In this document: piece after piece, positions 1 through 32,000 of the stretch | How positions within the stretch are numbered: position 1 is the first letter of the stretch | Layout: the number at the start of each line of letters is the position of its first letter | Assembly (NCBI GenBank): GCA_964496765.1 | Contig: CAZCAP010000006.1 | Location: 1 to 32,000, forward strand | Source of the DNA: an uncultured archaeon | Lineage (GTDB): Archaea > Iainarchaeota > Iainarchaeia > Iainarchaeales > CSSED10-239 | Reading direction: 5' to 3' | Length of the DNA: 32,000 nt | Notes under the pieces: model-generated | Told to the model about the DNA's origin: nothing | The model's input: the letters and a program-made list of their open reading frames with translations, nothing else | The model's database searches: none | Program-made: the position numbers and the translations under genes

Positions 1-4
1 GAGA

Positions 5-77
5 TGCCTCGAACCAGATTTGGACTGGCGGTCTCCAGATTATGAGTCTGGCGCTTTAACCGCTAAGCTACCGAGGC
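5..77 (-). tRNA. tRNA-Met (anticodon CAU; elongator-type, Ile2-type not excluded)
   Basis: The reverse complement folds as a 73-nt cloverleaf. Acceptor GCCUCGG/UCGAGGC, D stem GCUU/AAGC, anticodon stem CCAGA/UCUGG with loop CUCAUAA, T stem GCCAG/CUGGU, discriminator A. No encoded CCA. It lacks the three consecutive G-C pairs in the anticodon stem expected of an initiator. Confidence 0.9.
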
Positions 78-98
78 GTTTTAATTTGCTTTTCTTTT

Positions 99-107
99 CT
101 TTAAAAG
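99..107 (-). promoter_or_regulatory. Putative TATA box for tRNA-Met
   Basis: The minus strand reads CUUUUAAAG, centred about 26 nt upstream of the tRNA 5' end at 77. This is the canonical archaeal TATA-to-start distance. Confidence 0.45.
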
Positions 108-212
108 AAAGCTCAAGAAAAGAACTCTCTTATTAAAAATTAGAACTATATATAATTTAGATACAAATTATTTATATATGTTTTGAAATGAAACATCTTT
201 AGGCTAAATTAT

Positions 213-881
213 TCATTTTCTTGTGATTACCTTTATGTGATTTTTTGATTGATCATATAAATAAACCACATCAGCTAAACCTAGGAAAAGCCCTGTTTCA
301 AGAACCCCTGGTATTGTTCTTACTGAATATTCAAAGTCTTCTAGACTTATATTCTTATCAATTGCAATTCTTGCTAAATAATGTCCAATTTCTGTCTTTA
401 CTGGATTATTATTAGTATCGGTTACTATTCTTGCTAAACCATAGCTTTGTAAACTCATAATTGTTCTTTGATATGCAAAGGTTGACATCTCAACAAAAAT
501 ATCATTTGTAATCTCATTAACAAGATTATAACCAGTGCCTATCACCACTAAAACTAATGCTGATTGACTAATCATCTTATCTTTAATAAATGATTTTGTG
601 GATAGCTTATTAAAATTAAAGTATTGATCTATTTGATCAACAAACTCAATTGCTAAATCTATCTCTCTATCATTTAGAGAAACACACTTTTGTCCAAGAT
701 CATGTAAATGCTTTGCCTGAAGAACAGTTGTAGGAATGAAATAGACCTCTAGCTTATTAGATAGTAGATCCTTAACAAGCTCGTCAATTAGTTCCTTTTC
801 AAAATCACAGGTACCCATGGATATAACATCATTGGGTTTTACTAGCTTAACAAATTCAGATACAATTAATGGAACATTCAT
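213..881 (-). CDS. RpiA-fold protein (ribose-5-phosphate isomerase A family) with degenerate catalytic motifs
   Basis: 222-aa ORF collinear with RpiA. IPGVLETGLFLGLADVV matches the C-terminal GV(V/I)ExG(L/I)F signature and IPTTVLQAK matches the VPTSxQ segment. The GxGTGST, DGADE, KGxGGALxxEK and TDxGN motifs read GTCDF, EFVDQ, NKLSTKSFIKDK and TEIGH. TGA stop. Confidence 0.6.
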   Translation of the reverse strand: MNVPLIVSEFVKLVKPNDVISMGTCDFEKELIDELVKDLLSNKLEVYFIPTTVLQAKHLHDLGQKCVSLNDREIDLAIEFVDQIDQYFNFNKLSTKSFIKDKMISQSALVLVVIGTGYNLVNEITNDIFVEMSTFAYQRTIMSLQSYGLARIVTDTNNNPVKTEIGHYLARIAIDKNISLEDFEYSVRTIPGVLETGLFLGLADVVYLYDQSKNHIKVITRK

Positions 882-945
882 ATTTATCTACCTAATAGTT
901 TATTTGGTTTGTTTTTTAAAAGTTTTGTTTTCACCTGAAAAGCAA

Positions 946-956
946 GCTTTAAAAGG
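946..956 (+). promoter_or_regulatory. Putative TATA box for the C/D-box sRNA
   Basis: CTTTAAAAGG with TTTAAAA at 948-954, centred about 26 nt upstream of the sRNA terminal stem at 977. Confidence 0.45.
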
Positions 957-976
957 AGTTGAAGAATAAGTATATA

Positions 977-1038
977 TAGCAATGATGATATTTGAACACC
1001 TGCTGAAAATCATGATGATAGATGGGCGGGCTGAGCTA
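977..1038 (+). ncRNA. C/D-box sRNA (double guide)
   Basis: C box AUGAUGA at 982-988, D' box CUGA at 1003-1006, C' box AUGAUGA at 1012-1018, D box CUGA at 1031-1034. Guide spacers are 14 nt and 12 nt. Terminal stem UAGC (977-980) pairs with GCUA (1035-1038). It lies in a 182-nt intergenic gap. Confidence 0.85.
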
Positions 1039-1063
1039 CTTAAAAATAAATTAAAAAGTTAGT

Positions 1064-1282
1064 TTATTTTTTCTTTTTATATCTTAAATCGTTTTCTAAT
1101 TTTGTTACTCTCTTGTTTAGAAGATCAATCTTTGAATCCATAACATCTAATCTTGTGTCTCCAGGAGCAAAATTACCAATAGGCATGTACCTCAGTGCAC
1201 TTTTTCTCAAAAGGTACGCTAAAATTAGATTCCCAAGAACAAAAATAAGAATTATAATCAATAAAATATTTATAAGCACCAT
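1064..1282 (-). CDS. Small single-pass membrane protein with a charged coiled-coil-like tail
   Basis: Start moved to the internal ATG (MVLINILL...), which is preceded by GAAGGAGAG 7 nt upstream. The longer ORF would overlap the upstream gene. Hydrophobic N-terminus, then LLNKRVTKLENDLRYKKKK. Confidence 0.55.
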   Translation of the reverse strand: MVLINILLIIILIFVLGNLILAYLLRKSALRYMPIGNFAPGDTRLDVMDSKIDLLNKRVTKLENDLRYKKKK

Positions 1283-1319
1283 AATAATCTCTCCTTCTTC
1301 ATATCCTATTAGATTTGTT

Positions 1320-2111
1320 TTACACCAATAGATATTTACTTTTCCTCTTTTCAATAACAAGGCATTCTTCTTTCAATATCTCAAGAACAACCTTAATTTC
1401 ATCATCAGGGAAACTAAGTCTATCTTTTATTTCATCAATTGTGAATGCATCCTTAATCTTAAAGGCAAGTAATTTGTTTTTAATTTTTTTATAATTATCT
1501 GAATCAATAACATAATAGCTACCATCAAATGATTTTTGACCAATTATTTCTCCTGCCTTAACCCTATCAGAATATTTATCAGTAAACACCATTGCATCCC
1601 CTTGATTTTTAATTATAATATACCCATTTGATTCAAAAAAAGATATAATATCATTTGTTTCTTCAACCATTTCCTTAGCAGAAGTAAAATCCTTTTTAAT
1701 TGGCTTTTCAAAAGTTGACTTAGAAGCATTCTTTTCTGTTGAGATTGTATTTATTTGATATATTCCTTTCTTGTACTTAGGAAGATGATAAATAATTATT
1801 TCTTTATCCTTTAGCATTTCTTGAAAAATAGATAGATCTTCTTTCCTAAGAAGCTTTTCAAAGTTTCCTTCAATCTTATCTCCACCGGAAACTGCTTTAT
1901 CATTTAAAAGAGATATGATTTTTTTTTTAATATCTATCTTTGGATTAGCTTTATTTTCTTCTTTTTGCATATGCTTATTTACTACCAATGAATAAACATT
2001 TGAAGTAATTTCATTGAATTCAAGATTACTATCCTTAAGTTTATCAAGTAATTCAACCTCTTCAGGAACATAATTTATAAAATAAGTCTTAGCTTTTTTA
2101 ACTATCTTCAT
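1320..2111 (-). CDS. Hypothetical protein (possible C-terminal winged-helix-like segment)
   Basis: 263-aa ORF in the same operon-like run as the PIN gene. No motif recognised. The C-terminal FTIDEIKDRLSFPDDEIKVVLEILKEECLVIEKRKSKYLLV resembles a wHTH. Confidence 0.6.
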   Translation of the reverse strand: MKIVKKAKTYFINYVPEEVELLDKLKDSNLEFNEITSNVYSLVVNKHMQKEENKANPKIDIKKKIISLLNDKAVSGGDKIEGNFEKLLRKEDLSIFQEMLKDKEIIIYHLPKYKKGIYQINTISTEKNASKSTFEKPIKKDFTSAKEMVEETNDIISFFESNGYIIIKNQGDAMVFTDKYSDRVKAGEIIGQKSFDGSYYVIDSDNYKKIKNKLLAFKIKDAFTIDEIKDRLSFPDDEIKVVLEILKEECLVIEKRKSKYLLV

Positions 2112-2131
2112 AATCTCTCCCTACAGAAATA

Positions 2132-2806
2132 TTATTTGTACAAAGAGCTTATATATTCATCTATTTCTTGGAATGAAACTGAACAACCTTTGATCTTTAA
2201 TGAATACATTATTGCTTTTAGGTTATCAGGAGATTTAAAATCAGAAGACAGAAGATCATGTTTATGTGCATAGGCAAGTAAATCAACTGATCTTAAAACA
2301 GAGACTGGACCAATTAGTTCTCTAAACTTAACATACTTTTCTTCATCTATATGAACATCACTAGTATCATACTTTCTTTTGAAAATATCTATGAGGGCAT
2401 GTGGTTGCTCAACAAGCATTCTTGTTGTTCTTTCATCAACAGCTAGGTAATCAGCATCAGTTAGACCTAAAAGAGCAAGGCATTCAGCTTCTCCTGCTTG
2501 AATTATCCTAATTGGTTGATGTCTCACCAGAAACATATTATTTGTGAGCTCCATTATCTTAGTTGTGTTTTCCTCTAGTTCCTTTGATGTTGATGAAACT
2601 GTAAATATATTATCTTTAATTTCTCTTAAAATCCTAATTGAACTTAATTTAAATCTCATTACGTGCTCAACCTTGCCAACACACTCATATTGAACATTCT
2701 TAGTAATAATAAACTCTCCAATTGAATCCTTTAGGGATTTAAATAAAGATAAATAACAGGTTTCTGAGAAACTAATTAAAACTCCTGAATCAAAAACAAT
2801 TTTCAT
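2132..2806 (-). CDS. PIN-domain protein (DUF3368-like PIN with a C-terminal extension)
   Basis: The N-terminus MKIVFDSGVLISFSETCYLSLFKSL...IITKNVQYE matches the D-S-x-x-L-I...L..L...I(P/T)..V..E pattern of DUF3368-type PINs. Further acidic motifs are QAGEAECLAL and VDERTTR. Confidence 0.55.
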   Translation of the reverse strand: MKIVFDSGVLISFSETCYLSLFKSLKDSIGEFIITKNVQYECVGKVEHVMRFKLSSIRILREIKDNIFTVSSTSKELEENTTKIMELTNNMFLVRHQPIRIIQAGEAECLALLGLTDADYLAVDERTTRMLVEQPHALIDIFKRKYDTSDVHIDEEKYVKFRELIGPVSVLRSVDLLAYAHKHDLLSSDFKSPDNLKAIMYSLKIKGCSVSFQEIDEYISSLYK

Positions 2807-2817
2807 AATTTTTTTCC

Positions 2818-3423
2818 TTATCTATTTTTAGCTAAGTCAAGCAAATGTATTCTTTCCTTTATACTCTTATACATGGGATCTTCATCTGGCATTCTTGTAA
2901 CCCCAATGAAGTTCATTAACTGATCCTTTGAAATAGAGAAAAGATCACTAGCCTGAGCAGCCGACAATCCATAGGCATAGGCTGAAGAAGCAAGCTTTAT
3001 TCTTGCATCATCAATAATCTGATTAATATAATGTCCTAGTTCCTTATCCTTTTGTCTAATTTCTTCTTCAATATCACTAACTGTTTTCCTAAATTCATCA
3101 AATTTCTTTGATTGCAGCATAAATGAACAATCATTTAATTGATTAAGAATTGAGTTTTGGGCCTTCTTCCAAATCTGATTAGAAAATATGTGTGGCTTGG
3201 AAATCATTTTTCTTAGCCCATACATGATAATACAAAAAGAAGCATAATCTCTGTTATCAAAAGTTATGGTAAGCTCAAGAGTTTGGTTTTCAAGAGCATG
3301 CATCCCATCTATATCTTTTTTAATTACAAAAGGAATAAACTCTTTTATGATTTTTGATAAACTATCATAATTATTTGACTTTTCTGTTTTATTCTTATCT
3401 TTCACTAAATTATTAGTTACCAT
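2818..3423 (-). CDS. Hypothetical protein with a UPF0175-like C-terminal HTH segment
   Basis: 201-aa ORF. The C-terminal AYAYGLSAAQASDLFSISKDQLMNFIGVTRM resembles the UPF0175 antitoxin HTH (…G.iSlg.AAelag.s..ef..ll…). The N-terminal 130 aa are unassigned. Confidence 0.45.
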   Translation of the reverse strand: MVTNNLVKDKNKTEKSNNYDSLSKIIKEFIPFVIKKDIDGMHALENQTLELTITFDNRDYASFCIIMYGLRKMISKPHIFSNQIWKKAQNSILNQLNDCSFMLQSKKFDEFRKTVSDIEEEIRQKDKELGHYINQIIDDARIKLASSAYAYGLSAAQASDLFSISKDQLMNFIGVTRMPDEDPMYKSIKERIHLLDLAKNR

Positions 3424-3511
3424 ATGTTAAATTAGTAGTTATCAAGTCTTTTAAATATATTCTTTTATAATATAATAACATAATATAGTAATTATAGTGG
3501 ATAGAAACTTT

Positions 3512-3994
3512 ATGAGCTTATATAGTAATGGATTTTTTGATGGAAATTGGAAGACCCCAATATTGATTGGAATAATTATAATTATTGTTATTATTGGAGG
3601 ATACTTTCTAATTAGAAGCATTGACTTTGGAAGTTTTGGTGGAACTAACATCTCTGCTAGATTTAGTGATAATCCACTAGTATTATCAAAGAATAAGAAT
3701 ACAATTCTTGAAATTACTGTAAAGAACGATAGTGAAATGGATTCAGTTAACTCAATGGTTACAGTTACTCCTGTAGAAGATTCATTAAATGTATTTTGTG
3801 AGGACTCAAATGCTCCTGACAATAGAACAATTACAATTAATAAGATGGCATCAGGTAATGAAAGAACCATATATTGTGATATTAGGTATACAGAGATTGA
3901 TAGCCTCCTGGAAGGAACCTATAGTTTTGATCTAACCTATAAGCTAAATGAAACAACAAGTTTTAAAAGAATTAAATTAACTGTTAAGAAATAA
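3512..3994 (+). CDS. N-terminally anchored extracytoplasmic protein (beta-sandwich-like)
   Basis: ATG at 3512; an in-frame GTG at 3497 is also possible. TM segment PILIGIIIIIVIIGGYFLI is followed by a beta-rich segment (ILEITVKNDSEMDSVNSMVTVTP). The antisense ORF 3451-3870 is judged spurious. Confidence 0.6.
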   Translation: MSLYSNGFFDGNWKTPILIGIIIIIVIIGGYFLIRSIDFGSFGGTNISARFSDNPLVLSKNKNTILEITVKNDSEMDSVNSMVTVTPVEDSLNVFCEDSNAPDNRTITINKMASGNERTIYCDIRYTEIDSLLEGTYSFDLTYKLNETTSFKRIKLTVKK

Positions 3995-4009
3995 AAGGAG
4001 AAATCAAGA

Positions 4010-4774
4010 ATGTTAGATGTTTTATTTAATGGATGGAATTTCTTTTCCAAAAAAGCATACCTATTATATGCTTTTTTAATAGCTCTATTTTATGGTGCTT
4101 TCACAGTTATTTTTTCTGGATATATTACTAGTATAATTTCCATCATGGGTGAGCAAATAGTAAATATTAAAACAATACATTTCTTTTCTTACTTTTATAA
4201 AGAAATTATAATTATTGCTCTTTACTGGTTTGTTGCAATGATAATTATTAATTATTTATGCTATGTGATAGCAAGATCAAATGCTGATAGGAAAGTAAGA
4301 ACCACAGGAAATGGGCTTGGTAAAACAATTGTTTATTCAATAGTTTTTTTTTTTGTTTTCGCAGTTCTTAGTGTTATTGGAGCAATATTCTTATCATTTA
4401 TTGAATCATCCCTATTACTTGCAATCCTATTCTTGATATTATTAATCTTCTTAGCAATATTTAGTATTGTAATTGCACTTACGTTTTCATTGAGTATCTT
4501 TTACATGGGCTTAAATGGAACAACAATTAATCAAAGCCTAAATGAAGCTTGGAAGTTTCTTAAAAAAAGATTTTGGTTATTAATTGGATTTATTATTATT
4601 ATTGCAATCATTCTAGGAATAATTTATTTCCTAGTTGATAGTTTGTACTATGTTATATTTGGGTATAATGAAATTGCAAGCATGATAATTAGATACATAC
4701 TTTTATTCTTATTTTTATTATATTCAACAAATTCGTTGGCCTTATTTATTAAAAAATACACTATAGGTAAATAA
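4010..4774 (+). CDS. Polytopic membrane protein
   Basis: 254 aa with multiple long hydrophobic segments. AAAGGAG lies 9 nt upstream of the ATG. The stop overlaps the next start (TAATG). Confidence 0.7.
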   Translation: MLDVLFNGWNFFSKKAYLLYAFLIALFYGAFTVIFSGYITSIISIMGEQIVNIKTIHFFSYFYKEIIIIALYWFVAMIIINYLCYVIARSNADRKVRTTGNGLGKTIVYSIVFFFVFAVLSVIGAIFLSFIESSLLLAILFLILLIFLAIFSIVIALTFSLSIFYMGLNGTTINQSLNEAWKFLKKRFWLLIGFIIIIAIILGIIYFLVDSLYYVIFGYNEIASMIIRYILLFLFLLYSTNSLALFIKKYTIGK

Positions 4775-5511
4775 TGCCTTCTTTATTTACACATCTTAAT
4801 TTCATAGATGAAGAAATAAACAAAAATAAAGATCTAAAAAAACTAAATTCATCTATTTTAAAGTTTGGATCAATAATTCCAGACATAGATTACTTTGTAA
4901 GAAAGAAGAAAGTAAAGATATTTCATTTTATGCATCATAATTATGATTTGGGAATAGGTTTCGCAAAGGATCTATTGAGAGAAGCAAAAACCAGAGATGA
5001 GGTTTCTTTTGCAATTGGTTTCCTATCACACACAATTCTTGATAAGGAGGTCCATTCCTATTTAGAAACCAACGTAGATACAAGTGAGCATCTCCAACTA
5101 GAATACATAATTGATGCAAGATACGCCTATGAAAGGTTTCCAAAAGCAAAGTTCCCAAGAGATTTATTTAGGAGAACAATAACAAATAAACACAAAAATT
5201 ATGTCTCAGACATTAAACACATAAATTGCATGCATATTCAAGAATATAGGTTAGCATTCTTCTTTTACAAATCATTAATCATATCCAATTTCATAAAAGC
5301 AAGAAGCACATGGTACTACAATCTTCTTTCAATCATTCCAGAAAACAAGAAATTTAAAAAAATAAAATTAAAAACAAGATTAAAAGCAAGAATAGACAAA
5401 GATAAAGTTAAGATAGTAGAAGAAAGAATAGACAAAGCAAAACTAATTTTTGAAAAAAAAGTTATTGCTCATTTTAAGAAAAAAGATGCCTATGATGTCT
5501 TTTTAAAATAA
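4774..5511 (+). CDS. Putative metal-dependent hydrolase (zinc phospholipase C-like family pattern)
   Basis: N-terminal FTHLNF, then IIPDIDYF, HFMHHNYDLG and GFLSHTILDKEVH. This His/Asp spacing is recalled from small zinc-dependent phospholipase C family proteins. Lys-rich C-terminus. Confidence 0.4.
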   Translation: MPSLFTHLNFIDEEINKNKDLKKLNSSILKFGSIIPDIDYFVRKKKVKIFHFMHHNYDLGIGFAKDLLREAKTRDEVSFAIGFLSHTILDKEVHSYLETNVDTSEHLQLEYIIDARYAYERFPKAKFPRDLFRRTITNKHKNYVSDIKHINCMHIQEYRLAFFFYKSLIISNFIKARSTWYYNLLSIIPENKKFKKIKLKTRLKARIDKDKVKIVEERIDKAKLIFEKKVIAHFKKKDAYDVFLK

Positions 5512-5558
5512 TTTAATATAAATCATAAAAGATAGTTGATAATAGAAAGGAGTTGCTG

Positions 5559-6377
5559 ATGATTATGGTTAAAAAAATAAAAAAAATAAAAGGAAAAACT
5601 GAAAAAAGAAAAAAAGGAAAACATAAAGGACTTATTGTCTCTCTTGTTATTATTCTTATCCTAATTATTACAATAATGGGAATCTGCTATAACCTAAAAC
5701 AAAATTATTCTAATGAAATCTTTGGATTAGTTATTGGATCTGGTAACCTAATCTCTGAAACAAGGGAAATAAGTTATTTTGATAAAGTAGAACTAAAATA
5801 TATAGGTAACATTTATGTTACTCAAGGAGAAACTAATACTCTTAGAATAGAAGCTGAAGATAATATTTTATCTCTATTATCAACTGAAGTTGTTGATAAT
5901 GAACTTGTTATTAATAAGGAAAGATATACACTTACTTGGATAATTAAAAATAAACCAATTAATATCTATGTAACTATGAAAGATGTTAATGAACTAGTAG
6001 TTCTTGGGTCTGGAAATATTATTAGTAACTCATTAATAGAAACTGATGTATTAAAATTAAAAATAAGTGGTTCAGGAAACATTAATGTAAACACAAATAC
6101 TGATTACCTAGAAACAGGGATAAGCGGTTCAGGAAGAATCACAGTAAATGGAATTGCAAATACTCATAATCTATACATTTCTGGATCAGGTGACGTAGAT
6201 GCATTAGATTTATTTACAAATAATACAAATGTTATGATTTCTGGTTCAGGAGACGCAAAAGTTAATGCAATAGATGAATTAAATATTAAGATATCTGGAT
6301 CAGGTAACTTACAATACACCGGAGATCCAAAAGTTAGCACAAATATTAGTGGATCTGGAACAGTTAAAGGGATTTAA
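5559..6377 (+). CDS. DUF2807/GIN-domain (putative adhesin head) protein, N-terminally anchored
   Basis: Eight GSG(N/D/R/T) repeats at roughly 20-aa spacing (GSGNLI, GSGNII, SGSGNINV, SGSGRITV, SGSGDVDA, SGSGDAKV, SGSGNLQY, SGSGTVKG). An N-terminal TM follows a Lys-rich segment. The ATG at 5559 is 6 nt after AAGGAG; the track start at 5553 is a TTG. Confidence 0.75.
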   Translation: MIMVKKIKKIKGKTEKRKKGKHKGLIVSLVIILILIITIMGICYNLKQNYSNEIFGLVIGSGNLISETREISYFDKVELKYIGNIYVTQGETNTLRIEAEDNILSLLSTEVVDNELVINKERYTLTWIIKNKPINIYVTMKDVNELVVLGSGNIISNSLIETDVLKLKISGSGNINVNTNTDYLETGISGSGRITVNGIANTHNLYISGSGDVDALDLFTNNTNVMISGSGDAKVNAIDELNIKISGSGNLQYTGDPKVSTNISGSGTVKGI

Positions 6378-6426
6378 ATTAGATATATCCTTTTCGGGAG
6401 GATGGCTGTCCAAGCAAAAACAAGAA

Positions 6427-7062
6427 TTATTTATTCTTAACTTTTCCAGTAACTACAATTAGGGCATGATATTCTTGATAAAGCTTATAATCTCTTTTTA
6501 GATTATCCATAAATATCTTCTGGATATAATCATAACTTACTTTTTCTTTTTCTTTTATTATCTTGTTTTTAAGAAGAAGTTTTCTTGTGTATGCATCTAC
6601 TACAAAGATTGGTTGGTTATATGCATAAAGAAGAATTGAATCAGCAGTCTCTGGTCCTATTCCCCAAATTCCAAGAAGCTCTTCTCTGATTGGAGTTCTT
6701 TTCTTAAGAGATAGGAAGAATTTTGTGAATGCAACTAGCTTTTTGTATTTTTGATTAAAGTAACCAGCTGGGCGGATCGCTTTCTTGATTTTTACTTCTA
6801 GAGTGTCCAAGAAATATAACATACATAGTGCATTTATTTCTTTTAGGTTAGTTATTGCCTTCTCAACGTTCTTCCAAGAAGTGTTCTGAGTTAAGATTGC
6901 TCCTACACAGATCTCAAATCTTTCTTGATTTGTTACTGGATATTTGTAGTTGTTTGGGTGATACCCATTGTTTGTTTTGATTGTCGAGAGAGGCCACCAA
7001 CCTTGTGGGCCATATTCTTCATATAATGTAGAATATAGTTTTGAAATTAATTTATTTTTCAT
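6427..7062 (-). CDS. HhH-GPD superfamily protein, endonuclease III-related (no Fe-S loop)
   Basis: Motifs: GWWP N-terminal motif, ILTQNTSW, HhH GIWGIGPETADSILLYA, and VVDAYTRKLL with the catalytic-type Asp. No C-terminal 4-Cys cluster. Confidence 0.8.
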   Translation of the reverse strand: MKNKLISKLYSTLYEEYGPQGWWPLSTIKTNNGYHPNNYKYPVTNQERFEICVGAILTQNTSWKNVEKAITNLKEINALCMLYFLDTLEVKIKKAIRPAGYFNQKYKKLVAFTKFFLSLKKRTPIREELLGIWGIGPETADSILLYAYNQPIFVVDAYTRKLLLKNKIIKEKEKVSYDYIQKIFMDNLKRDYKLYQEYHALIVVTGKVKNK

Positions 7063-7070
7063 AAATAAGT

Positions 7071-7904
7071 TTATTTAAGTTTATGACTAGAATGTGATAT
7101 GGTTATTCCAAGCTTCTTTTTTATGTTTTCTTTTGAAAAGATTTCTTCAACTTTTTTTTTTGCAATTTGTCTTGTGCTTTCTTTCTTTATAACCAAAGGA
7201 TCAGAATAATGTTTAATATAATTTTTCTTAAGTTGAACAATGTATTTTCTAACTTCTTTTTTAATTTCTTTAATTAGATCAAAATCAATACCATCAGAAG
7301 TAATAGAACCTGTTTTTTTTGGAGGAGTTAAAATCCTATGATAAGATTCAAGAACAATTTTTTTACTTCCTCTACGATTATATTGATACACATCCAATGT
7401 AACTGGATCAAGCAAAAGATTATGCCAACCCTCTAGTCCACCAAATTTTTTATGAAAATAACGTTTTCCAATATCTGCTTTTGCAAGAAATACTTTTTCA
7501 GTACCATTAAGCTCAGCTTTTACAAAAAAAATAGACTTAAGCTTTAATGCACGTAGAAAATCACCATAGGTGTTTTCACATTTTACTTGATATATTTTAT
7601 TTATGATTTTTGTATTTACTAATCCTGAATCAATTCTTTTTGCTTCTCTTATCAAATTAATTTTCTTAAGATCTTTTTGAATAGTAAACTCATATTCAAT
7701 AACCTTTGAAAATATTTCAAACTTATTTACATCAAACTTATTTAAATAATGTAATAATTCTTGTTGTTCATTTGATTTTAAATAGCTATAAATTTGAGAT
7801 ACGTAATTATCATATATCTGCATTTGCTGTGCATAGATCATTTCATGACTAATTAATTCGCGTAATCTATTTACAATCTTTCTTCTAAATCCAATATAGT
7901 CCAT
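7071..7904 (-). CDS. Hypothetical protein
   Basis: 277-aa uninterrupted ORF with an ATG start and no recognisable motif. Confidence 0.55.
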   Translation of the reverse strand: MDYIGFRRKIVNRLRELISHEMIYAQQMQIYDNYVSQIYSYLKSNEQQELLHYLNKFDVNKFEIFSKVIEYEFTIQKDLKKINLIREAKRIDSGLVNTKIINKIYQVKCENTYGDFLRALKLKSIFFVKAELNGTEKVFLAKADIGKRYFHKKFGGLEGWHNLLLDPVTLDVYQYNRRGSKKIVLESYHRILTPPKKTGSITSDGIDFDLIKEIKKEVRKYIVQLKKNYIKHYSDPLVIKKESTRQIAKKKVEEIFSKENIKKKLGITISHSSHKLK

Positions 7905-8066
7905 AATATTTCACGTTTATAAAATAAATATGAATCAATAATTATATAAATAGAAAGAGCCTAGGCTGAATAAGATAAAATTAATACTTTGAAAAATATC
8001 CAGACTGATAGCTGTACTTTAATAAAATTTAAAATAAAATTAGAAAAAAAATGACAAGAAAAAAGA

Positions 8067-8091
8067 GTGATATTTGTAGTTGTAATTTGCA
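8067..8091 (-). repeat. 3' arm of the 23S rRNA processing helix
   Basis: GTGATATTTGTAGTTGTAATTTGCA is the reverse complement of 11161-11183 except for a 2-nt insertion. Confidence 0.8.
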
Positions 8092-8139
8092 CTATATTAG
8101 ACAAACAAAGAATTGCATGCATTTATTTTTTGATATTTA

Positions 8140-11118
8140 TTGATTTCCTCGGACTATTAGTATTAGTAGACTTAATCTCTCGTCGAAACTAGAAACTTAC
8201 ATCACTAACCTATCAAACCGGTCTTCTTCCGGAGTCCTTGTCTTCTCTTTCGAGAAGAATGGCTGTCTCGTTTTAGGGACCGCTTCGTTCTTAGATGCTT
8301 TCAGAACTTATCGGCAACAGCGTGGCTACTGGACAGTGCCTTGTCAGACAATCCATAGACTAGAGACTGCGACACCTCGTTCCTCTCGTACTAAAGGAAT
8401 CTTCCCCTCAGACAACCTGCACAACCAAAAGATAGGAACCAAACTGACTCGCATCGTTCTTAACCCAACTAATGTACGGCTTTAATGAGTGAACACCTCC
8501 ACCCTTGGCTACTTGTGCACAGCCAGGATGCCGTAAGCCGACAGCGAGGTAGCAAACCGCGGGGTCGATGTGAACTCTTACCCGCGACAACCCAGTTACC
8601 CCCAGGGTAAGTTCACTGTCAGACTAGGCCCCCATAAATAGGGACACTAGCGTTCGCTAAACCCAAGTTTCCTTCCAACGTTCCGTGCTTTTAGGAACAT
8701 TGTTAAGCCTGCTTTTGGTTTTGTCCTCTACGACTGATTTCTGACCAGTCTGAGCAGACCTTTGGACACCCCTGATATCCTTTCAGGGGTGTACCGCCCC
8801 AGTCCAACCACCAAATCAAATGCTGTCCGTCTCCAAGAGACGTAAGATGTATTTTTCCCACTAGATGGTGTTACATTGGTGTCTATCTACTCCCTAGCGA
8901 AAGTAGCTTAAGCGACTCCCATCTACGCTCTATAGCAAGAATAATACAACAACATCAGACTGTGGTAAACCTCCGTGGGGTCTTATCCTCCCTTTGGTTG
9001 TCCGTGGCGTATTCACCACGAGTGCACGTTCACTAGGTCCAAACCAGGGACAGTGACGATCTCGTTACTTCCTTGATGCAAGCCGACATTTAATCGGCAA
9101 GGTATTACGCTACCATGAGAGCCTCAGAGTTAGGCCCGCTCTTTACCAGCGCTTAGATCAGTTGGAACTGATGTTCACGTACTAGCAGTGAGCAGAAGTC
9201 AGTGACTATACACACCGTTTCCGGCTAGCAGTCACCTGTGTTTTTGTTAAACAGTCGGACCATCTTTGTAATTAAAACTTACAGTTTACATAACCGTAAG
9301 CACCCCTTGTACCGAAGATACAGGGCTAATTTGCCGAATTCCCTTGGTTTGGTTCTCCTATTACGCCTAAGCCTACTCAGCTAGGGACACCTTTCTCAGT
9401 TCTTGGTACGAGCAATAAAACACTGTATAGTTTTCTTTTCATGGGCCCTTGACGACAATGAAAGGTTTCCCCCATTCGTACATTAATCTCTTTCTCATTA
9501 TTACAATTCTCCAGAGATTTGTGGCACTTAGATATGAAGACTTTCATACTCCACCTTGCCAAAAGCGTTAAAAACTATACTTGCGTTGCCACACGTGCAT
9601 TATTGGTACAGGAATATGAACCTGTTTCCCTTTCAGATGTTTTCGAGTTACGAAGATCTTTAGGATCGACTTACCCTTAGCTAAAAATTAGTGCTAAGGA
9701 ACCCTTGCCCTTTCGGCGGAAATGATTCTCACATTTCTTTGATGTTACTGACACGAGGATCCATATCTTTGACAGATCCAGTAGACGTTACCGCCTACCT
9801 TCTGCTCTATCAAAGCACCTATCTACCAGATCACAGATTATCTGTGCTCTACGATTTCGGCAACTAGTTTAGCCCCGTTAATTTTCAGGGCAAAATACCA
9901 TAGATTGGTGAGCTATTACGCACTCTTTAAAGGATGGCTGCTTCTAAGCCAACCTCCCAATTGTATTTGGTAAATCACTCCTTTCAAGTTCACACTTAAC
10001 TAGTATTTAAGGGCCTTAATCGTAGTTCGGGTTTTTTCCCTTTTGGAATAGAGGCTTATCCCCCACCCCCTGCTCCGGCCTTCTAAGAAGAATAACAGAT
10101 TCGGAGTTTGACAAGGAAGGTAAGAATTTCTCCCCAGTACTTCCTAATCAGTATCTCTACCCCGTTATCATTCTCCAGCCAGGCTAACCTAAGAGTTATT
10201 TTGATAGGAGCCCGCTATCAGCAGGTTAGATAACCTTATCAGTCCTACACTCAAATCACACAAACAGTTAGACTGGAACTGCTGCTGGCCTCCACCAACC
10301 AGACGGTCGGTTTCACCATGTTCAAGCGTTTATCACCTGCTTTCGGGTCTTGTTCATATGACTAAAAGGCACATTAACACCTCTTGCCTGGAAATTTTGC
10401 GCAAAATCGGTTTCCCTATGACACAGTGACTTCATCACTTAATCTTGCCACATAAACAAACTCCCTCGCCCGTGCTTCTTGACGGACAGTATGACATTGA
10501 TCAAACAGAACACGCTTATGCTGTTACCAACACTCACTTATTGTCTGTCTTCATTCCTTTCATGCCATACCCGAACTGTTGCTAATTAGTTTCAAGTGCT
10601 TTTAACCCCCCGCTAGGGGTACTTTTCAACATTCCTTCGCAGTACTCGTTTACTATCGGTCTTGTAATATATTTAGAATTAGCAGTAAATGTCTGCTGTA
10701 TTCCTACGCGATATCCGACGCGCAGTACTCTCGAACAGTAGCAATCATCTATTGTCACCTTATTTCTACGGGACCATCACCCTCTATGGTATATCTTTCC
10801 AGATAACTTCGATTTGAGTGCACTAGATGTAACTACCTCTTAACACCACATGTCTCATATATTACTATATGAGATTCGGTTTGTTCTTCACTGCTTTCGG
10901 TCGACCCTATTTACAGTATCACTATTGTTTTCTTTTCCTCTAGGTACTAAGATGCTTCAATTCCCTAGGTTACCCTCCAACCTCCTTTATGAGATTGGAT
11001 AATTCAAGAATCTTGGGATCAAAGGCTGCATGCGCCTACCCCAAGCTTATCGCAGCTTGCCACGCTCTTACTCGGTTTACAAGCCAAGTTATCCACTAAT
11101 TAGCTTAATTGAAATCAA
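8140..11118 (-). rRNA. 23S (LSU) rRNA, archaeal type
   Basis: The reverse complement contains GCGUGGCAAGCUGCGAUAAGC (plus 11045-11065), the sarcin-ricin loop AGUACGAGAGGAAC (plus 8379-8392) and the A-loop GGUGUUCAC (plus about 8488-8499). The 5' UUGAUUUC (11111-11118) can pair with GAAAUCAA (8140-8147) as helix 1. Ends are approximate (+/-15 nt). The region is GC-richer than its flanks. Confidence 0.92.
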
Positions 11119-11160
11119 AGAAAATGCAAGAATTCTTATATTTGACGTATATATAGAACA

Positions 11161-11183
11161 TGCATTACAACTACAAATATCAC
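11161..11183 (-). repeat. 5' arm of the 23S rRNA processing helix
   Basis: TGCATTACAACTACAAATATCAC pairs with 8067-8091 as 20 bp, then a 2-nt bulge, then 3-4 bp. Confidence 0.8.
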
Positions 11184-11531
11184 AACTTCTTTCATCCTGT
11201 TTTAAGATAGTCAAAAAATGTTTGATATTAAAAAACAGTCAAAACCGCCTAATTACCTTACGGCCTGAAAAAACTCAGCGCGGTAATATAATACTGGAGT
11301 AGGAATGTTTAAAAAGGTATCTGCTGTTTCCCTCATAGATTTTTAGAGATTAATTAAAAGGAGCCTTATTAAACCTTTTTTTTAAATTTAAATAAATTTA
11401 AACCGTCTATATCAAACTAAATCCCAAAATTAACCTTTAAATATCTAATATAACTTATTAAAGATATATAATAAAATTATTAAAAATTTAAATAGTAAAC
11501 CCAGAGTTGTTTATCATAATATATTTTTGAT

Positions 11532-11954
11532 TTAAACTGCTCTAACAAACTTACATTCCTGATTAACTTCAACAAAATGCTTAACTTCTCCAGTTATACA
11601 ACTTTGACATTGATTCTGTTCCTTATTATCAATTAACTTAACTCTTGGATTATGAACAACATCACAGGCCCACCCTTCTACAATCTCATCAGATAAACAA
11701 GGACCTTCTGAAAGTATTGTTCCTTTACTTTGTTCTTTAATACATAAATTAACACAATCAATGCTTGCTACTTCTTTATTAGCCATTAGATCATCAGGTA
11801 AAGACATATAATAACTATAAACTCCAGCTAAAATGATTAGGATTGCAACAAAAATATACGCAGAAATAGGAATCTTTCTTTTTGGTTTTTTATTTGGGTC
11901 TAAATCTTCTTGCAAAGCACACCATCTCTTTTGATTTTTAACTAATATATACAA
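11532..11954 (-). CDS. Small Cys-rich membrane-anchored/secreted protein
   Basis: One TM (ISAYIFVAILIILAGVYSYY) followed by about 90 aa containing 10 Cys. There is no ATG before the TM, so a TTG start (11954 or an internal TTG) is required. The start is uncertain. Confidence 0.5.
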   Translation of the reverse strand: MYILVKNQKRWCALQEDLDPNKKPKRKIPISAYIFVAILIILAGVYSYYMSLPDDLMANKEVASIDCVNLCIKEQSKGTILSEGPCLSDEIVEGWACDVVHNPRVKLIDNKEQNQCQSCITGEVKHFVEVNQECKFVRAV

Positions 11955-11997
11955 AGATAAGATATTTAAATAGATTTTATTATATAATTAAGTAACT

Positions 11998-12819
11998 ATG
12001 ATTAAAAAAGTATCATTTATTATTGGATTAATTATATTTCTATACAGTATAATTACAGCAATTTTCTTTAATAATAATAGATTCTATGTATTCTTTTGCT
12101 TAGGATATTTACTTATATTAGATTACATAAACTATAAAACCCAAAAAAAATCCATACTAGAAGAATTAATTAAGTCTAAAAATAAGATTTATTATTTCCT
12201 TGCTGGTTCTCTATTGTTTGCATTTGCTGTAGATTATCTCTATGGAGTACTATTGTTCAATATTTGGATATGGAAGTATTATACAACCTTTAATTATATA
12301 ATTTTATATACTTTAATTAATTTCTTTTTCATACTTATCTGCTATGAATTATTTGTTTTTGTAAAATACAAGCTAAAGAAAAAGATTAGGGGAAAAAAAA
12401 TTAAACTAACCTACTATAAAAAAAATAAAATTCAAAACAAACTATGGTTATTTGGGATATTATTTTTAGTATTACCTTATTTTTATTTCGTGAATATAAG
12501 TAAAGGAACAGGAATAGTAATGGTTTTACCATTCATAGCCATATTACTATTATCGGATTTATTTTTATCTAAATATCAAACCCCCTATATTCTTAGAATA
12601 TTTAAAGATAAATTAACAATATTTACAACACTTATAACTACAATAATCTTGTTTATTACACATGAATTAATAAATATATTTGGAAGGGAATGGGGTTATC
12701 TTAATTTACCCTTTAGACTTTTTTCAATTTATGGAGTTCCAATAAGTGCATTCCTTGGATGGATACTATTAGTTCTATTTTGTGTATCTTTTGTTTCTTG
12801 GATTTTTGAGATTAAATAA
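11998..12819 (+). CDS. Polytopic membrane protein
   Basis: 273 aa with several hydrophobic segments separated by Lys-rich loops. ATG start. Confidence 0.65.
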   Translation: MIKKVSFIIGLIIFLYSIITAIFFNNNRFYVFFCLGYLLILDYINYKTQKKSILEELIKSKNKIYYFLAGSLLFAFAVDYLYGVLLFNIWIWKYYTTFNYIILYTLINFFFILICYELFVFVKYKLKKKIRGKKIKLTYYKKNKIQNKLWLFGILFLVLPYFYFVNISKGTGIVMVLPFIAILLLSDLFLSKYQTPYILRIFKDKLTIFTTLITTIILFITHELINIFGREWGYLNLPFRLFSIYGVPISAFLGWILLVLFCVSFVSWIFEIK

Positions 12820-12876
12820 AATAGTTTGCTTTTATATTCCTTTCTTGACATAAATATATCTAGAAAAGTGATATTT

Positions 12877-14076
12877 ATGTTAGTTGGAATTGTGGGTAAA
12901 CCTAACGTTGGTAAAACAACCTTCTTTAAAGCTTTAACAATGATGGATGCTCAAGCAGCAAACTATCCATTTACAACAATAGACCCAAACAAAGGTGTTG
13001 GATTTGTTAGAAATAATTGTATAGATTCTCTTTTTAATACGCAATGCAATCCAAGAACAGGCTTTTGTAAAAATCATATTAGATACCTATCTGTTGATGT
13101 TATTGATGTTGCTGGACTAGTTCCTGGTGCAAGTGAAGGAAGAGGATTAGGTAATAAATTCTTAACAGACCTAAATCAAGCAGATGCTCTTATTCAGGTA
13201 ATTGATATTTCTGGTGGAACTGATGAAGAAGGAAGAAGTGTAAAGGCTGGATCCTATGATCCTTCTCTTGAAATTAAATTTCTTCTAACTGAGATTGAAC
13301 AATGGTTATATGGCATATTCAAGAAAAACTTCGAAAAGCTTGGAAGAGAGCAAAAAATGAGAAAAACAAAAACAGTAACTACTCTTATGTCATTTATGAA
13401 TGCAACCCTTGGAACCAAGGAAGAAGATCTAGAAGAAATATTAATTAAGCTTAAACTAAAAGATAAAGAAATAATTGATTGGACAGAAGAAGAACTAATG
13501 ATGTTCACAAGAACAATAAGAGAAAGATCAAAACCAATTATTATTGCTGCAAACAAGATTGATGTTCCTGGAGCAAAAGACATTTATGAAAGAGTTAAGA
13601 AAGAGTTTCCTAACACCACAATCATTCCCTGCTCTGCTGAATCTGAATATGCACTAAAGGCAGCAGATAAGGCACATGTCATTGATTATCTTCCAGGAGC
13701 TAAATCATTTAAGCTATTAAAGGAAGATCTTTCAGATAAGCAAAAGAATGCTCTTGAATTTATACAAAAAAATATTCTTGATGTTTATGAAGAAACTGGA
13801 GTTCAGAGTGTAATTGATAAGATTGTGTTTGATGTATTAAAATATATTGCAATATATCCAGGAGGAACAAAGGGATTAGGAGATAAGGAAGGAAATATTC
13901 TTCCTGATTGTTTTCTAATGCCTCCAGGAACCAAGGCAATTGATTTTGCTTACAAGCTTCACACTGACTTTGGAAAAAACTTCATAAAAGCAATAGATGT
14001 TAAAACAAAAATGCTTCTTGGAAAAGATCATCCATTAAAAAACAATGATTGCATAGAAATAGTTGCTGGAAAATAA
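12877..14076 (+). CDS. ychF: Obg-family GTPase/ATPase, YchF-type (archaeal about 400-aa form with a TGS-like C-terminus)
   Basis: Motifs: G1 GKPNVGKTT, YPFTTIDPN, G3 DVAGLV, G4 NKID. Start set at the ATG giving MLVGIVGKPNVGKTT; the upstream extension in the track begins at a non-ATG codon. Confidence 0.85.
   Translation: MLVGIVGKPNVGKTTFFKALTMMDAQAANYPFTTIDPNKGVGFVRNNCIDSLFNTQCNPRTGFCKNHIRYLSVDVIDVAGLVPGASEGRGLGNKFLTDLNQADALIQVIDISGGTDEEGRSVKAGSYDPSLEIKFLLTEIEQWLYGIFKKNFEKLGREQKMRKTKTVTTLMSFMNATLGTKEEDLEEILIKLKLKDKEIIDWTEEELMMFTRTIRERSKPIIIAANKIDVPGAKDIYERVKKEFPNTTIIPCSAESEYALKAADKAHVIDYLPGAKSFKLLKEDLSDKQKNALEFIQKNILDVYEETGVQSVIDKIVFDVLKYIAIYPGGTKGLGDKEGNILPDCFLMPPGTKAIDFAYKLHTDFGKNFIKAIDVKTKMLLGKDHPLKNNDCIEIVAGK
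14057..14076 (+). repeat. Direct repeat copy 1 (AAATAGTTGCTGGAAAATAA)
   Basis: Identical 20-mer to 14710-14729. It encodes the last residues IVAGK plus the stop of the GTPase gene. Confidence 0.9.
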
Positions 14077-14084
14077 AGAGAATT

Positions 14085-14729
14085 ATGAAACAAGTCTATT
14101 TTGTTAAATCACTGGAAGATGATTTTGCTACTAAAACAGTTATTGGTAAGAAAAAAGTTAATTGCCAAACTATTGATAATATTATTAAAATCAACACCAT
14201 TATTCCAAACACACTAAGCTTTGGAAGAATAAAAAGACTTGCATGTACTCTTCTTGACAAAAACTATACAAAGACCTATCGTTCTCAAGGAATTATATTT
14301 CAAACAAAGCAAACCCCTAATTACATTGCTCCTTTTGATATAATATTATTAACAAATGCAAACAATATTGTAGTTCAATATTATAGAATACAGAATAATC
14401 TACATATTTATTATAATCATAACCTGATAAAAGGTGCTGAAAAATTTATATTTAAAGACTTTACAAAAATGATTAAAAAACATAAAACACCAACAGATAC
14501 ATGGAAACAAATAAACAAATTCAGAAAAAAAAATGGATTTAAGGAACTTTCAAAATCCAAATTTAAACTTGTAGAATATAATGAAGCAATATTTCAAATG
14601 AAGGTTAAGATTAAGCCTATTGCTATTTTTGGATATAAACAAATTGCAAAAGATGTGGCTATAAAGCATCATCTCCCACATTATAAGTCCGCAAAGCTGT
14701 TTTATGAAAAAATAGTTGCTGGAAAATAA
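14085..14729 (+). CDS. Hypothetical protein (gene bracketed by 20-bp direct repeats)
   Basis: 214 aa from the ATG at 14085 (MKQVYF...). No motif recognised. Ends ...EKIVAGK, the same terminal pentapeptide as the upstream gene. Confidence 0.55.
   Translation: MKQVYFVKSLEDDFATKTVIGKKKVNCQTIDNIIKINTIIPNTLSFGRIKRLACTLLDKNYTKTYRSQGIIFQTKQTPNYIAPFDIILLTNANNIVVQYYRIQNNLHIYYNHNLIKGAEKFIFKDFTKMIKKHKTPTDTWKQINKFRKKNGFKELSKSKFKLVEYNEAIFQMKVKIKPIAIFGYKQIAKDVAIKHHLPHYKSAKLFYEKIVAGK
14710..14729 (+). repeat. Direct repeat copy 2 (AAATAGTTGCTGGAAAATAA)
   Basis: Identical 20-mer to 14057-14076, again in frame as IVAGK plus stop. Confidence 0.9.
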
Positions 14730-14739
14730 GCAACCATTT

Positions 14740-16941
14740 TTACAATTTTTTTCTTTTTAGAAGTAATGAGTTTGTTACAACACTCACACTGCTTAAGGCC
14801 ATTGCTCCTCCTGCAATTATTGGAGAAAGAAGCCAACCTGTTGATAAATAAAGAACTCCTGCAGCAACTGGTATTCCAATTACGTTATAGAAAAGAGCCC
14901 AGAACATATTTTGTTTGATCTTTCTCATTGTTTGTTTTGATAACCTAATTGCTTTTGGAACATCCTGCAAATCACTTTTCATTAGAACAATGTTTCCTGT
15001 TTCCATTGCAACATCTGTTCCTGAACCCATTGCTATTCCAATGTCTGCCTGGGCAAGTGCTGGAGAATCATTTATTCCATCTCCAACCATTCCAACCTTG
15101 TACTTTCCATTCTCCTGGAGCTTCTTAACATAGCTTGCTTTGTCTTCAGGAAGAACTTCAGAAAACACATTATCAATTCCAACCTGCTTTGCAATAGCAT
15201 TTGCAGTTCTCTTGTTATCCCCAGTAATCATGTATGTAATTATTCCTAATTTCTTAAGCTCGCTAACTGCTTTTGGAGATGATTTTTTAATTACATCTGC
15301 AACTCCAATAATTCCAAGAACTTTTTTTTCATCACTTAGCATCATCACTGTCTTTCCTTTGGTTTCAAGCTCCTGCATTTTTTCTAAAAACATTTTGTGT
15401 GGTATATTCTTCTGTGTCATAAGCTTGGTGTTCCCAAAGTAATAGGTTTTACTATTTAATTTTGCAGTTATTCCATAACCTGATATTGCTTTAAAGTTTG
15501 TTGTATTTTTAAAACTTATTTTTTTCTCTTTTCCATAATTAACAATTGCTTCTGCAAGAGGATGCTCTGAATATTTTTCAATGCTTGCTGCAATTTCTAA
15601 AAATTGATTGTTTGTTATTCCTTTACTTGTAAGAATATCAGTAACAACTGGTTTACCTATGGTTATTGTCCCAGTTTTATCAAATATCATGTACTTTAAT
15701 TTATGCGCAGTTTCTAGGGCATCTCCACCCTTGATTAGTATGCCATTTTCTGCACCCTTACCTGTTCCAACCATTATTGCTGTGGGGGTAGCAAGCCCTA
15801 AAGCGCAGGGGCATGCAATAACAAGAACACCAACTGCAATTAGTATAGAGAACGCAAGGGTTTCACCCATCAATATATACCAAATAAGACCAGACACCAA
15901 AGCAATCCCAATCACAATGGGAACAAAATAGGATGAAACATTATCTGCAAACCTTTGAATTGGGGCTTTCTTTCCTTGTGCATCCTCAACAAGCTTAATT
16001 ATGTGTGCAAGAGTTGTATCTTTTCCAACTTTTGTTGCTTTAATTTTTAAACTTCCATGCTTATTAATGGTTGCACCAATAACAAAGTCTCCTTTCTTTT
16101 TTTCTAGAGGTATACTTTCTCCTGTTATCATGCTTTCATCAATGGATGAAATTCCTTCTATAATTATTCCATCAACTGGTATTTTTTCTCCTGGTTTAAC
16201 TAAAAAGACATCTCCAACCCTTAGATCCTCAACAGAAACAATTATCTCTTTATTGTTTTTAATTACAATAGCAGTCTTTGGAGACAAATTAATTAATTTT
16301 TTAATTGCATCACTTGTTCTGCCTTTTGCAATTGCTTCAAGAAGCTTTCCTAGCAACACAAGAGTAATTAATATTATTGATATTTCAAAATATTGCATAC
16401 TCCCTGGATTAAATAAAACATTGTACACACTTAATAGGTAGGCTGATAGGGTTCCAATGGATACAAGAGTATCCATGTTTGCACTTTTATTTTTAAGTGC
16501 ACCCCAGGCACCTCTATAGAATCCCCAACCAGCAATAAATTGAACTGGAGTGGCTAGTAGAAATAAAATATAATCCATGTATGGAACTTCTATGGAGAAC
16601 CATCCTAGAAACATCATAGCTAGAGTTGGGATTGCAAACATTAGAGAAAACATAAATAATTTTTTAAGCTTATTAAAATCTCTCTTTTTTTCTTCTTTTA
16701 GTTTATTTGTATCCTGATCCTGATTAATTAATTTCGCACCATATCCTCTTCCCTCTATTGTTTTTATAATATCTAATGGAACAATTATTTGTTCATCATA
16801 GGTTATGGTTGCTTTTTCTGTAGTTAAATTTACATTTGATGAAAGAACGCCTTCTTTTTTATTTAGTCCGTTTTCTATTATTGTTGCACAGCTCGCACAA
16901 TGCATTCCTTTAATTGATATATTAATCTCTTTTTTGTTCAT
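14740..16941 (-). CDS. copA: Copper-translocating P1B-type ATPase
   Basis: Motifs: N-terminal [15 protein letters not shown], transmembrane CPC ([11 protein letters not shown]), [20 protein letters not shown]. 733 aa. Confidence 0.95.
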
Positions 16942-16999
16942 AAATTCCCTCTTTCATCATATTAGCATATTATTTTGTTTAATTAAAGATCAATTGATT

Positions 17000-17554
17000 T
17001 TATTGCCCACATCCACATCCTCCTGTTGATGGTGGACTTGTTTCTTTCGCATTTAAGATTGCTGCTTCTGTGATTGCATTTGTTACACCCTCAGAACTAA
17101 CTGAGAAGAAACCTCTTCCCATGTTCATTGAGCATGCAATTAGAAAGGTTCCTTCCTTATTAGGTGTAAACTCAATTATGTTATCTGTTGGAGTAACATA
17201 TTTTCTAACACCGAAATCTCCAATAACTACACTTCTCATACACCCATCAACAGTTTCAGTATCCACTGTGATTTTTACAGGAATACCCTTCTTCAATGTA
17301 TTTGGGGTAAGCACATATTCATAGTTTTCAAACCTCAAAATTGCTGTTTGTGTTTCTTGTTTTGCATTTAATTGACTAGTGTTTGATAAAGTTGTAGAAT
17401 TTGATAGAGTATTGGTTGTGTTTGTTGTACTATTGTTTGTGATTGTTTTTGATGGAGTAGTGAATGCATAGGCAGATATAATTCCAAAAACTACAATTAT
17501 TGCAATAACTACTAAACCCAAAACTAGAGTTCTTTTCTTTTCTTTTTTTTCCAT
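17000..17554 (-). CDS. Membrane-anchored cupredoxin-like metal-binding protein
   Basis: N-terminal TM, then an Asn/Thr/Ser-rich linker (NNSTTNTTNTLSNSTTLSNTS). A roughly 90-aa beta domain carries DGCMRSVV and ACSMNMGRGFF, a Cys/Met pattern recalled from cupredoxin_1-type domains next to copper ATPases. C-terminal GGCGCGQ. Confidence 0.5.
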   Translation of the reverse strand: MEKKEKKRTLVLGLVVIAIIVVFGIISAYAFTTPSKTITNNSTTNTTNTLSNSTTLSNTSQLNAKQETQTAILRFENYEYVLTPNTLKKGIPVKITVDTETVDGCMRSVVIGDFGVRKYVTPTDNIIEFTPNKEGTFLIACSMNMGRGFFSVSSEGVTNAITEAAILNAKETSPPSTGGCGCGQ

Positions 17555-17596
17555 AGTTTATTTCTCCTTTTTAATTAATTATTCTTTTTTTATTTA

Positions 17597-18277
17597 TTAT
17601 GTAAAAAATATTGATTTTGGTAGAAACAAAATAATTGCACTTAAAATAAATGTAACAATTATTGTAACAAACATTACTGTTGAAATGTTTATTGGTGTTT
17701 TTTTATATGCTTCATGATTATCTTTAATTGCTTCTTCGTGGAACATGTATGACATCCCAACTAGGATAGCAACATTAATTATCATATAAATAGGCATGAA
17801 AAATTTTATGTGATCAGTAAACATCATAACTGTTATCATGGGGCCCATTGTTCCACCCATAATTCCAGACATCATTCCCTGAAGTGCACCCATTGTTGTT
17901 TTTGAGTGAAGACCTGACCAAAATCCAATTCCTACTCCTATTATGGTCCCCACCATGGCTCCAATAAAGAAACCATTGGTAATCCCAATAACTGCTCCAA
18001 TCATCATTCCTGCCTGCATTCCAAGTGTCATTCCAATCATCATTCCAGTCATACAATTGATTTTTACTTTGTATGCTAAAAAATGCCAGGTGCTACCAGT
18101 GAGAAATGCAATACTGATATTTAAATACAAGAACCAGAGAGCATATCTAATCATTATTCCTGTATTTTTTAAAAACACAAAATGAATCCCAATTTCAATT
18201 ATTGAGGCAACTATAAATGTTAGTAGGATAATCAATACAGCTCTTTTTTCGATTTCAAAATTATTGTTTTCGCTCAA
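17597..18277 (-). CDS. Met/Gly-rich polytopic membrane protein (candidate Cu(I) handling)
   Basis: 226 aa. By my count, 16 Met fall within about 86 residues of GxxxG/MxxxM-type sequence (MTGMMIGMTLGMQAGMMIG...GMMSGIMGGTMGPMITVMMF). TTG start with GGGTGA 8 nt upstream, 2 nt after the copZ stop. Confidence 0.6.
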   Translation of the reverse strand: MSENNNFEIEKRAVLIILLTFIVASIIEIGIHFVFLKNTGIMIRYALWFLYLNISIAFLTGSTWHFLAYKVKINCMTGMMIGMTLGMQAGMMIGAVIGITNGFFIGAMVGTIIGVGIGFWSGLHSKTTMGALQGMMSGIMGGTMGPMITVMMFTDHIKFFMPIYMIINVAILVGMSYMFHEEAIKDNHEAYKKTPINISTVMFVTIIVTFILSAIILFLPKSIFFT

Positions 18278-18279
18278 AT

Positions 18280-18483
18280 TTATTTCACCCTATAACCTTT
18301 GTCTCTTATAATCTCTTTTATTTTAAGTTCATTAATTTTATTTTCATCAAATGATATTTTCACAATTCCATTAGCTGAAGACACATTAACCTCAGAGACT
18401 CCATTCTTTTCAAGAAGTCCTTCTTTAATTAAATACTCACAGCTTTTACAATGCATTCCTTTCACATCAAACTCTACATCCAT
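18280..18483 (-). CDS. copZ: HMA-domain copper chaperone
   Basis: MDVEFDVKGMHCKSCEYLIKEGL contains the GMxCxxC motif. The ATG at 18483 is preceded by AAGGTGAT with a 4-5 nt spacer. 67 aa. Confidence 0.85.
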   Translation of the reverse strand: MDVEFDVKGMHCKSCEYLIKEGLLEKNGVSEVNVSSANGIVKISFDENKINELKIKEIIRDKGYRVK

Positions 18484-18559
18484 TTTAATCACCTTTTTTT
18501 TATAACTAATCAATTAATTCCTAGTAGGCTTAATCAGAAACCGCTTATATAGGTACTTG

Positions 18560-18573
18560 TGAAACTAGTTTCA
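18560..18573. promoter_or_regulatory. Perfect 14-bp palindrome TGAAACTAGTTTCA upstream of the copper operon
   Basis: Perfect dyad. It lies about 80 nt upstream of the copZ start and next to a TATATAA element (minus strand, 18544-18551), between the regulator gene and copZ. Confidence 0.4.
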
Positions 18574-18630
18574 TGAATAGATTAGAATAGGATGTGTAAA
18601 ATTAGGTGAAATAAAGAAAAAAAATAAATA

Positions 18631-19140
18631 TTAATTTTTTAAAACAATAATATTTGTCATTCCTCTTCTTTTTCTTTCAATCAATTCTTTGAATTCAAGC
18701 TTATCAAGAATTCTGCTGATCTTAACCTTTGTAAAACCAGTTTTTGAAAGTAGATCTGATTGATAAATTGAACCCTTATTTGCAATAATTTTTTCAAGAA
18801 CCAGTTTTTCATCAATTGCAAGCTCAGAAAGTATTTTTGTATAATCCATTTTGGGTGTTTTGTTTGATTTTTTTTCTTTTATTCTTTTGATTTCCACTTT
18901 GGTTATTATCTTTTCCTCCCACCCAAAGAAAATCAGATAAATTCCAATCAGAATAACAATGATCATAATTCCTATACTAATGTTTGTTTGAAAATTAATT
19001 GTATCCCACATGGTACAACTAGAACCATGTGTACAGGAGTCAGTGACAATATCAGTCATTGCGTTATTGAATAAATAAATTATTCCTCCAATTAATAGCG
19101 CAATAATTATTATTAAAATTCCTACAACTCTGTTTTTCAT
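18631..19140 (-). CDS. Membrane-tethered winged-helix (MarR/TrmB-like) transcription regulator
   Basis: Two TM segments flank a loop DSCTHGSSCTMWD. The C-terminal LVLEKIIANKGSIYQSDLLSKTGFTKVKISRILDKLEFKELIERKRRGMTNIIVL is a typical wHTH. Confidence 0.65.
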   Translation of the reverse strand: MKNRVVGILIIIIALLIGGIIYLFNNAMTDIVTDSCTHGSSCTMWDTINFQTNISIGIMIIVILIGIYLIFFGWEEKIITKVEIKRIKEKKSNKTPKMDYTKILSELAIDEKLVLEKIIANKGSIYQSDLLSKTGFTKVKISRILDKLEFKELIERKRRGMTNIIVLKN

Positions 19141-19162
19141 AAATATTCTTTACTCCTAAAAT

Positions 19163-22021
19163 CTATTCAACAAGTATTCCTGGTCTTCCAGGACTTGCAA
19201 CTCTTGCTTTTGGATTATCAAAATCCTCTGCTTTCTTAATTGAAATATCACAATTAAATATATTTTCAAGGAAACCTTCTATATCCTTATAGAAAGCAAA
19301 TTCCTCTTTTTGGGTTGTAATTACATCAGTAACTGGATTCTTCATTAACCTAGTTATTGTTTTTGAAATATCCTCTTTATGCTCCTCATAGCGGGAGATG
19401 AAAAGGGACACTAACTGTCCAACATTCTTTGTTGTTTTTAATTCCTCAATTAATTCTTTATAAAATTTATATTTCCAGTCATCGGAAACAAATAGGGTAA
19501 CTTTACTCACTTTTTCAAGATTAGCCATTTTAATTACTGTTCTAATTTCACCAGCTAGATCATCAATCTTCTTCTCTGCTTCAACTAAACCAAAATCAAT
19601 CTTTATCTCATCAATCTCAGGAAAATGAGAACTAATCACAAGATCATCATAGCCAAGTAAACTATTTAGTTCTTCAGCCATGTGCGGAGTAAACAAACCC
19701 ATTGTTTTTATCCATTTATGTAATATTTTCTTGAATATGTTTTTATTATTTCCTCCTCTTCTCTGATACCAAACTAAATCATTATAAAAATTAAAATAAA
19801 TTTCATCGGTTGCAACCTTAAACTCAATCTTTTCCATTGCCTGGGTAATGGTGTTTAATCTTATATTGAAAATAGATTCCAACCACAAATCAAGTTTGTC
19901 CTCTTTCTTATCCATTAGATCCTTATTTTCTAATATGGACTCAACAAAACCAAATATTTTTTCAAGTCTTGTTTTATAAATTAATAGATCATCCTCTTCA
20001 AAGGATATGTTAGAAAAAGGAGATGCTACATTTGCATAGAATAGTCTGATTGCATCAATTGAATATTTCTTTGCTTCTCTTCCAATTGATCCAACTCCAC
20101 CTTTTGATTTAGATATCTTTCCTGTTTTTGAAACAACCCACCAATTAACAAATATTCCCTGTGGGTAATATTTTTCTGGTAGAAGAGCAACGTGATTCAT
20201 TAGAAAAGTTGGGAAATGAACTGTTTGATGCTCCTGTCCTCCTAGATTAATATCAAGTGGGTACCAATAATCAACATCTTTTCTTATTTTTTCTAGAAGT
20301 TCTATTGAAACTCCTGTATCTTTAGAAATTTTATTTATATCTCCTTTTTCAATGAAAACAAAATCAAAGAATTCTTCTGTTAATTGTTCAACCTTAAGTT
20401 CTCCCCTATTTACATATAATGAAACTAAATAATAGATAGGATACAATGTGCTATCTGATATTGGCTCAATCACATAGCTGTCATCAAATGGTAATTTAGT
20501 TCCGAGCCATCTTCCTTGACGAGCACAAGCCCTATCATCAAACCAATTTAAAATGTTTGAAAGGTTATGCTTAAACTGCTCAGGAAGAATGTTCATTTCT
20601 TTTGTGTGATTAAGTGTTTTCTTTGTTAATTCCTCATCAGAATATTTAATAAACCATTGATCAACAATTCTTTTAATTATAACTTGCTCTCCGCATCTAC
20701 AGAGAACTTCTTCAGATAAGTCATAAAACAAATAGGCTTGATTATTTTTAATTAATTCATCTTTAATTTTATCTTTTACGGCCTCAACTTTTTGATTAGC
20801 AAACTCTTCACAATTGTCTTTCATAATTCCTGTATGAAAACCGATCTTATAAATTTCTTTTTTTGCTTCCTCAAGCTTTTCTTCATCCTTTTGGGATCTA
20901 ATGTTTAATCTTTCACAAATTTCCTTTGCTGGATAGTCCCCATACCCTTTAGATTTAATAATTGAGATTAATTTTATGTTTTTAATATCTGAATAATTAA
21001 GCCCATATTTCTTACACTCAAGTTCAGACGTTTGTAAATCATAGAGCCCCATATAATCAGAGGGTGCATCAGATGGAACGCTTGTAACAATTCCAGTTCC
21101 AATCTTTGGATCACAAAAACTTGATGGAAGAATAATTATATCTCTATTTATTTTTGGGGAGGTTACATATTTACCTACTAGTTCCTTTCCTTTTACTGTT
21201 CCAATGATTTTTGTATCATCTTTTTGATATTTTAGTTTTTCTGCAAACTCCTGTGAACCAATCCAAACTTCATTTCCCACTTGGATTTTAACATAATCAT
21301 TATAATAATCAAGCCATATGTTTGTTTGACCAAAAATGGTTTCTGGTCTTAGAGTAGCAACAACAATAAACTGATTATCCTTTTCAAATTTTAATTTAAG
21401 AAGAGTGTATTCATTTTTTTCTGCAGTTCCACCTTTAGATAGATCCATTTCTGATGGATCAACAGCAACTGGCCCACACTTAACACAGGCAGTTGCAAAA
21501 TATGGTTTTTGAATTAATAGCTTTTGCTCATTAAGTTTTTTAAATTGCCATTCAATAAATTTATTATAATCTGGATAGGTGGTTACAGTAAATCTTCTAT
21601 CATCCACAATGAAACCATAATCTTTATAGTCTTGTATATATTTTTCTGAGAAATAGGAAACAAATCCTTCGGGAGTTGAAATTTTTTTAAGATCATTGTC
21701 ACTAAGGCCTCTATCCCTATAGTATTCAATGGCTTCTTGATCTCCTTCCTTTACCTTTTGTGCTTTAGCAACAGCACCATTTCCTGATGCGTGTCCACCA
21801 GCAGGCATAAGAACATTGTATCCTCTCATTCTTTTGTATCTTGAGATTGCATCAGCATAGGAATATCCTCTCATATGTCCAACATGTTGGAATCCAGAAA
21901 CAGTTAGATAAGCCCAGATAATGAAATACTTAGGTTTATTTATATCTATTTCTGAGCAATTAACTTTAGATTCTTCCCAGGTTTTTTGCCATTTTTTTTC
22001 AAAATCTTTGTAGTTGTACAT
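19163..22021 (-). CDS. leuS: Leucyl-tRNA synthetase (archaeal/eukaryal type)
   Basis: HIGH-type motif HVGHMRGY, KMSKS-type KISKSKG, about 950 aa. Start chosen at MYNYKDFEKKWQKTWEE, which matches the archaeal LeuRS N-terminus pattern (…EEKWQK.W). The upstream ATG at 22072 is less likely. Confidence 0.93.
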   Translation of the reverse strand: MYNYKDFEKKWQKTWEESKVNCSEIDINKPKYFIIWAYLTVSGFQHVGHMRGYSYADAISRYKRMRGYNVLMPAGGHASGNGAVAKAQKVKEGDQEAIEYYRDRGLSDNDLKKISTPEGFVSYFSEKYIQDYKDYGFIVDDRRFTVTTYPDYNKFIEWQFKKLNEQKLLIQKPYFATACVKCGPVAVDPSEMDLSKGGTAEKNEYTLLKLKFEKDNQFIVVATLRPETIFGQTNIWLDYYNDYVKIQVGNEVWIGSQEFAEKLKYQKDDTKIIGTVKGKELVGKYVTSPKINRDIIILPSSFCDPKIGTGIVTSVPSDAPSDYMGLYDLQTSELECKKYGLNYSDIKNIKLISIIKSKGYGDYPAKEICERLNIRSQKDEEKLEEAKKEIYKIGFHTGIMKDNCEEFANQKVEAVKDKIKDELIKNNQAYLFYDLSEEVLCRCGEQVIIKRIVDQWFIKYSDEELTKKTLNHTKEMNILPEQFKHNLSNILNWFDDRACARQGRWLGTKLPFDDSYVIEPISDSTLYPIYYLVSLYVNRGELKVEQLTEEFFDFVFIEKGDINKISKDTGVSIELLEKIRKDVDYWYPLDINLGGQEHQTVHFPTFLMNHVALLPEKYYPQGIFVNWWVVSKTGKISKSKGGVGSIGREAKKYSIDAIRLFYANVASPFSNISFEEDDLLIYKTRLEKIFGFVESILENKDLMDKKEDKLDLWLESIFNIRLNTITQAMEKIEFKVATDEIYFNFYNDLVWYQRRGGNNKNIFKKILHKWIKTMGLFTPHMAEELNSLLGYDDLVISSHFPEIDEIKIDFGLVEAEKKIDDLAGEIRTVIKMANLEKVSKVTLFVSDDWKYKFYKELIEELKTTKNVGQLVSLFISRYEEHKEDISKTITRLMKNPVTDVITTQKEEFAFYKDIEGFLENIFNCDISIKKAEDFDNPKARVASPGRPGILVE

Positions 22022-22119
22022 AAAATCACAAATATTTATAATAGATACATTATATTTTATGTTAAAATACATATAAAAATAGTATTGTATCCTAAAAAAA
22101 TGAGAAATTGAATATTAAG

Positions 22120-22191
22120 CGCCCTGGGCGAGAGTCGGACTCGCCCCGCAACCTTGACAGGGTCGCATCCTAACCGATAGACTACCAGGGC
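22120..22191 (-). tRNA. tRNA-Asp (anticodon GUC)
   Basis: The reverse complement folds as a 72-nt cloverleaf. Acceptor GCCCUGG/CCAGGGC, D stem GUCU/GGAU, anticodon stem CGACC/GGUUG with loop CUGUCAA, T stem GCGAG/CUCGC, discriminator G. No encoded CCA. Confidence 0.9.
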
Positions 22192-22256
22192 ACATATTCC
22201 CTTTTTATAAAAAAGAGTTTATTTACTTATATAATTAACCACAAAAACATTTATAT

Positions 22257-22856
22257 TTATATCTTGACCTTCTTTTTCAAATAAATCCAACCAATTACTA
22301 GAACAATTACAAAGATTAATATAAGTAATATTAGGTTATAAGATTTCACTATTGTTTCAGATACCTGCTCACCAATAAAATATCCAAGACTTGTTAAAAA
22401 TAAACACCAGATACCTGCTCCTAGACCAGTATATAAAATAAATTTCTTTAGATCCATTTTTGCAAACCCAGCAGGAAGAGAAATGTATTGTCTAACCAGA
22501 GGAATTAGTCTACCAATAAATGTGGTTTTCCCTCCATGTTTTATAAAATAATCATCAATCTTCAGAAGAGATTCTTTCTTTATAAAAAACATTTTGGAAT
22601 GAGATAGTAAATATTCTCTTCCAAAGTATCTTGCAATAGTATAATTGATTCCTGCTCCTAGAAGAGAACCAGCTATTGCAATTATTATAATTATCCAAAA
22701 ATTAAATTGCCCTGTTGATGCTAGGTACCCAGCAGGAATTAATATAACCTCCGAAGGAAAAGGAATAAATGAACTTTCCAGGGTCATTAATAGGAAAACA
22801 CCAAAGTAGCCTAAAGTAAACATCAAAGTGTTTAATGATAATAAAATAAAATCCAT
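22257..22856 (-). CDS. DedA-family membrane protein
   Basis: Motifs: FIPFPSEVILIPAGYLA, GRLIPLVRQYISLPAG and a multi-TM layout typical of DedA/SNARE-associated proteins. Confidence 0.85.
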   Translation of the reverse strand: MDFILLSLNTLMFTLGYFGVFLLMTLESSFIPFPSEVILIPAGYLASTGQFNFWIIIIIAIAGSLLGAGINYTIARYFGREYLLSHSKMFFIKKESLLKIDDYFIKHGGKTTFIGRLIPLVRQYISLPAGFAKMDLKKFILYTGLGAGIWCLFLTSLGYFIGEQVSETIVKSYNLILLILIFVIVLVIGWIYLKKKVKI

Positions 22857-22889
22857 AATCTATCTTTTTTTGTTTAATAGTTTTGCTTA

Positions 22890-23567
22890 TTAAATTAACA
22901 TAGATAAGAAAAAGATTAAAAGGCTTACGGGAAGGAGAATTAATAAATAAATGATTGCTTTTTTCCTATTATCCTCTAAAATGGATAAATATATTGAAGA
23001 AATTATAATATATTCAACAATATAGATGATTACACAATAATAGGTAATGGAATATAAAGAAATACCAACTGTTTCACTAATCTCAGGAACAGATGTTTTT
23101 AAGCTCTTAATTAGAGAGATTACAATTCCAAGTATACCAGGAACAATCAAACTACTAGAGAAGAGAATGGTGTACTTCTGCATAAGAAGATTTGAGTTTC
23201 GTTCATCAAGAACCTGCTTGGTTTTAATAAAATTATCAGCAACAGACTTATAGTCAGAAAAGGAAATGGTTCCACTTGTTGTAGATAAATAGATTAAATC
23301 TAGGAATCTATTTAGTATCTCTGAATTATATTTCCTTTTTAAAATATCAAACAACTCTTTAGGTTTGTGGCCTTTATTTATTTTTAATAGAATATCTGTA
23401 AAGTTTCTAGAAATTATTTTATTTCTTGATTTAGAGAGTTTTTCAAGAATTATTTTTAAATCATTACTCTTGGGAATGGAAGAAAGCTTAAGTATTTCAT
23501 CAACCAATGCATTTTCTAATTTTCTTCTCTCAAGAGAAAAATAATATTTTTCAAATAAATTAAACAT
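22890..23567 (-). CDS. T2SS-F/TadC/FlaJ-like platform protein (half-size)
   Basis: 225 aa. A soluble helical N-terminal domain is followed by C-terminal TM segments. It sits directly downstream of a second T2SSF-like gene and the ATPase. The assignment rests on architecture and context. Confidence 0.5.
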   Translation of the reverse strand: MFNLFEKYYFSLERRKLENALVDEILKLSSIPKSNDLKIILEKLSKSRNKIISRNFTDILLKINKGHKPKELFDILKRKYNSEILNRFLDLIYLSTTSGTISFSDYKSVADNFIKTKQVLDERNSNLLMQKYTILFSSSLIVPGILGIVISLIKSLKTSVPEISETVGISLYSITYYCVIIYIVEYIIISSIYLSILEDNRKKAIIYLLILLPVSLLIFFLSMLI

Positions 23568-23585
23568 ATTTATTTATTTCACTTC

Positions 23586-24329
23586 CTATAGAGGATTATT
23601 GGATCTTATTACTAATAGCAGCAACATATCAATTAACGGGAAAAGTACGATTGTAATAAACACAATTGTAATTGGAGAAAAACTAAGTTCGAGAAAATTA
23701 CTTCCCACCAATAAAAACATTAGAAACATGGATGGAATGATTGCTGAAAAAACAATAAACAATAATGTTAATAAATTTAATTTAGTTGAGAATCTCCTAA
23801 CCATTTGGGTTTGATTTTCAAAAATGGTGTCAGATAATGTTTTTAGAGAATACTCCTTATTCCTGACTCCTGAATCCATAATATCTTCAATTTGATAAAA
23901 AACTCTTTCAAGTTCAGGATAACTTGAGGACACTGAAAACAAGGCATCCTGTAAATTAAAACCATGATTTCTAACCAAATACAAAGCTTCTCCAATCAAT
24001 CTCCCAATCTCACTATTATCACACCTTGATTCAAGCGCAATCTTGAGCGGAATATTCTTTGAAAGATCAGTTGCTAAATTATTTAAAAAGAAGGGAAGTT
24101 CCTGTTGTATTTTTTTTCTTCTGGTTTCTAAAACTATTTTTTTATTAAAAAAAGTTATTGAAAAGAAAATTATAAATGAAAGAATAAATATATAAATTAA
24201 ATTATTAAATGATAATTCAAATAAACTATAATCCACAAGCTTGTATATAAGAAACAACGAAAGAAAGAGAACACAATAGAGAATTAAGTTCTTTCTTGAA
24301 AAAATCTCTTCAATAATCTTTGGCATCAT
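23586..24329 (-). CDS. T2SS-F/TadB/FlaJ-like platform protein (half-size)
   Basis: N-terminal TMs, then ELPFFLNNLATDLSKNIPLKIALE...GEALYLVRNHGFNLQDALFSV..., then C-terminal TMs. This is the layout of the GspF/PilC/TadB domain. The start overlaps the ATPase stop (ATGA). Confidence 0.6.
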   Translation of the reverse strand: MMPKIIEEIFSRKNLILYCVLFLSLFLIYKLVDYSLFELSFNNLIYIFILSFIIFFSITFFNKKIVLETRRKKIQQELPFFLNNLATDLSKNIPLKIALESRCDNSEIGRLIGEALYLVRNHGFNLQDALFSVSSSYPELERVFYQIEDIMDSGVRNKEYSLKTLSDTIFENQTQMVRRFSTKLNLLTLLFIVFSAIIPSMFLMFLLVGSNFLELSFSPITIVFITIVLFPLIDMLLLLVIRSNNPL

Positions 24330-26206
24330 TTACGTTTATCTCCCTTAGCACTCATGGTTTGAATGAAAAATGAAAGAACATCCTCTGGGGAGGGGGTGGT
24401 GGTTTTGGAAGCACACTTGTCCAAGAAATATAGCAAGCTTTTATTTTGTTTTTTAAATAGTTTATTTAATTCCAGTTGATTTTTAACTCCAAAAGCAATT
24501 CTAAATTTATCAAACAATTTTTTGGAAGTTCCAACCTTTACAAGCTTATCTTTATTTATATCAAATTCAAATAATCTATTTAATACAGGCTTATTATTTT
24601 CAAAGATAACTTCACAAATCTCAGTTACATTTCTTAGATCTGATACCTTACCTTTATTATATTTATTATATCTTCTTTGAACAATAATTAAATCAATAAC
24701 TCCTAAATCATTCTCAATAACACCATAGGAAACTAATCTTAAAAGTGCTTCCTTTGCACTTTGAGAATGGAAAGTGGTATAGGTTCCCTTTGCTTGCCCA
24801 CAGAGCATAGAATCAATTATCGCTTTTGATTCATCCCTTGATCTCACTTCTCCAATAACAACCCTATCGGGTCTCATCCTAAGTGTATTAATAACTAGAG
24901 AATCAAGAGTAACTCCCAAATCAGGATTAACAAGAGTAAATATCTTGTGCTCATGGGGTATGTTTATTTCTCTAACCTCTTCAACCACAACAAACCTTTC
25001 ATCAGGTGGAATAAAAGAAAGAAGAGCATTAAGAGTTGTGGTCTTCCCAGAACCTGTATTCCCAACAACAAACACATTTGAATCAGTTAAAAAAGCCAGA
25101 GATAAAAATGAAAGCGCATCAATGGACAACGTGTTTCTTTTAATTAAATCAATAATAGTAAATGGCTTTTCTGAGAATTTTCTAATTGTAACACACACAC
25201 TTTCAGTAATTGGTGAAATTATTGCATTCATTCTAGACGCACCAATGGTTGCATCCAAAAGTGGATTCTTCAAAGTTATATACTTATTGGTTTCCCAGGA
25301 TAATTTATTAATTAAATCTTTAATTATTTTAGAAGACGTATATACTAAGTTTGTTTCAAGCCACCCAAAGATTCTATGATACACAAAGACTGGTTTGTTT
25401 TCTCCAATTATTGAGATTTCTTCTAGACTATCATCCACAAGTAGGTTTGATAGAGGCCCATAGTCATAGAGATTACCATAGGCAATCAAAAGAATATAAT
25501 TGAATTGATCAGATTCCAGTTCTATCTTTTCTCTAAGGCAATAATTAACTAGTGTTTCTTCAAGTTCGTTTTTTACAATTCCTGGTAGTTTATCAGGAGT
25601 ATTTATTCTAACCTGTTTTTCATTATCATCTTTAATATCAAACCTATCCCTGTATTCATCTATAACAAAATTAATTATTTCAATCTCATCAATTGAGAGA
25701 ATGGATTCCTCAATAAAATAATATTTTTTATTTGAATCATCTATATATACGTTTTTAGAAAGGTTTTTTTTATTAAACTCAAATATTCTATAGCCTAGAT
25801 ATTTATTAATTATTTCTAACTCATCACTTTCACTAGTGTCATTAACCAGTTCTAAAATATCTGGATTGTTTTTTAAACAATATCTATTAAATGATTGTTG
25901 AGAACATAGATCACACTTATATGCTTTATTCTTTTTAACTACAATTGCATTGTGTGGGCAAACAGCAATACATTCTAAACATCCAGTACATCTTTCTGGA
26001 TCAATAGATACAACCCCCTTTGCAGAGAAGTAGATTGCATTTGTTTTGCAGGCACCTAAACAGGGAGCATCTTCACAATTCTTACAATTAAATACAATTA
26101 GAGCATCTCTTACTTTAAATTCATAGGGGCAATTAAGAAATAGGTTTTTATTTTTTCTCGTAGATAGTACTTTAGCTTTGTCTTCATCTTTAAATTTAAT
26201 ATACAT
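24326..26206 (-). CDS. FlaI/PilB/VirB11-class secretion ATPase with an N-terminal 4Fe-4S (DmsB/HycB-type) ferredoxin module
   Basis: Motifs: Walker A GNTGSGKTT, Asp box VVVEEVREI, Walker B PDRVVIGEVR, His box TTFHS. The N-terminal 110 aa carry CKNCEDAPCLGAC, CTGCLECIAVCP and CDLC...C. Confidence 0.85.
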   Translation of the reverse strand: MYIKFKDEDKAKVLSTRKNKNLFLNCPYEFKVRDALIVFNCKNCEDAPCLGACKTNAIYFSAKGVVSIDPERCTGCLECIAVCPHNAIVVKKNKAYKCDLCSQQSFNRYCLKNNPDILELVNDTSESDELEIINKYLGYRIFEFNKKNLSKNVYIDDSNKKYYFIEESILSIDEIEIINFVIDEYRDRFDIKDDNEKQVRINTPDKLPGIVKNELEETLVNYCLREKIELESDQFNYILLIAYGNLYDYGPLSNLLVDDSLEEISIIGENKPVFVYHRIFGWLETNLVYTSSKIIKDLINKLSWETNKYITLKNPLLDATIGASRMNAIISPITESVCVTIRKFSEKPFTIIDLIKRNTLSIDALSFLSLAFLTDSNVFVVGNTGSGKTTTLNALLSFIPPDERFVVVEEVREINIPHEHKIFTLVNPDLGVTLDSLVINTLRMRPDRVVIGEVRSRDESKAIIDSMLCGQAKGTYTTFHSQSAKEALLRLVSYGVIENDLGVIDLIIVQRRYNKYNKGKVSDLRNVTEICEVIFENNKPVLNRLFEFDINKDKLVKVGTSKKLFDKFRIAFGVKNQLELNKLFKKQNKSLLYFLDKCASKTTTPSPEDVLSFFIQTMSAKGDKRK

Positions 26207-26356
26207 CTAGATAAATCACAGATATATTCATGAATAAAATTATTAATATTTGTATTCCTATAATTAAAAAATAATTAAACTCAAATAAAGATAAAACAAT
26301 CAAGGATAATTAATATCAAACACGTTTGCCATTGCATTATAGCTTGATTTAAATCT

Positions 26357-27094
26357 TTAATACAGTTCAGAAAAATTAGTTAACATGGTTGTGTTAAGTC
26401 TACCCTCAATTCCATTCATCGAATCAGATATACTTATATTAATATCATTAATCTGAGAATTAACATTATCAAATTGAGTAGTTACGTTATTGAATTCATT
26501 CATGATATTATTATCAATATAATTTTGCACATCATACACTCTTGCATCAACTGAGCTTATTCTTTCAGTTAGATTATTATCCAAATCATCTAATCTCTGC
26601 ACAAGTGCAACGTACTGTTCTCTCTGGGATCTTGAAACTTCAACAATTAAATTAAGTCCTGTTGAAACGTGGAATGAAGATGAAATTTGCAATACCCTTG
26701 GGGTTCCATTTCTAATTACTGTACACTTTACTGCTTCTTCATACACTCCTTCATATTCAGGAGTAATGAATGAAACATAATAGTTCCCAGGAACTGTGGT
26801 TGGACCCATTTCCCTATCCACAAAGAAGAAAGATTTATCAGGGTATAGTAAGGATACAATACAATTTGCATCAGTTATTGATATTCCTTTGGCATCCTGT
26901 AGCCTAACAATAATCTGACCCTGTTCATTACTTATGTATTCAGTTCCAGATACCATCATAAGATCTGATGCTACTCCCCTTCCTTTAAAGTAAAATATAA
27001 GAAAGATGCCTATTGCAAGAAGAACAACTATACCTATTACTAGGTATATTCTTTTTCTATTTCTACTTTCATGCATATGCTGTCTAAACATCAT
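26357..27094 (-). CDS. N-anchored surface protein, paralog A (beta-sandwich-like domain plus short Asn-rich helical repeat tail)
   Basis: TM IYLVIGIVVLLAIGIFLIFYF. The domain TEY..IVRLQD..G...C.V.LLYPDKSFF.VD...PGNYY...G.YEE.VKC...SSFH is homologous to 28647-29144. The tail LDNNLTERISSVDARVYDVQNYIDNN... resembles the 55-aa repeats. Confidence 0.7.
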   Translation of the reverse strand: MMFRQHMHESRNRKRIYLVIGIVVLLAIGIFLIFYFKGRGVASDLMMVSGTEYISNEQGQIIVRLQDAKGISITDANCIVSLLYPDKSFFFVDREMGPTTVPGNYYVSFITPEYEGVYEEAVKCTVIRNGTPRVLQISSSFHVSTGLNLIVEVSRSQREQYVALVQRLDDLDNNLTERISSVDARVYDVQNYIDNNIMNEFNNVTTQFDNVNSQINDINISISDSMNGIEGRLNTTMLTNFSELY

Positions 27095-27139
27095 ATTATT
27101 ATTTCAACTCAGAGATTATGACTATATTATATAGTTAAT

Positions 27140-27190
27140 ATATAAAAACAAAAAGTATAAAAAACCAGGGGATTTCAATTTATCCCCCTG
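27140..27190 (-). terminator. Hairpin plus oligo-T terminator after the repeat-protein gene
   Basis: On the minus strand, CAGGGG(G)AU..loop..AUCCCCUG (27166-27190) is the only GC-rich element in the spacer. It is followed immediately by GUUUUUUAUACUUUUUGUUUUUAU and begins 22 nt after the stop at 27213. Confidence 0.55.
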
Positions 27191-27212
27191 ATCTTCCATA
27201 AACCAAATTCAT

Positions 27213-28580
27213 TTATGATATTATTCTTACATCAATCTGGCTCTCTTGATTATCTAAAATATTGTGAGCTGTAGAATTAATGTCTGTTGTTTGTGCCTTA
27301 ATAATACCAATGTCTGTTAATAATGTATCAATTCTTGATGACACACTTCCTGAAAGGTATTCCCAGGTTGTTGTTGTTGTATTATCTATTTCATCAAGTC
27401 TTGCTACCTGTTCATCATGCATTACAACAGCAGCTGCTTTGATACTATATATTTCTTGACATAGAGCACTTGAGTCGGTCTCTGGGTTTGAACAAAACTG
27501 TTCAAGTAAAGTAATATTTCCATCAATGTTTTCAAATCTTTGGTCAATTGCTGCTCTATCTGTATCATTCATAGCATGTGTTGTTAACCATGTGGTATCA
27601 TCCTTAACACTCTGTACCTGAGTTGATAATTGATCAAGCATAGCGTTTAATTGAAGGTTAAGATCTCCAGCAACAAGTCCTATAATCATATCTGATAAAG
27701 AAGCATTAACATCTGCTAAATCAGATTTAATTTCCTGTCCTGTTATAACAACCTGTCCATTAACACTAACTTCTAAACTATCAAGTCTTGCACTTAGGAA
27801 ATTATTTGAATCTAAGAATTTCTGTGCAATTAAAGCATTTGTGTTATTAAATTGGTTTGTTATTTGGCTTGATAAACTTACGTTCAATGAATCTAAAATT
27901 CCTGTTAGGTTTGTATTAACATTTGCTAAATTTGTGTTTATCTCGTCACCAGTATCTTGAACCTTAGCATTCAAACTTACATTCACATTTTCAAGTTGAG
28001 CAGAAAGCTCAGCAAACTTGGTTGTCATTTGTGTTGCAAGGTTTGTGTTTACTGTGTTCAATAGATTTGTTAAAGATGTATCAACATTTGTTAAGTGAGC
28101 ATTTATTGAATCACCTGTTGCTTCCATCTTACCATCTAAACTTAAGTTAATGTCCTGTAAATTATTTCCAAGAGTCTCAAATTCAGAACCCATTTGGTTT
28201 GAAAGGTTTGTATTTACTGTGTTTAGGATACTTGTCATTGATGCATTTACATCACTTAGGTTTGTGGTTATTATTTGTCCAGTTTCAGCAACCTTAGCCA
28301 TGATTGTTAAGTTAACATCATTTAGTTGTGCTGTTGATGCATTAAATTCGCTTAACATCTGACCAGATAAGCTAGTATTAACAGAATTTAATAAACTTGT
28401 TAATGATGTATTAGATGTGCTTATACTTGTTTGTAATTCCTGTCCTGTGGTTACAACAGTTCCAGTAATACTTACATTAACAGCATCTAGTTGAGTTCCA
28501 AGTGTATTAATTCCTTCATTTAATTGGTTTGTTACACCTGCATTAACATCTGTTATTAAATCATTTAAGTTTGTATTCAT
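27213..28580 (-). CDS. Asn/Thr/Ser-rich tandem-repeat fibrous protein (probably the C-terminal part of one gene with 28647-29144)
   Basis: 455-aa ORF with no signal or TM segment. Exact 55-aa repeats and about 18 N-x-S/T sequons by my count. It is in frame with the upstream ORF across a single TAA. Confidence 0.7.
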   Translation of the reverse strand: MNTNLNDLITDVNAGVTNQLNEGINTLGTQLDAVNVSITGTVVTTGQELQTSISTSNTSLTSLLNSVNTSLSGQMLSEFNASTAQLNDVNLTIMAKVAETGQIITTNLSDVNASMTSILNTVNTNLSNQMGSEFETLGNNLQDINLSLDGKMEATGDSINAHLTNVDTSLTNLLNTVNTNLATQMTTKFAELSAQLENVNVSLNAKVQDTGDEINTNLANVNTNLTGILDSLNVSLSSQITNQFNNTNALIAQKFLDSNNFLSARLDSLEVSVNGQVVITGQEIKSDLADVNASLSDMIIGLVAGDLNLQLNAMLDQLSTQVQSVKDDTTWLTTHAMNDTDRAAIDQRFENIDGNITLLEQFCSNPETDSSALCQEIYSIKAAAVVMHDEQVARLDEIDNTTTTTWEYLSGSVSSRIDTLLTDIGIIKAQTTDINSTAHNILDNQESQIDVRIIS

Positions 28581-28646
28581 ATTTGAGATATTAGTTGTTA
28601 ATATTTCGTTTGTGTCTGCAATCTGTGCACTTAAAGAAACATTTAC
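27612..28646 (-). repeat. Six tandem 165-nt (55-codon) coding repeats
   Basis: Units start VNVSLSAQIA, VNVSITGTVV, VNLTIMAKVA, INLSLDGKME, VNVSLNAKVQ and LEVSVNGQVV. The first five starts are exactly 55 residues apart; unit 5 carries a 15-residue insertion, so the sixth start follows 70 residues later. At nucleotide level, AAGGTTTGT(G/A)TTTACTGTGTT recurs at 28038 and 28203, a 165-nt offset. Unit 1 starts immediately after the TAA at 28647-28649 and spans the annotated ATG. Confidence 0.85.
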
Positions 28647-29144
28647 TTATCCAAGGTTTGCATCAAGTGCATCTACCTTTTCAGTAACTATTCTTACCTG
28701 CTCAAGAGCTGGGTTTAAGTGGAATGATTGAGATGTTTTAATTGTTTGTGTTCCCTTAAGACAGGTTACTTCCTGTTCATAGGTTCCAAGCGGAGCACCA
28801 GCAAGTGAATCTGTTCTATACCAGTTTCCTGGGATATTTGATAAAGCTAGTGGCTGATCATCAACAAATGTACTCTTATCCGGTTTTAGGATAGTTACGT
28901 TACATGAGTCAACTGCATAGGGGTCTCCTCTAAAATCAGCAAGTCTTACTATTGTTGAGGCAACGTCATCTCTCCAATATTCAGTGTGGGATACCCAACT
29001 GACTACTGGTTCATTAACTGTTTGCTTACCATCAGTGTATGCAAATGCAAAGAATGCAATTACAACTATCACAATGGTTGAAACAATACCCCATCTAATA
29101 AGCTTTTTTTTCTTATTTGTATATTTTGGATTTAAATCTTCCAT
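28647..29144 (-). CDS. N-anchored surface protein, paralog B N-terminal part (TM plus beta-sandwich-like domain), ending at an in-frame TAA
   Basis: AAGGTGA lies 5 nt upstream of the ATG. TM IVSTIVIVVIAFFAFAY. The domain TEYWRDDVASTIVRLADFRGDPYAVDSCNVTILKPDKSTFVDD...PGNWY...GTYEQEVTCLK...SQSFH is homologous to paralog A. Confidence 0.75.
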   Translation of the reverse strand: MEDLNPKYTNKKKKLIRWGIVSTIVIVVIAFFAFAYTDGKQTVNEPVVSWVSHTEYWRDDVASTIVRLADFRGDPYAVDSCNVTILKPDKSTFVDDQPLALSNIPGNWYRTDSLAGAPLGTYEQEVTCLKGTQTIKTSQSFHLNPALEQVRIVTEKVDALDANLG

Positions 29145-29417
29145 ATCTTCACCTTATTTCACAATTTTTTTTTAAAAATATAACTACTATTCTGATGCCC
29201 TAAATCAATAGACTTTAGGCTAATAGCTTACTATATGTTGGCTATAATGATTATAAACCTATTTGTTTAGAAAATTAAAGAAAATCAATGATTTTGGTAA
29301 GATTATTAACCATTAACTGTGAACAATTACCTTCAAAACACACTTGTTTACTAGGATAATAAGCTTATTTTAACCCAACTAAGTTAAGTAGGTAATTTTG
29401 ATTGGATTTCATATGAA

Positions 29418-30038
29418 TTATTTATTTAAAATAAGTATAAACTTTTTTTTTTTAATAGATGCTTCATTATAAATAAATTTGCGTACATTAAAATCGCATC
29501 TCTCAAATGCAGATGCAACAACATCAAAAACTAATTCATTTCCTGGATAAAATTGAATTGCAAAAGCTCCTTTCTCTGATAAGAGATTAAACACATCTTT
29601 TCCTATTTTTTTTATTATATTTTTTATTTCCAGTTCTTTCTTATTTGAAATTACCCATTGAAGAGAAGAAACAGAAATAATTAAATCAAAAGAGTTTTTT
29701 TGAAAAGCCAAGGCCCCTAAATCCAAAAACCCACCAACTTTCACATTTAATTTTTTTCTTTTTGCAATGTTTATCATTTCTATTGCTGGATCAATTCCCA
29801 CCACATTCTTATATCCTAAAGATTTAAGATAACTAATAGAAAAACCAGTTCCACATCCAATATCTAGTATCCTATCCTTATTACTAATATGAGCTTTAGA
29901 AAGAGAAAGAAGAATAGATGTTAATTCCTCTTGAGTTTTTTTCATTCCTGAAGAAAGATCATATCTTTCTGCTTCTTTTTTTATATAAAAATCATTTGGA
30001 TTTTCATATTCCTCTTCAGGAGTAATCTTTTTAGTCAT
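29418..30038 (-). CDS. Class I SAM-dependent methyltransferase, Bud23/WBSCR22-like
   Basis: Motif I ILDIGCGTGFS. Family-specific strings as I recall them from yeast Bud23: N-terminal FY.KKEAERY, ISVSSLQWV (compare ISISAIQWL), AIQFYPGN (compare VAQFYPKN), C-terminal KKKKFILIL (compare KNKKYYLVL). Confidence 0.75.
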   Translation of the reverse strand: MTKKITPEEEYENPNDFYIKKEAERYDLSSGMKKTQEELTSILLSLSKAHISNKDRILDIGCGTGFSISYLKSLGYKNVVGIDPAIEMINIAKRKKLNVKVGGFLDLGALAFQKNSFDLIISVSSLQWVISNKKELEIKNIIKKIGKDVFNLLSEKGAFAIQFYPGNELVFDVVASAFERCDFNVRKFIYNEASIKKKKFILILNK

Positions 30039-30042
30039 GTAT

Positions 30043-30654
30043 TTATTTTCCTTTCTTTTCCTTTAAATACAAATTATAAATTATTCCTACAGAGACTAAA
30101 CAAAATACTTCTACAATTACAAAAGTTAATGAAAAACCAATTATTGATGCAAGAACTGCACCCACTAGCCCAGCAATTCCTATTCCGAAACTAACAAATG
30201 TTGAATAAACAGACCACTGAAAGCCCTCTCTTCTCTTATCAAGATTTCTTGTCCAAATACTTGTCCAAACAGGATATTCAATTCCTGAACCTATTCCAAA
30301 AATAAATTCAGCTAGATATATCCAATAAATATTATTTGCAAAAATATAAATTAATGGAGCAATTGAAATTATCATGGTTCCAATAAGTAACCATTTCATT
30401 TTTTTCTTTTGCTTATCAACAAACCTAGAAAAAGGAAGTTGAATAATACACTTAGTTATAAGAAATATTGCACTTGCAATTCCTGCTGAAAGAATGCTTC
30501 CCCCAACAAGATTATCCTTTAGAAAAATAGCAAAGATTGGGGCAACCAACCCAAACCCAGTACCAACAATCAGATCAATAAAAAGTAAATGCCATAAAGT
30601 TTTATTAAGTATTCTATTAAACTTTAGGTCATTAAGTAATTTCATATAATCCAA
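30043..30654 (-). CDS. Half-size (6-TM) MFS-like membrane protein
   Basis: About 200 aa with six hydrophobic segments and a loop SRFVDKQKKKMKW resembling MFS motif A. The start is either TTG at 30654 or ATG at 30645. Confidence 0.55.
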   Translation of the reverse strand: MDYMKLLNDLKFNRILNKTLWHLLFIDLIVGTGFGLVAPIFAIFLKDNLVGGSILSAGIASAIFLITKCIIQLPFSRFVDKQKKKMKWLLIGTMIISIAPLIYIFANNIYWIYLAEFIFGIGSGIEYPVWTSIWTRNLDKRREGFQWSVYSTFVSFGIGIAGLVGAVLASIIGFSLTFVIVEVFCLVSVGIIYNLYLKEKKGK

Positions 30655-30656
30655 TT

Positions 30657-31748
30657 TTATTTTTTAGTTATTATTGTTTGAGTAGGGTATGCAAAATTAA
30701 TTTTTTCTTTTTCAAATTGTTTTTTTATCTCAAAATTAACCTTATCCTTAATTGCAAGATACTTTCCATAGTCCATTTCTGCCACATAGTAGATAACTTC
30801 TATATCTAATGAATAATCATTGAACTTATCAAAGGTAATATATTGAGTATCTGTAACCTTTGTTGTTTTCTTTAGGATATCTTTAATTATTTGCTTTGAT
30901 TTTTCAAGTTTTGCTGTAGAGGTATCATAAACAAGCCCTAATCTCATAACAACTCTTCTAATGTTTCTTGCGGTGTAATTTTCTATTGCCTGCATAGATA
31001 GCTTACTGTTAGGAACAACAATTAGCGTGTTATCAAATGTTCTAATTCTTGTGGATCTAATTCCGATTTCTTCAACAGTTCCATTAACTTCAGTTGTTTT
31101 AACTAGATCTCCAACCTTGAAAGGTTTTTCAGAAAAAATCATGATTCCAGATATGAAATTCTCAAGCATATCCCTTGCTGCAAATGCAATTGCAATACCA
31201 CCAATTCCTAGTCCAGCAATTAAAACACTTATATTGTATCCAAAGTTAGCAAGAATAATCAAGATTGCAAAAATAAATATAATAATTTTGGTTAATGTTT
31301 TTAATAGAGGGATTATTTGATCATCATATTTACTATCTGTTTTTGCAGTATATACTTCAATATATTCTTTAATTAATCCCAATATAAATTTAATTACAAA
31401 TAGAGATATGCCTAAAACATAAATTACAAAAGATAATTTTGTAACCACATTTTTTAAGCCGTCAGATACTATTAAATAACGAAATCCAATATTGAAAAAG
31501 ATAGTAACTACAATTAATTGAAATGGTCTTGGTCTCTCAAGAATTGAAACAATTATATCATCAAGTTTATTTTTTGTTTTTTTAGCAAGACTTAATAAAA
31601 TGTGTTTAGTTACCCAAACAATAACTTTGGTTGAAATGAAACCAATAATTATCATTACAATAAAAAAAAGATATTGCTTTAATGTGTTCCCAAAAATTGG
31701 AGAACTTAGTGTAATTAATCCAGTAACTAACGAGCTCATAATTATCAT
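30657..31748 (-). CDS. Mechanosensitive ion channel (MscS family)
   Basis: FAARDMLENFISGIMIFSEKPFKVGDLVKTTEVNGTVEEIGIRSTRIRTFDNTLIVVPNSKL is the MscS TM3/beta-domain signature. Start set at the first ATG (31748; 31739 also possible); the track start at 31823 is a TTG. Confidence 0.85.
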   Translation of the reverse strand: MIIMSSLVTGLITLSSPIFGNTLKQYLFFIVMIIIGFISTKVIVWVTKHILLSLAKKTKNKLDDIIVSILERPRPFQLIVVTIFFNIGFRYLIVSDGLKNVVTKLSFVIYVLGISLFVIKFILGLIKEYIEVYTAKTDSKYDDQIIPLLKTLTKIIIFIFAILIILANFGYNISVLIAGLGIGGIAIAFAARDMLENFISGIMIFSEKPFKVGDLVKTTEVNGTVEEIGIRSTRIRTFDNTLIVVPNSKLSMQAIENYTARNIRRVVMRLGLVYDTSTAKLEKSKQIIKDILKKTTKVTDTQYITFDKFNDYSLDIEVIYYVAEMDYGKYLAIKDKVNFEIKKQFEKEKINFAYPTQTIITKK

Positions 31749-31873
31749 CCAAAAATCAAATATTTTAACGATATAAATCAATTTATAAATAATTTGATAT
31801 ATATTATATATTATATATTCCAAAAAATATTTAAAGTCTTCTTTTAAAAATAAAAAAATAATAGTGATATAAT

Positions 31874-32000
31874 ATGGTCTTTCAAAACGTTGTTGAACTC
31901 AAAGAAGTTTATAAAATCTATAAAATGGGAACTAATGAAGTTCATGCTCTTGATGGAGTAACTCTAACAATTAGAAAAGGGGAATTTGTTTCTATTATGG
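31874..32000 (+). CDS. ABC transporter ATP-binding protein (MacB/LolD-like), 5' partial
   Basis: Hand translation gives MVFQNVVELKEVYKIYKMGTNEVHALDGVTLTIRKGEFVSIMG, the standard N-terminus just before Walker A. The ORF runs off the window end. Confidence 0.8.
   Translation, partial: MVFQNVVELKEVYKIYKMGTNEVHALDGVTLTIRKGEFVSIM

Follow-up and report, generated by a model that had tools for sequence, protein, structure and literature searches.

A ferredoxin-fused pilus-type ATPase with a split platform beside a pair of anchored Ig-like/repeat proteins in a DPANN archaeon: probably two units rather than one

Two single-T2SSF platform genes have been described for the Epd and Tad pili (PMC6668835, PMC4371748). 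Also known are ATPase/TadC modules that have no pilin genes close by: Haloferax PilB3/PilC3 and Halobacterium pil-1 each form an ATPase/platform operon of this kind, for which the use of pilins in trans by duplicated modules has been inferred (PMC4858521, PMC4292770). The locus investigated here, situated on the minus strand of a 32,000-nucleotide stretch of DNA (the window), resembles both. Like Epd of Methanococcus maripaludis (ATPase EpdL, platforms EpdJ/EpdK) and Tad/Flp (TadA/CpaF, TadB, TadC), it contains one ATPase of the GspE/VirB11 superfamily and two adjacent single-T2SSF platform genes, and like the haloarchaeal operons it has no pilin gene nearby. The order ATPase-platform-platform is also that of tadA-tadB-tadC. 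Unlike Epd and Tad, the locus encodes an ATPase with an N-terminal poly-cysteine ferredoxin domain, carries an attached DedA gene and lacks a TadZ/FlaH-type partner, Flp-type pilins and a peptidase; the ferredoxin fusion, the smaller platform halves, the conserved DedA and, judging by source names, the restriction to DPANN likewise set it apart from the euryarchaeal pilin-less modules.

The minus-strand order and the coordinates of all genes in the first-pass annotation are borne out by the sequence (Table 1), as are the hairpin and T-run between the two paralog genes. The host is a DPANN archaeon of low GC. We consider it probable, with some reservation, that the interval consists of two independent units, which adjoin each other solely within a single narrow lineage of tiny DPANN archaea. 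Unit 1 (26206-22257) would comprise the ferredoxin-fused ATPase (Fd-ATPase), two single-T2SSF platform genes and DedA, probably co-transcribed as one operon; its start is placed at the ATPase because the upstream gene in three relatives (L087-L089) is a divergent PRPP synthase. Unit 2 (29144-26297) would be the long/short tandem pair of anchored Ig-like/repeat proteins.

Table 1. Features of the interval, in the direction of the minus strand
Feature	Coordinates	Strand	Remarks
N-terminal fragment of long paralog, 165 aa	28647..29144	-	ends at in-frame TAA
Remainder of long paralog, 476 in-frame codons	27213..28646	-	repeats and C-terminal domain
G+C-rich hairpin, then GGTTTTTTAT	27167..27188	-	terminator-like, between long and short paralog genes
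Short paralog A including tail	26297..27094	-	called ORF 26357-27094, 245 aa
Fd-ATPase, secretion/pilus-type, 626 aa	24326..26206	-	Pfam T2SSE and Fer4
Platform half 1, 247 aa	23586..24329	-	T2SSF-type domain, sub-threshold in window protein
Platform half 2, 225 aa	22890..23567	-	T2SSF-type domain, sub-threshold in window protein
DedA/VTT-domain membrane protein	22257..22856	-	VTT 1.4e-25; 33 nt downstream of platform half 2, co-directional

The proposed fusion of a ferredoxin to the ATPase was confirmed, as the protein matches Pfam T2SSE (1.2e-31; 110 bits against a cut-off of 24.9) and its N-terminus matches Fer4 and Fer4_11 above the Pfam threshold. Residues 149-583 form a complete archaeal GspE/FlaI-like pair of N- and C-terminal domains with the Walker A sequence GNTGSGKTT, which provides the GspE/PilB/FlaI-type ATPase characteristic of the TFF superfamily and would presumably act as a hexamer of the GspE/FlaI type. 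The closest solved structures are Archaeoglobus fulgidus GspE (afGspE, PDB 2OAP; 2.9e-53), Sulfolobus FlaI (PDB 4II7/4IHQ; 8.5e-36) and CpaF (6.5e-30); both ATPase domains align with those of afGspE and FlaI, whereas the first ~125 residues constitute an added Fe-S domain. In bit scores, which give a ranking and not a tree, afGspE (184) precedes FlaI (127) and CpaF (107), and the NCBIfam model for FlaI (187 bits) likewise precedes that of the TadA family (130 bits), so that the ATPase, unlike its Epd and Tad counterparts, is closer in score to afGspE and FlaI than to CpaF and TadA. It is nevertheless unlike FlaI proper, since its 187 bits stay far below the equivalog cut-off of 550 bits and no archaellum genes (FlaH, FlaF, FlaG or archaellin) occur in the window. 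The N-terminal ferredoxin-like domain contains 12 conserved Cys within residues 26-110, of which C73-C83 form a canonical motif (CxxCxxCxxxCP-type), C41-C53 a CxxCx4Cx3C motif, and four are further conserved residues; the arrangement is that of a bacterial-type polyferredoxin. All 12 are retained together with the catalytic motifs in an alignment of 12 homologs, in which the residues of Walker A and of other motifs do not vary. They would be enough for two or three [4Fe-4S] clusters, and the domain would most likely tie the activity of the motor to redox state or oxygen, iron-sulfur binding and gating both being read from the cysteine motifs. Judging by source names, the Fd-ATPase is restricted to DPANN (Iainarchaeota, Micrarchaeota and 'Diapherotrites').

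The two half-size T2SSF-like platform genes could be corroborated at the level of their families: eight of nine orthologs of each match T2SSF (best 9e-11 for half 1 and 7e-15 for half 2), while the window proteins themselves fall short of the cut-off of 25.2 bits, with 14.4 (E 0.038) and 17.8 (E 0.0033). Compared with each other by hhalign, the two families align with a probability of 98.8% (E 9e-17). In half 1, a cytoplasmic T2SSF-type domain is flanked by two TM segments on each side, and half 2 starts with such a domain, likewise cytoplasmic, and continues with about three TM segments; the locus contains the polytopic T2SSF platform of the TFF superfamily, in the form of two one-T2SSF genes that defines the Epd-like/Tad (T4cP) group (PMC6668835). 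The ATGA overlap between the ATPase stop and the start of half 1 was also borne out. The premise that archaeal systems possess one full-length platform is incomplete, as split platforms are found in Epd, in Tad and in relatives whose ATPase lacks the ferredoxin domain. Among 12 such non-Fd relatives, from DPANN and other archaea, all 11 with enough downstream sequence have the same layout of ATPase and two T2SSF genes, their platform ORFs being of roughly 265-390 codons against 225-247 aa in the window. The annotation of DedA holds as well (90.6 bits against a cut-off of 33.9). The triad of ATPase and two platforms is kept in nine loci (L084-L092) over a range of 83-35% ATPase identity, and DedA follows the platform genes in L084-L089, L093 and L097-L100; it is present in every examined relative with an ATPase identity of at least 54%, and in more distant ones an unrelated PAC2 gene stands in its place. 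No secondary ATPase of the TadZ or FlaH-like kind was found among the locus neighbours; a KaiC-type ATPase lies beside the triad in L090 only, on the opposite strand.

The existence of a divergent type IV filament-type core, composed of an ATPase and two membrane proteins without an adjoining pilin or peptidase gene, is supported. No Peptidase_A24 match, and hence no prepilin peptidase, was found in the scanned window proteins or in the called genes of three loci (L001, L170, L172), which jointly span window coordinates ~1-41781 and a further 10 kb outside the window start; nor did strict or relaxed motif scans of about 52 kb around the locus reveal any pilins with a class III signal. The claim that no class III signal exists in the window stands for the locus itself, but a DUF2807 protein (5559-6377) 17 kb away matches an approximate, self-made FlaFind-like pattern (KHKG|LIVSLVIIL), probably by chance, on a signal anchor. 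Apart from L092, pilin-like genes occur near none of nine Fd-ATPase loci, in comparison to nine of the 12 non-Fd relatives. In L092, a second ATPase/two-T2SSF cluster immediately precedes the Fd-ATPase triad; this cluster contains pilin-like genes and shows weak PilB3-domain matches and small proteins of the K-G|hydrophobic type. In L090, a Peptidase_A24/Arc_PepC_II gene is located 4 kb upstream of the Fd-ATPase. Unit 1 is best read as a paralogous, probably redox-gated pilus motor using pilins encoded elsewhere. In an archaeal type IV filament machine it would supply the motor core, and it would correspond to the paralogous 'ATPase/TadC' modules already inferred for other archaea; most likely it polymerises pilins with class III signal peptides, which together with their prepilin peptidase would be encoded elsewhere in the genome, beyond the ~52 kb searched around the locus. 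It should also be noted that the absence of pilin-like genes near the nine Fd-ATPase loci outside L092 is also compatible with a non-pilin substrate.

Paralog A is indeed related to the long protein, with whose N-terminal part it shares 31% identity (E 4e-18), and neither of the pair has sequence family matches in the Pfam and NCBIfam sets used. In the long paralog, the basic N-terminus leads into a single TM helix (about residues 13-39), which is followed by an Ig-like beta-sandwich. The next roughly 480 residues comprise 5-6 repeats, each 55 aa long with a sub-period of 11 residues, and a conserved domain at the C-terminus that measures about 135 aa and ends in 'IIS'. Its description as fibrous agrees with the repeats and their sub-period, but the structure model of the repeats is of low confidence. 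Within 27213..28646 there are 20 N-x-S/T sequons, a modest excess over the 13.5 +/- 3.0 that shuffles would give. In the structure model of paralog A (pLDDT 80), the TM helix precedes an Ig-like sandwich of seven strands, and a helix of roughly 100 residues comes last; by fold the protein is most similar to filamin, Ig and macroglobulin domains (Foldseek against the Lin-41 filamin domain: E 6e-5, TM 0.65 on target), and its top 50 matches contain no pilin or archaellin. As modelled, it resembles filamin/Ig-like surface proteins with coiled-coil stalks. The pair differs from such proteins in general by the N-terminal signal anchor and the long/short tandem arrangement, and by the repeats and conserved C-terminal domain of the long member. 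In an alignment of 21 family sequences, a K/R-G/A cleavage site before the hydrophobic helix is absent; the residue following the basic ones is I, V, L or Y, never G or A. The family comprises 856 representative clusters at E <= 1e-3, and 48 of 77 loci contain the tandem pair. These proteins seem to be widely conserved type II (N-in) membrane-anchored surface proteins, whose Ig-like domain would lie next to the membrane and whose helical or repeat regions would project outwards; a role in envelope structure or adhesion is probable, and they would reach the membrane by their own signal anchor, presumably through the general Sec route.

The long paralog had been regarded as one ORF (29144-27213), which does not hold, as an in-frame TAA (28647-28649) splits it and the second part is called as a 455-aa ORF from an ATG at 28580; an ortholog of 66% identity has CAA (Gln) at this site and is intact with 642 aa. 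For paralog A the ORF and its coordinates are correct, but its TAA (26357-26359) is premature, 19 codons before the orthologs end: these have CAA or TCT at the site and then 19 conserved codons, which in the window are still in frame (26300-26356) and lead to the ancestral TGA (26297-26299). The stop of paralog A was found again in three separate assemblies (L001, L002, L003), that of the long gene in two of them (L001, L002). Both pair genes thus contain nonsense codons, by which their products would be truncated in the window genome, and all four genes of Unit 1 are intact. It is highly improbable that readthrough or recoding of the TAA codons, for example to Gln, leaves both paralogs at full length. 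For recoding speak the CAA of a close relative at both sites, the open and conserved frames after the stops (476 and 19 codons) and single in-frame stops in the same genes elsewhere (L093, at a Gln position; L117; L118, aligned to Gln). Against these, TAA terminates 26 of the 30 listed window ORFs, both disputed stops counted, platform half 2 ends with TAA TAA at the site where its orthologs also end, and the stops in other lineages are a mixture of TAG and TAA, one case being a frameshift; moreover, the only transition leading to TAA is from CAA, so that a bias towards Gln is expected for ordinary nonsense mutations, and in 53 ORFs of these loci the frame runs without interruption through both the Ig-like and the C-terminal domain.

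The first-pass annotation had suggested that the pair is the cargo of an undescribed system, the Fd-ATPase and split platform extracting the uncleaved, glycosylated N-anchored paralogs or assembling them into a surface fibre, as a pilin-free appendage or secretion system. This is very unlikely, and as a reading of pair and motor together it was largely refuted by the neighbourhood test proposed along with it. Pair and ATPase are adjacent and co-directional, with short gaps, in the window and in eight close relatives (paralog A identity at least 73% in all eight), and the association is absent in 37 of 45 informative loci, these 37 having at least 2.5 kb of downstream sequence. The succession of a hydrophobic helix at the N-terminus and an Ig-like sandwich corresponds to the general build of archaeal pilins, and the sequon enrichment as well as the consistent lack of pilin-like genes near Fd-ATPase loci would also suit a fibre; yet the family alignment is devoid of K/R-G/A motifs, the top 50 fold matches include no pilin, the terminator-like hairpin lies inside the pair, and it is the pair and not the motor that has acquired nonsense codons. 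In addition, the triad persists in L087-L092 without the pair, and on contig NPID01000316.1 of one relative pair and Fd-ATPase are about 66 kb apart. Unlikely, if less so, is a non-pilus membrane machine of Fd-ATPase, platform and DedA, driven by the ATPase and tied to redox state, e.g. for the uptake of DNA or protein from a host or the handling of lipid or glycan carriers. VirB11/GspE-type ATPases also drive non-pilus systems, a ferredoxin fusion to such an ATPase was not found in the pilus literature searched, the linkage to DedA is conserved across 54-100% ATPase identity, and pilin-like genes are missing near the Fd-ATPase loci other than L092. However, T2SSF pairs belong specifically to type IV filament machines, pilin-like genes are found close by in the nearest non-Fd relatives, the triad itself adjoins a pilus cluster (L092) or a prepilin peptidase (L090), and DedA gives way to PAC2 in more distant relatives.

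Elsewhere, the usual neighbours of the pair are a methyltransferase and LeuRS. We would give little credence to a DPANN-specific, redox-gated type IV filament-like machine of Fd-ATPase, split platform and DedA that lost its dedicated pilins and was perhaps recruited in the window lineage for the adjacent, uncleaved N-anchored Ig/repeat proteins, as unconventional substrates, for example in attachment to a host cell. In the eight closest relatives, 68-150 nt separate the pair from the ATPase, which follows it on the same strand, and no terminator is predicted between paralog A and the ATPase, so that the pair may be co-transcribed with the ATPase in the window lineage.

The first-pass annotation had combined two anchored surface proteins, a ferredoxin-fused ATPase, two platform proteins and DedA into one pilin-free system. 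In part this is borne out: every gene listed exists, and in the order given on the minus strand, but the long surface-protein gene is not one undivided ORF and the stop of its short paralog (paralog A) is premature. ATPase and platform were rightly taken for the core of a type IV filament-type machine; regarding the surface proteins as the fibrous cargo of an undescribed system finds no support. Conservation of the neighbourhood of pair and ATPase, named as the decisive test, does not hold, as the two lie side by side in a few close relatives only. Profile searching with the paralog A family retrieved 77 metagenome loci, 48 of them with two family members, the long one usually directly upstream of the short one where both were inspected. 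The ATPase follows the pair in just eight loci, all with a paralog A identity of at least 73%; in 37 others, each with 2.5 kb or more of sequence downstream, it is missing. On contig NPID01000316.1 the two are found at about 1 kb (pair) and 68 kb (Fd-ATPase). Elsewhere the pair is recurrently accompanied by a methyltransferase on its upstream side and by LeuRS or a GTPase on its downstream side. Since the region in the window is likewise flanked by methyltransferase and LeuRS, the neighbourhood of pair and ATPase, judged from gene order, looks like local synteny with the motor operon inserted in one lineage. Upstream of the ATPase, three relatives (L087-L089) have a divergent PRPP synthase gene, hence the conserved unit starts at the ATPase, and the large surface proteins (871, 547 and >3000 aa) upstream of it in distant relatives show no homology to the pair. 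Such lineage-specific adjacency is no basis for naming a 'new secretion system'.

Coordinates of features in the window and in compared loci (L-numbers)
Feature	Locus	Position	Strand
tRNA-Met gene	window	5-77	
DUF2807 protein	window	5559-6377	+
Archaeal 23S rRNA gene, complete	window	8137-11121	-
Copper-handling cluster	window	14740-19140	-
DedA/VTT gene	window	22257-22856	-
Fd-ATPase	window	24326-26206	-
TGA after the paralog A tail codons	window	26297-26299	-
Paralog A, premature stop	window	26357-26359	-
Hairpin and T-run	window	27188-27167	
Long surface-protein gene	window	29144-27213	-
In-frame TAA of the long gene	window	28647-28649	-
MFS transporter gene	window	30043-30654	-
KKAPVKKAVV-repeat ORF	L088	15927-16124	
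Second ATPase cluster and Fd-ATPase triad	L092	1261-7957, 8001-10994	
TAG in paralog A	L093	329-331	
TAG in long gene	L117	9244-9246	
TAA in long gene	L118	7631-7633	
Frameshift in long gene	L122	~2415-2430	
Integrase region	L170	11021-19645	

The ATPase carries 4Fe-4S ferredoxin domains N-terminal to T2SSE (Pfam, 1.2e-31), as had been proposed. Over residues 149-583 it matches solved archaeal secretion ATPases (afGspE 2OAP, 2.9e-53; FlaI, 8.5e-36; CpaF, 6.5e-30). It thus represents a full GspE/FlaI-type enzyme, extended N-terminally by about 125 residues. Among 12 aligned homologs (35-67% identity to the window ATPase), Walker A and the remaining catalytic motifs do not vary, and 12 Cys residues of the extension are invariant or nearly so, with motifs including one CxxCxxCxxxCP and one CxxCx4Cx3C. 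The stop of the ATPase gene overlaps the next start as ATGA. Both platform proteins of the window individually fall below the Pfam T2SSF threshold; the split platform is nevertheless real, since eight of nine orthologs of each half match T2SSF and the two families align mutually with a probability of 98.8%. Weak and conflicting matches led us to abandon assigning the two proteins to either the N- or the C-terminal portion of FlaJ/PilC, and the aligned upstream regions of the ATPase are too AT-rich for any promoter call.

All relatives examined (L084-L092) possess this triad of ATPase and two platform genes, with ATPase identities from 83% down to 35%. DedA, clearly a VTT-domain protein, follows it in all relatives with at least 54% ATPase identity, and a PAC2 gene takes its place in the three more distant ones. 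At that level of identity the DedA gene (orthologs in L084-L089, L093 and L097-L100) is always the fourth of the operon; a functional tie to the motor is conceivable, e.g. the flipping of lipid or glycan carriers that pilin glycosylation would use. One of the relatives, L088, also contains a 66-aa ORF consisting almost entirely of KKAPVKKAVV repeats.

The layout is less unusual than had been assumed, as split platforms and pilin-less modules have already been described. The Epd-like/Tad clade is defined by paired platform genes that each have a single T2SSF domain (PMC6668835), and the window motor resembles it in this respect; Methanococcus Epd pili require both platform genes (PMC4371748). 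In halobacteria and other archaea, ATPase/TadC modules occur without nearby pilins, and the use of pilins in trans was inferred (PMC4858521, PMC4292770). For comparison, 12 archaeal relatives lacking the Fd domain (29-37% identity) were taken from the matches listed in a scan of genome contigs with the ATPase alignment and generic Walker-type patterns. Among these listed matches, 11 of 12 have the ATPase followed by two T2SSF genes, the twelfth contig ending after the first. A relaxed class III motif scan detected small ORFs with K/R-G/A followed by hydrophobic residues near nine of these 12 loci, and none near the nine Fd-ATPase loci (window and L084-L091). The exception is L092 (ATPase identity 37%), where a second cluster with an ATPase and two T2SSF genes is found immediately upstream of the Fd-ATPase triad; the ATPase of this second cluster has weak PilB3-domain matches, and the cluster's small proteins start with MQKG/VSP..., MKKG/QFY... 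and MVKGFF... (slashes marking the putative cleavage site). In L090, a Peptidase_A24/Arc_PepC_II gene is located 4 kb upstream of the Fd-ATPase. A small DUF192 gene stands ahead of the Fd-ATPase region in L092 and L090, in the latter after the prepilin peptidase (interval noted in L090: 3135-4976), and may be an unrecognised accessory of such systems.

Within about 52 kb around the window neither a prepilin peptidase, in agreement with the first-pass annotation, nor a convincing pilin was found. That no protein of the window carries a class III signal is only loosely true; there is one FlaFind-like match, the only one in the window: the DUF2807 protein ('adhesin head GIN domain', 1.6e-46) with the N-terminus KHKG/LIVSLVIILILIITIMGI, probably just a signal anchor. 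The Fd-ATPase module is probably a paralogous second motor, drawing on pilins and peptidase encoded elsewhere, in which the added Fe-S domain would allow separate control, probably redox-dependent. Should the Fe-S domain gate the motor, a type IV filament ATPase would be coupled directly to the cellular redox state or oxygen, a link for which no report was found in the papers searched; this would suggest that redox conditions switch pilus assembly in anaerobic DPANN symbionts via a second, pilin-less motor. Nothing specific was found in the literature on a ferredoxin-fused pilus ATPase or on pili in Iainarchaeota. The ferredoxin-fused, pilin-less module of ATPase, split platform and DedA remains of interest; it recurs in several DPANN lineages, whose host attachment is poorly understood.

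Also of interest is the uncharacterised long/short cassette of anchored surface proteins. The proposed paralogy between paralog A and the N-terminal portion of the protein encoded upstream is borne out (31% identity, E 4e-18), and the reported hairpin with its T-run is present. A search of 1.84 billion representative proteins with the family yields 414 hits at E <= 1e-10 and 856 at E <= 1e-3; with 856 representative clusters the family is a sizeable one. The model of the short member (pLDDT 80) consists of a TM helix (10-38), a seven-stranded sandwich (44-144) resembling filamin, Ig and macroglobulin domains (best E 6e-5) and a single helix (146-244); no pilin is among its top 50 fold matches. 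The family alignment lacks G/A after the basic residues, and therefore a class III cleavage site. The long member additionally contains five to six repeats of 55 residues with an 11-residue sub-periodicity, seen at the protein level (Tandem Repeats Finder detected none in the DNA), as well as 20 sequons against 13.5 +/- 3.0 expected, and is closed by a conserved C-terminal domain. For an intact long ortholog, AlphaFold suggests beta-hairpin-plus-helix units at low confidence (pLDDT 62.8). A PHROGs search with the pair gave no informative match.

In the window, the in-frame TAA of the long gene separates a 165-aa N-terminal piece from 476 in-frame codons; at this position a relative of 66% identity with an intact 642-aa ortholog has CAA and one of 83% identity GCT. 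Orthologs of paralog A have CAA or TCT at its stop, followed by 19 conserved residues (KFKSSYNAMANVFDIN-P), whose codons the window retains in frame as far as a TGA. Neither stop is an assembly error, as the one in the long gene recurs in two other assemblies of the window sequence (L001, L002) and that of paralog A in three (L001-L003). The Gln codons in close relatives prompted us to consider a global recoding of TAA; this was rejected, since 26 of 30 listed window ORFs (the two pair stops included) end in TAA, which makes it an ordinary stop codon in the source genome. Other lineages speak against recoding as well: they independently show TAG in paralog A at a Gln position (L093), TAG in the long gene just after the Ig-like domain (L117), TAA at a position aligned to Gln (L118) or a frameshift (L122/L123), and the frames downstream of their stops are still open. 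The same scan of pair loci found 53 ORFs with Ig-like and C-terminal domain in one uninterrupted frame. As the stop types are mixed and TAA is in normal use, these sequences favour recurrent inactivation of the ordinary kind over recoding, and suggest that an exposed, dispensable protein pair is repeatedly inactivated, or possibly that the stops are read through. Repeated nonsense interruption suggests that the pair genes can be dispensed with or that selection on them fluctuates, in keeping with exposed proteins. In the window both pair genes are interrupted, whereas all four genes of the motor unit are intact, so that here, too, the units appear as separate.

The closest named relatives of the window proteins belong to 'Candidatus (I)ainarchaeum', 'Diapherotrites' and Micrarchaeota, so the source is a DPANN archaeon; its GC content is low (about 29%). 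ENA contig k141_425481 has coordinates identical to those of the window, and several further assemblies carry the same sequence. Besides two tRNA genes, the window contains a 23S rRNA gene outside any contiguous rRNA operon, as no 16S or 5S rRNA gene occurs anywhere in it. The MFS transporter (~200 aa) is half the usual size, also in other assemblies, its match covering positions 2-170 of the 347-position MFS_1 model. The copper-handling cluster, kept downstream of LeuRS in L001-L003, comprises a P-type ATPase with HMA domain, a small HMA protein, a cupredoxin-like anchored protein, a Gly/Met-rich membrane protein and a MarR-like regulator. Beyond window position 1, the 110-kb contig L170, ENA ERZ27248961 k141_165059, carries an integrase (Phage_integr_3) together with VRR_NUC, SLFN_AlbA_2, DUF5906 and HTH genes; this region adjoins the tRNA-Met gene, exactly where a shorter ENA contig stops, and is probably a mobile element integrated at that gene.

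What the first reader, a model, noticed from the sequence alone, without database searches (positions are those of the whole stretch)
24326..26206. Fe-S ferredoxin module fused to a type-IV-filament/archaellum-class secretion ATPase
Seen in sequence: residues about 360-560 carry the ordered Walker A (GNTGSGKTT), Asp box (VVVEEVREI), Walker B (PDRVVIGEVR) and His box (TTFHS) of the FlaI/PilB/GspE/VirB11 superfamily. The first 110 residues (nt about 25877-26131) carry 12 Cys. They are arranged as C26; C41-x2-C44-x4-C49-x3-C53; C73-x2-C76-x2-C79-x3-C83-P; and C98-x2-C101-x8-C110. Established knowledge: CxxCxxCxxxCP is the canonical [4Fe-4S] ferredoxin motif, and the string C-x-x-C-E-D-A-P-C followed by a KCDLC-type motif is characteristic of DmsB/HycB/NrfC-type polyferredoxin subunits. 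Inference: the motor ATPase of this secretion/assembly module carries 2-3 Fe-S clusters, which would couple filament assembly or secretion to redox state or electron transfer. I know of no characterised secretion ATPase with this fusion.
Basis: partly seen in the sequence, partly recalled or inferred. Interest (0 to 1): 0.8.

Follow-up and report, generated by a model that had tools for sequence, protein, structure and literature searches.

The report
Iron-sulfur module on archaeal pilus motor
A tiny symbiotic-type (DPANN) archaeon encodes a pilus-assembly motor ATPase with a built-in three-cluster iron-sulfur "wire" domain at its front end; this fusion is rare, conserved across three DPANN lineages, and apparently undescribed, and it probably ties pilus building to the cell's redox state.

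Summary
ORF 24326-26206 (-) encodes 626 aa. Residues 1-~118 are a DmsB/NrfC/FdnH-type poly-[4Fe-4S] ferredoxin module. It is fused without a linker to a complete FlaI/GspE-class ATPase, which is translationally coupled to two half-size platform genes.

It is not a chimera: the identical gene lies on 9 contigs from at least 4 samples. It is not a zinc ribbon: the Pfam Fer4 families score above cut-off, and the fold matches only four-cluster Fe-S subunits.

The fusion recurs in about 35 protein clusters (50% identity) out of 1.84 billion representatives, from Iainarchaeota, Micrarchaeota and Undinarchaeota. The common form has 16 Cys (4 clusters). The window protein has 12, and the four it lacks are the ligands of one terminal cluster. 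Other lineages independently lost other complete ligand sets. The cluster bound by C26/C98/C101/C110 is never lost. This is strong comparative evidence for real cluster binding.

Orthologous loci carry fused, split (L090) or unfused ATPases, so the module is an accessory. The best reading (about 0.4) is a redox/O2/Fe-S-status gate on a type-IV-pilus-like motor. Electron-relay and purely structural roles remain open. It is not an archaellum. No published description was found. I rate it a new variant of a known kind, interest about 0.65.

The parts
24326..26206 (-). Whole gene: 626-aa Fe-S / secretion-ATPase fusion
   Evidence: ORF and translation. Pfam T2SSE plus Fer4 families. Identical on 9 independent contigs. 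AF2 pLDDT 91.4.
25853..26206 (-). N-terminal poly-[4Fe-4S] ferredoxin module (residues 1-118), double-ferredoxin (DmsB/NrfC/FdnH/HycB) type, three predicted clusters
   Evidence: Fer4_11 33.9 bits, above the 26.2 cut-off. phmmer against PDB. AF2 of residues 1-135, pLDDT 89, 93-97 over the Cys core. Foldseek hits are only four-cluster Fe-S subunits.
26117..26134 (-). Remnant of motif I (N-C26-P-Y-E-F). Only the fourth Cys (the 'CP') is kept. Predicted fourth ligand of the invariant cluster B.
   Evidence: Alignment of 86 modules. C26 is invariant.
26048..26086 (-). Motif II, C41-x2-C44-x4-C49-x3-C53. C41/44/49 are assigned to cluster C and C53 to cluster D.
   Evidence: Aligned to NarH 184-196 and FdnH 99-onward.
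25955..25990 (-). Motif III, C73-x2-C76-x2-C79-x3-C83-P. C73/76/79 are assigned to cluster D and C83 to cluster C.
   Evidence: Pfam Fer4 67-88..
25877..25915 (-). Motif IV, K-C98-D-L-C101-x8-C110, without its fourth Cys (N114 in its place). C98/101/110 plus C26 form cluster B.
   Evidence: C98, C101 and C110 are invariant in 63 and 27 sequences. 16-Cys relatives carry the extra C-x3-CP.
25784..25804 (-). Junction motif K-Y-L-G-Y-R-I ('LGW' motif, G138 invariant): first element of the ATPase proper
   Evidence: G138 is invariant. Unfused orthologues start just before this motif. The L090 split occurs right after it.
25214..25834 (-). ATPase N-terminal domain (residues ~125-331)
   Evidence: About 500 aligned columns with afGspE 2OAP and FlaI 4IHQ/4II7. 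NCBIfam FlaI model matched over residues 150-562.
24512..25213 (-). ATPase C-terminal RecA-like domain (residues 332-565), carrying Walker A (25037-25063), Asp box (24965-24991), Walker B (24842-24871) and His box (24764-24778)
   Evidence: Pfam T2SSE 332-511, E 1e-31. Motif coordinates. Invariant K388, E409, E413, D447, E453, H480 and others; these are the residues listed with 1 added to each number.
24329..24511 (-). C-terminal helical tail (residues 566-626)
   Evidence: AF2 helices at about 577-600 and 607-623 (numbers +1). Poorly conserved.
23586..24329 (-). Platform half 1 (247 aa, polytopic membrane protein, FlaJ/TadC-like). Its start overlaps the ATPase stop by 4 nt.
   Evidence: NCBIfam ArlJ/FlaJ E 4.8e-7. 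Weak Pfam T2SSF. Orthologous to T2SSF-positive genes in L005-L008, blastp 1e-19 to 1e-85.
22890..23567 (-). Platform half 2 (225 aa, T2SSF-like)
   Evidence: Weak Pfam T2SSF, E 0.003. Orthologous to T2SSF-positive second genes in L005-L008, 1e-24 to 1e-76.
26357..29144 (-). Three co-oriented upstream genes (165, 455 and 245 aa): membrane-anchored or Asn-rich coiled-coil repeat proteins, possibly surface or filament-associated. Membership is uncertain.
   Evidence: No Pfam family above cut-off. No class-III (pilin) signal peptide. Other fusion loci carry giant unannotated proteins at this position.

Best explanation
This is the motor ATPase of a minimal type-IV-pilus-like (not archaellum) assembly system of a DPANN archaeon. 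A complete FlaI/GspE-class ATPase (residues ~125-626) is translationally coupled to two half-size FlaJ/TadC-like platform genes. A double-ferredoxin module (residues 1-118) has been grafted onto its N-terminus with essentially no linker.

By homology the module binds three [4Fe-4S] clusters. Cluster B uses C98, C101, C110 and C26. Cluster C uses C41, C44, C49 and C83. Cluster D uses C73, C76, C79 and C53. A hexamer would therefore carry 18 clusters.

Shown here: the domain identities, the conservation of the fusion, the whole-cluster pattern of Cys gain and loss, the invariance of cluster B, and the accessory status of the module.

Inferred: cluster B is formed by the very first and very last Cys elements of the module, so it staples the module shut right where the chain enters the ATPase N-domain. 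I take it to be the functional centre. Its presence or redox state, fed by clusters C and D acting as an antenna to the ferredoxin pool (these fermenters make reduced ferredoxin with POR and lack a respiratory chain), would set the conformation of the ATPase N-domain and hence its activity. ATP-costly pilus assembly would then run only when the cell is anoxic, reduced and Fe-S replete. This is the same logic as other sensory domains placed at the N-terminus of PilB/MshE/GspE-type ATPases.

Sub-confidences: it binds Fe-S clusters, about 0.9. It is a T4P-like assembly ATPase rather than an archaellum motor, about 0.85. The module is regulatory or sensory, about 0.4.
For: Domain identity. AF2 confidence: 91.4 full length and 89.3 for the module.

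The fusion is real and conserved. The identical gene is on 9 contigs. 86 of the 120 best homologues are fused. About 35 clusters at 50% identity span the Fe-S-to-NTD profile in 1.84e9 representatives. Source names: Iainarchaeum/Diapherotrites, Micrarchaeota/Norongarragalinales, Undinarchaeales.

The Cys behave as ligand sets. The classes found are 16 Cys (ABCD), the window class (BCD), the P0115 class (ABC), P0154 (ABD), P0016/19 (BD) and P0209 (AB). Each loss removes exactly three Cys of one motif plus the fourth Cys of its partner motif. The losses lie on separate branches. The only invariant Cys are C26, C98, C101 and C110, which form cluster B.

Operon: the 4-nt ATPase/F1 overlap, and F1 and F2 are orthologous across the family. 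A prepilin peptidase lies in L006. No FlaH/F/G or archaellin genes were seen.

Accessory status: orthologous syntenic loci (DUF192/Prenyltransf ... ATPase-F1-F2-PAC2) carry fused, split (L090) or cleanly unfused ATPases that begin at the LGW motif.

Physiology, from papers: Diapherotrites mostly encode POR and ferredoxin (PMC8407392). The related lineages have T4P (FlaIJK) but no archaellum and no electron-transport chain (PMC8561730).

The helix at residues ~126-134 is confident only in the full-length model (pLDDT 84-89, against 53-59 in isolation). This suggests the module is docked on the ATPase rather than flexibly tethered.
Against: There is no experimental evidence of cluster binding or of redox control. 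DmsB-type multi-cluster modules are classically electron wires; sensors usually use a single labile cluster. The module is dispensable in orthologous loci, so whatever it does is not needed for the motor itself, and it could be nearly neutral in some lineages. No conserved redox partner gene is present that would define the input. The NJ tree behind 'independent losses' and 'interspersed unfused forms' is crude.
Confidence: 0.4

Rival explanations
1. Structural or mechanical Fe-S domain (ABCE1/Rli1-like logic). The clusters only rigidify an N-terminal module that docks a partner (platform protein, membrane, or neighbouring subunit) or stabilises the hexamer. Redox state is not read out. Dependence on Fe-S assembly is a side effect.
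For: The invariant cluster B staples the two ends of the module together next to the ATPase. Lineages tolerate a broken chain (classes BD and ABD), which a wire would not. The module appears docked in the full-length model. From established knowledge, ATPases and helicases with purely structural [4Fe-4S] domains are known, for example ABCE1 and XPD.
Against: Maintaining three or four complete ligand sets across three phyla is costly for a purely structural role. Unfused orthologues work with the same platform genes without any replacement domain.
Confidence: 0.25
2. Genuine electron conduit. The 3-4 cluster chain relays electrons between a cytoplasmic donor (ferredoxin or POR) and a partner at the motor (platform, pilin, another enzyme, or neighbouring modules around the hexamer). 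In this reading the motor doubles as a redox device.
For: The module belongs to the family whose known job is electron transfer: DmsB, PsrB, FdnH, HycB, NarH. Its closest structural relatives include the polyferredoxins AorA and HycB3/4, which polymerise into conducting nanowires (PMC10413684). The two most populated reduced classes lost a terminal cluster (A or D), which leaves a contiguous three-cluster chain.
Against: No acceptor is present: the ATPase, the platform halves and the neighbours carry no redox cofactor motif. Classes BD and ABD interrupt the chain. The module is absent from orthologous loci. No Mo/W-pterin or hydrogenase subunit is nearby.
Confidence: 0.15
3. It is the archaellum motor ATPase (FlaI/ArlI), and the organism is motile.
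For: The best NCBIfam model is FlaI (187 bits). FlaI structures are among the top fold matches. JGI labels some homologues 'FlaI'.
Against: The score is far below the equivalog cut-off of 550. afGspE, a non-archaellum ATPase, matches equally well. No FlaH, FlaF, FlaG, FlaC/D/E/X or archaellin genes are present in the window or in five related loci. The platform is split into two half-size genes rather than one FlaJ. Related DPANN are described as having T4P but no archaellum (PMC8561730).
Confidence: 0.03
4. Artefact or non-Fe-S: a misassembled join of two genes, or a Zn-binding Cys cluster (zinc ribbon or GspE-type tetracysteine site).
For: Bacterial GspE/PilB ATPases do carry a tetracysteine Zn site (established knowledge). 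Metagenome assemblies can be chimeric. L090 shows the two parts as separate ORFs.
Against: The gene is identical on 9 contigs from at least 4 samples. The fusion is conserved down to 35% identity in three phyla. Fer4 families score above cut-off and no Zn family is hit. All fold and sequence matches are holo poly-[4Fe-4S] proteins. The whole-cluster loss pattern makes sense only for the cross-ligated ferredoxin topology. The Zn site of GspE is in the C-terminal domain, not at the N-terminus.
Confidence: 0.02

Closest known systems
Archaeal secretion/assembly ATPases FlaI (ArlI; PDB 4IHQ/4II7) and Archaeoglobus GspE (PDB 2OAP)
   Same: Residues ~125-626 have the same two-domain fold (Foldseek E 5e-35 to 1e-33, about 500 aligned columns). 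The Walker A, Asp, Walker B and His boxes are all present. A FlaJ-like platform is encoded downstream.
   Different: An extra 118-residue poly-[4Fe-4S] module sits at the N-terminus, which none of the solved proteins has. The protein scores 187 bits against a FlaI cut-off of 550. The platform is split in two. There are no archaellum accessory genes.
Tad/Flp pilus ATPase TadA/CpaF (PDB 8RJF, 9E24) with the split platform TadB + TadC
   Same: Same superfamily and a similar size of the core. Two separate one-domain T2SSF platform genes follow the ATPase. JGI labels homologues 'CpaF family'.
   Different: It is archaeal. The TadA model scores 130 bits against a cut-off of 373. No secretin, TadZ or Flp genes are present. 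The Fe-S module is absent from all described Tad systems.
Four-cluster ferredoxin subunits of Mo/W-pterin oxidoreductases and hydrogenase complexes (DmsB, NrfC/PsrB 2VPW_B, FdnH 1KQF_B, NarH 1Q16_B, HycB 7Z0S_B, HycB3/4 7QV7, AorA 8C0Z_C/9MQX) - Pfam Fer4_11
   Same: Sequence and fold match. The motif order I-IV and the KCDLC motif IV are the same. The family's common form has all 16 Cys.
   Different: It is not a separate subunit of a redox enzyme but the N-terminal domain of a motor ATPase. No catalytic or membrane-anchor partner is encoded nearby. The window protein has lost the cluster that, in the oxidoreductases, faces the catalytic subunit.
ABCE1/Rli1 (ribosome-recycling ABC ATPase with an N-terminal 2x[4Fe-4S] ferredoxin-like domain). 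This comparison rests on established knowledge and was not tested here.
   Same: It is a P-loop motor ATPase carrying an N-terminal ferredoxin-type Fe-S domain that is not part of a redox enzyme, and the clusters make the motor dependent on Fe-S supply and sensitive to oxidants.
   Different: The ATPase class is unrelated (ABC versus hexameric T2SSE/RecA-like). It has two clusters rather than 3-4. This is an analogy of design, not homology.
N-terminal sensory/regulatory domains of bacterial T4P/T2SS ATPases (MshE-N/PilB c-di-GMP-binding domain, GspE N1 domain), from established knowledge, and the Fe-S redox sensor LdpA
   Same: The position is the same: a regulatory input module fused upstream of the ATPase N-domain. 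LdpA shows that ferredoxin-type 2x[4Fe-4S] domains can serve as redox sensors; there is a weak Pfam LdpA_Fe-S-bd hit of 24 bits.
   Different: The ligand is different (Fe-S rather than a nucleotide second messenger or a protein partner). The LdpA hit is below its cut-off of 27.6. No sensory role has been demonstrated.

Membership tests
T2SS/T4P/T4SS secretion ATPase superfamily (Pfam PF00437 T2SSE) | Profile score above the gathering cut-off | tested here: met
   110.1 bits against a cut-off of 24.9, residues 332-511.
T2SS/T4P/T4SS secretion ATPase superfamily (Pfam PF00437 T2SSE) | Ordered Walker A, Asp box, Walker B and His box | tested here: met
   Positions 382-390, 406-414, 446-455 and 477-481. 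The key residues are invariant in 74 sequences.
T2SS/T4P/T4SS secretion ATPase superfamily (Pfam PF00437 T2SSE) | Two-domain NTD+CTD fold of the FlaI/GspE type | tested here: met
   Foldseek matches to 2OAP, 4IHQ, 4II7 and 8RJF, E 1e-28 to 5e-35, TM (target-normalised) 0.71-0.75.
T2SS/T4P/T4SS secretion ATPase superfamily (Pfam PF00437 T2SSE) | Hexamer with ATP hydrolysis | not testable with these tools
   Needs biochemistry or a multimer model.
Archaellum motor ATPase FlaI/ArlI (NCBIfam NF058587 equivalog) | Score at or above the equivalog cut-off | tested here: not met
   187 bits against a cut-off of 550.
Archaellum motor ATPase FlaI/ArlI (NCBIfam NF058587 equivalog) | Neighbouring archaellum genes (FlaH/ArlH, FlaF, FlaG, archaellins, single two-domain FlaJ) | tested here: not met
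   None are present in the window or in loci L001-L008. The platform is two half-size genes.
TadA/CpaF (TIGR03819) | Score at or above the cut-off | tested here: not met
   130.1 bits against a cut-off of 373.
TadA/CpaF (TIGR03819) | Split platform of the TadB + TadC type | tested here: met
   Two T2SSF-type half genes lie downstream in the window and in L005-L008, L090 and L092-L094.
Four-cluster ferredoxin (Pfam PF13247 Fer4_11; DmsB/NrfC/FdnH/HycB type) | Profile score above the gathering cut-off | tested here: met
   33.9 bits against a cut-off of 26.2. Fer4, Fer4_6 and Fer4_7 are also above their cut-offs.
Four-cluster ferredoxin (Pfam PF13247 Fer4_11; DmsB/NrfC/FdnH/HycB type) | Four Cys motifs (16 Cys) for four clusters | tested here: not met
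   The window protein has 12 Cys, lacking I-1,2,3 and IV-4, so three clusters are predicted. 29 or more homologues and most 50%-identity representatives have all 16.
Four-cluster ferredoxin (Pfam PF13247 Fer4_11; DmsB/NrfC/FdnH/HycB type) | Double-ferredoxin fold | tested here: met
   AF2 pLDDT 89. The 24 best Foldseek hits are all four-cluster Fe-S subunits, with rmsd 2.1-2.5 Å over 81-91 columns to 2IVF_B and 6X6U_B.
Four-cluster ferredoxin (Pfam PF13247 Fer4_11; DmsB/NrfC/FdnH/HycB type) | Acts as the electron-transfer subunit of an oxidoreductase complex (catalytic partner encoded nearby) | tested here: not met
   No Mo/W-pterin, hydrogenase or membrane-anchor gene lies in the window or in related loci.
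Four-cluster ferredoxin (Pfam PF13247 Fer4_11; DmsB/NrfC/FdnH/HycB type) | Actual [4Fe-4S] binding | not testable with these tools
   Supported indirectly by the whole-ligand-set gain and loss pattern. Needs UV-vis, EPR and Fe/S analysis.
Zinc ribbon / GspE-type tetracysteine Zn site | Zn-ribbon profile or fold; a four-Cys site in the ATPase C-domain | tested here: not met
   No Zn-ribbon family was hit. No Zn protein appears among the fold or sequence matches. The Cys lie N-terminal to the ATPase.

The most novel reading that the evidence does not exclude
The pilus motor is itself a redox machine. Six modules would place 18-24 [4Fe-4S] clusters around the membrane-proximal rim of the hexamer and form an electron path, possibly inter-subunit as in the AorA and HycB3/4 nanowires. 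That path would link the symbiont's reduced-ferredoxin pool to the platform or filament, and through the pilus contact to a host cell. Alternatively, ATP hydrolysis would gate electron transfer. Either would be a first example of electron transfer built into a type IV filament motor.
Probability: 0.07. Interest if true: 0.9.

Novelty: new variant of a known kind. Interest (0 to 1): 0.65.

Why it matters
Type IV filament motors are among the most widespread prokaryotic machines. In DPANN archaea, pili are thought to be central to attachment to host cells. All known regulatory inputs to these ATPases are protein partners or nucleotide second messengers; a built-in poly-[4Fe-4S] module would be a new type of input, or a new activity.

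The family also provides a natural experiment. Fused, split and unfused forms occur in orthologous loci, and variants with 4, 3 and 2 clusters exist. That makes the question directly testable by expressing a few variants.

If the module gates assembly by redox state or oxygen, it would explain how energy-poor, ferredoxin-based fermenters restrict an expensive surface structure to favourable conditions. If it conducts electrons, it would connect pilus biology to interspecies electron exchange.

The concerted loss of complete ligand sets is also a clean sequence-only criterion for calling real Fe-S sites in uncultured organisms.

Tried and rejected
(1) Zinc ribbon: rejected.

(2) Chimeric assembly or frameshift join in the window: rejected on 9 identical contigs and family-wide conservation.

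(3) Archaellum: rejected on the equivalog cut-off and gene context.

(4) GTDB species-genome scan. The N-terminal alignment A3 was too divergent to seed. None had a Cys-rich extension on the matched ORF. This is uninformative about distribution and is not evidence of absence.

(5) Geometry of the Cys ligands. Model coordinates are not exposed in /data, so S-S distances could not be measured. The assignment rests on homology and on the loss pattern.

(7) Pilin genes. A regex scan for class-III signal peptides found none adjacent; the only candidate is 18 kb away at 5553-6377. The three upstream genes have no such signal.

(8) Stand-alone modules P0143 and P0156 as possible split forms. L089 is a 659-nt contig in which the ORF is followed by unrelated HTH-like sequence, and L091 is a fused gene with an in-frame stop. 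Neither is informative. Only L090 looks like a real split.

(9) A decayed module upstream of the unfused orthologues: none was found.

(10) Literature. Nine full-text searches and four papers read gave no description of the fusion. A citable open-access statement of the exact Cys-to-cluster map of DmsB or NarH was not found. That map is given from established knowledge and my recollection of NarH ligands, and is only partly supported by PMC10413684 and PMC8301774.

(11) Numbering slip. Alignment A1 and the full-length model were made from window:24326-26203:-, which omits Met1. Residue numbers are therefore one lower than the true numbers; this was corrected.

Full report
**What is there.** The minus-strand ORF 24326-26206 encodes a 626-aa protein. 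Its stop overlaps by 4 nt the start of a 247-aa membrane protein (23586-24329). A 225-aa membrane protein follows (22890-23567). Pfam places T2SSE at residues 332-511 (110 bits). It also places four ferredoxin families above their curated cut-offs at residues 40-104: Fer4_11 33.9/26.2, Fer4 32.1/21.1, Fer4_6 30/25 and Fer4_7 30.6/27. NCBIfam ranks the archaellum ATPase FlaI first (187 bits, residues 150-562), but far below its cut-off of 550. It is followed by TadA, VirB11 and TrbB. For residues 31-125 NCBIfam lists YgfT, AegA, DsrO, NrfC, DmsB, TtrB, FdnH and HydN. True positions are Walker A 382-390, Asp box 406-414, Walker B 446-455 and His box 477-481. Cys are at 26, 41, 44, 49, 53, 73, 76, 79, 83, 98, 101 and 110. 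Twelve Cys in 85 residues against a window background of 0.98% gives P = 5e-11.

**Organism and setting.** The window is about 29% G+C. It carries a complete archaeal 23S rRNA at 8137-11121 with no adjacent 16S, and two tRNAs. Named homologues of the fusion protein come from Candidatus Iainarchaeum/Diapherotrites (55-58% identity), Micrarchaeota/Norongarragalinales and Undinarchaeales. The source is therefore a DPANN archaeon, most likely an Iainarchaeote.

**Not an artefact.** The identical protein is encoded in the same gene order on 9 contigs from at least four samples and two assembly pipelines. Of the 120 best database homologues, 86 have the Cys-rich N-terminus in front of the ATPase, at 84% down to about 35% identity.

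**Structure.** AlphaFold2 with a 74-sequence alignment gives mean pLDDT 91.4 and pTM 0.78. That model lacks Met1, so its numbers are true numbers minus 1. Foldseek against the PDB aligns about 500 columns to Archaeoglobus GspE (2OAP, E 5e-35) and FlaI (4IHQ/4II7, E 1e-33), then to CpaF (8RJF). Residues ~125-626 are therefore a complete archaeal secretion ATPase, and the ferredoxin part is an addition rather than a replacement. Residues 1-135 modelled alone give pLDDT 89.3, with 93-97 over the Cys core. The 24 best PDB matches are all four-cluster Fe-S subunits: the AOR small subunit 9MQX, EbdB 2IVF_B, WOR5-B 6X6U_B, HycB3/4 7QV7, PsrB 2VPW_B, FdnH 1KQF_B, HycB 7Z0S_B, PcrB and NarH. A sequence-only search of the PDB gives the same set. 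No zinc protein appears.

**The Cys pattern behaves as cluster ligand sets.** Aligning the 86 modules shows four motifs, I to IV, as in DmsB/FdnH-type proteins. In this double-ferredoxin fold the outer motifs (I, IV) form one two-cluster domain and the inner motifs (II, III) form the other. Each cluster is held by the first three Cys of one motif and the fourth Cys of its partner. This is established knowledge of the 2x[4Fe-4S] ferredoxin fold. 'Two fused ferredoxin domains' is stated for AorA and HycB3/4 in PMC10413684, and 'two domains each holding two clusters' for NarH in PMC8301774. The NarH ligand list I use is from memory. It is consistent with the alignment of query 40-102 to NarH 183-248.

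I name the clusters along the known chain:
- A = I(1-3) + IV(4)
- B = IV(1-3) + I(4)
- C = II(1-3) + III(4)
- D = III(1-3) + II(4)

The classes observed are:
- 16 Cys = ABCD: 29 or more of the close set, and most of the 50%-identity representatives.
- The window's class, 45 sequences, lacks exactly I(1-3) and IV(4), giving BCD.
- P0107/115/117/120 lack exactly II(4) and III(1-3), giving ABC.
- P0154 lacks exactly II(1-3) and III(4), giving ABD.
- P0016/P0019 lack both the A and C sets, giving BD.
- P0209 lacks motifs II and III altogether, giving AB.

On a crude NJ tree of the ATPase core these classes sit on different branches, and BD is nested inside the BCD clade. At least four independent events have each removed one complete ligand set and nothing else. 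This is hard to explain unless the Cys really ligate clusters in that topology.

The only invariant Cys are C26, C98, C101 and C110, which form cluster B. For the window protein the predicted clusters are B (C98, C101, C110, C26), C (C41, C44, C49, C83) and D (C73, C76, C79, C53). The IV(4) position is N114, with the following Pro retained.

**Size and spread of the family.** A profile of the Fe-S module plus the first 120 residues of the ATPase was scored against all 1.84 billion 50%-identity representatives. 31 hits reach E <= 1e-30. About 35 proteins match across the whole profile from their own N-terminus. Below them the list is ordinary polyferredoxins matching only profile positions ~30-130. 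The family is therefore rare and, as far as names exist, confined to DPANN.

**Gene context.** In four divergent fusion loci (53% to 35% identity, including 16-Cys and 8-Cys forms) the ATPase is always followed by two half-size T2SSF-type genes. These are orthologous to the window's two genes (blastp 1e-19 to 1e-85). Upstream there are often very large unannotated proteins (3311, 3140, 871 and 824 aa). L006 has a prepilin peptidase four genes upstream. No FlaH/F/G, FlaC/D/E/X or archaellin genes are seen. Papers on these lineages report type IV pili (FlaIJK) but no archaellum, pyruvate fermentation via POR, and no electron-transport chain (PMC8561730). POR and ferredoxin are present in most Diapherotrites (PMC8407392).

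**The module is an accessory.** The closest unfused ATPases (about 40-45% identity) lie in the same syntenic locus: Prenyltransf/DUF192 upstream, then ATPase, F1, F2 and PAC2. They start a few residues before the conserved 'LGW' motif (window K135-YLGYRI-141), with no remnant of a module upstream. In L090 a 125-aa 16-Cys module is a separate ORF ending just after LGW. It overlaps by 19 nt a new ATG of a 425-aa ATPase whose sequence continues where fused relatives continue, and the same platform genes follow. This locus is seen on two contigs. So fused, split and unfused states exist for one orthologous system, with one sharp domain boundary.

**How it most likely works.**
*Shown:* this is a T4P-like motor ATPase with a bona fide ferredoxin-fold module carrying three complete ligand sets, and one cluster (B) is universally retained.
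*Inferred:* cluster B ties the first and last elements of the module together immediately before the chain enters the ATPase N-domain. The connecting helix (~126-134) is confident only in the full-length model (pLDDT 84-89 against 53-59), which suggests a docked module. N-terminal extensions are where PilB/MshE/GspE-type ATPases receive regulatory input (established knowledge). The module can be lost without replacing the motor, and some lineages break the chain (BD, ABD) while keeping B. I therefore favour a regulatory reading: the integrity or redox state of cluster B, with C and D acting as an antenna to the ferredoxin pool, gates ATPase activity. Pilus assembly would then proceed only in reduced, anoxic, Fe-S-replete cells (confidence about 0.4).

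The rivals are as follows:
- A purely structural, ABCE1-like domain (about 0.25).
- A true electron conduit (about 0.15). This is favoured by the family's normal job, by terminal-cluster losses that leave a contiguous chain in the two largest reduced classes, and by the nanowire-forming relatives AorA and HycB3/4. It is disfavoured by the lack of any acceptor and by the interrupted chains.
- An archaellum motor (about 0.03).
- An artefact or a Zn site (about 0.02).

**Comparison with known systems.** It works like, and is a member of, the T2SSE superfamily; all tested features are met. It is not a member of the FlaI or TadA equivalog families, because both cut-offs are unmet, although its split platform resembles TadB/TadC. 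Its N-module is a member of Fer4_11 by score and fold. It departs from that family in having three rather than four clusters and in not being a subunit of an oxidoreductase. The nearest design analogue is ABCE1, which is not a homologue.

**Novelty.** Nine full-text searches, the archaeal T4P census (PMC4858521) and DPANN genomics papers contain no description. Databases carry only generic or dual automatic labels. I cannot exclude a mention in literature outside the searchable library. I rate it a new variant of a known kind: a known motor with a new, conserved cofactor module. Interest is 0.65. It would surprise specialists and is directly testable with the natural 4-, 3- and 2-cluster, split and unfused variants, but its function is still inferred.

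**Limits.** There is no experimental metal analysis. The tree is a simple NJ. The GTDB scan was truncated. Two structure libraries were unavailable.

Noticed in passing
L090:4001-5637 (NCBI GCA_053996675.1, JBMXYJ010000028.1): A natural 'split' version of the fusion. A 125-aa 16-Cys Fe-S module ORF ends just after the LGW motif and overlaps by 19 nt the ATG of a 425-aa unfused ATPase in another frame. The same two platform genes follow. Seen on two contigs; it could be a fixed 1-nt indel or an assembly error.
   Followed up: partly
L092, L093, L094 (around 5001 in each): The closest unfused ATPases occupy the same syntenic locus as the fused ones (DUF192/Prenyltransf ... ATPase-F1-F2-PAC2). 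They begin exactly at the LGW motif with no decayed module upstream. In L092 the called start seems too far downstream: 'ILGW' is in frame upstream of it.
   Followed up: partly
P0016/P0019 (L008:6001-7839) and P0154: These variants keep clusters B and D but lack C (classes BD and ABD). That would interrupt the electron chain, which is an argument against an obligatory end-to-end wire.
   Followed up: partly
window 8137-11121 (-): A complete archaeal 23S rRNA gene (2437 bits) with no 16S or 5S next to it, so the rRNA genes are unlinked. G+C is 44% here against about 29% elsewhere.
   Followed up: no
window 26357-27094, 27213-28580, 28647-29144 (all -): Three co-oriented genes lie just upstream of the ATPase. 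Two have an N-terminal membrane anchor plus a shared ~80-aa two-Cys domain (…IVRL.D..G…C.V..L.PDKS.F.D…PGN.Y…G.YE..V.C). All three have Asn-rich coiled-coil repeats; the 455-aa one is made almost entirely of ~35-aa repeats. No Pfam family scores above cut-off and there is no pilin-type signal. They may be surface or filament-associated proteins.
   Followed up: partly
window 5553-6377 (+): The only ORF in the window with a class-III-like (pilin-type) N-terminus (…KGKHKG|LIVSLVIILILIITIMG…), 274 aa, 18 kb from the ATPase.
   Followed up: no
window 14740-19140 (-): A copper/heavy-metal cluster: a CopA-type P1B ATPase (733 aa, HMA + E1-E2), a cupredoxin-like protein (184 aa), an unannotated 226-aa protein, a 67-aa HMA chaperone (seen in the L001 gene calls) and a MarR/DUF7343 regulator (169 aa).
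   Followed up: no
window 22257-22856 (-) and L005:9420-9950: A DedA/VTT-domain membrane protein directly follows the second platform gene, both in the window and in a 53%-identical relative's locus. It may be part of the module or just local synteny.
   Followed up: no
window 30043-30654 (-): A 203-aa ORF matches only the first half of the MFS_1 profile (positions 2-170 of 347). It is a half-size or truncated transporter, and it is the same length in the independent contigs L001 and L002.
   Followed up: no
L091:205-710 and L089:84-659: L091 carries a fused gene with an in-frame stop after 'ILGRRVL'; the ATPase-like sequence continues in the same frame. In L089 the module ORF is followed by HTH/transposase-like sequence. 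These may be pseudogenes, sequencing errors or an insertion.
   Followed up: partly
Fold matches of window residues 1-135: Among the nearest structural relatives are AorA (8C0Z_C, 9MQX) and HycB3/HycB4 (7QV7). These polyferredoxins polymerise into electron-conducting nanowires through C-terminal helices (PMC10413684). In the fusion, the equivalent C-terminal helix leads into the ATPase.
   Followed up: no

Follow-up and report, generated by a model that had tools for sequence, protein, structure and literature searches.

A single in-frame TAA in a conserved surface-fiber gene of an uncultured DPANN archaeon, a probable recent loss-of-function allele

Gene layout, repeat units and predicted protein architecture

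The DNA analysed here (the window) is a stretch of 32,000 nucleotides, positions 1-32,000 of contig CAZCAP010000006.1 from the genome assembly GCA_964496765.1 (0.74 Mb, 29-30% G+C, 86% complete), which we refer to as G000. One frame of its minus strand holds two open reading frames, of 165 aa (29144..28650) and 455 aa (28580..27216), and between them lie one TAA (28649..28647) and 22 sense codons (28646..28581). The initial annotation had claimed that this stop and the ATG at 28580 share the same frame with no other stop between them, and the translation agrees. Throughout 29144..27213 the only internal stop is the one at 28649..28647, and the junction reads ...EKVDALDANLG * VNVSLSAQIADTNEILTTNISN M NTNLNDLITDVN... 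with the ATG of the methionine at 28580, the frame across the stop (x) reading LG-x-VNVSLSAQIADTNEILTTNISNMNTNLNDLITDVNAGVTNQLNEGINTLGTQLDAVNVSITGTVVTTGQELQTSISTSNTSLTSLLNSVNTSLSGQMLSEFNASTAQLNDVNLTIMAK (LG-x-VNVSLSAQ). The merged gene has 643 codons, of which the TAA is codon 166, so that the cut falls after codon 165, and past this stop the frame stays open for 477 codons up to a natural TAA at 27215..27213. The features of the locus are the following.

29149..29153, minus strand: GGTGA, a Shine-Dalgarno-like motif 5-9 nt upstream of the true start, ATG 29144
28650..29144, minus strand: codons 1-165, predicted short cytoplasmic tail, transmembrane anchor (residues ~15-37), Ig/macroglobulin-like beta-sandwich (~47-143) and linker helix (145-159)
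28647..28649, minus strand: premature stop TAA at codon 166, where seven of eight related DNA alleles have CAA and one has GCA
28581..28646, minus strand: the 22 sense codons VNVSLSAQIADTNEILTTNISN, annotated as intergenic, which repeat register and orthologue alignment assign to residues 1-22 of repeat unit 1
27216..28580, minus strand: codons 189-643, which cover the remainder of unit 1, the other 55-residue units and a conserved helical C-terminal domain that has two Cys and RIIS at its end
27213-27215, minus strand: natural stop
27167..27188, minus strand: terminator-like hairpin with a T-run, 3' of the full-length gene and the sole one in 26200-29500
26357..27094, minus strand: paralog A, 245 aa, with the same anchor and beta-sandwich and a short coiled tail, intact

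The part of the protein that follows the stop is built of repeats. Self-comparison gave 35% identical positions at a lag of 55 residues against 4-12% at most other lags, with lesser peaks (14-19%) mainly at multiples of 11, that is, a period of 55 residues with a sub-period of 11. Unit 1 opens at the residue directly past the stop, and the 22 supposedly intergenic codons together with the first 33 residues of the 455-aa ORF make up this unit; the earlier claim that they form one full 55-residue unit in register with the following ones is thus confirmed by the self-comparison layout. The stop itself fills the last position of a linker segment (...KVDALDANLG*), a position that in later units is occupied by D, N or Q. 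An open run of 22 codons would by itself be expected with a probability of ~0.16 in a genome of 30% G+C (our own estimate), which is not significant; what carries the observation beyond chance is the repeat register together with the colinear alignment to unbroken orthologues (see below). The 455-aa ORF was called as a separate one only because codon 189 happens to be a methionine, and with normal termination the TAA allele can yield no more than the 165-residue product.

As the initial annotation had pointed out, the 455-aa part has neither a signal nor a transmembrane segment and is rich in N-x-S/T sequons. Its highest 19-residue Kyte-Doolittle mean is 1.14, compared with 2.37 in the N-terminal anchor (residue 15), and it contains 18 sequons, i.e., 4.0 per 100 aa versus 0.70 genome-wide (~5.7-fold). 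An AlphaFold2 monomer model built on 46 homologues (mean pLDDT 68) predicts the transmembrane helix and the beta-sandwich (47-143) with confidence (pLDDT 80-96 over residues 20-140), followed by 55-residue units (27216-28646, minus strand) that are each modeled as a beta-hairpin, with its turn at a conserved T-G, plus a helix of ~25 residues (pLDDT ~70), and then by a long helical C-terminal domain; no continuous coiled coil is seen in the model. Foldseek matched the beta-sandwich to the MG2 domain of alpha2-macroglobulin (2p9r, TMt 0.72) and to a filamin domain (4umg, TMt 0.61). Matches of the whole model to complement C3 and S-layer proteins were rejected, since generic Ig-like domains account for them and the TM for the full length is 0.12-0.14. 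The Pfam search returned no family match, only Apolipoprotein and Baculo_PEP_C, both below threshold and both helical-repeat look-alikes.

What is conserved among relatives is the N-terminal domain and, at the other end, the C-terminal domain with its two Cys; the number of units varies, the open frames ranging from 412 to 866 aa. Judging from sequence and model, the full-length product is probably a glycosylated stalk on the cell surface, anchored in the membrane and bearing a distal head. Fibrous stalks with conserved ends and variable tandem units are well known, and the tetrabrachion of Staphylothermus has a hendecad coiled-coil stalk. The likeness to tetrabrachion and to trimeric autotransporter adhesins extends to the membrane-proximal domain, the long repeat stalk, the 11-residue sub-period, the variable copy number and the conserved distal domain. 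Unlike those systems, the gene examined here has no sequence family match and its units are modeled as a beta-hairpin plus helix and not as a pure coiled coil.

Downstream of the gene come a short paralogue, a secretion ATPase fused to a ferredoxin, and two small membrane proteins that are platform-like. The paralogue (paralog A) had been described as reading straight through the equivalent junction, and it (27094..26360) does align across the stop, with 30% identity over 207 columns and E = 1e-20; it is a possible partial back-up. A matching short paralogue adjoins the long gene in six of the seven other genomes matched in the first relatives search. The ATPase is of the secretion/pilus type (T2SSE domain; 24326-26206, minus strand) and carries an N-terminal 4Fe-4S ferredoxin-like module; 3' of it are the two small T2SSF-like membrane proteins (23586-24329 and 22890-23567).

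The stop in other assemblies and the same codon in relatives

Metagenome-assembled genomes contain consensus errors, and this general prior is the one point in favor of a sequencing or assembly error here. The 165-aa product is on record on 13 contigs, nine of which were fetched, and eight of these nine have the TAA. All eight match the window at 100% identity over 1.4-6 kb, flanks of the stop included (Logan SRR8437217, SRR8437218 and SRR8437247; ENA ERZ27248937, ERZ27248920 and ERZ27248895; JGI 3300028191 and 3300028168). Some of these assemblies may re-assemble the same libraries, yet the same TAA was obtained from no fewer than three separate runs and with three pipelines, which excludes an assembly or consensus error for all practical purposes; we regard this explanation as hardly credible.

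A different question is whether the TAA is only the majority allele, with an intact CAA allele persisting in the population so that a subpopulation of cells would still display the fiber. The sequence of Logan contig SRR8437287_422059 breaks off exactly one base short of the T of the TAA, the place where a T/C variant would make a k-mer graph branch, and in the sister lineage described below haplotypes with one and with two stops coexist. A co-occurring relative could equally well cause this break, since DNA of the type found in G001 (a genome of the same genus) is identical for the 42 nt before the site, and the TAA is the form found in eight assemblies. Neither the exact look-up of the protein with Gln at the stop nor the homology search recovered an uninterrupted allele of this strain (the best full-length match is 89% identical), and a pattern scan of metagenomes with N at the variable base gave no match in a scanned set that leaves out records close to the genome of the window. 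A persisting intact allele looks rather unlikely to us, though it deserves some weight, and it would be compatible with the loss-of-function allele that we favor, as a sub-case of it. In several independent assemblies, breaks in the short contigs of this strain (L019-L024) recur at window positions ~29248, ~28520-28540 and ~27840-27850, with one break exactly before the TAA, a pattern that points to related strains occurring together or to graph branches induced by repeats at the locus.

Relatives of the gene are unbroken. A search of 196 genomes of the order gave matches in eight, and the internal stop was found in G000 alone. The other seven species genomes (G001, G014, G005, G018, G008, G016 and G153) encode a single open frame of 412-866 aa with no stop, in the same neighborhood; G001, which belongs to the same genus, has 90% amino acid identity. 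Over the 22 codons that follow the stop, G000 and G001 differ at five codons synonymously and at four non-synonymously. Databases hold a further 72 homologues (369-643 aa), every one of them called as a single protein, with source names that point to DPANN archaea (Woesearchaeota, Nanoarchaeia and Aenigmarchaeota). Thirteen of the 72 were aligned and all have a sense residue at the site of codon 166, and four that were read as DNA (P0001, P0002, P0004 and P0199) are intact under table 11. One family member with ~64% identity in the N-terminal domain (L041; ENA ERZ24794647, NODE_61448, coverage 3.95) has a 1-nt insertion at ~1760-1775 that shifts the frame at about codon 212 and leaves overlapping ORFs of 216 and 309 aa; given the low coverage, this insertion may be an error.

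The initial annotation had proposed looking in orthologues for a sense codon at the position of the stop, and they do carry CAA or another sense codon there; two separate genes with a real spacer, the arrangement that it named as the contrary outcome, were not seen among relatives, which encode single ORFs. Codon 166 is CAA in G001, L055, L058, L062 and three haplotypes of the sister lineage, and GCA in L057, while distant homologues have D, N or E at this site. In a tree of the nine DNA alleles G000 is nested within the lineages that bear CAA, so the change is read as CAA to TAA, and the premature stop as derived from a glutamine codon by a single C-to-T transition.

The possibility that there are two genuine genes, the 455-aa ORF being translated alone from ATG 28580 by internal initiation or re-initiation, can be weighed at this point. 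This ATG is only 66 nt past the stop, a distance at which re-initiation is physically possible, and the 455-aa ORF is intact. The arrangement is nevertheless absent from all the relatives examined, in whose proteins Met189 is merely a hydrophobic position of the repeat (M, I or L). The ATG at 28580 has no Shine-Dalgarno-like motif and not a single G from -24 to -1, whereas AGGTGA precedes the true start at 29144, in line with the G-rich peak that the position-specific composition of 405 gene starts of the genome shows at -14..-8. The product would, moreover, lack an anchor or signal though it is built like a glycosylated extracellular stalk, and its unit 1 would miss the first 22 residues. We consider two separate genes very improbable. 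No terminator-like site comparable to the hairpin at the end of the full-length gene follows the TAA within 26200-29500.

Independent stops in a sister lineage and the age of the lesions

Querying with the 165-aa piece we also found a 107-aa product that is 93% identical to it. This product belongs to a sister lineage that carries the gene at ~90% nucleotide identity, on contigs that come from another study. Here the gene is interrupted by a change from TGG to TGA at the invariant W108 in four samples (JGI 3300013123, JGI 3300013125, SRR11049291 and SRR11050433), and two of the four also have the invariant Q124 changed from CAG to TAG; SRR11050433 holds the form with a single stop. Codon 166 is CAA in all of the sister-lineage contigs (L038, L039, L040 and L054). 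Hence, the same gene has been broken independently in a sister population, by different stop codons.

The three haplotypes of the sister lineage differ at four sites in 5 kb, all of them within this gene. One of the four changes is nonsense, two are non-synonymous and one is synonymous. Both amino acid changes (relative to the residues of G000) and the second stop are GC-to-AT transitions. Under the long-term dN/dS of the gene (omega ~0.07), the probability that at least three of four changes are non-silent is ~0.02 by a hand calculation. After its first stop the gene of the sister lineage has thus gained another stop and mostly non-silent changes, which looks like stepwise decay, the behavior to be expected of a decaying and not of a recoded gene.

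How old these lesions are can be approached through the part of the gene downstream of the stop. Comparing the two broken lineages gives it a dN/dS of 0.065 (dS 0.50), and comparing with G001 one of 0.11. With outgroups used to polarise the changes in this part, 46 synonymous and 14 non-synonymous ones fall on the G000 branch and 51 and 7 on the sister branch, and no excess of amino acid change was found on the G000 branch. The downstream dN/dS of 0.06-0.11 reflects the time before the stop. Strong purifying selection has acted for nearly all of the time since the split, and both lineages appear to have gained their stops very recently; from ~7 excess non-synonymous changes we estimate that the stop spans at most roughly 5-10% of the G000 branch. 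All the copies of the G000 strain are identical, and there is no second lesion in the 477 downstream codons, which would fit a very young mutation and would also fit continued use of the downstream part.

Termination, recoding and the meaning of the split gene

Continued use would be expected if the stop were leaky or regulated, for example through a near-cognate Gln tRNA, giving mostly the stub and occasionally the full fiber, a kind of heritable dimmer for surface genes. Several observations can be aligned with this possibility. The downstream frame is fully intact, all three stops of the two lineages fall in the first quarter of the gene, and G000 has a second surface gene split by a TAA, reproduced in three assemblies. 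The location of all three stops upstream of Met189 has a probability of ~0.03-0.04 given the spread of stop-prone codons, a figure to which we attach little weight, since it is post hoc and treats as independent three events of which one is not.

The evidence that speaks against it is more varied. The stop is not conserved, TAA166 being found in the G000 strain only and TGA108 and TAG124 in the sister lineage, so that position, codon and type (TAA, TGA, TAG) differ by lineage, and in the sister lineage a second stop and amino acid changes have accumulated after the first. None of the 37 tRNAs identified by ARAGORN in this 86%-complete genome has the anticodon UUA of a suppressor. TAA is the strongest and the dominant terminator of the genome, ending 468 of 666 long ORFs (~70%). 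The RNA around the stop (28660..28530, 131 nt) folds no better than shuffled sequences (z = -0.76). The context of the stop is TAA-G and, to our knowledge, rules for leaky stop contexts in archaea have not been established. A genome-wide scan for ORF pairs in the same frame parted by one stop gave only two convincing splits, this gene and the one on contig C11 described below. Neither does the site resemble a phase-variable switch, since GGA TAA GTA AAT contains no homopolymer or short tandem repeat and Tandem Repeats Finder reports nothing there. The literature search found no paper on UAA read-through in archaea, nor any on the samples themselves. All in all, a leaky or regulated stop appears improbable to us.

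Known cases of recoding differ from this gene in telling ways. Programmed read-through is found, for instance, at the UGA that precedes the A1 coat extension of phage Q-beta and at the gag-pol UAG of MuLV. There too an in-frame stop parts a short product from an open C-terminal extension, but both the stop and its context are conserved and the stop is leaky or accompanied by a stimulatory structure, whereas here we have a lineage-specific TAA without structure. Archaea themselves insert pyrrolysine at UAG and selenocysteine at UGA, for which a dedicated tRNA is needed. These are likewise in-frame stops inside archaeal genes, although the codons concerned are UAG and UGA and here no tRNA with anticodon UUA was found; we know of no recoding of UAA in archaea.

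The release factor aRF1 is present (G000 contig C8, 16846-19590, minus strand; 914 codons). Directly after its catalytic GGQ it contains an intein of ~500 residues, with LAGLIDADG motifs and a helix-turn-helix of the Cro/C1 type, after which the protein resumes at SSHRFERLR. The idea that this intein weakens termination was dropped, because in-frame stops are not widespread in the genome.

The second split gene lies on the minus strand of contig C11 of G000 and is also interrupted by one in-frame TAA (8690-8692; L026 3391-3393). Its N-terminal part, of 358 aa, is pilin-like and has repeats of the chitobiase type (CHB_HEX_C_1 / Fn3_assoc). Past the stop, 1078 open codons encode more of these repeats as well as a Gly-rich region and a C-terminal domain. 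Sister repeats have AG-S/T/N-F at the place taken by the stop, and the product is also found in JGI 3300028298, SRR8437217 and SRR8437247. No close orthologue was found; the homology search returned a mass of proteins with chitobiase-type repeats, and the orthologue of G001 runs off its contig. Taken together, the two split genes keep alive a small probability for a mechanism by which stops are tolerated. In its broadest form, early nonsense codons in genes of surface fibers and pilin-type adhesins would be tolerated and recurrent in this DPANN group, and residual read-through or a minority intact allele would act as a heritable dimmer for structures that are costly or exposed to viruses. We mention it as a long shot.

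The initial annotation had left three options for the stop. A recent nonsense mutation is favored by the orthologues, which are single ORFs; the second, a sequencing or assembly error, is contradicted by the eight assemblies; and the third, regulated read-through, is not supported, with the stop not conserved and neither a suppressor tRNA nor a structure found. In our opinion this is, with high probability, a real and recent loss-of-function allele, arisen by a change from CAA to TAA in a conserved DPANN surface-fiber gene and one of several independent knock-outs. That the gene has been knocked out independently and recently more than once is the reason for reading the allele as a loss of function.

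The sequence of events would be as follows. The two ORFs are best read as a single gene for a probably glycosylated fiber, which is anchored by a transmembrane segment and continues through a beta-sandwich and the tandem 55-residue units to a conserved head at the C-terminus. In this population a single C-to-T transition turned its codon 166 from CAA (Gln) into TAA. With normal termination only the anchored stub of 165 residues would then be produced, and presumably no full-length protein is made. The stalk and the head would be lost, because the downstream ORF has neither start signals of its own nor an export signal. The TAA allele, which is the one assembled in every sample that holds the strain, would be young compared with the divergence from relatives, and it may have spread by selection (e.g., escape from a virus or a changed contact with the host) or by hitch-hiking in a clonal bloom.

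A parallel can be drawn with Prochlorococcus, in which mutations in surface genes reportedly confer resistance to viruses. The similarities are the truncation by a single base change, the different lesions in the same gene, the purifying selection that prevails otherwise and the dominance of the allele in a near-clonal population. The difference is that here we deal with an uncultivated DPANN archaeon read from sequence alone, for which a selective cause can only be proposed.

If the knock-out interpretation holds, a widely conserved surface fiber of DPANN archaea has been repeatedly knocked out in nature, twice in sister populations, with each allele dominant in several metagenomes. The fiber would then be dispensable or counter-selected under some conditions, and its recurrent loss makes it a good candidate for a receptor used by viruses or a structure that contacts the host; the latter role bears on how these episymbionts attach to their hosts. 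The case is ordinary in kind, a young pseudogene, yet as a natural example it is clean, showing a surface structure lost repeatedly among uncultivated episymbiotic archaea.

As for annotation, we recommend merging the two ORFs into one gene marked as interrupted; the 455-aa "protein" is not an independent product. Protein collections call for some caution as well when "intact" homologues are counted. One entry (P0202, 643 aa, 94% identity) was considered as an intact close allele and rejected, since the DNA of its contig (L054, SRR11050433_223083) has TGA at codon 108; it looks intact only because TGA was taken as Trp when the short contig was translated.
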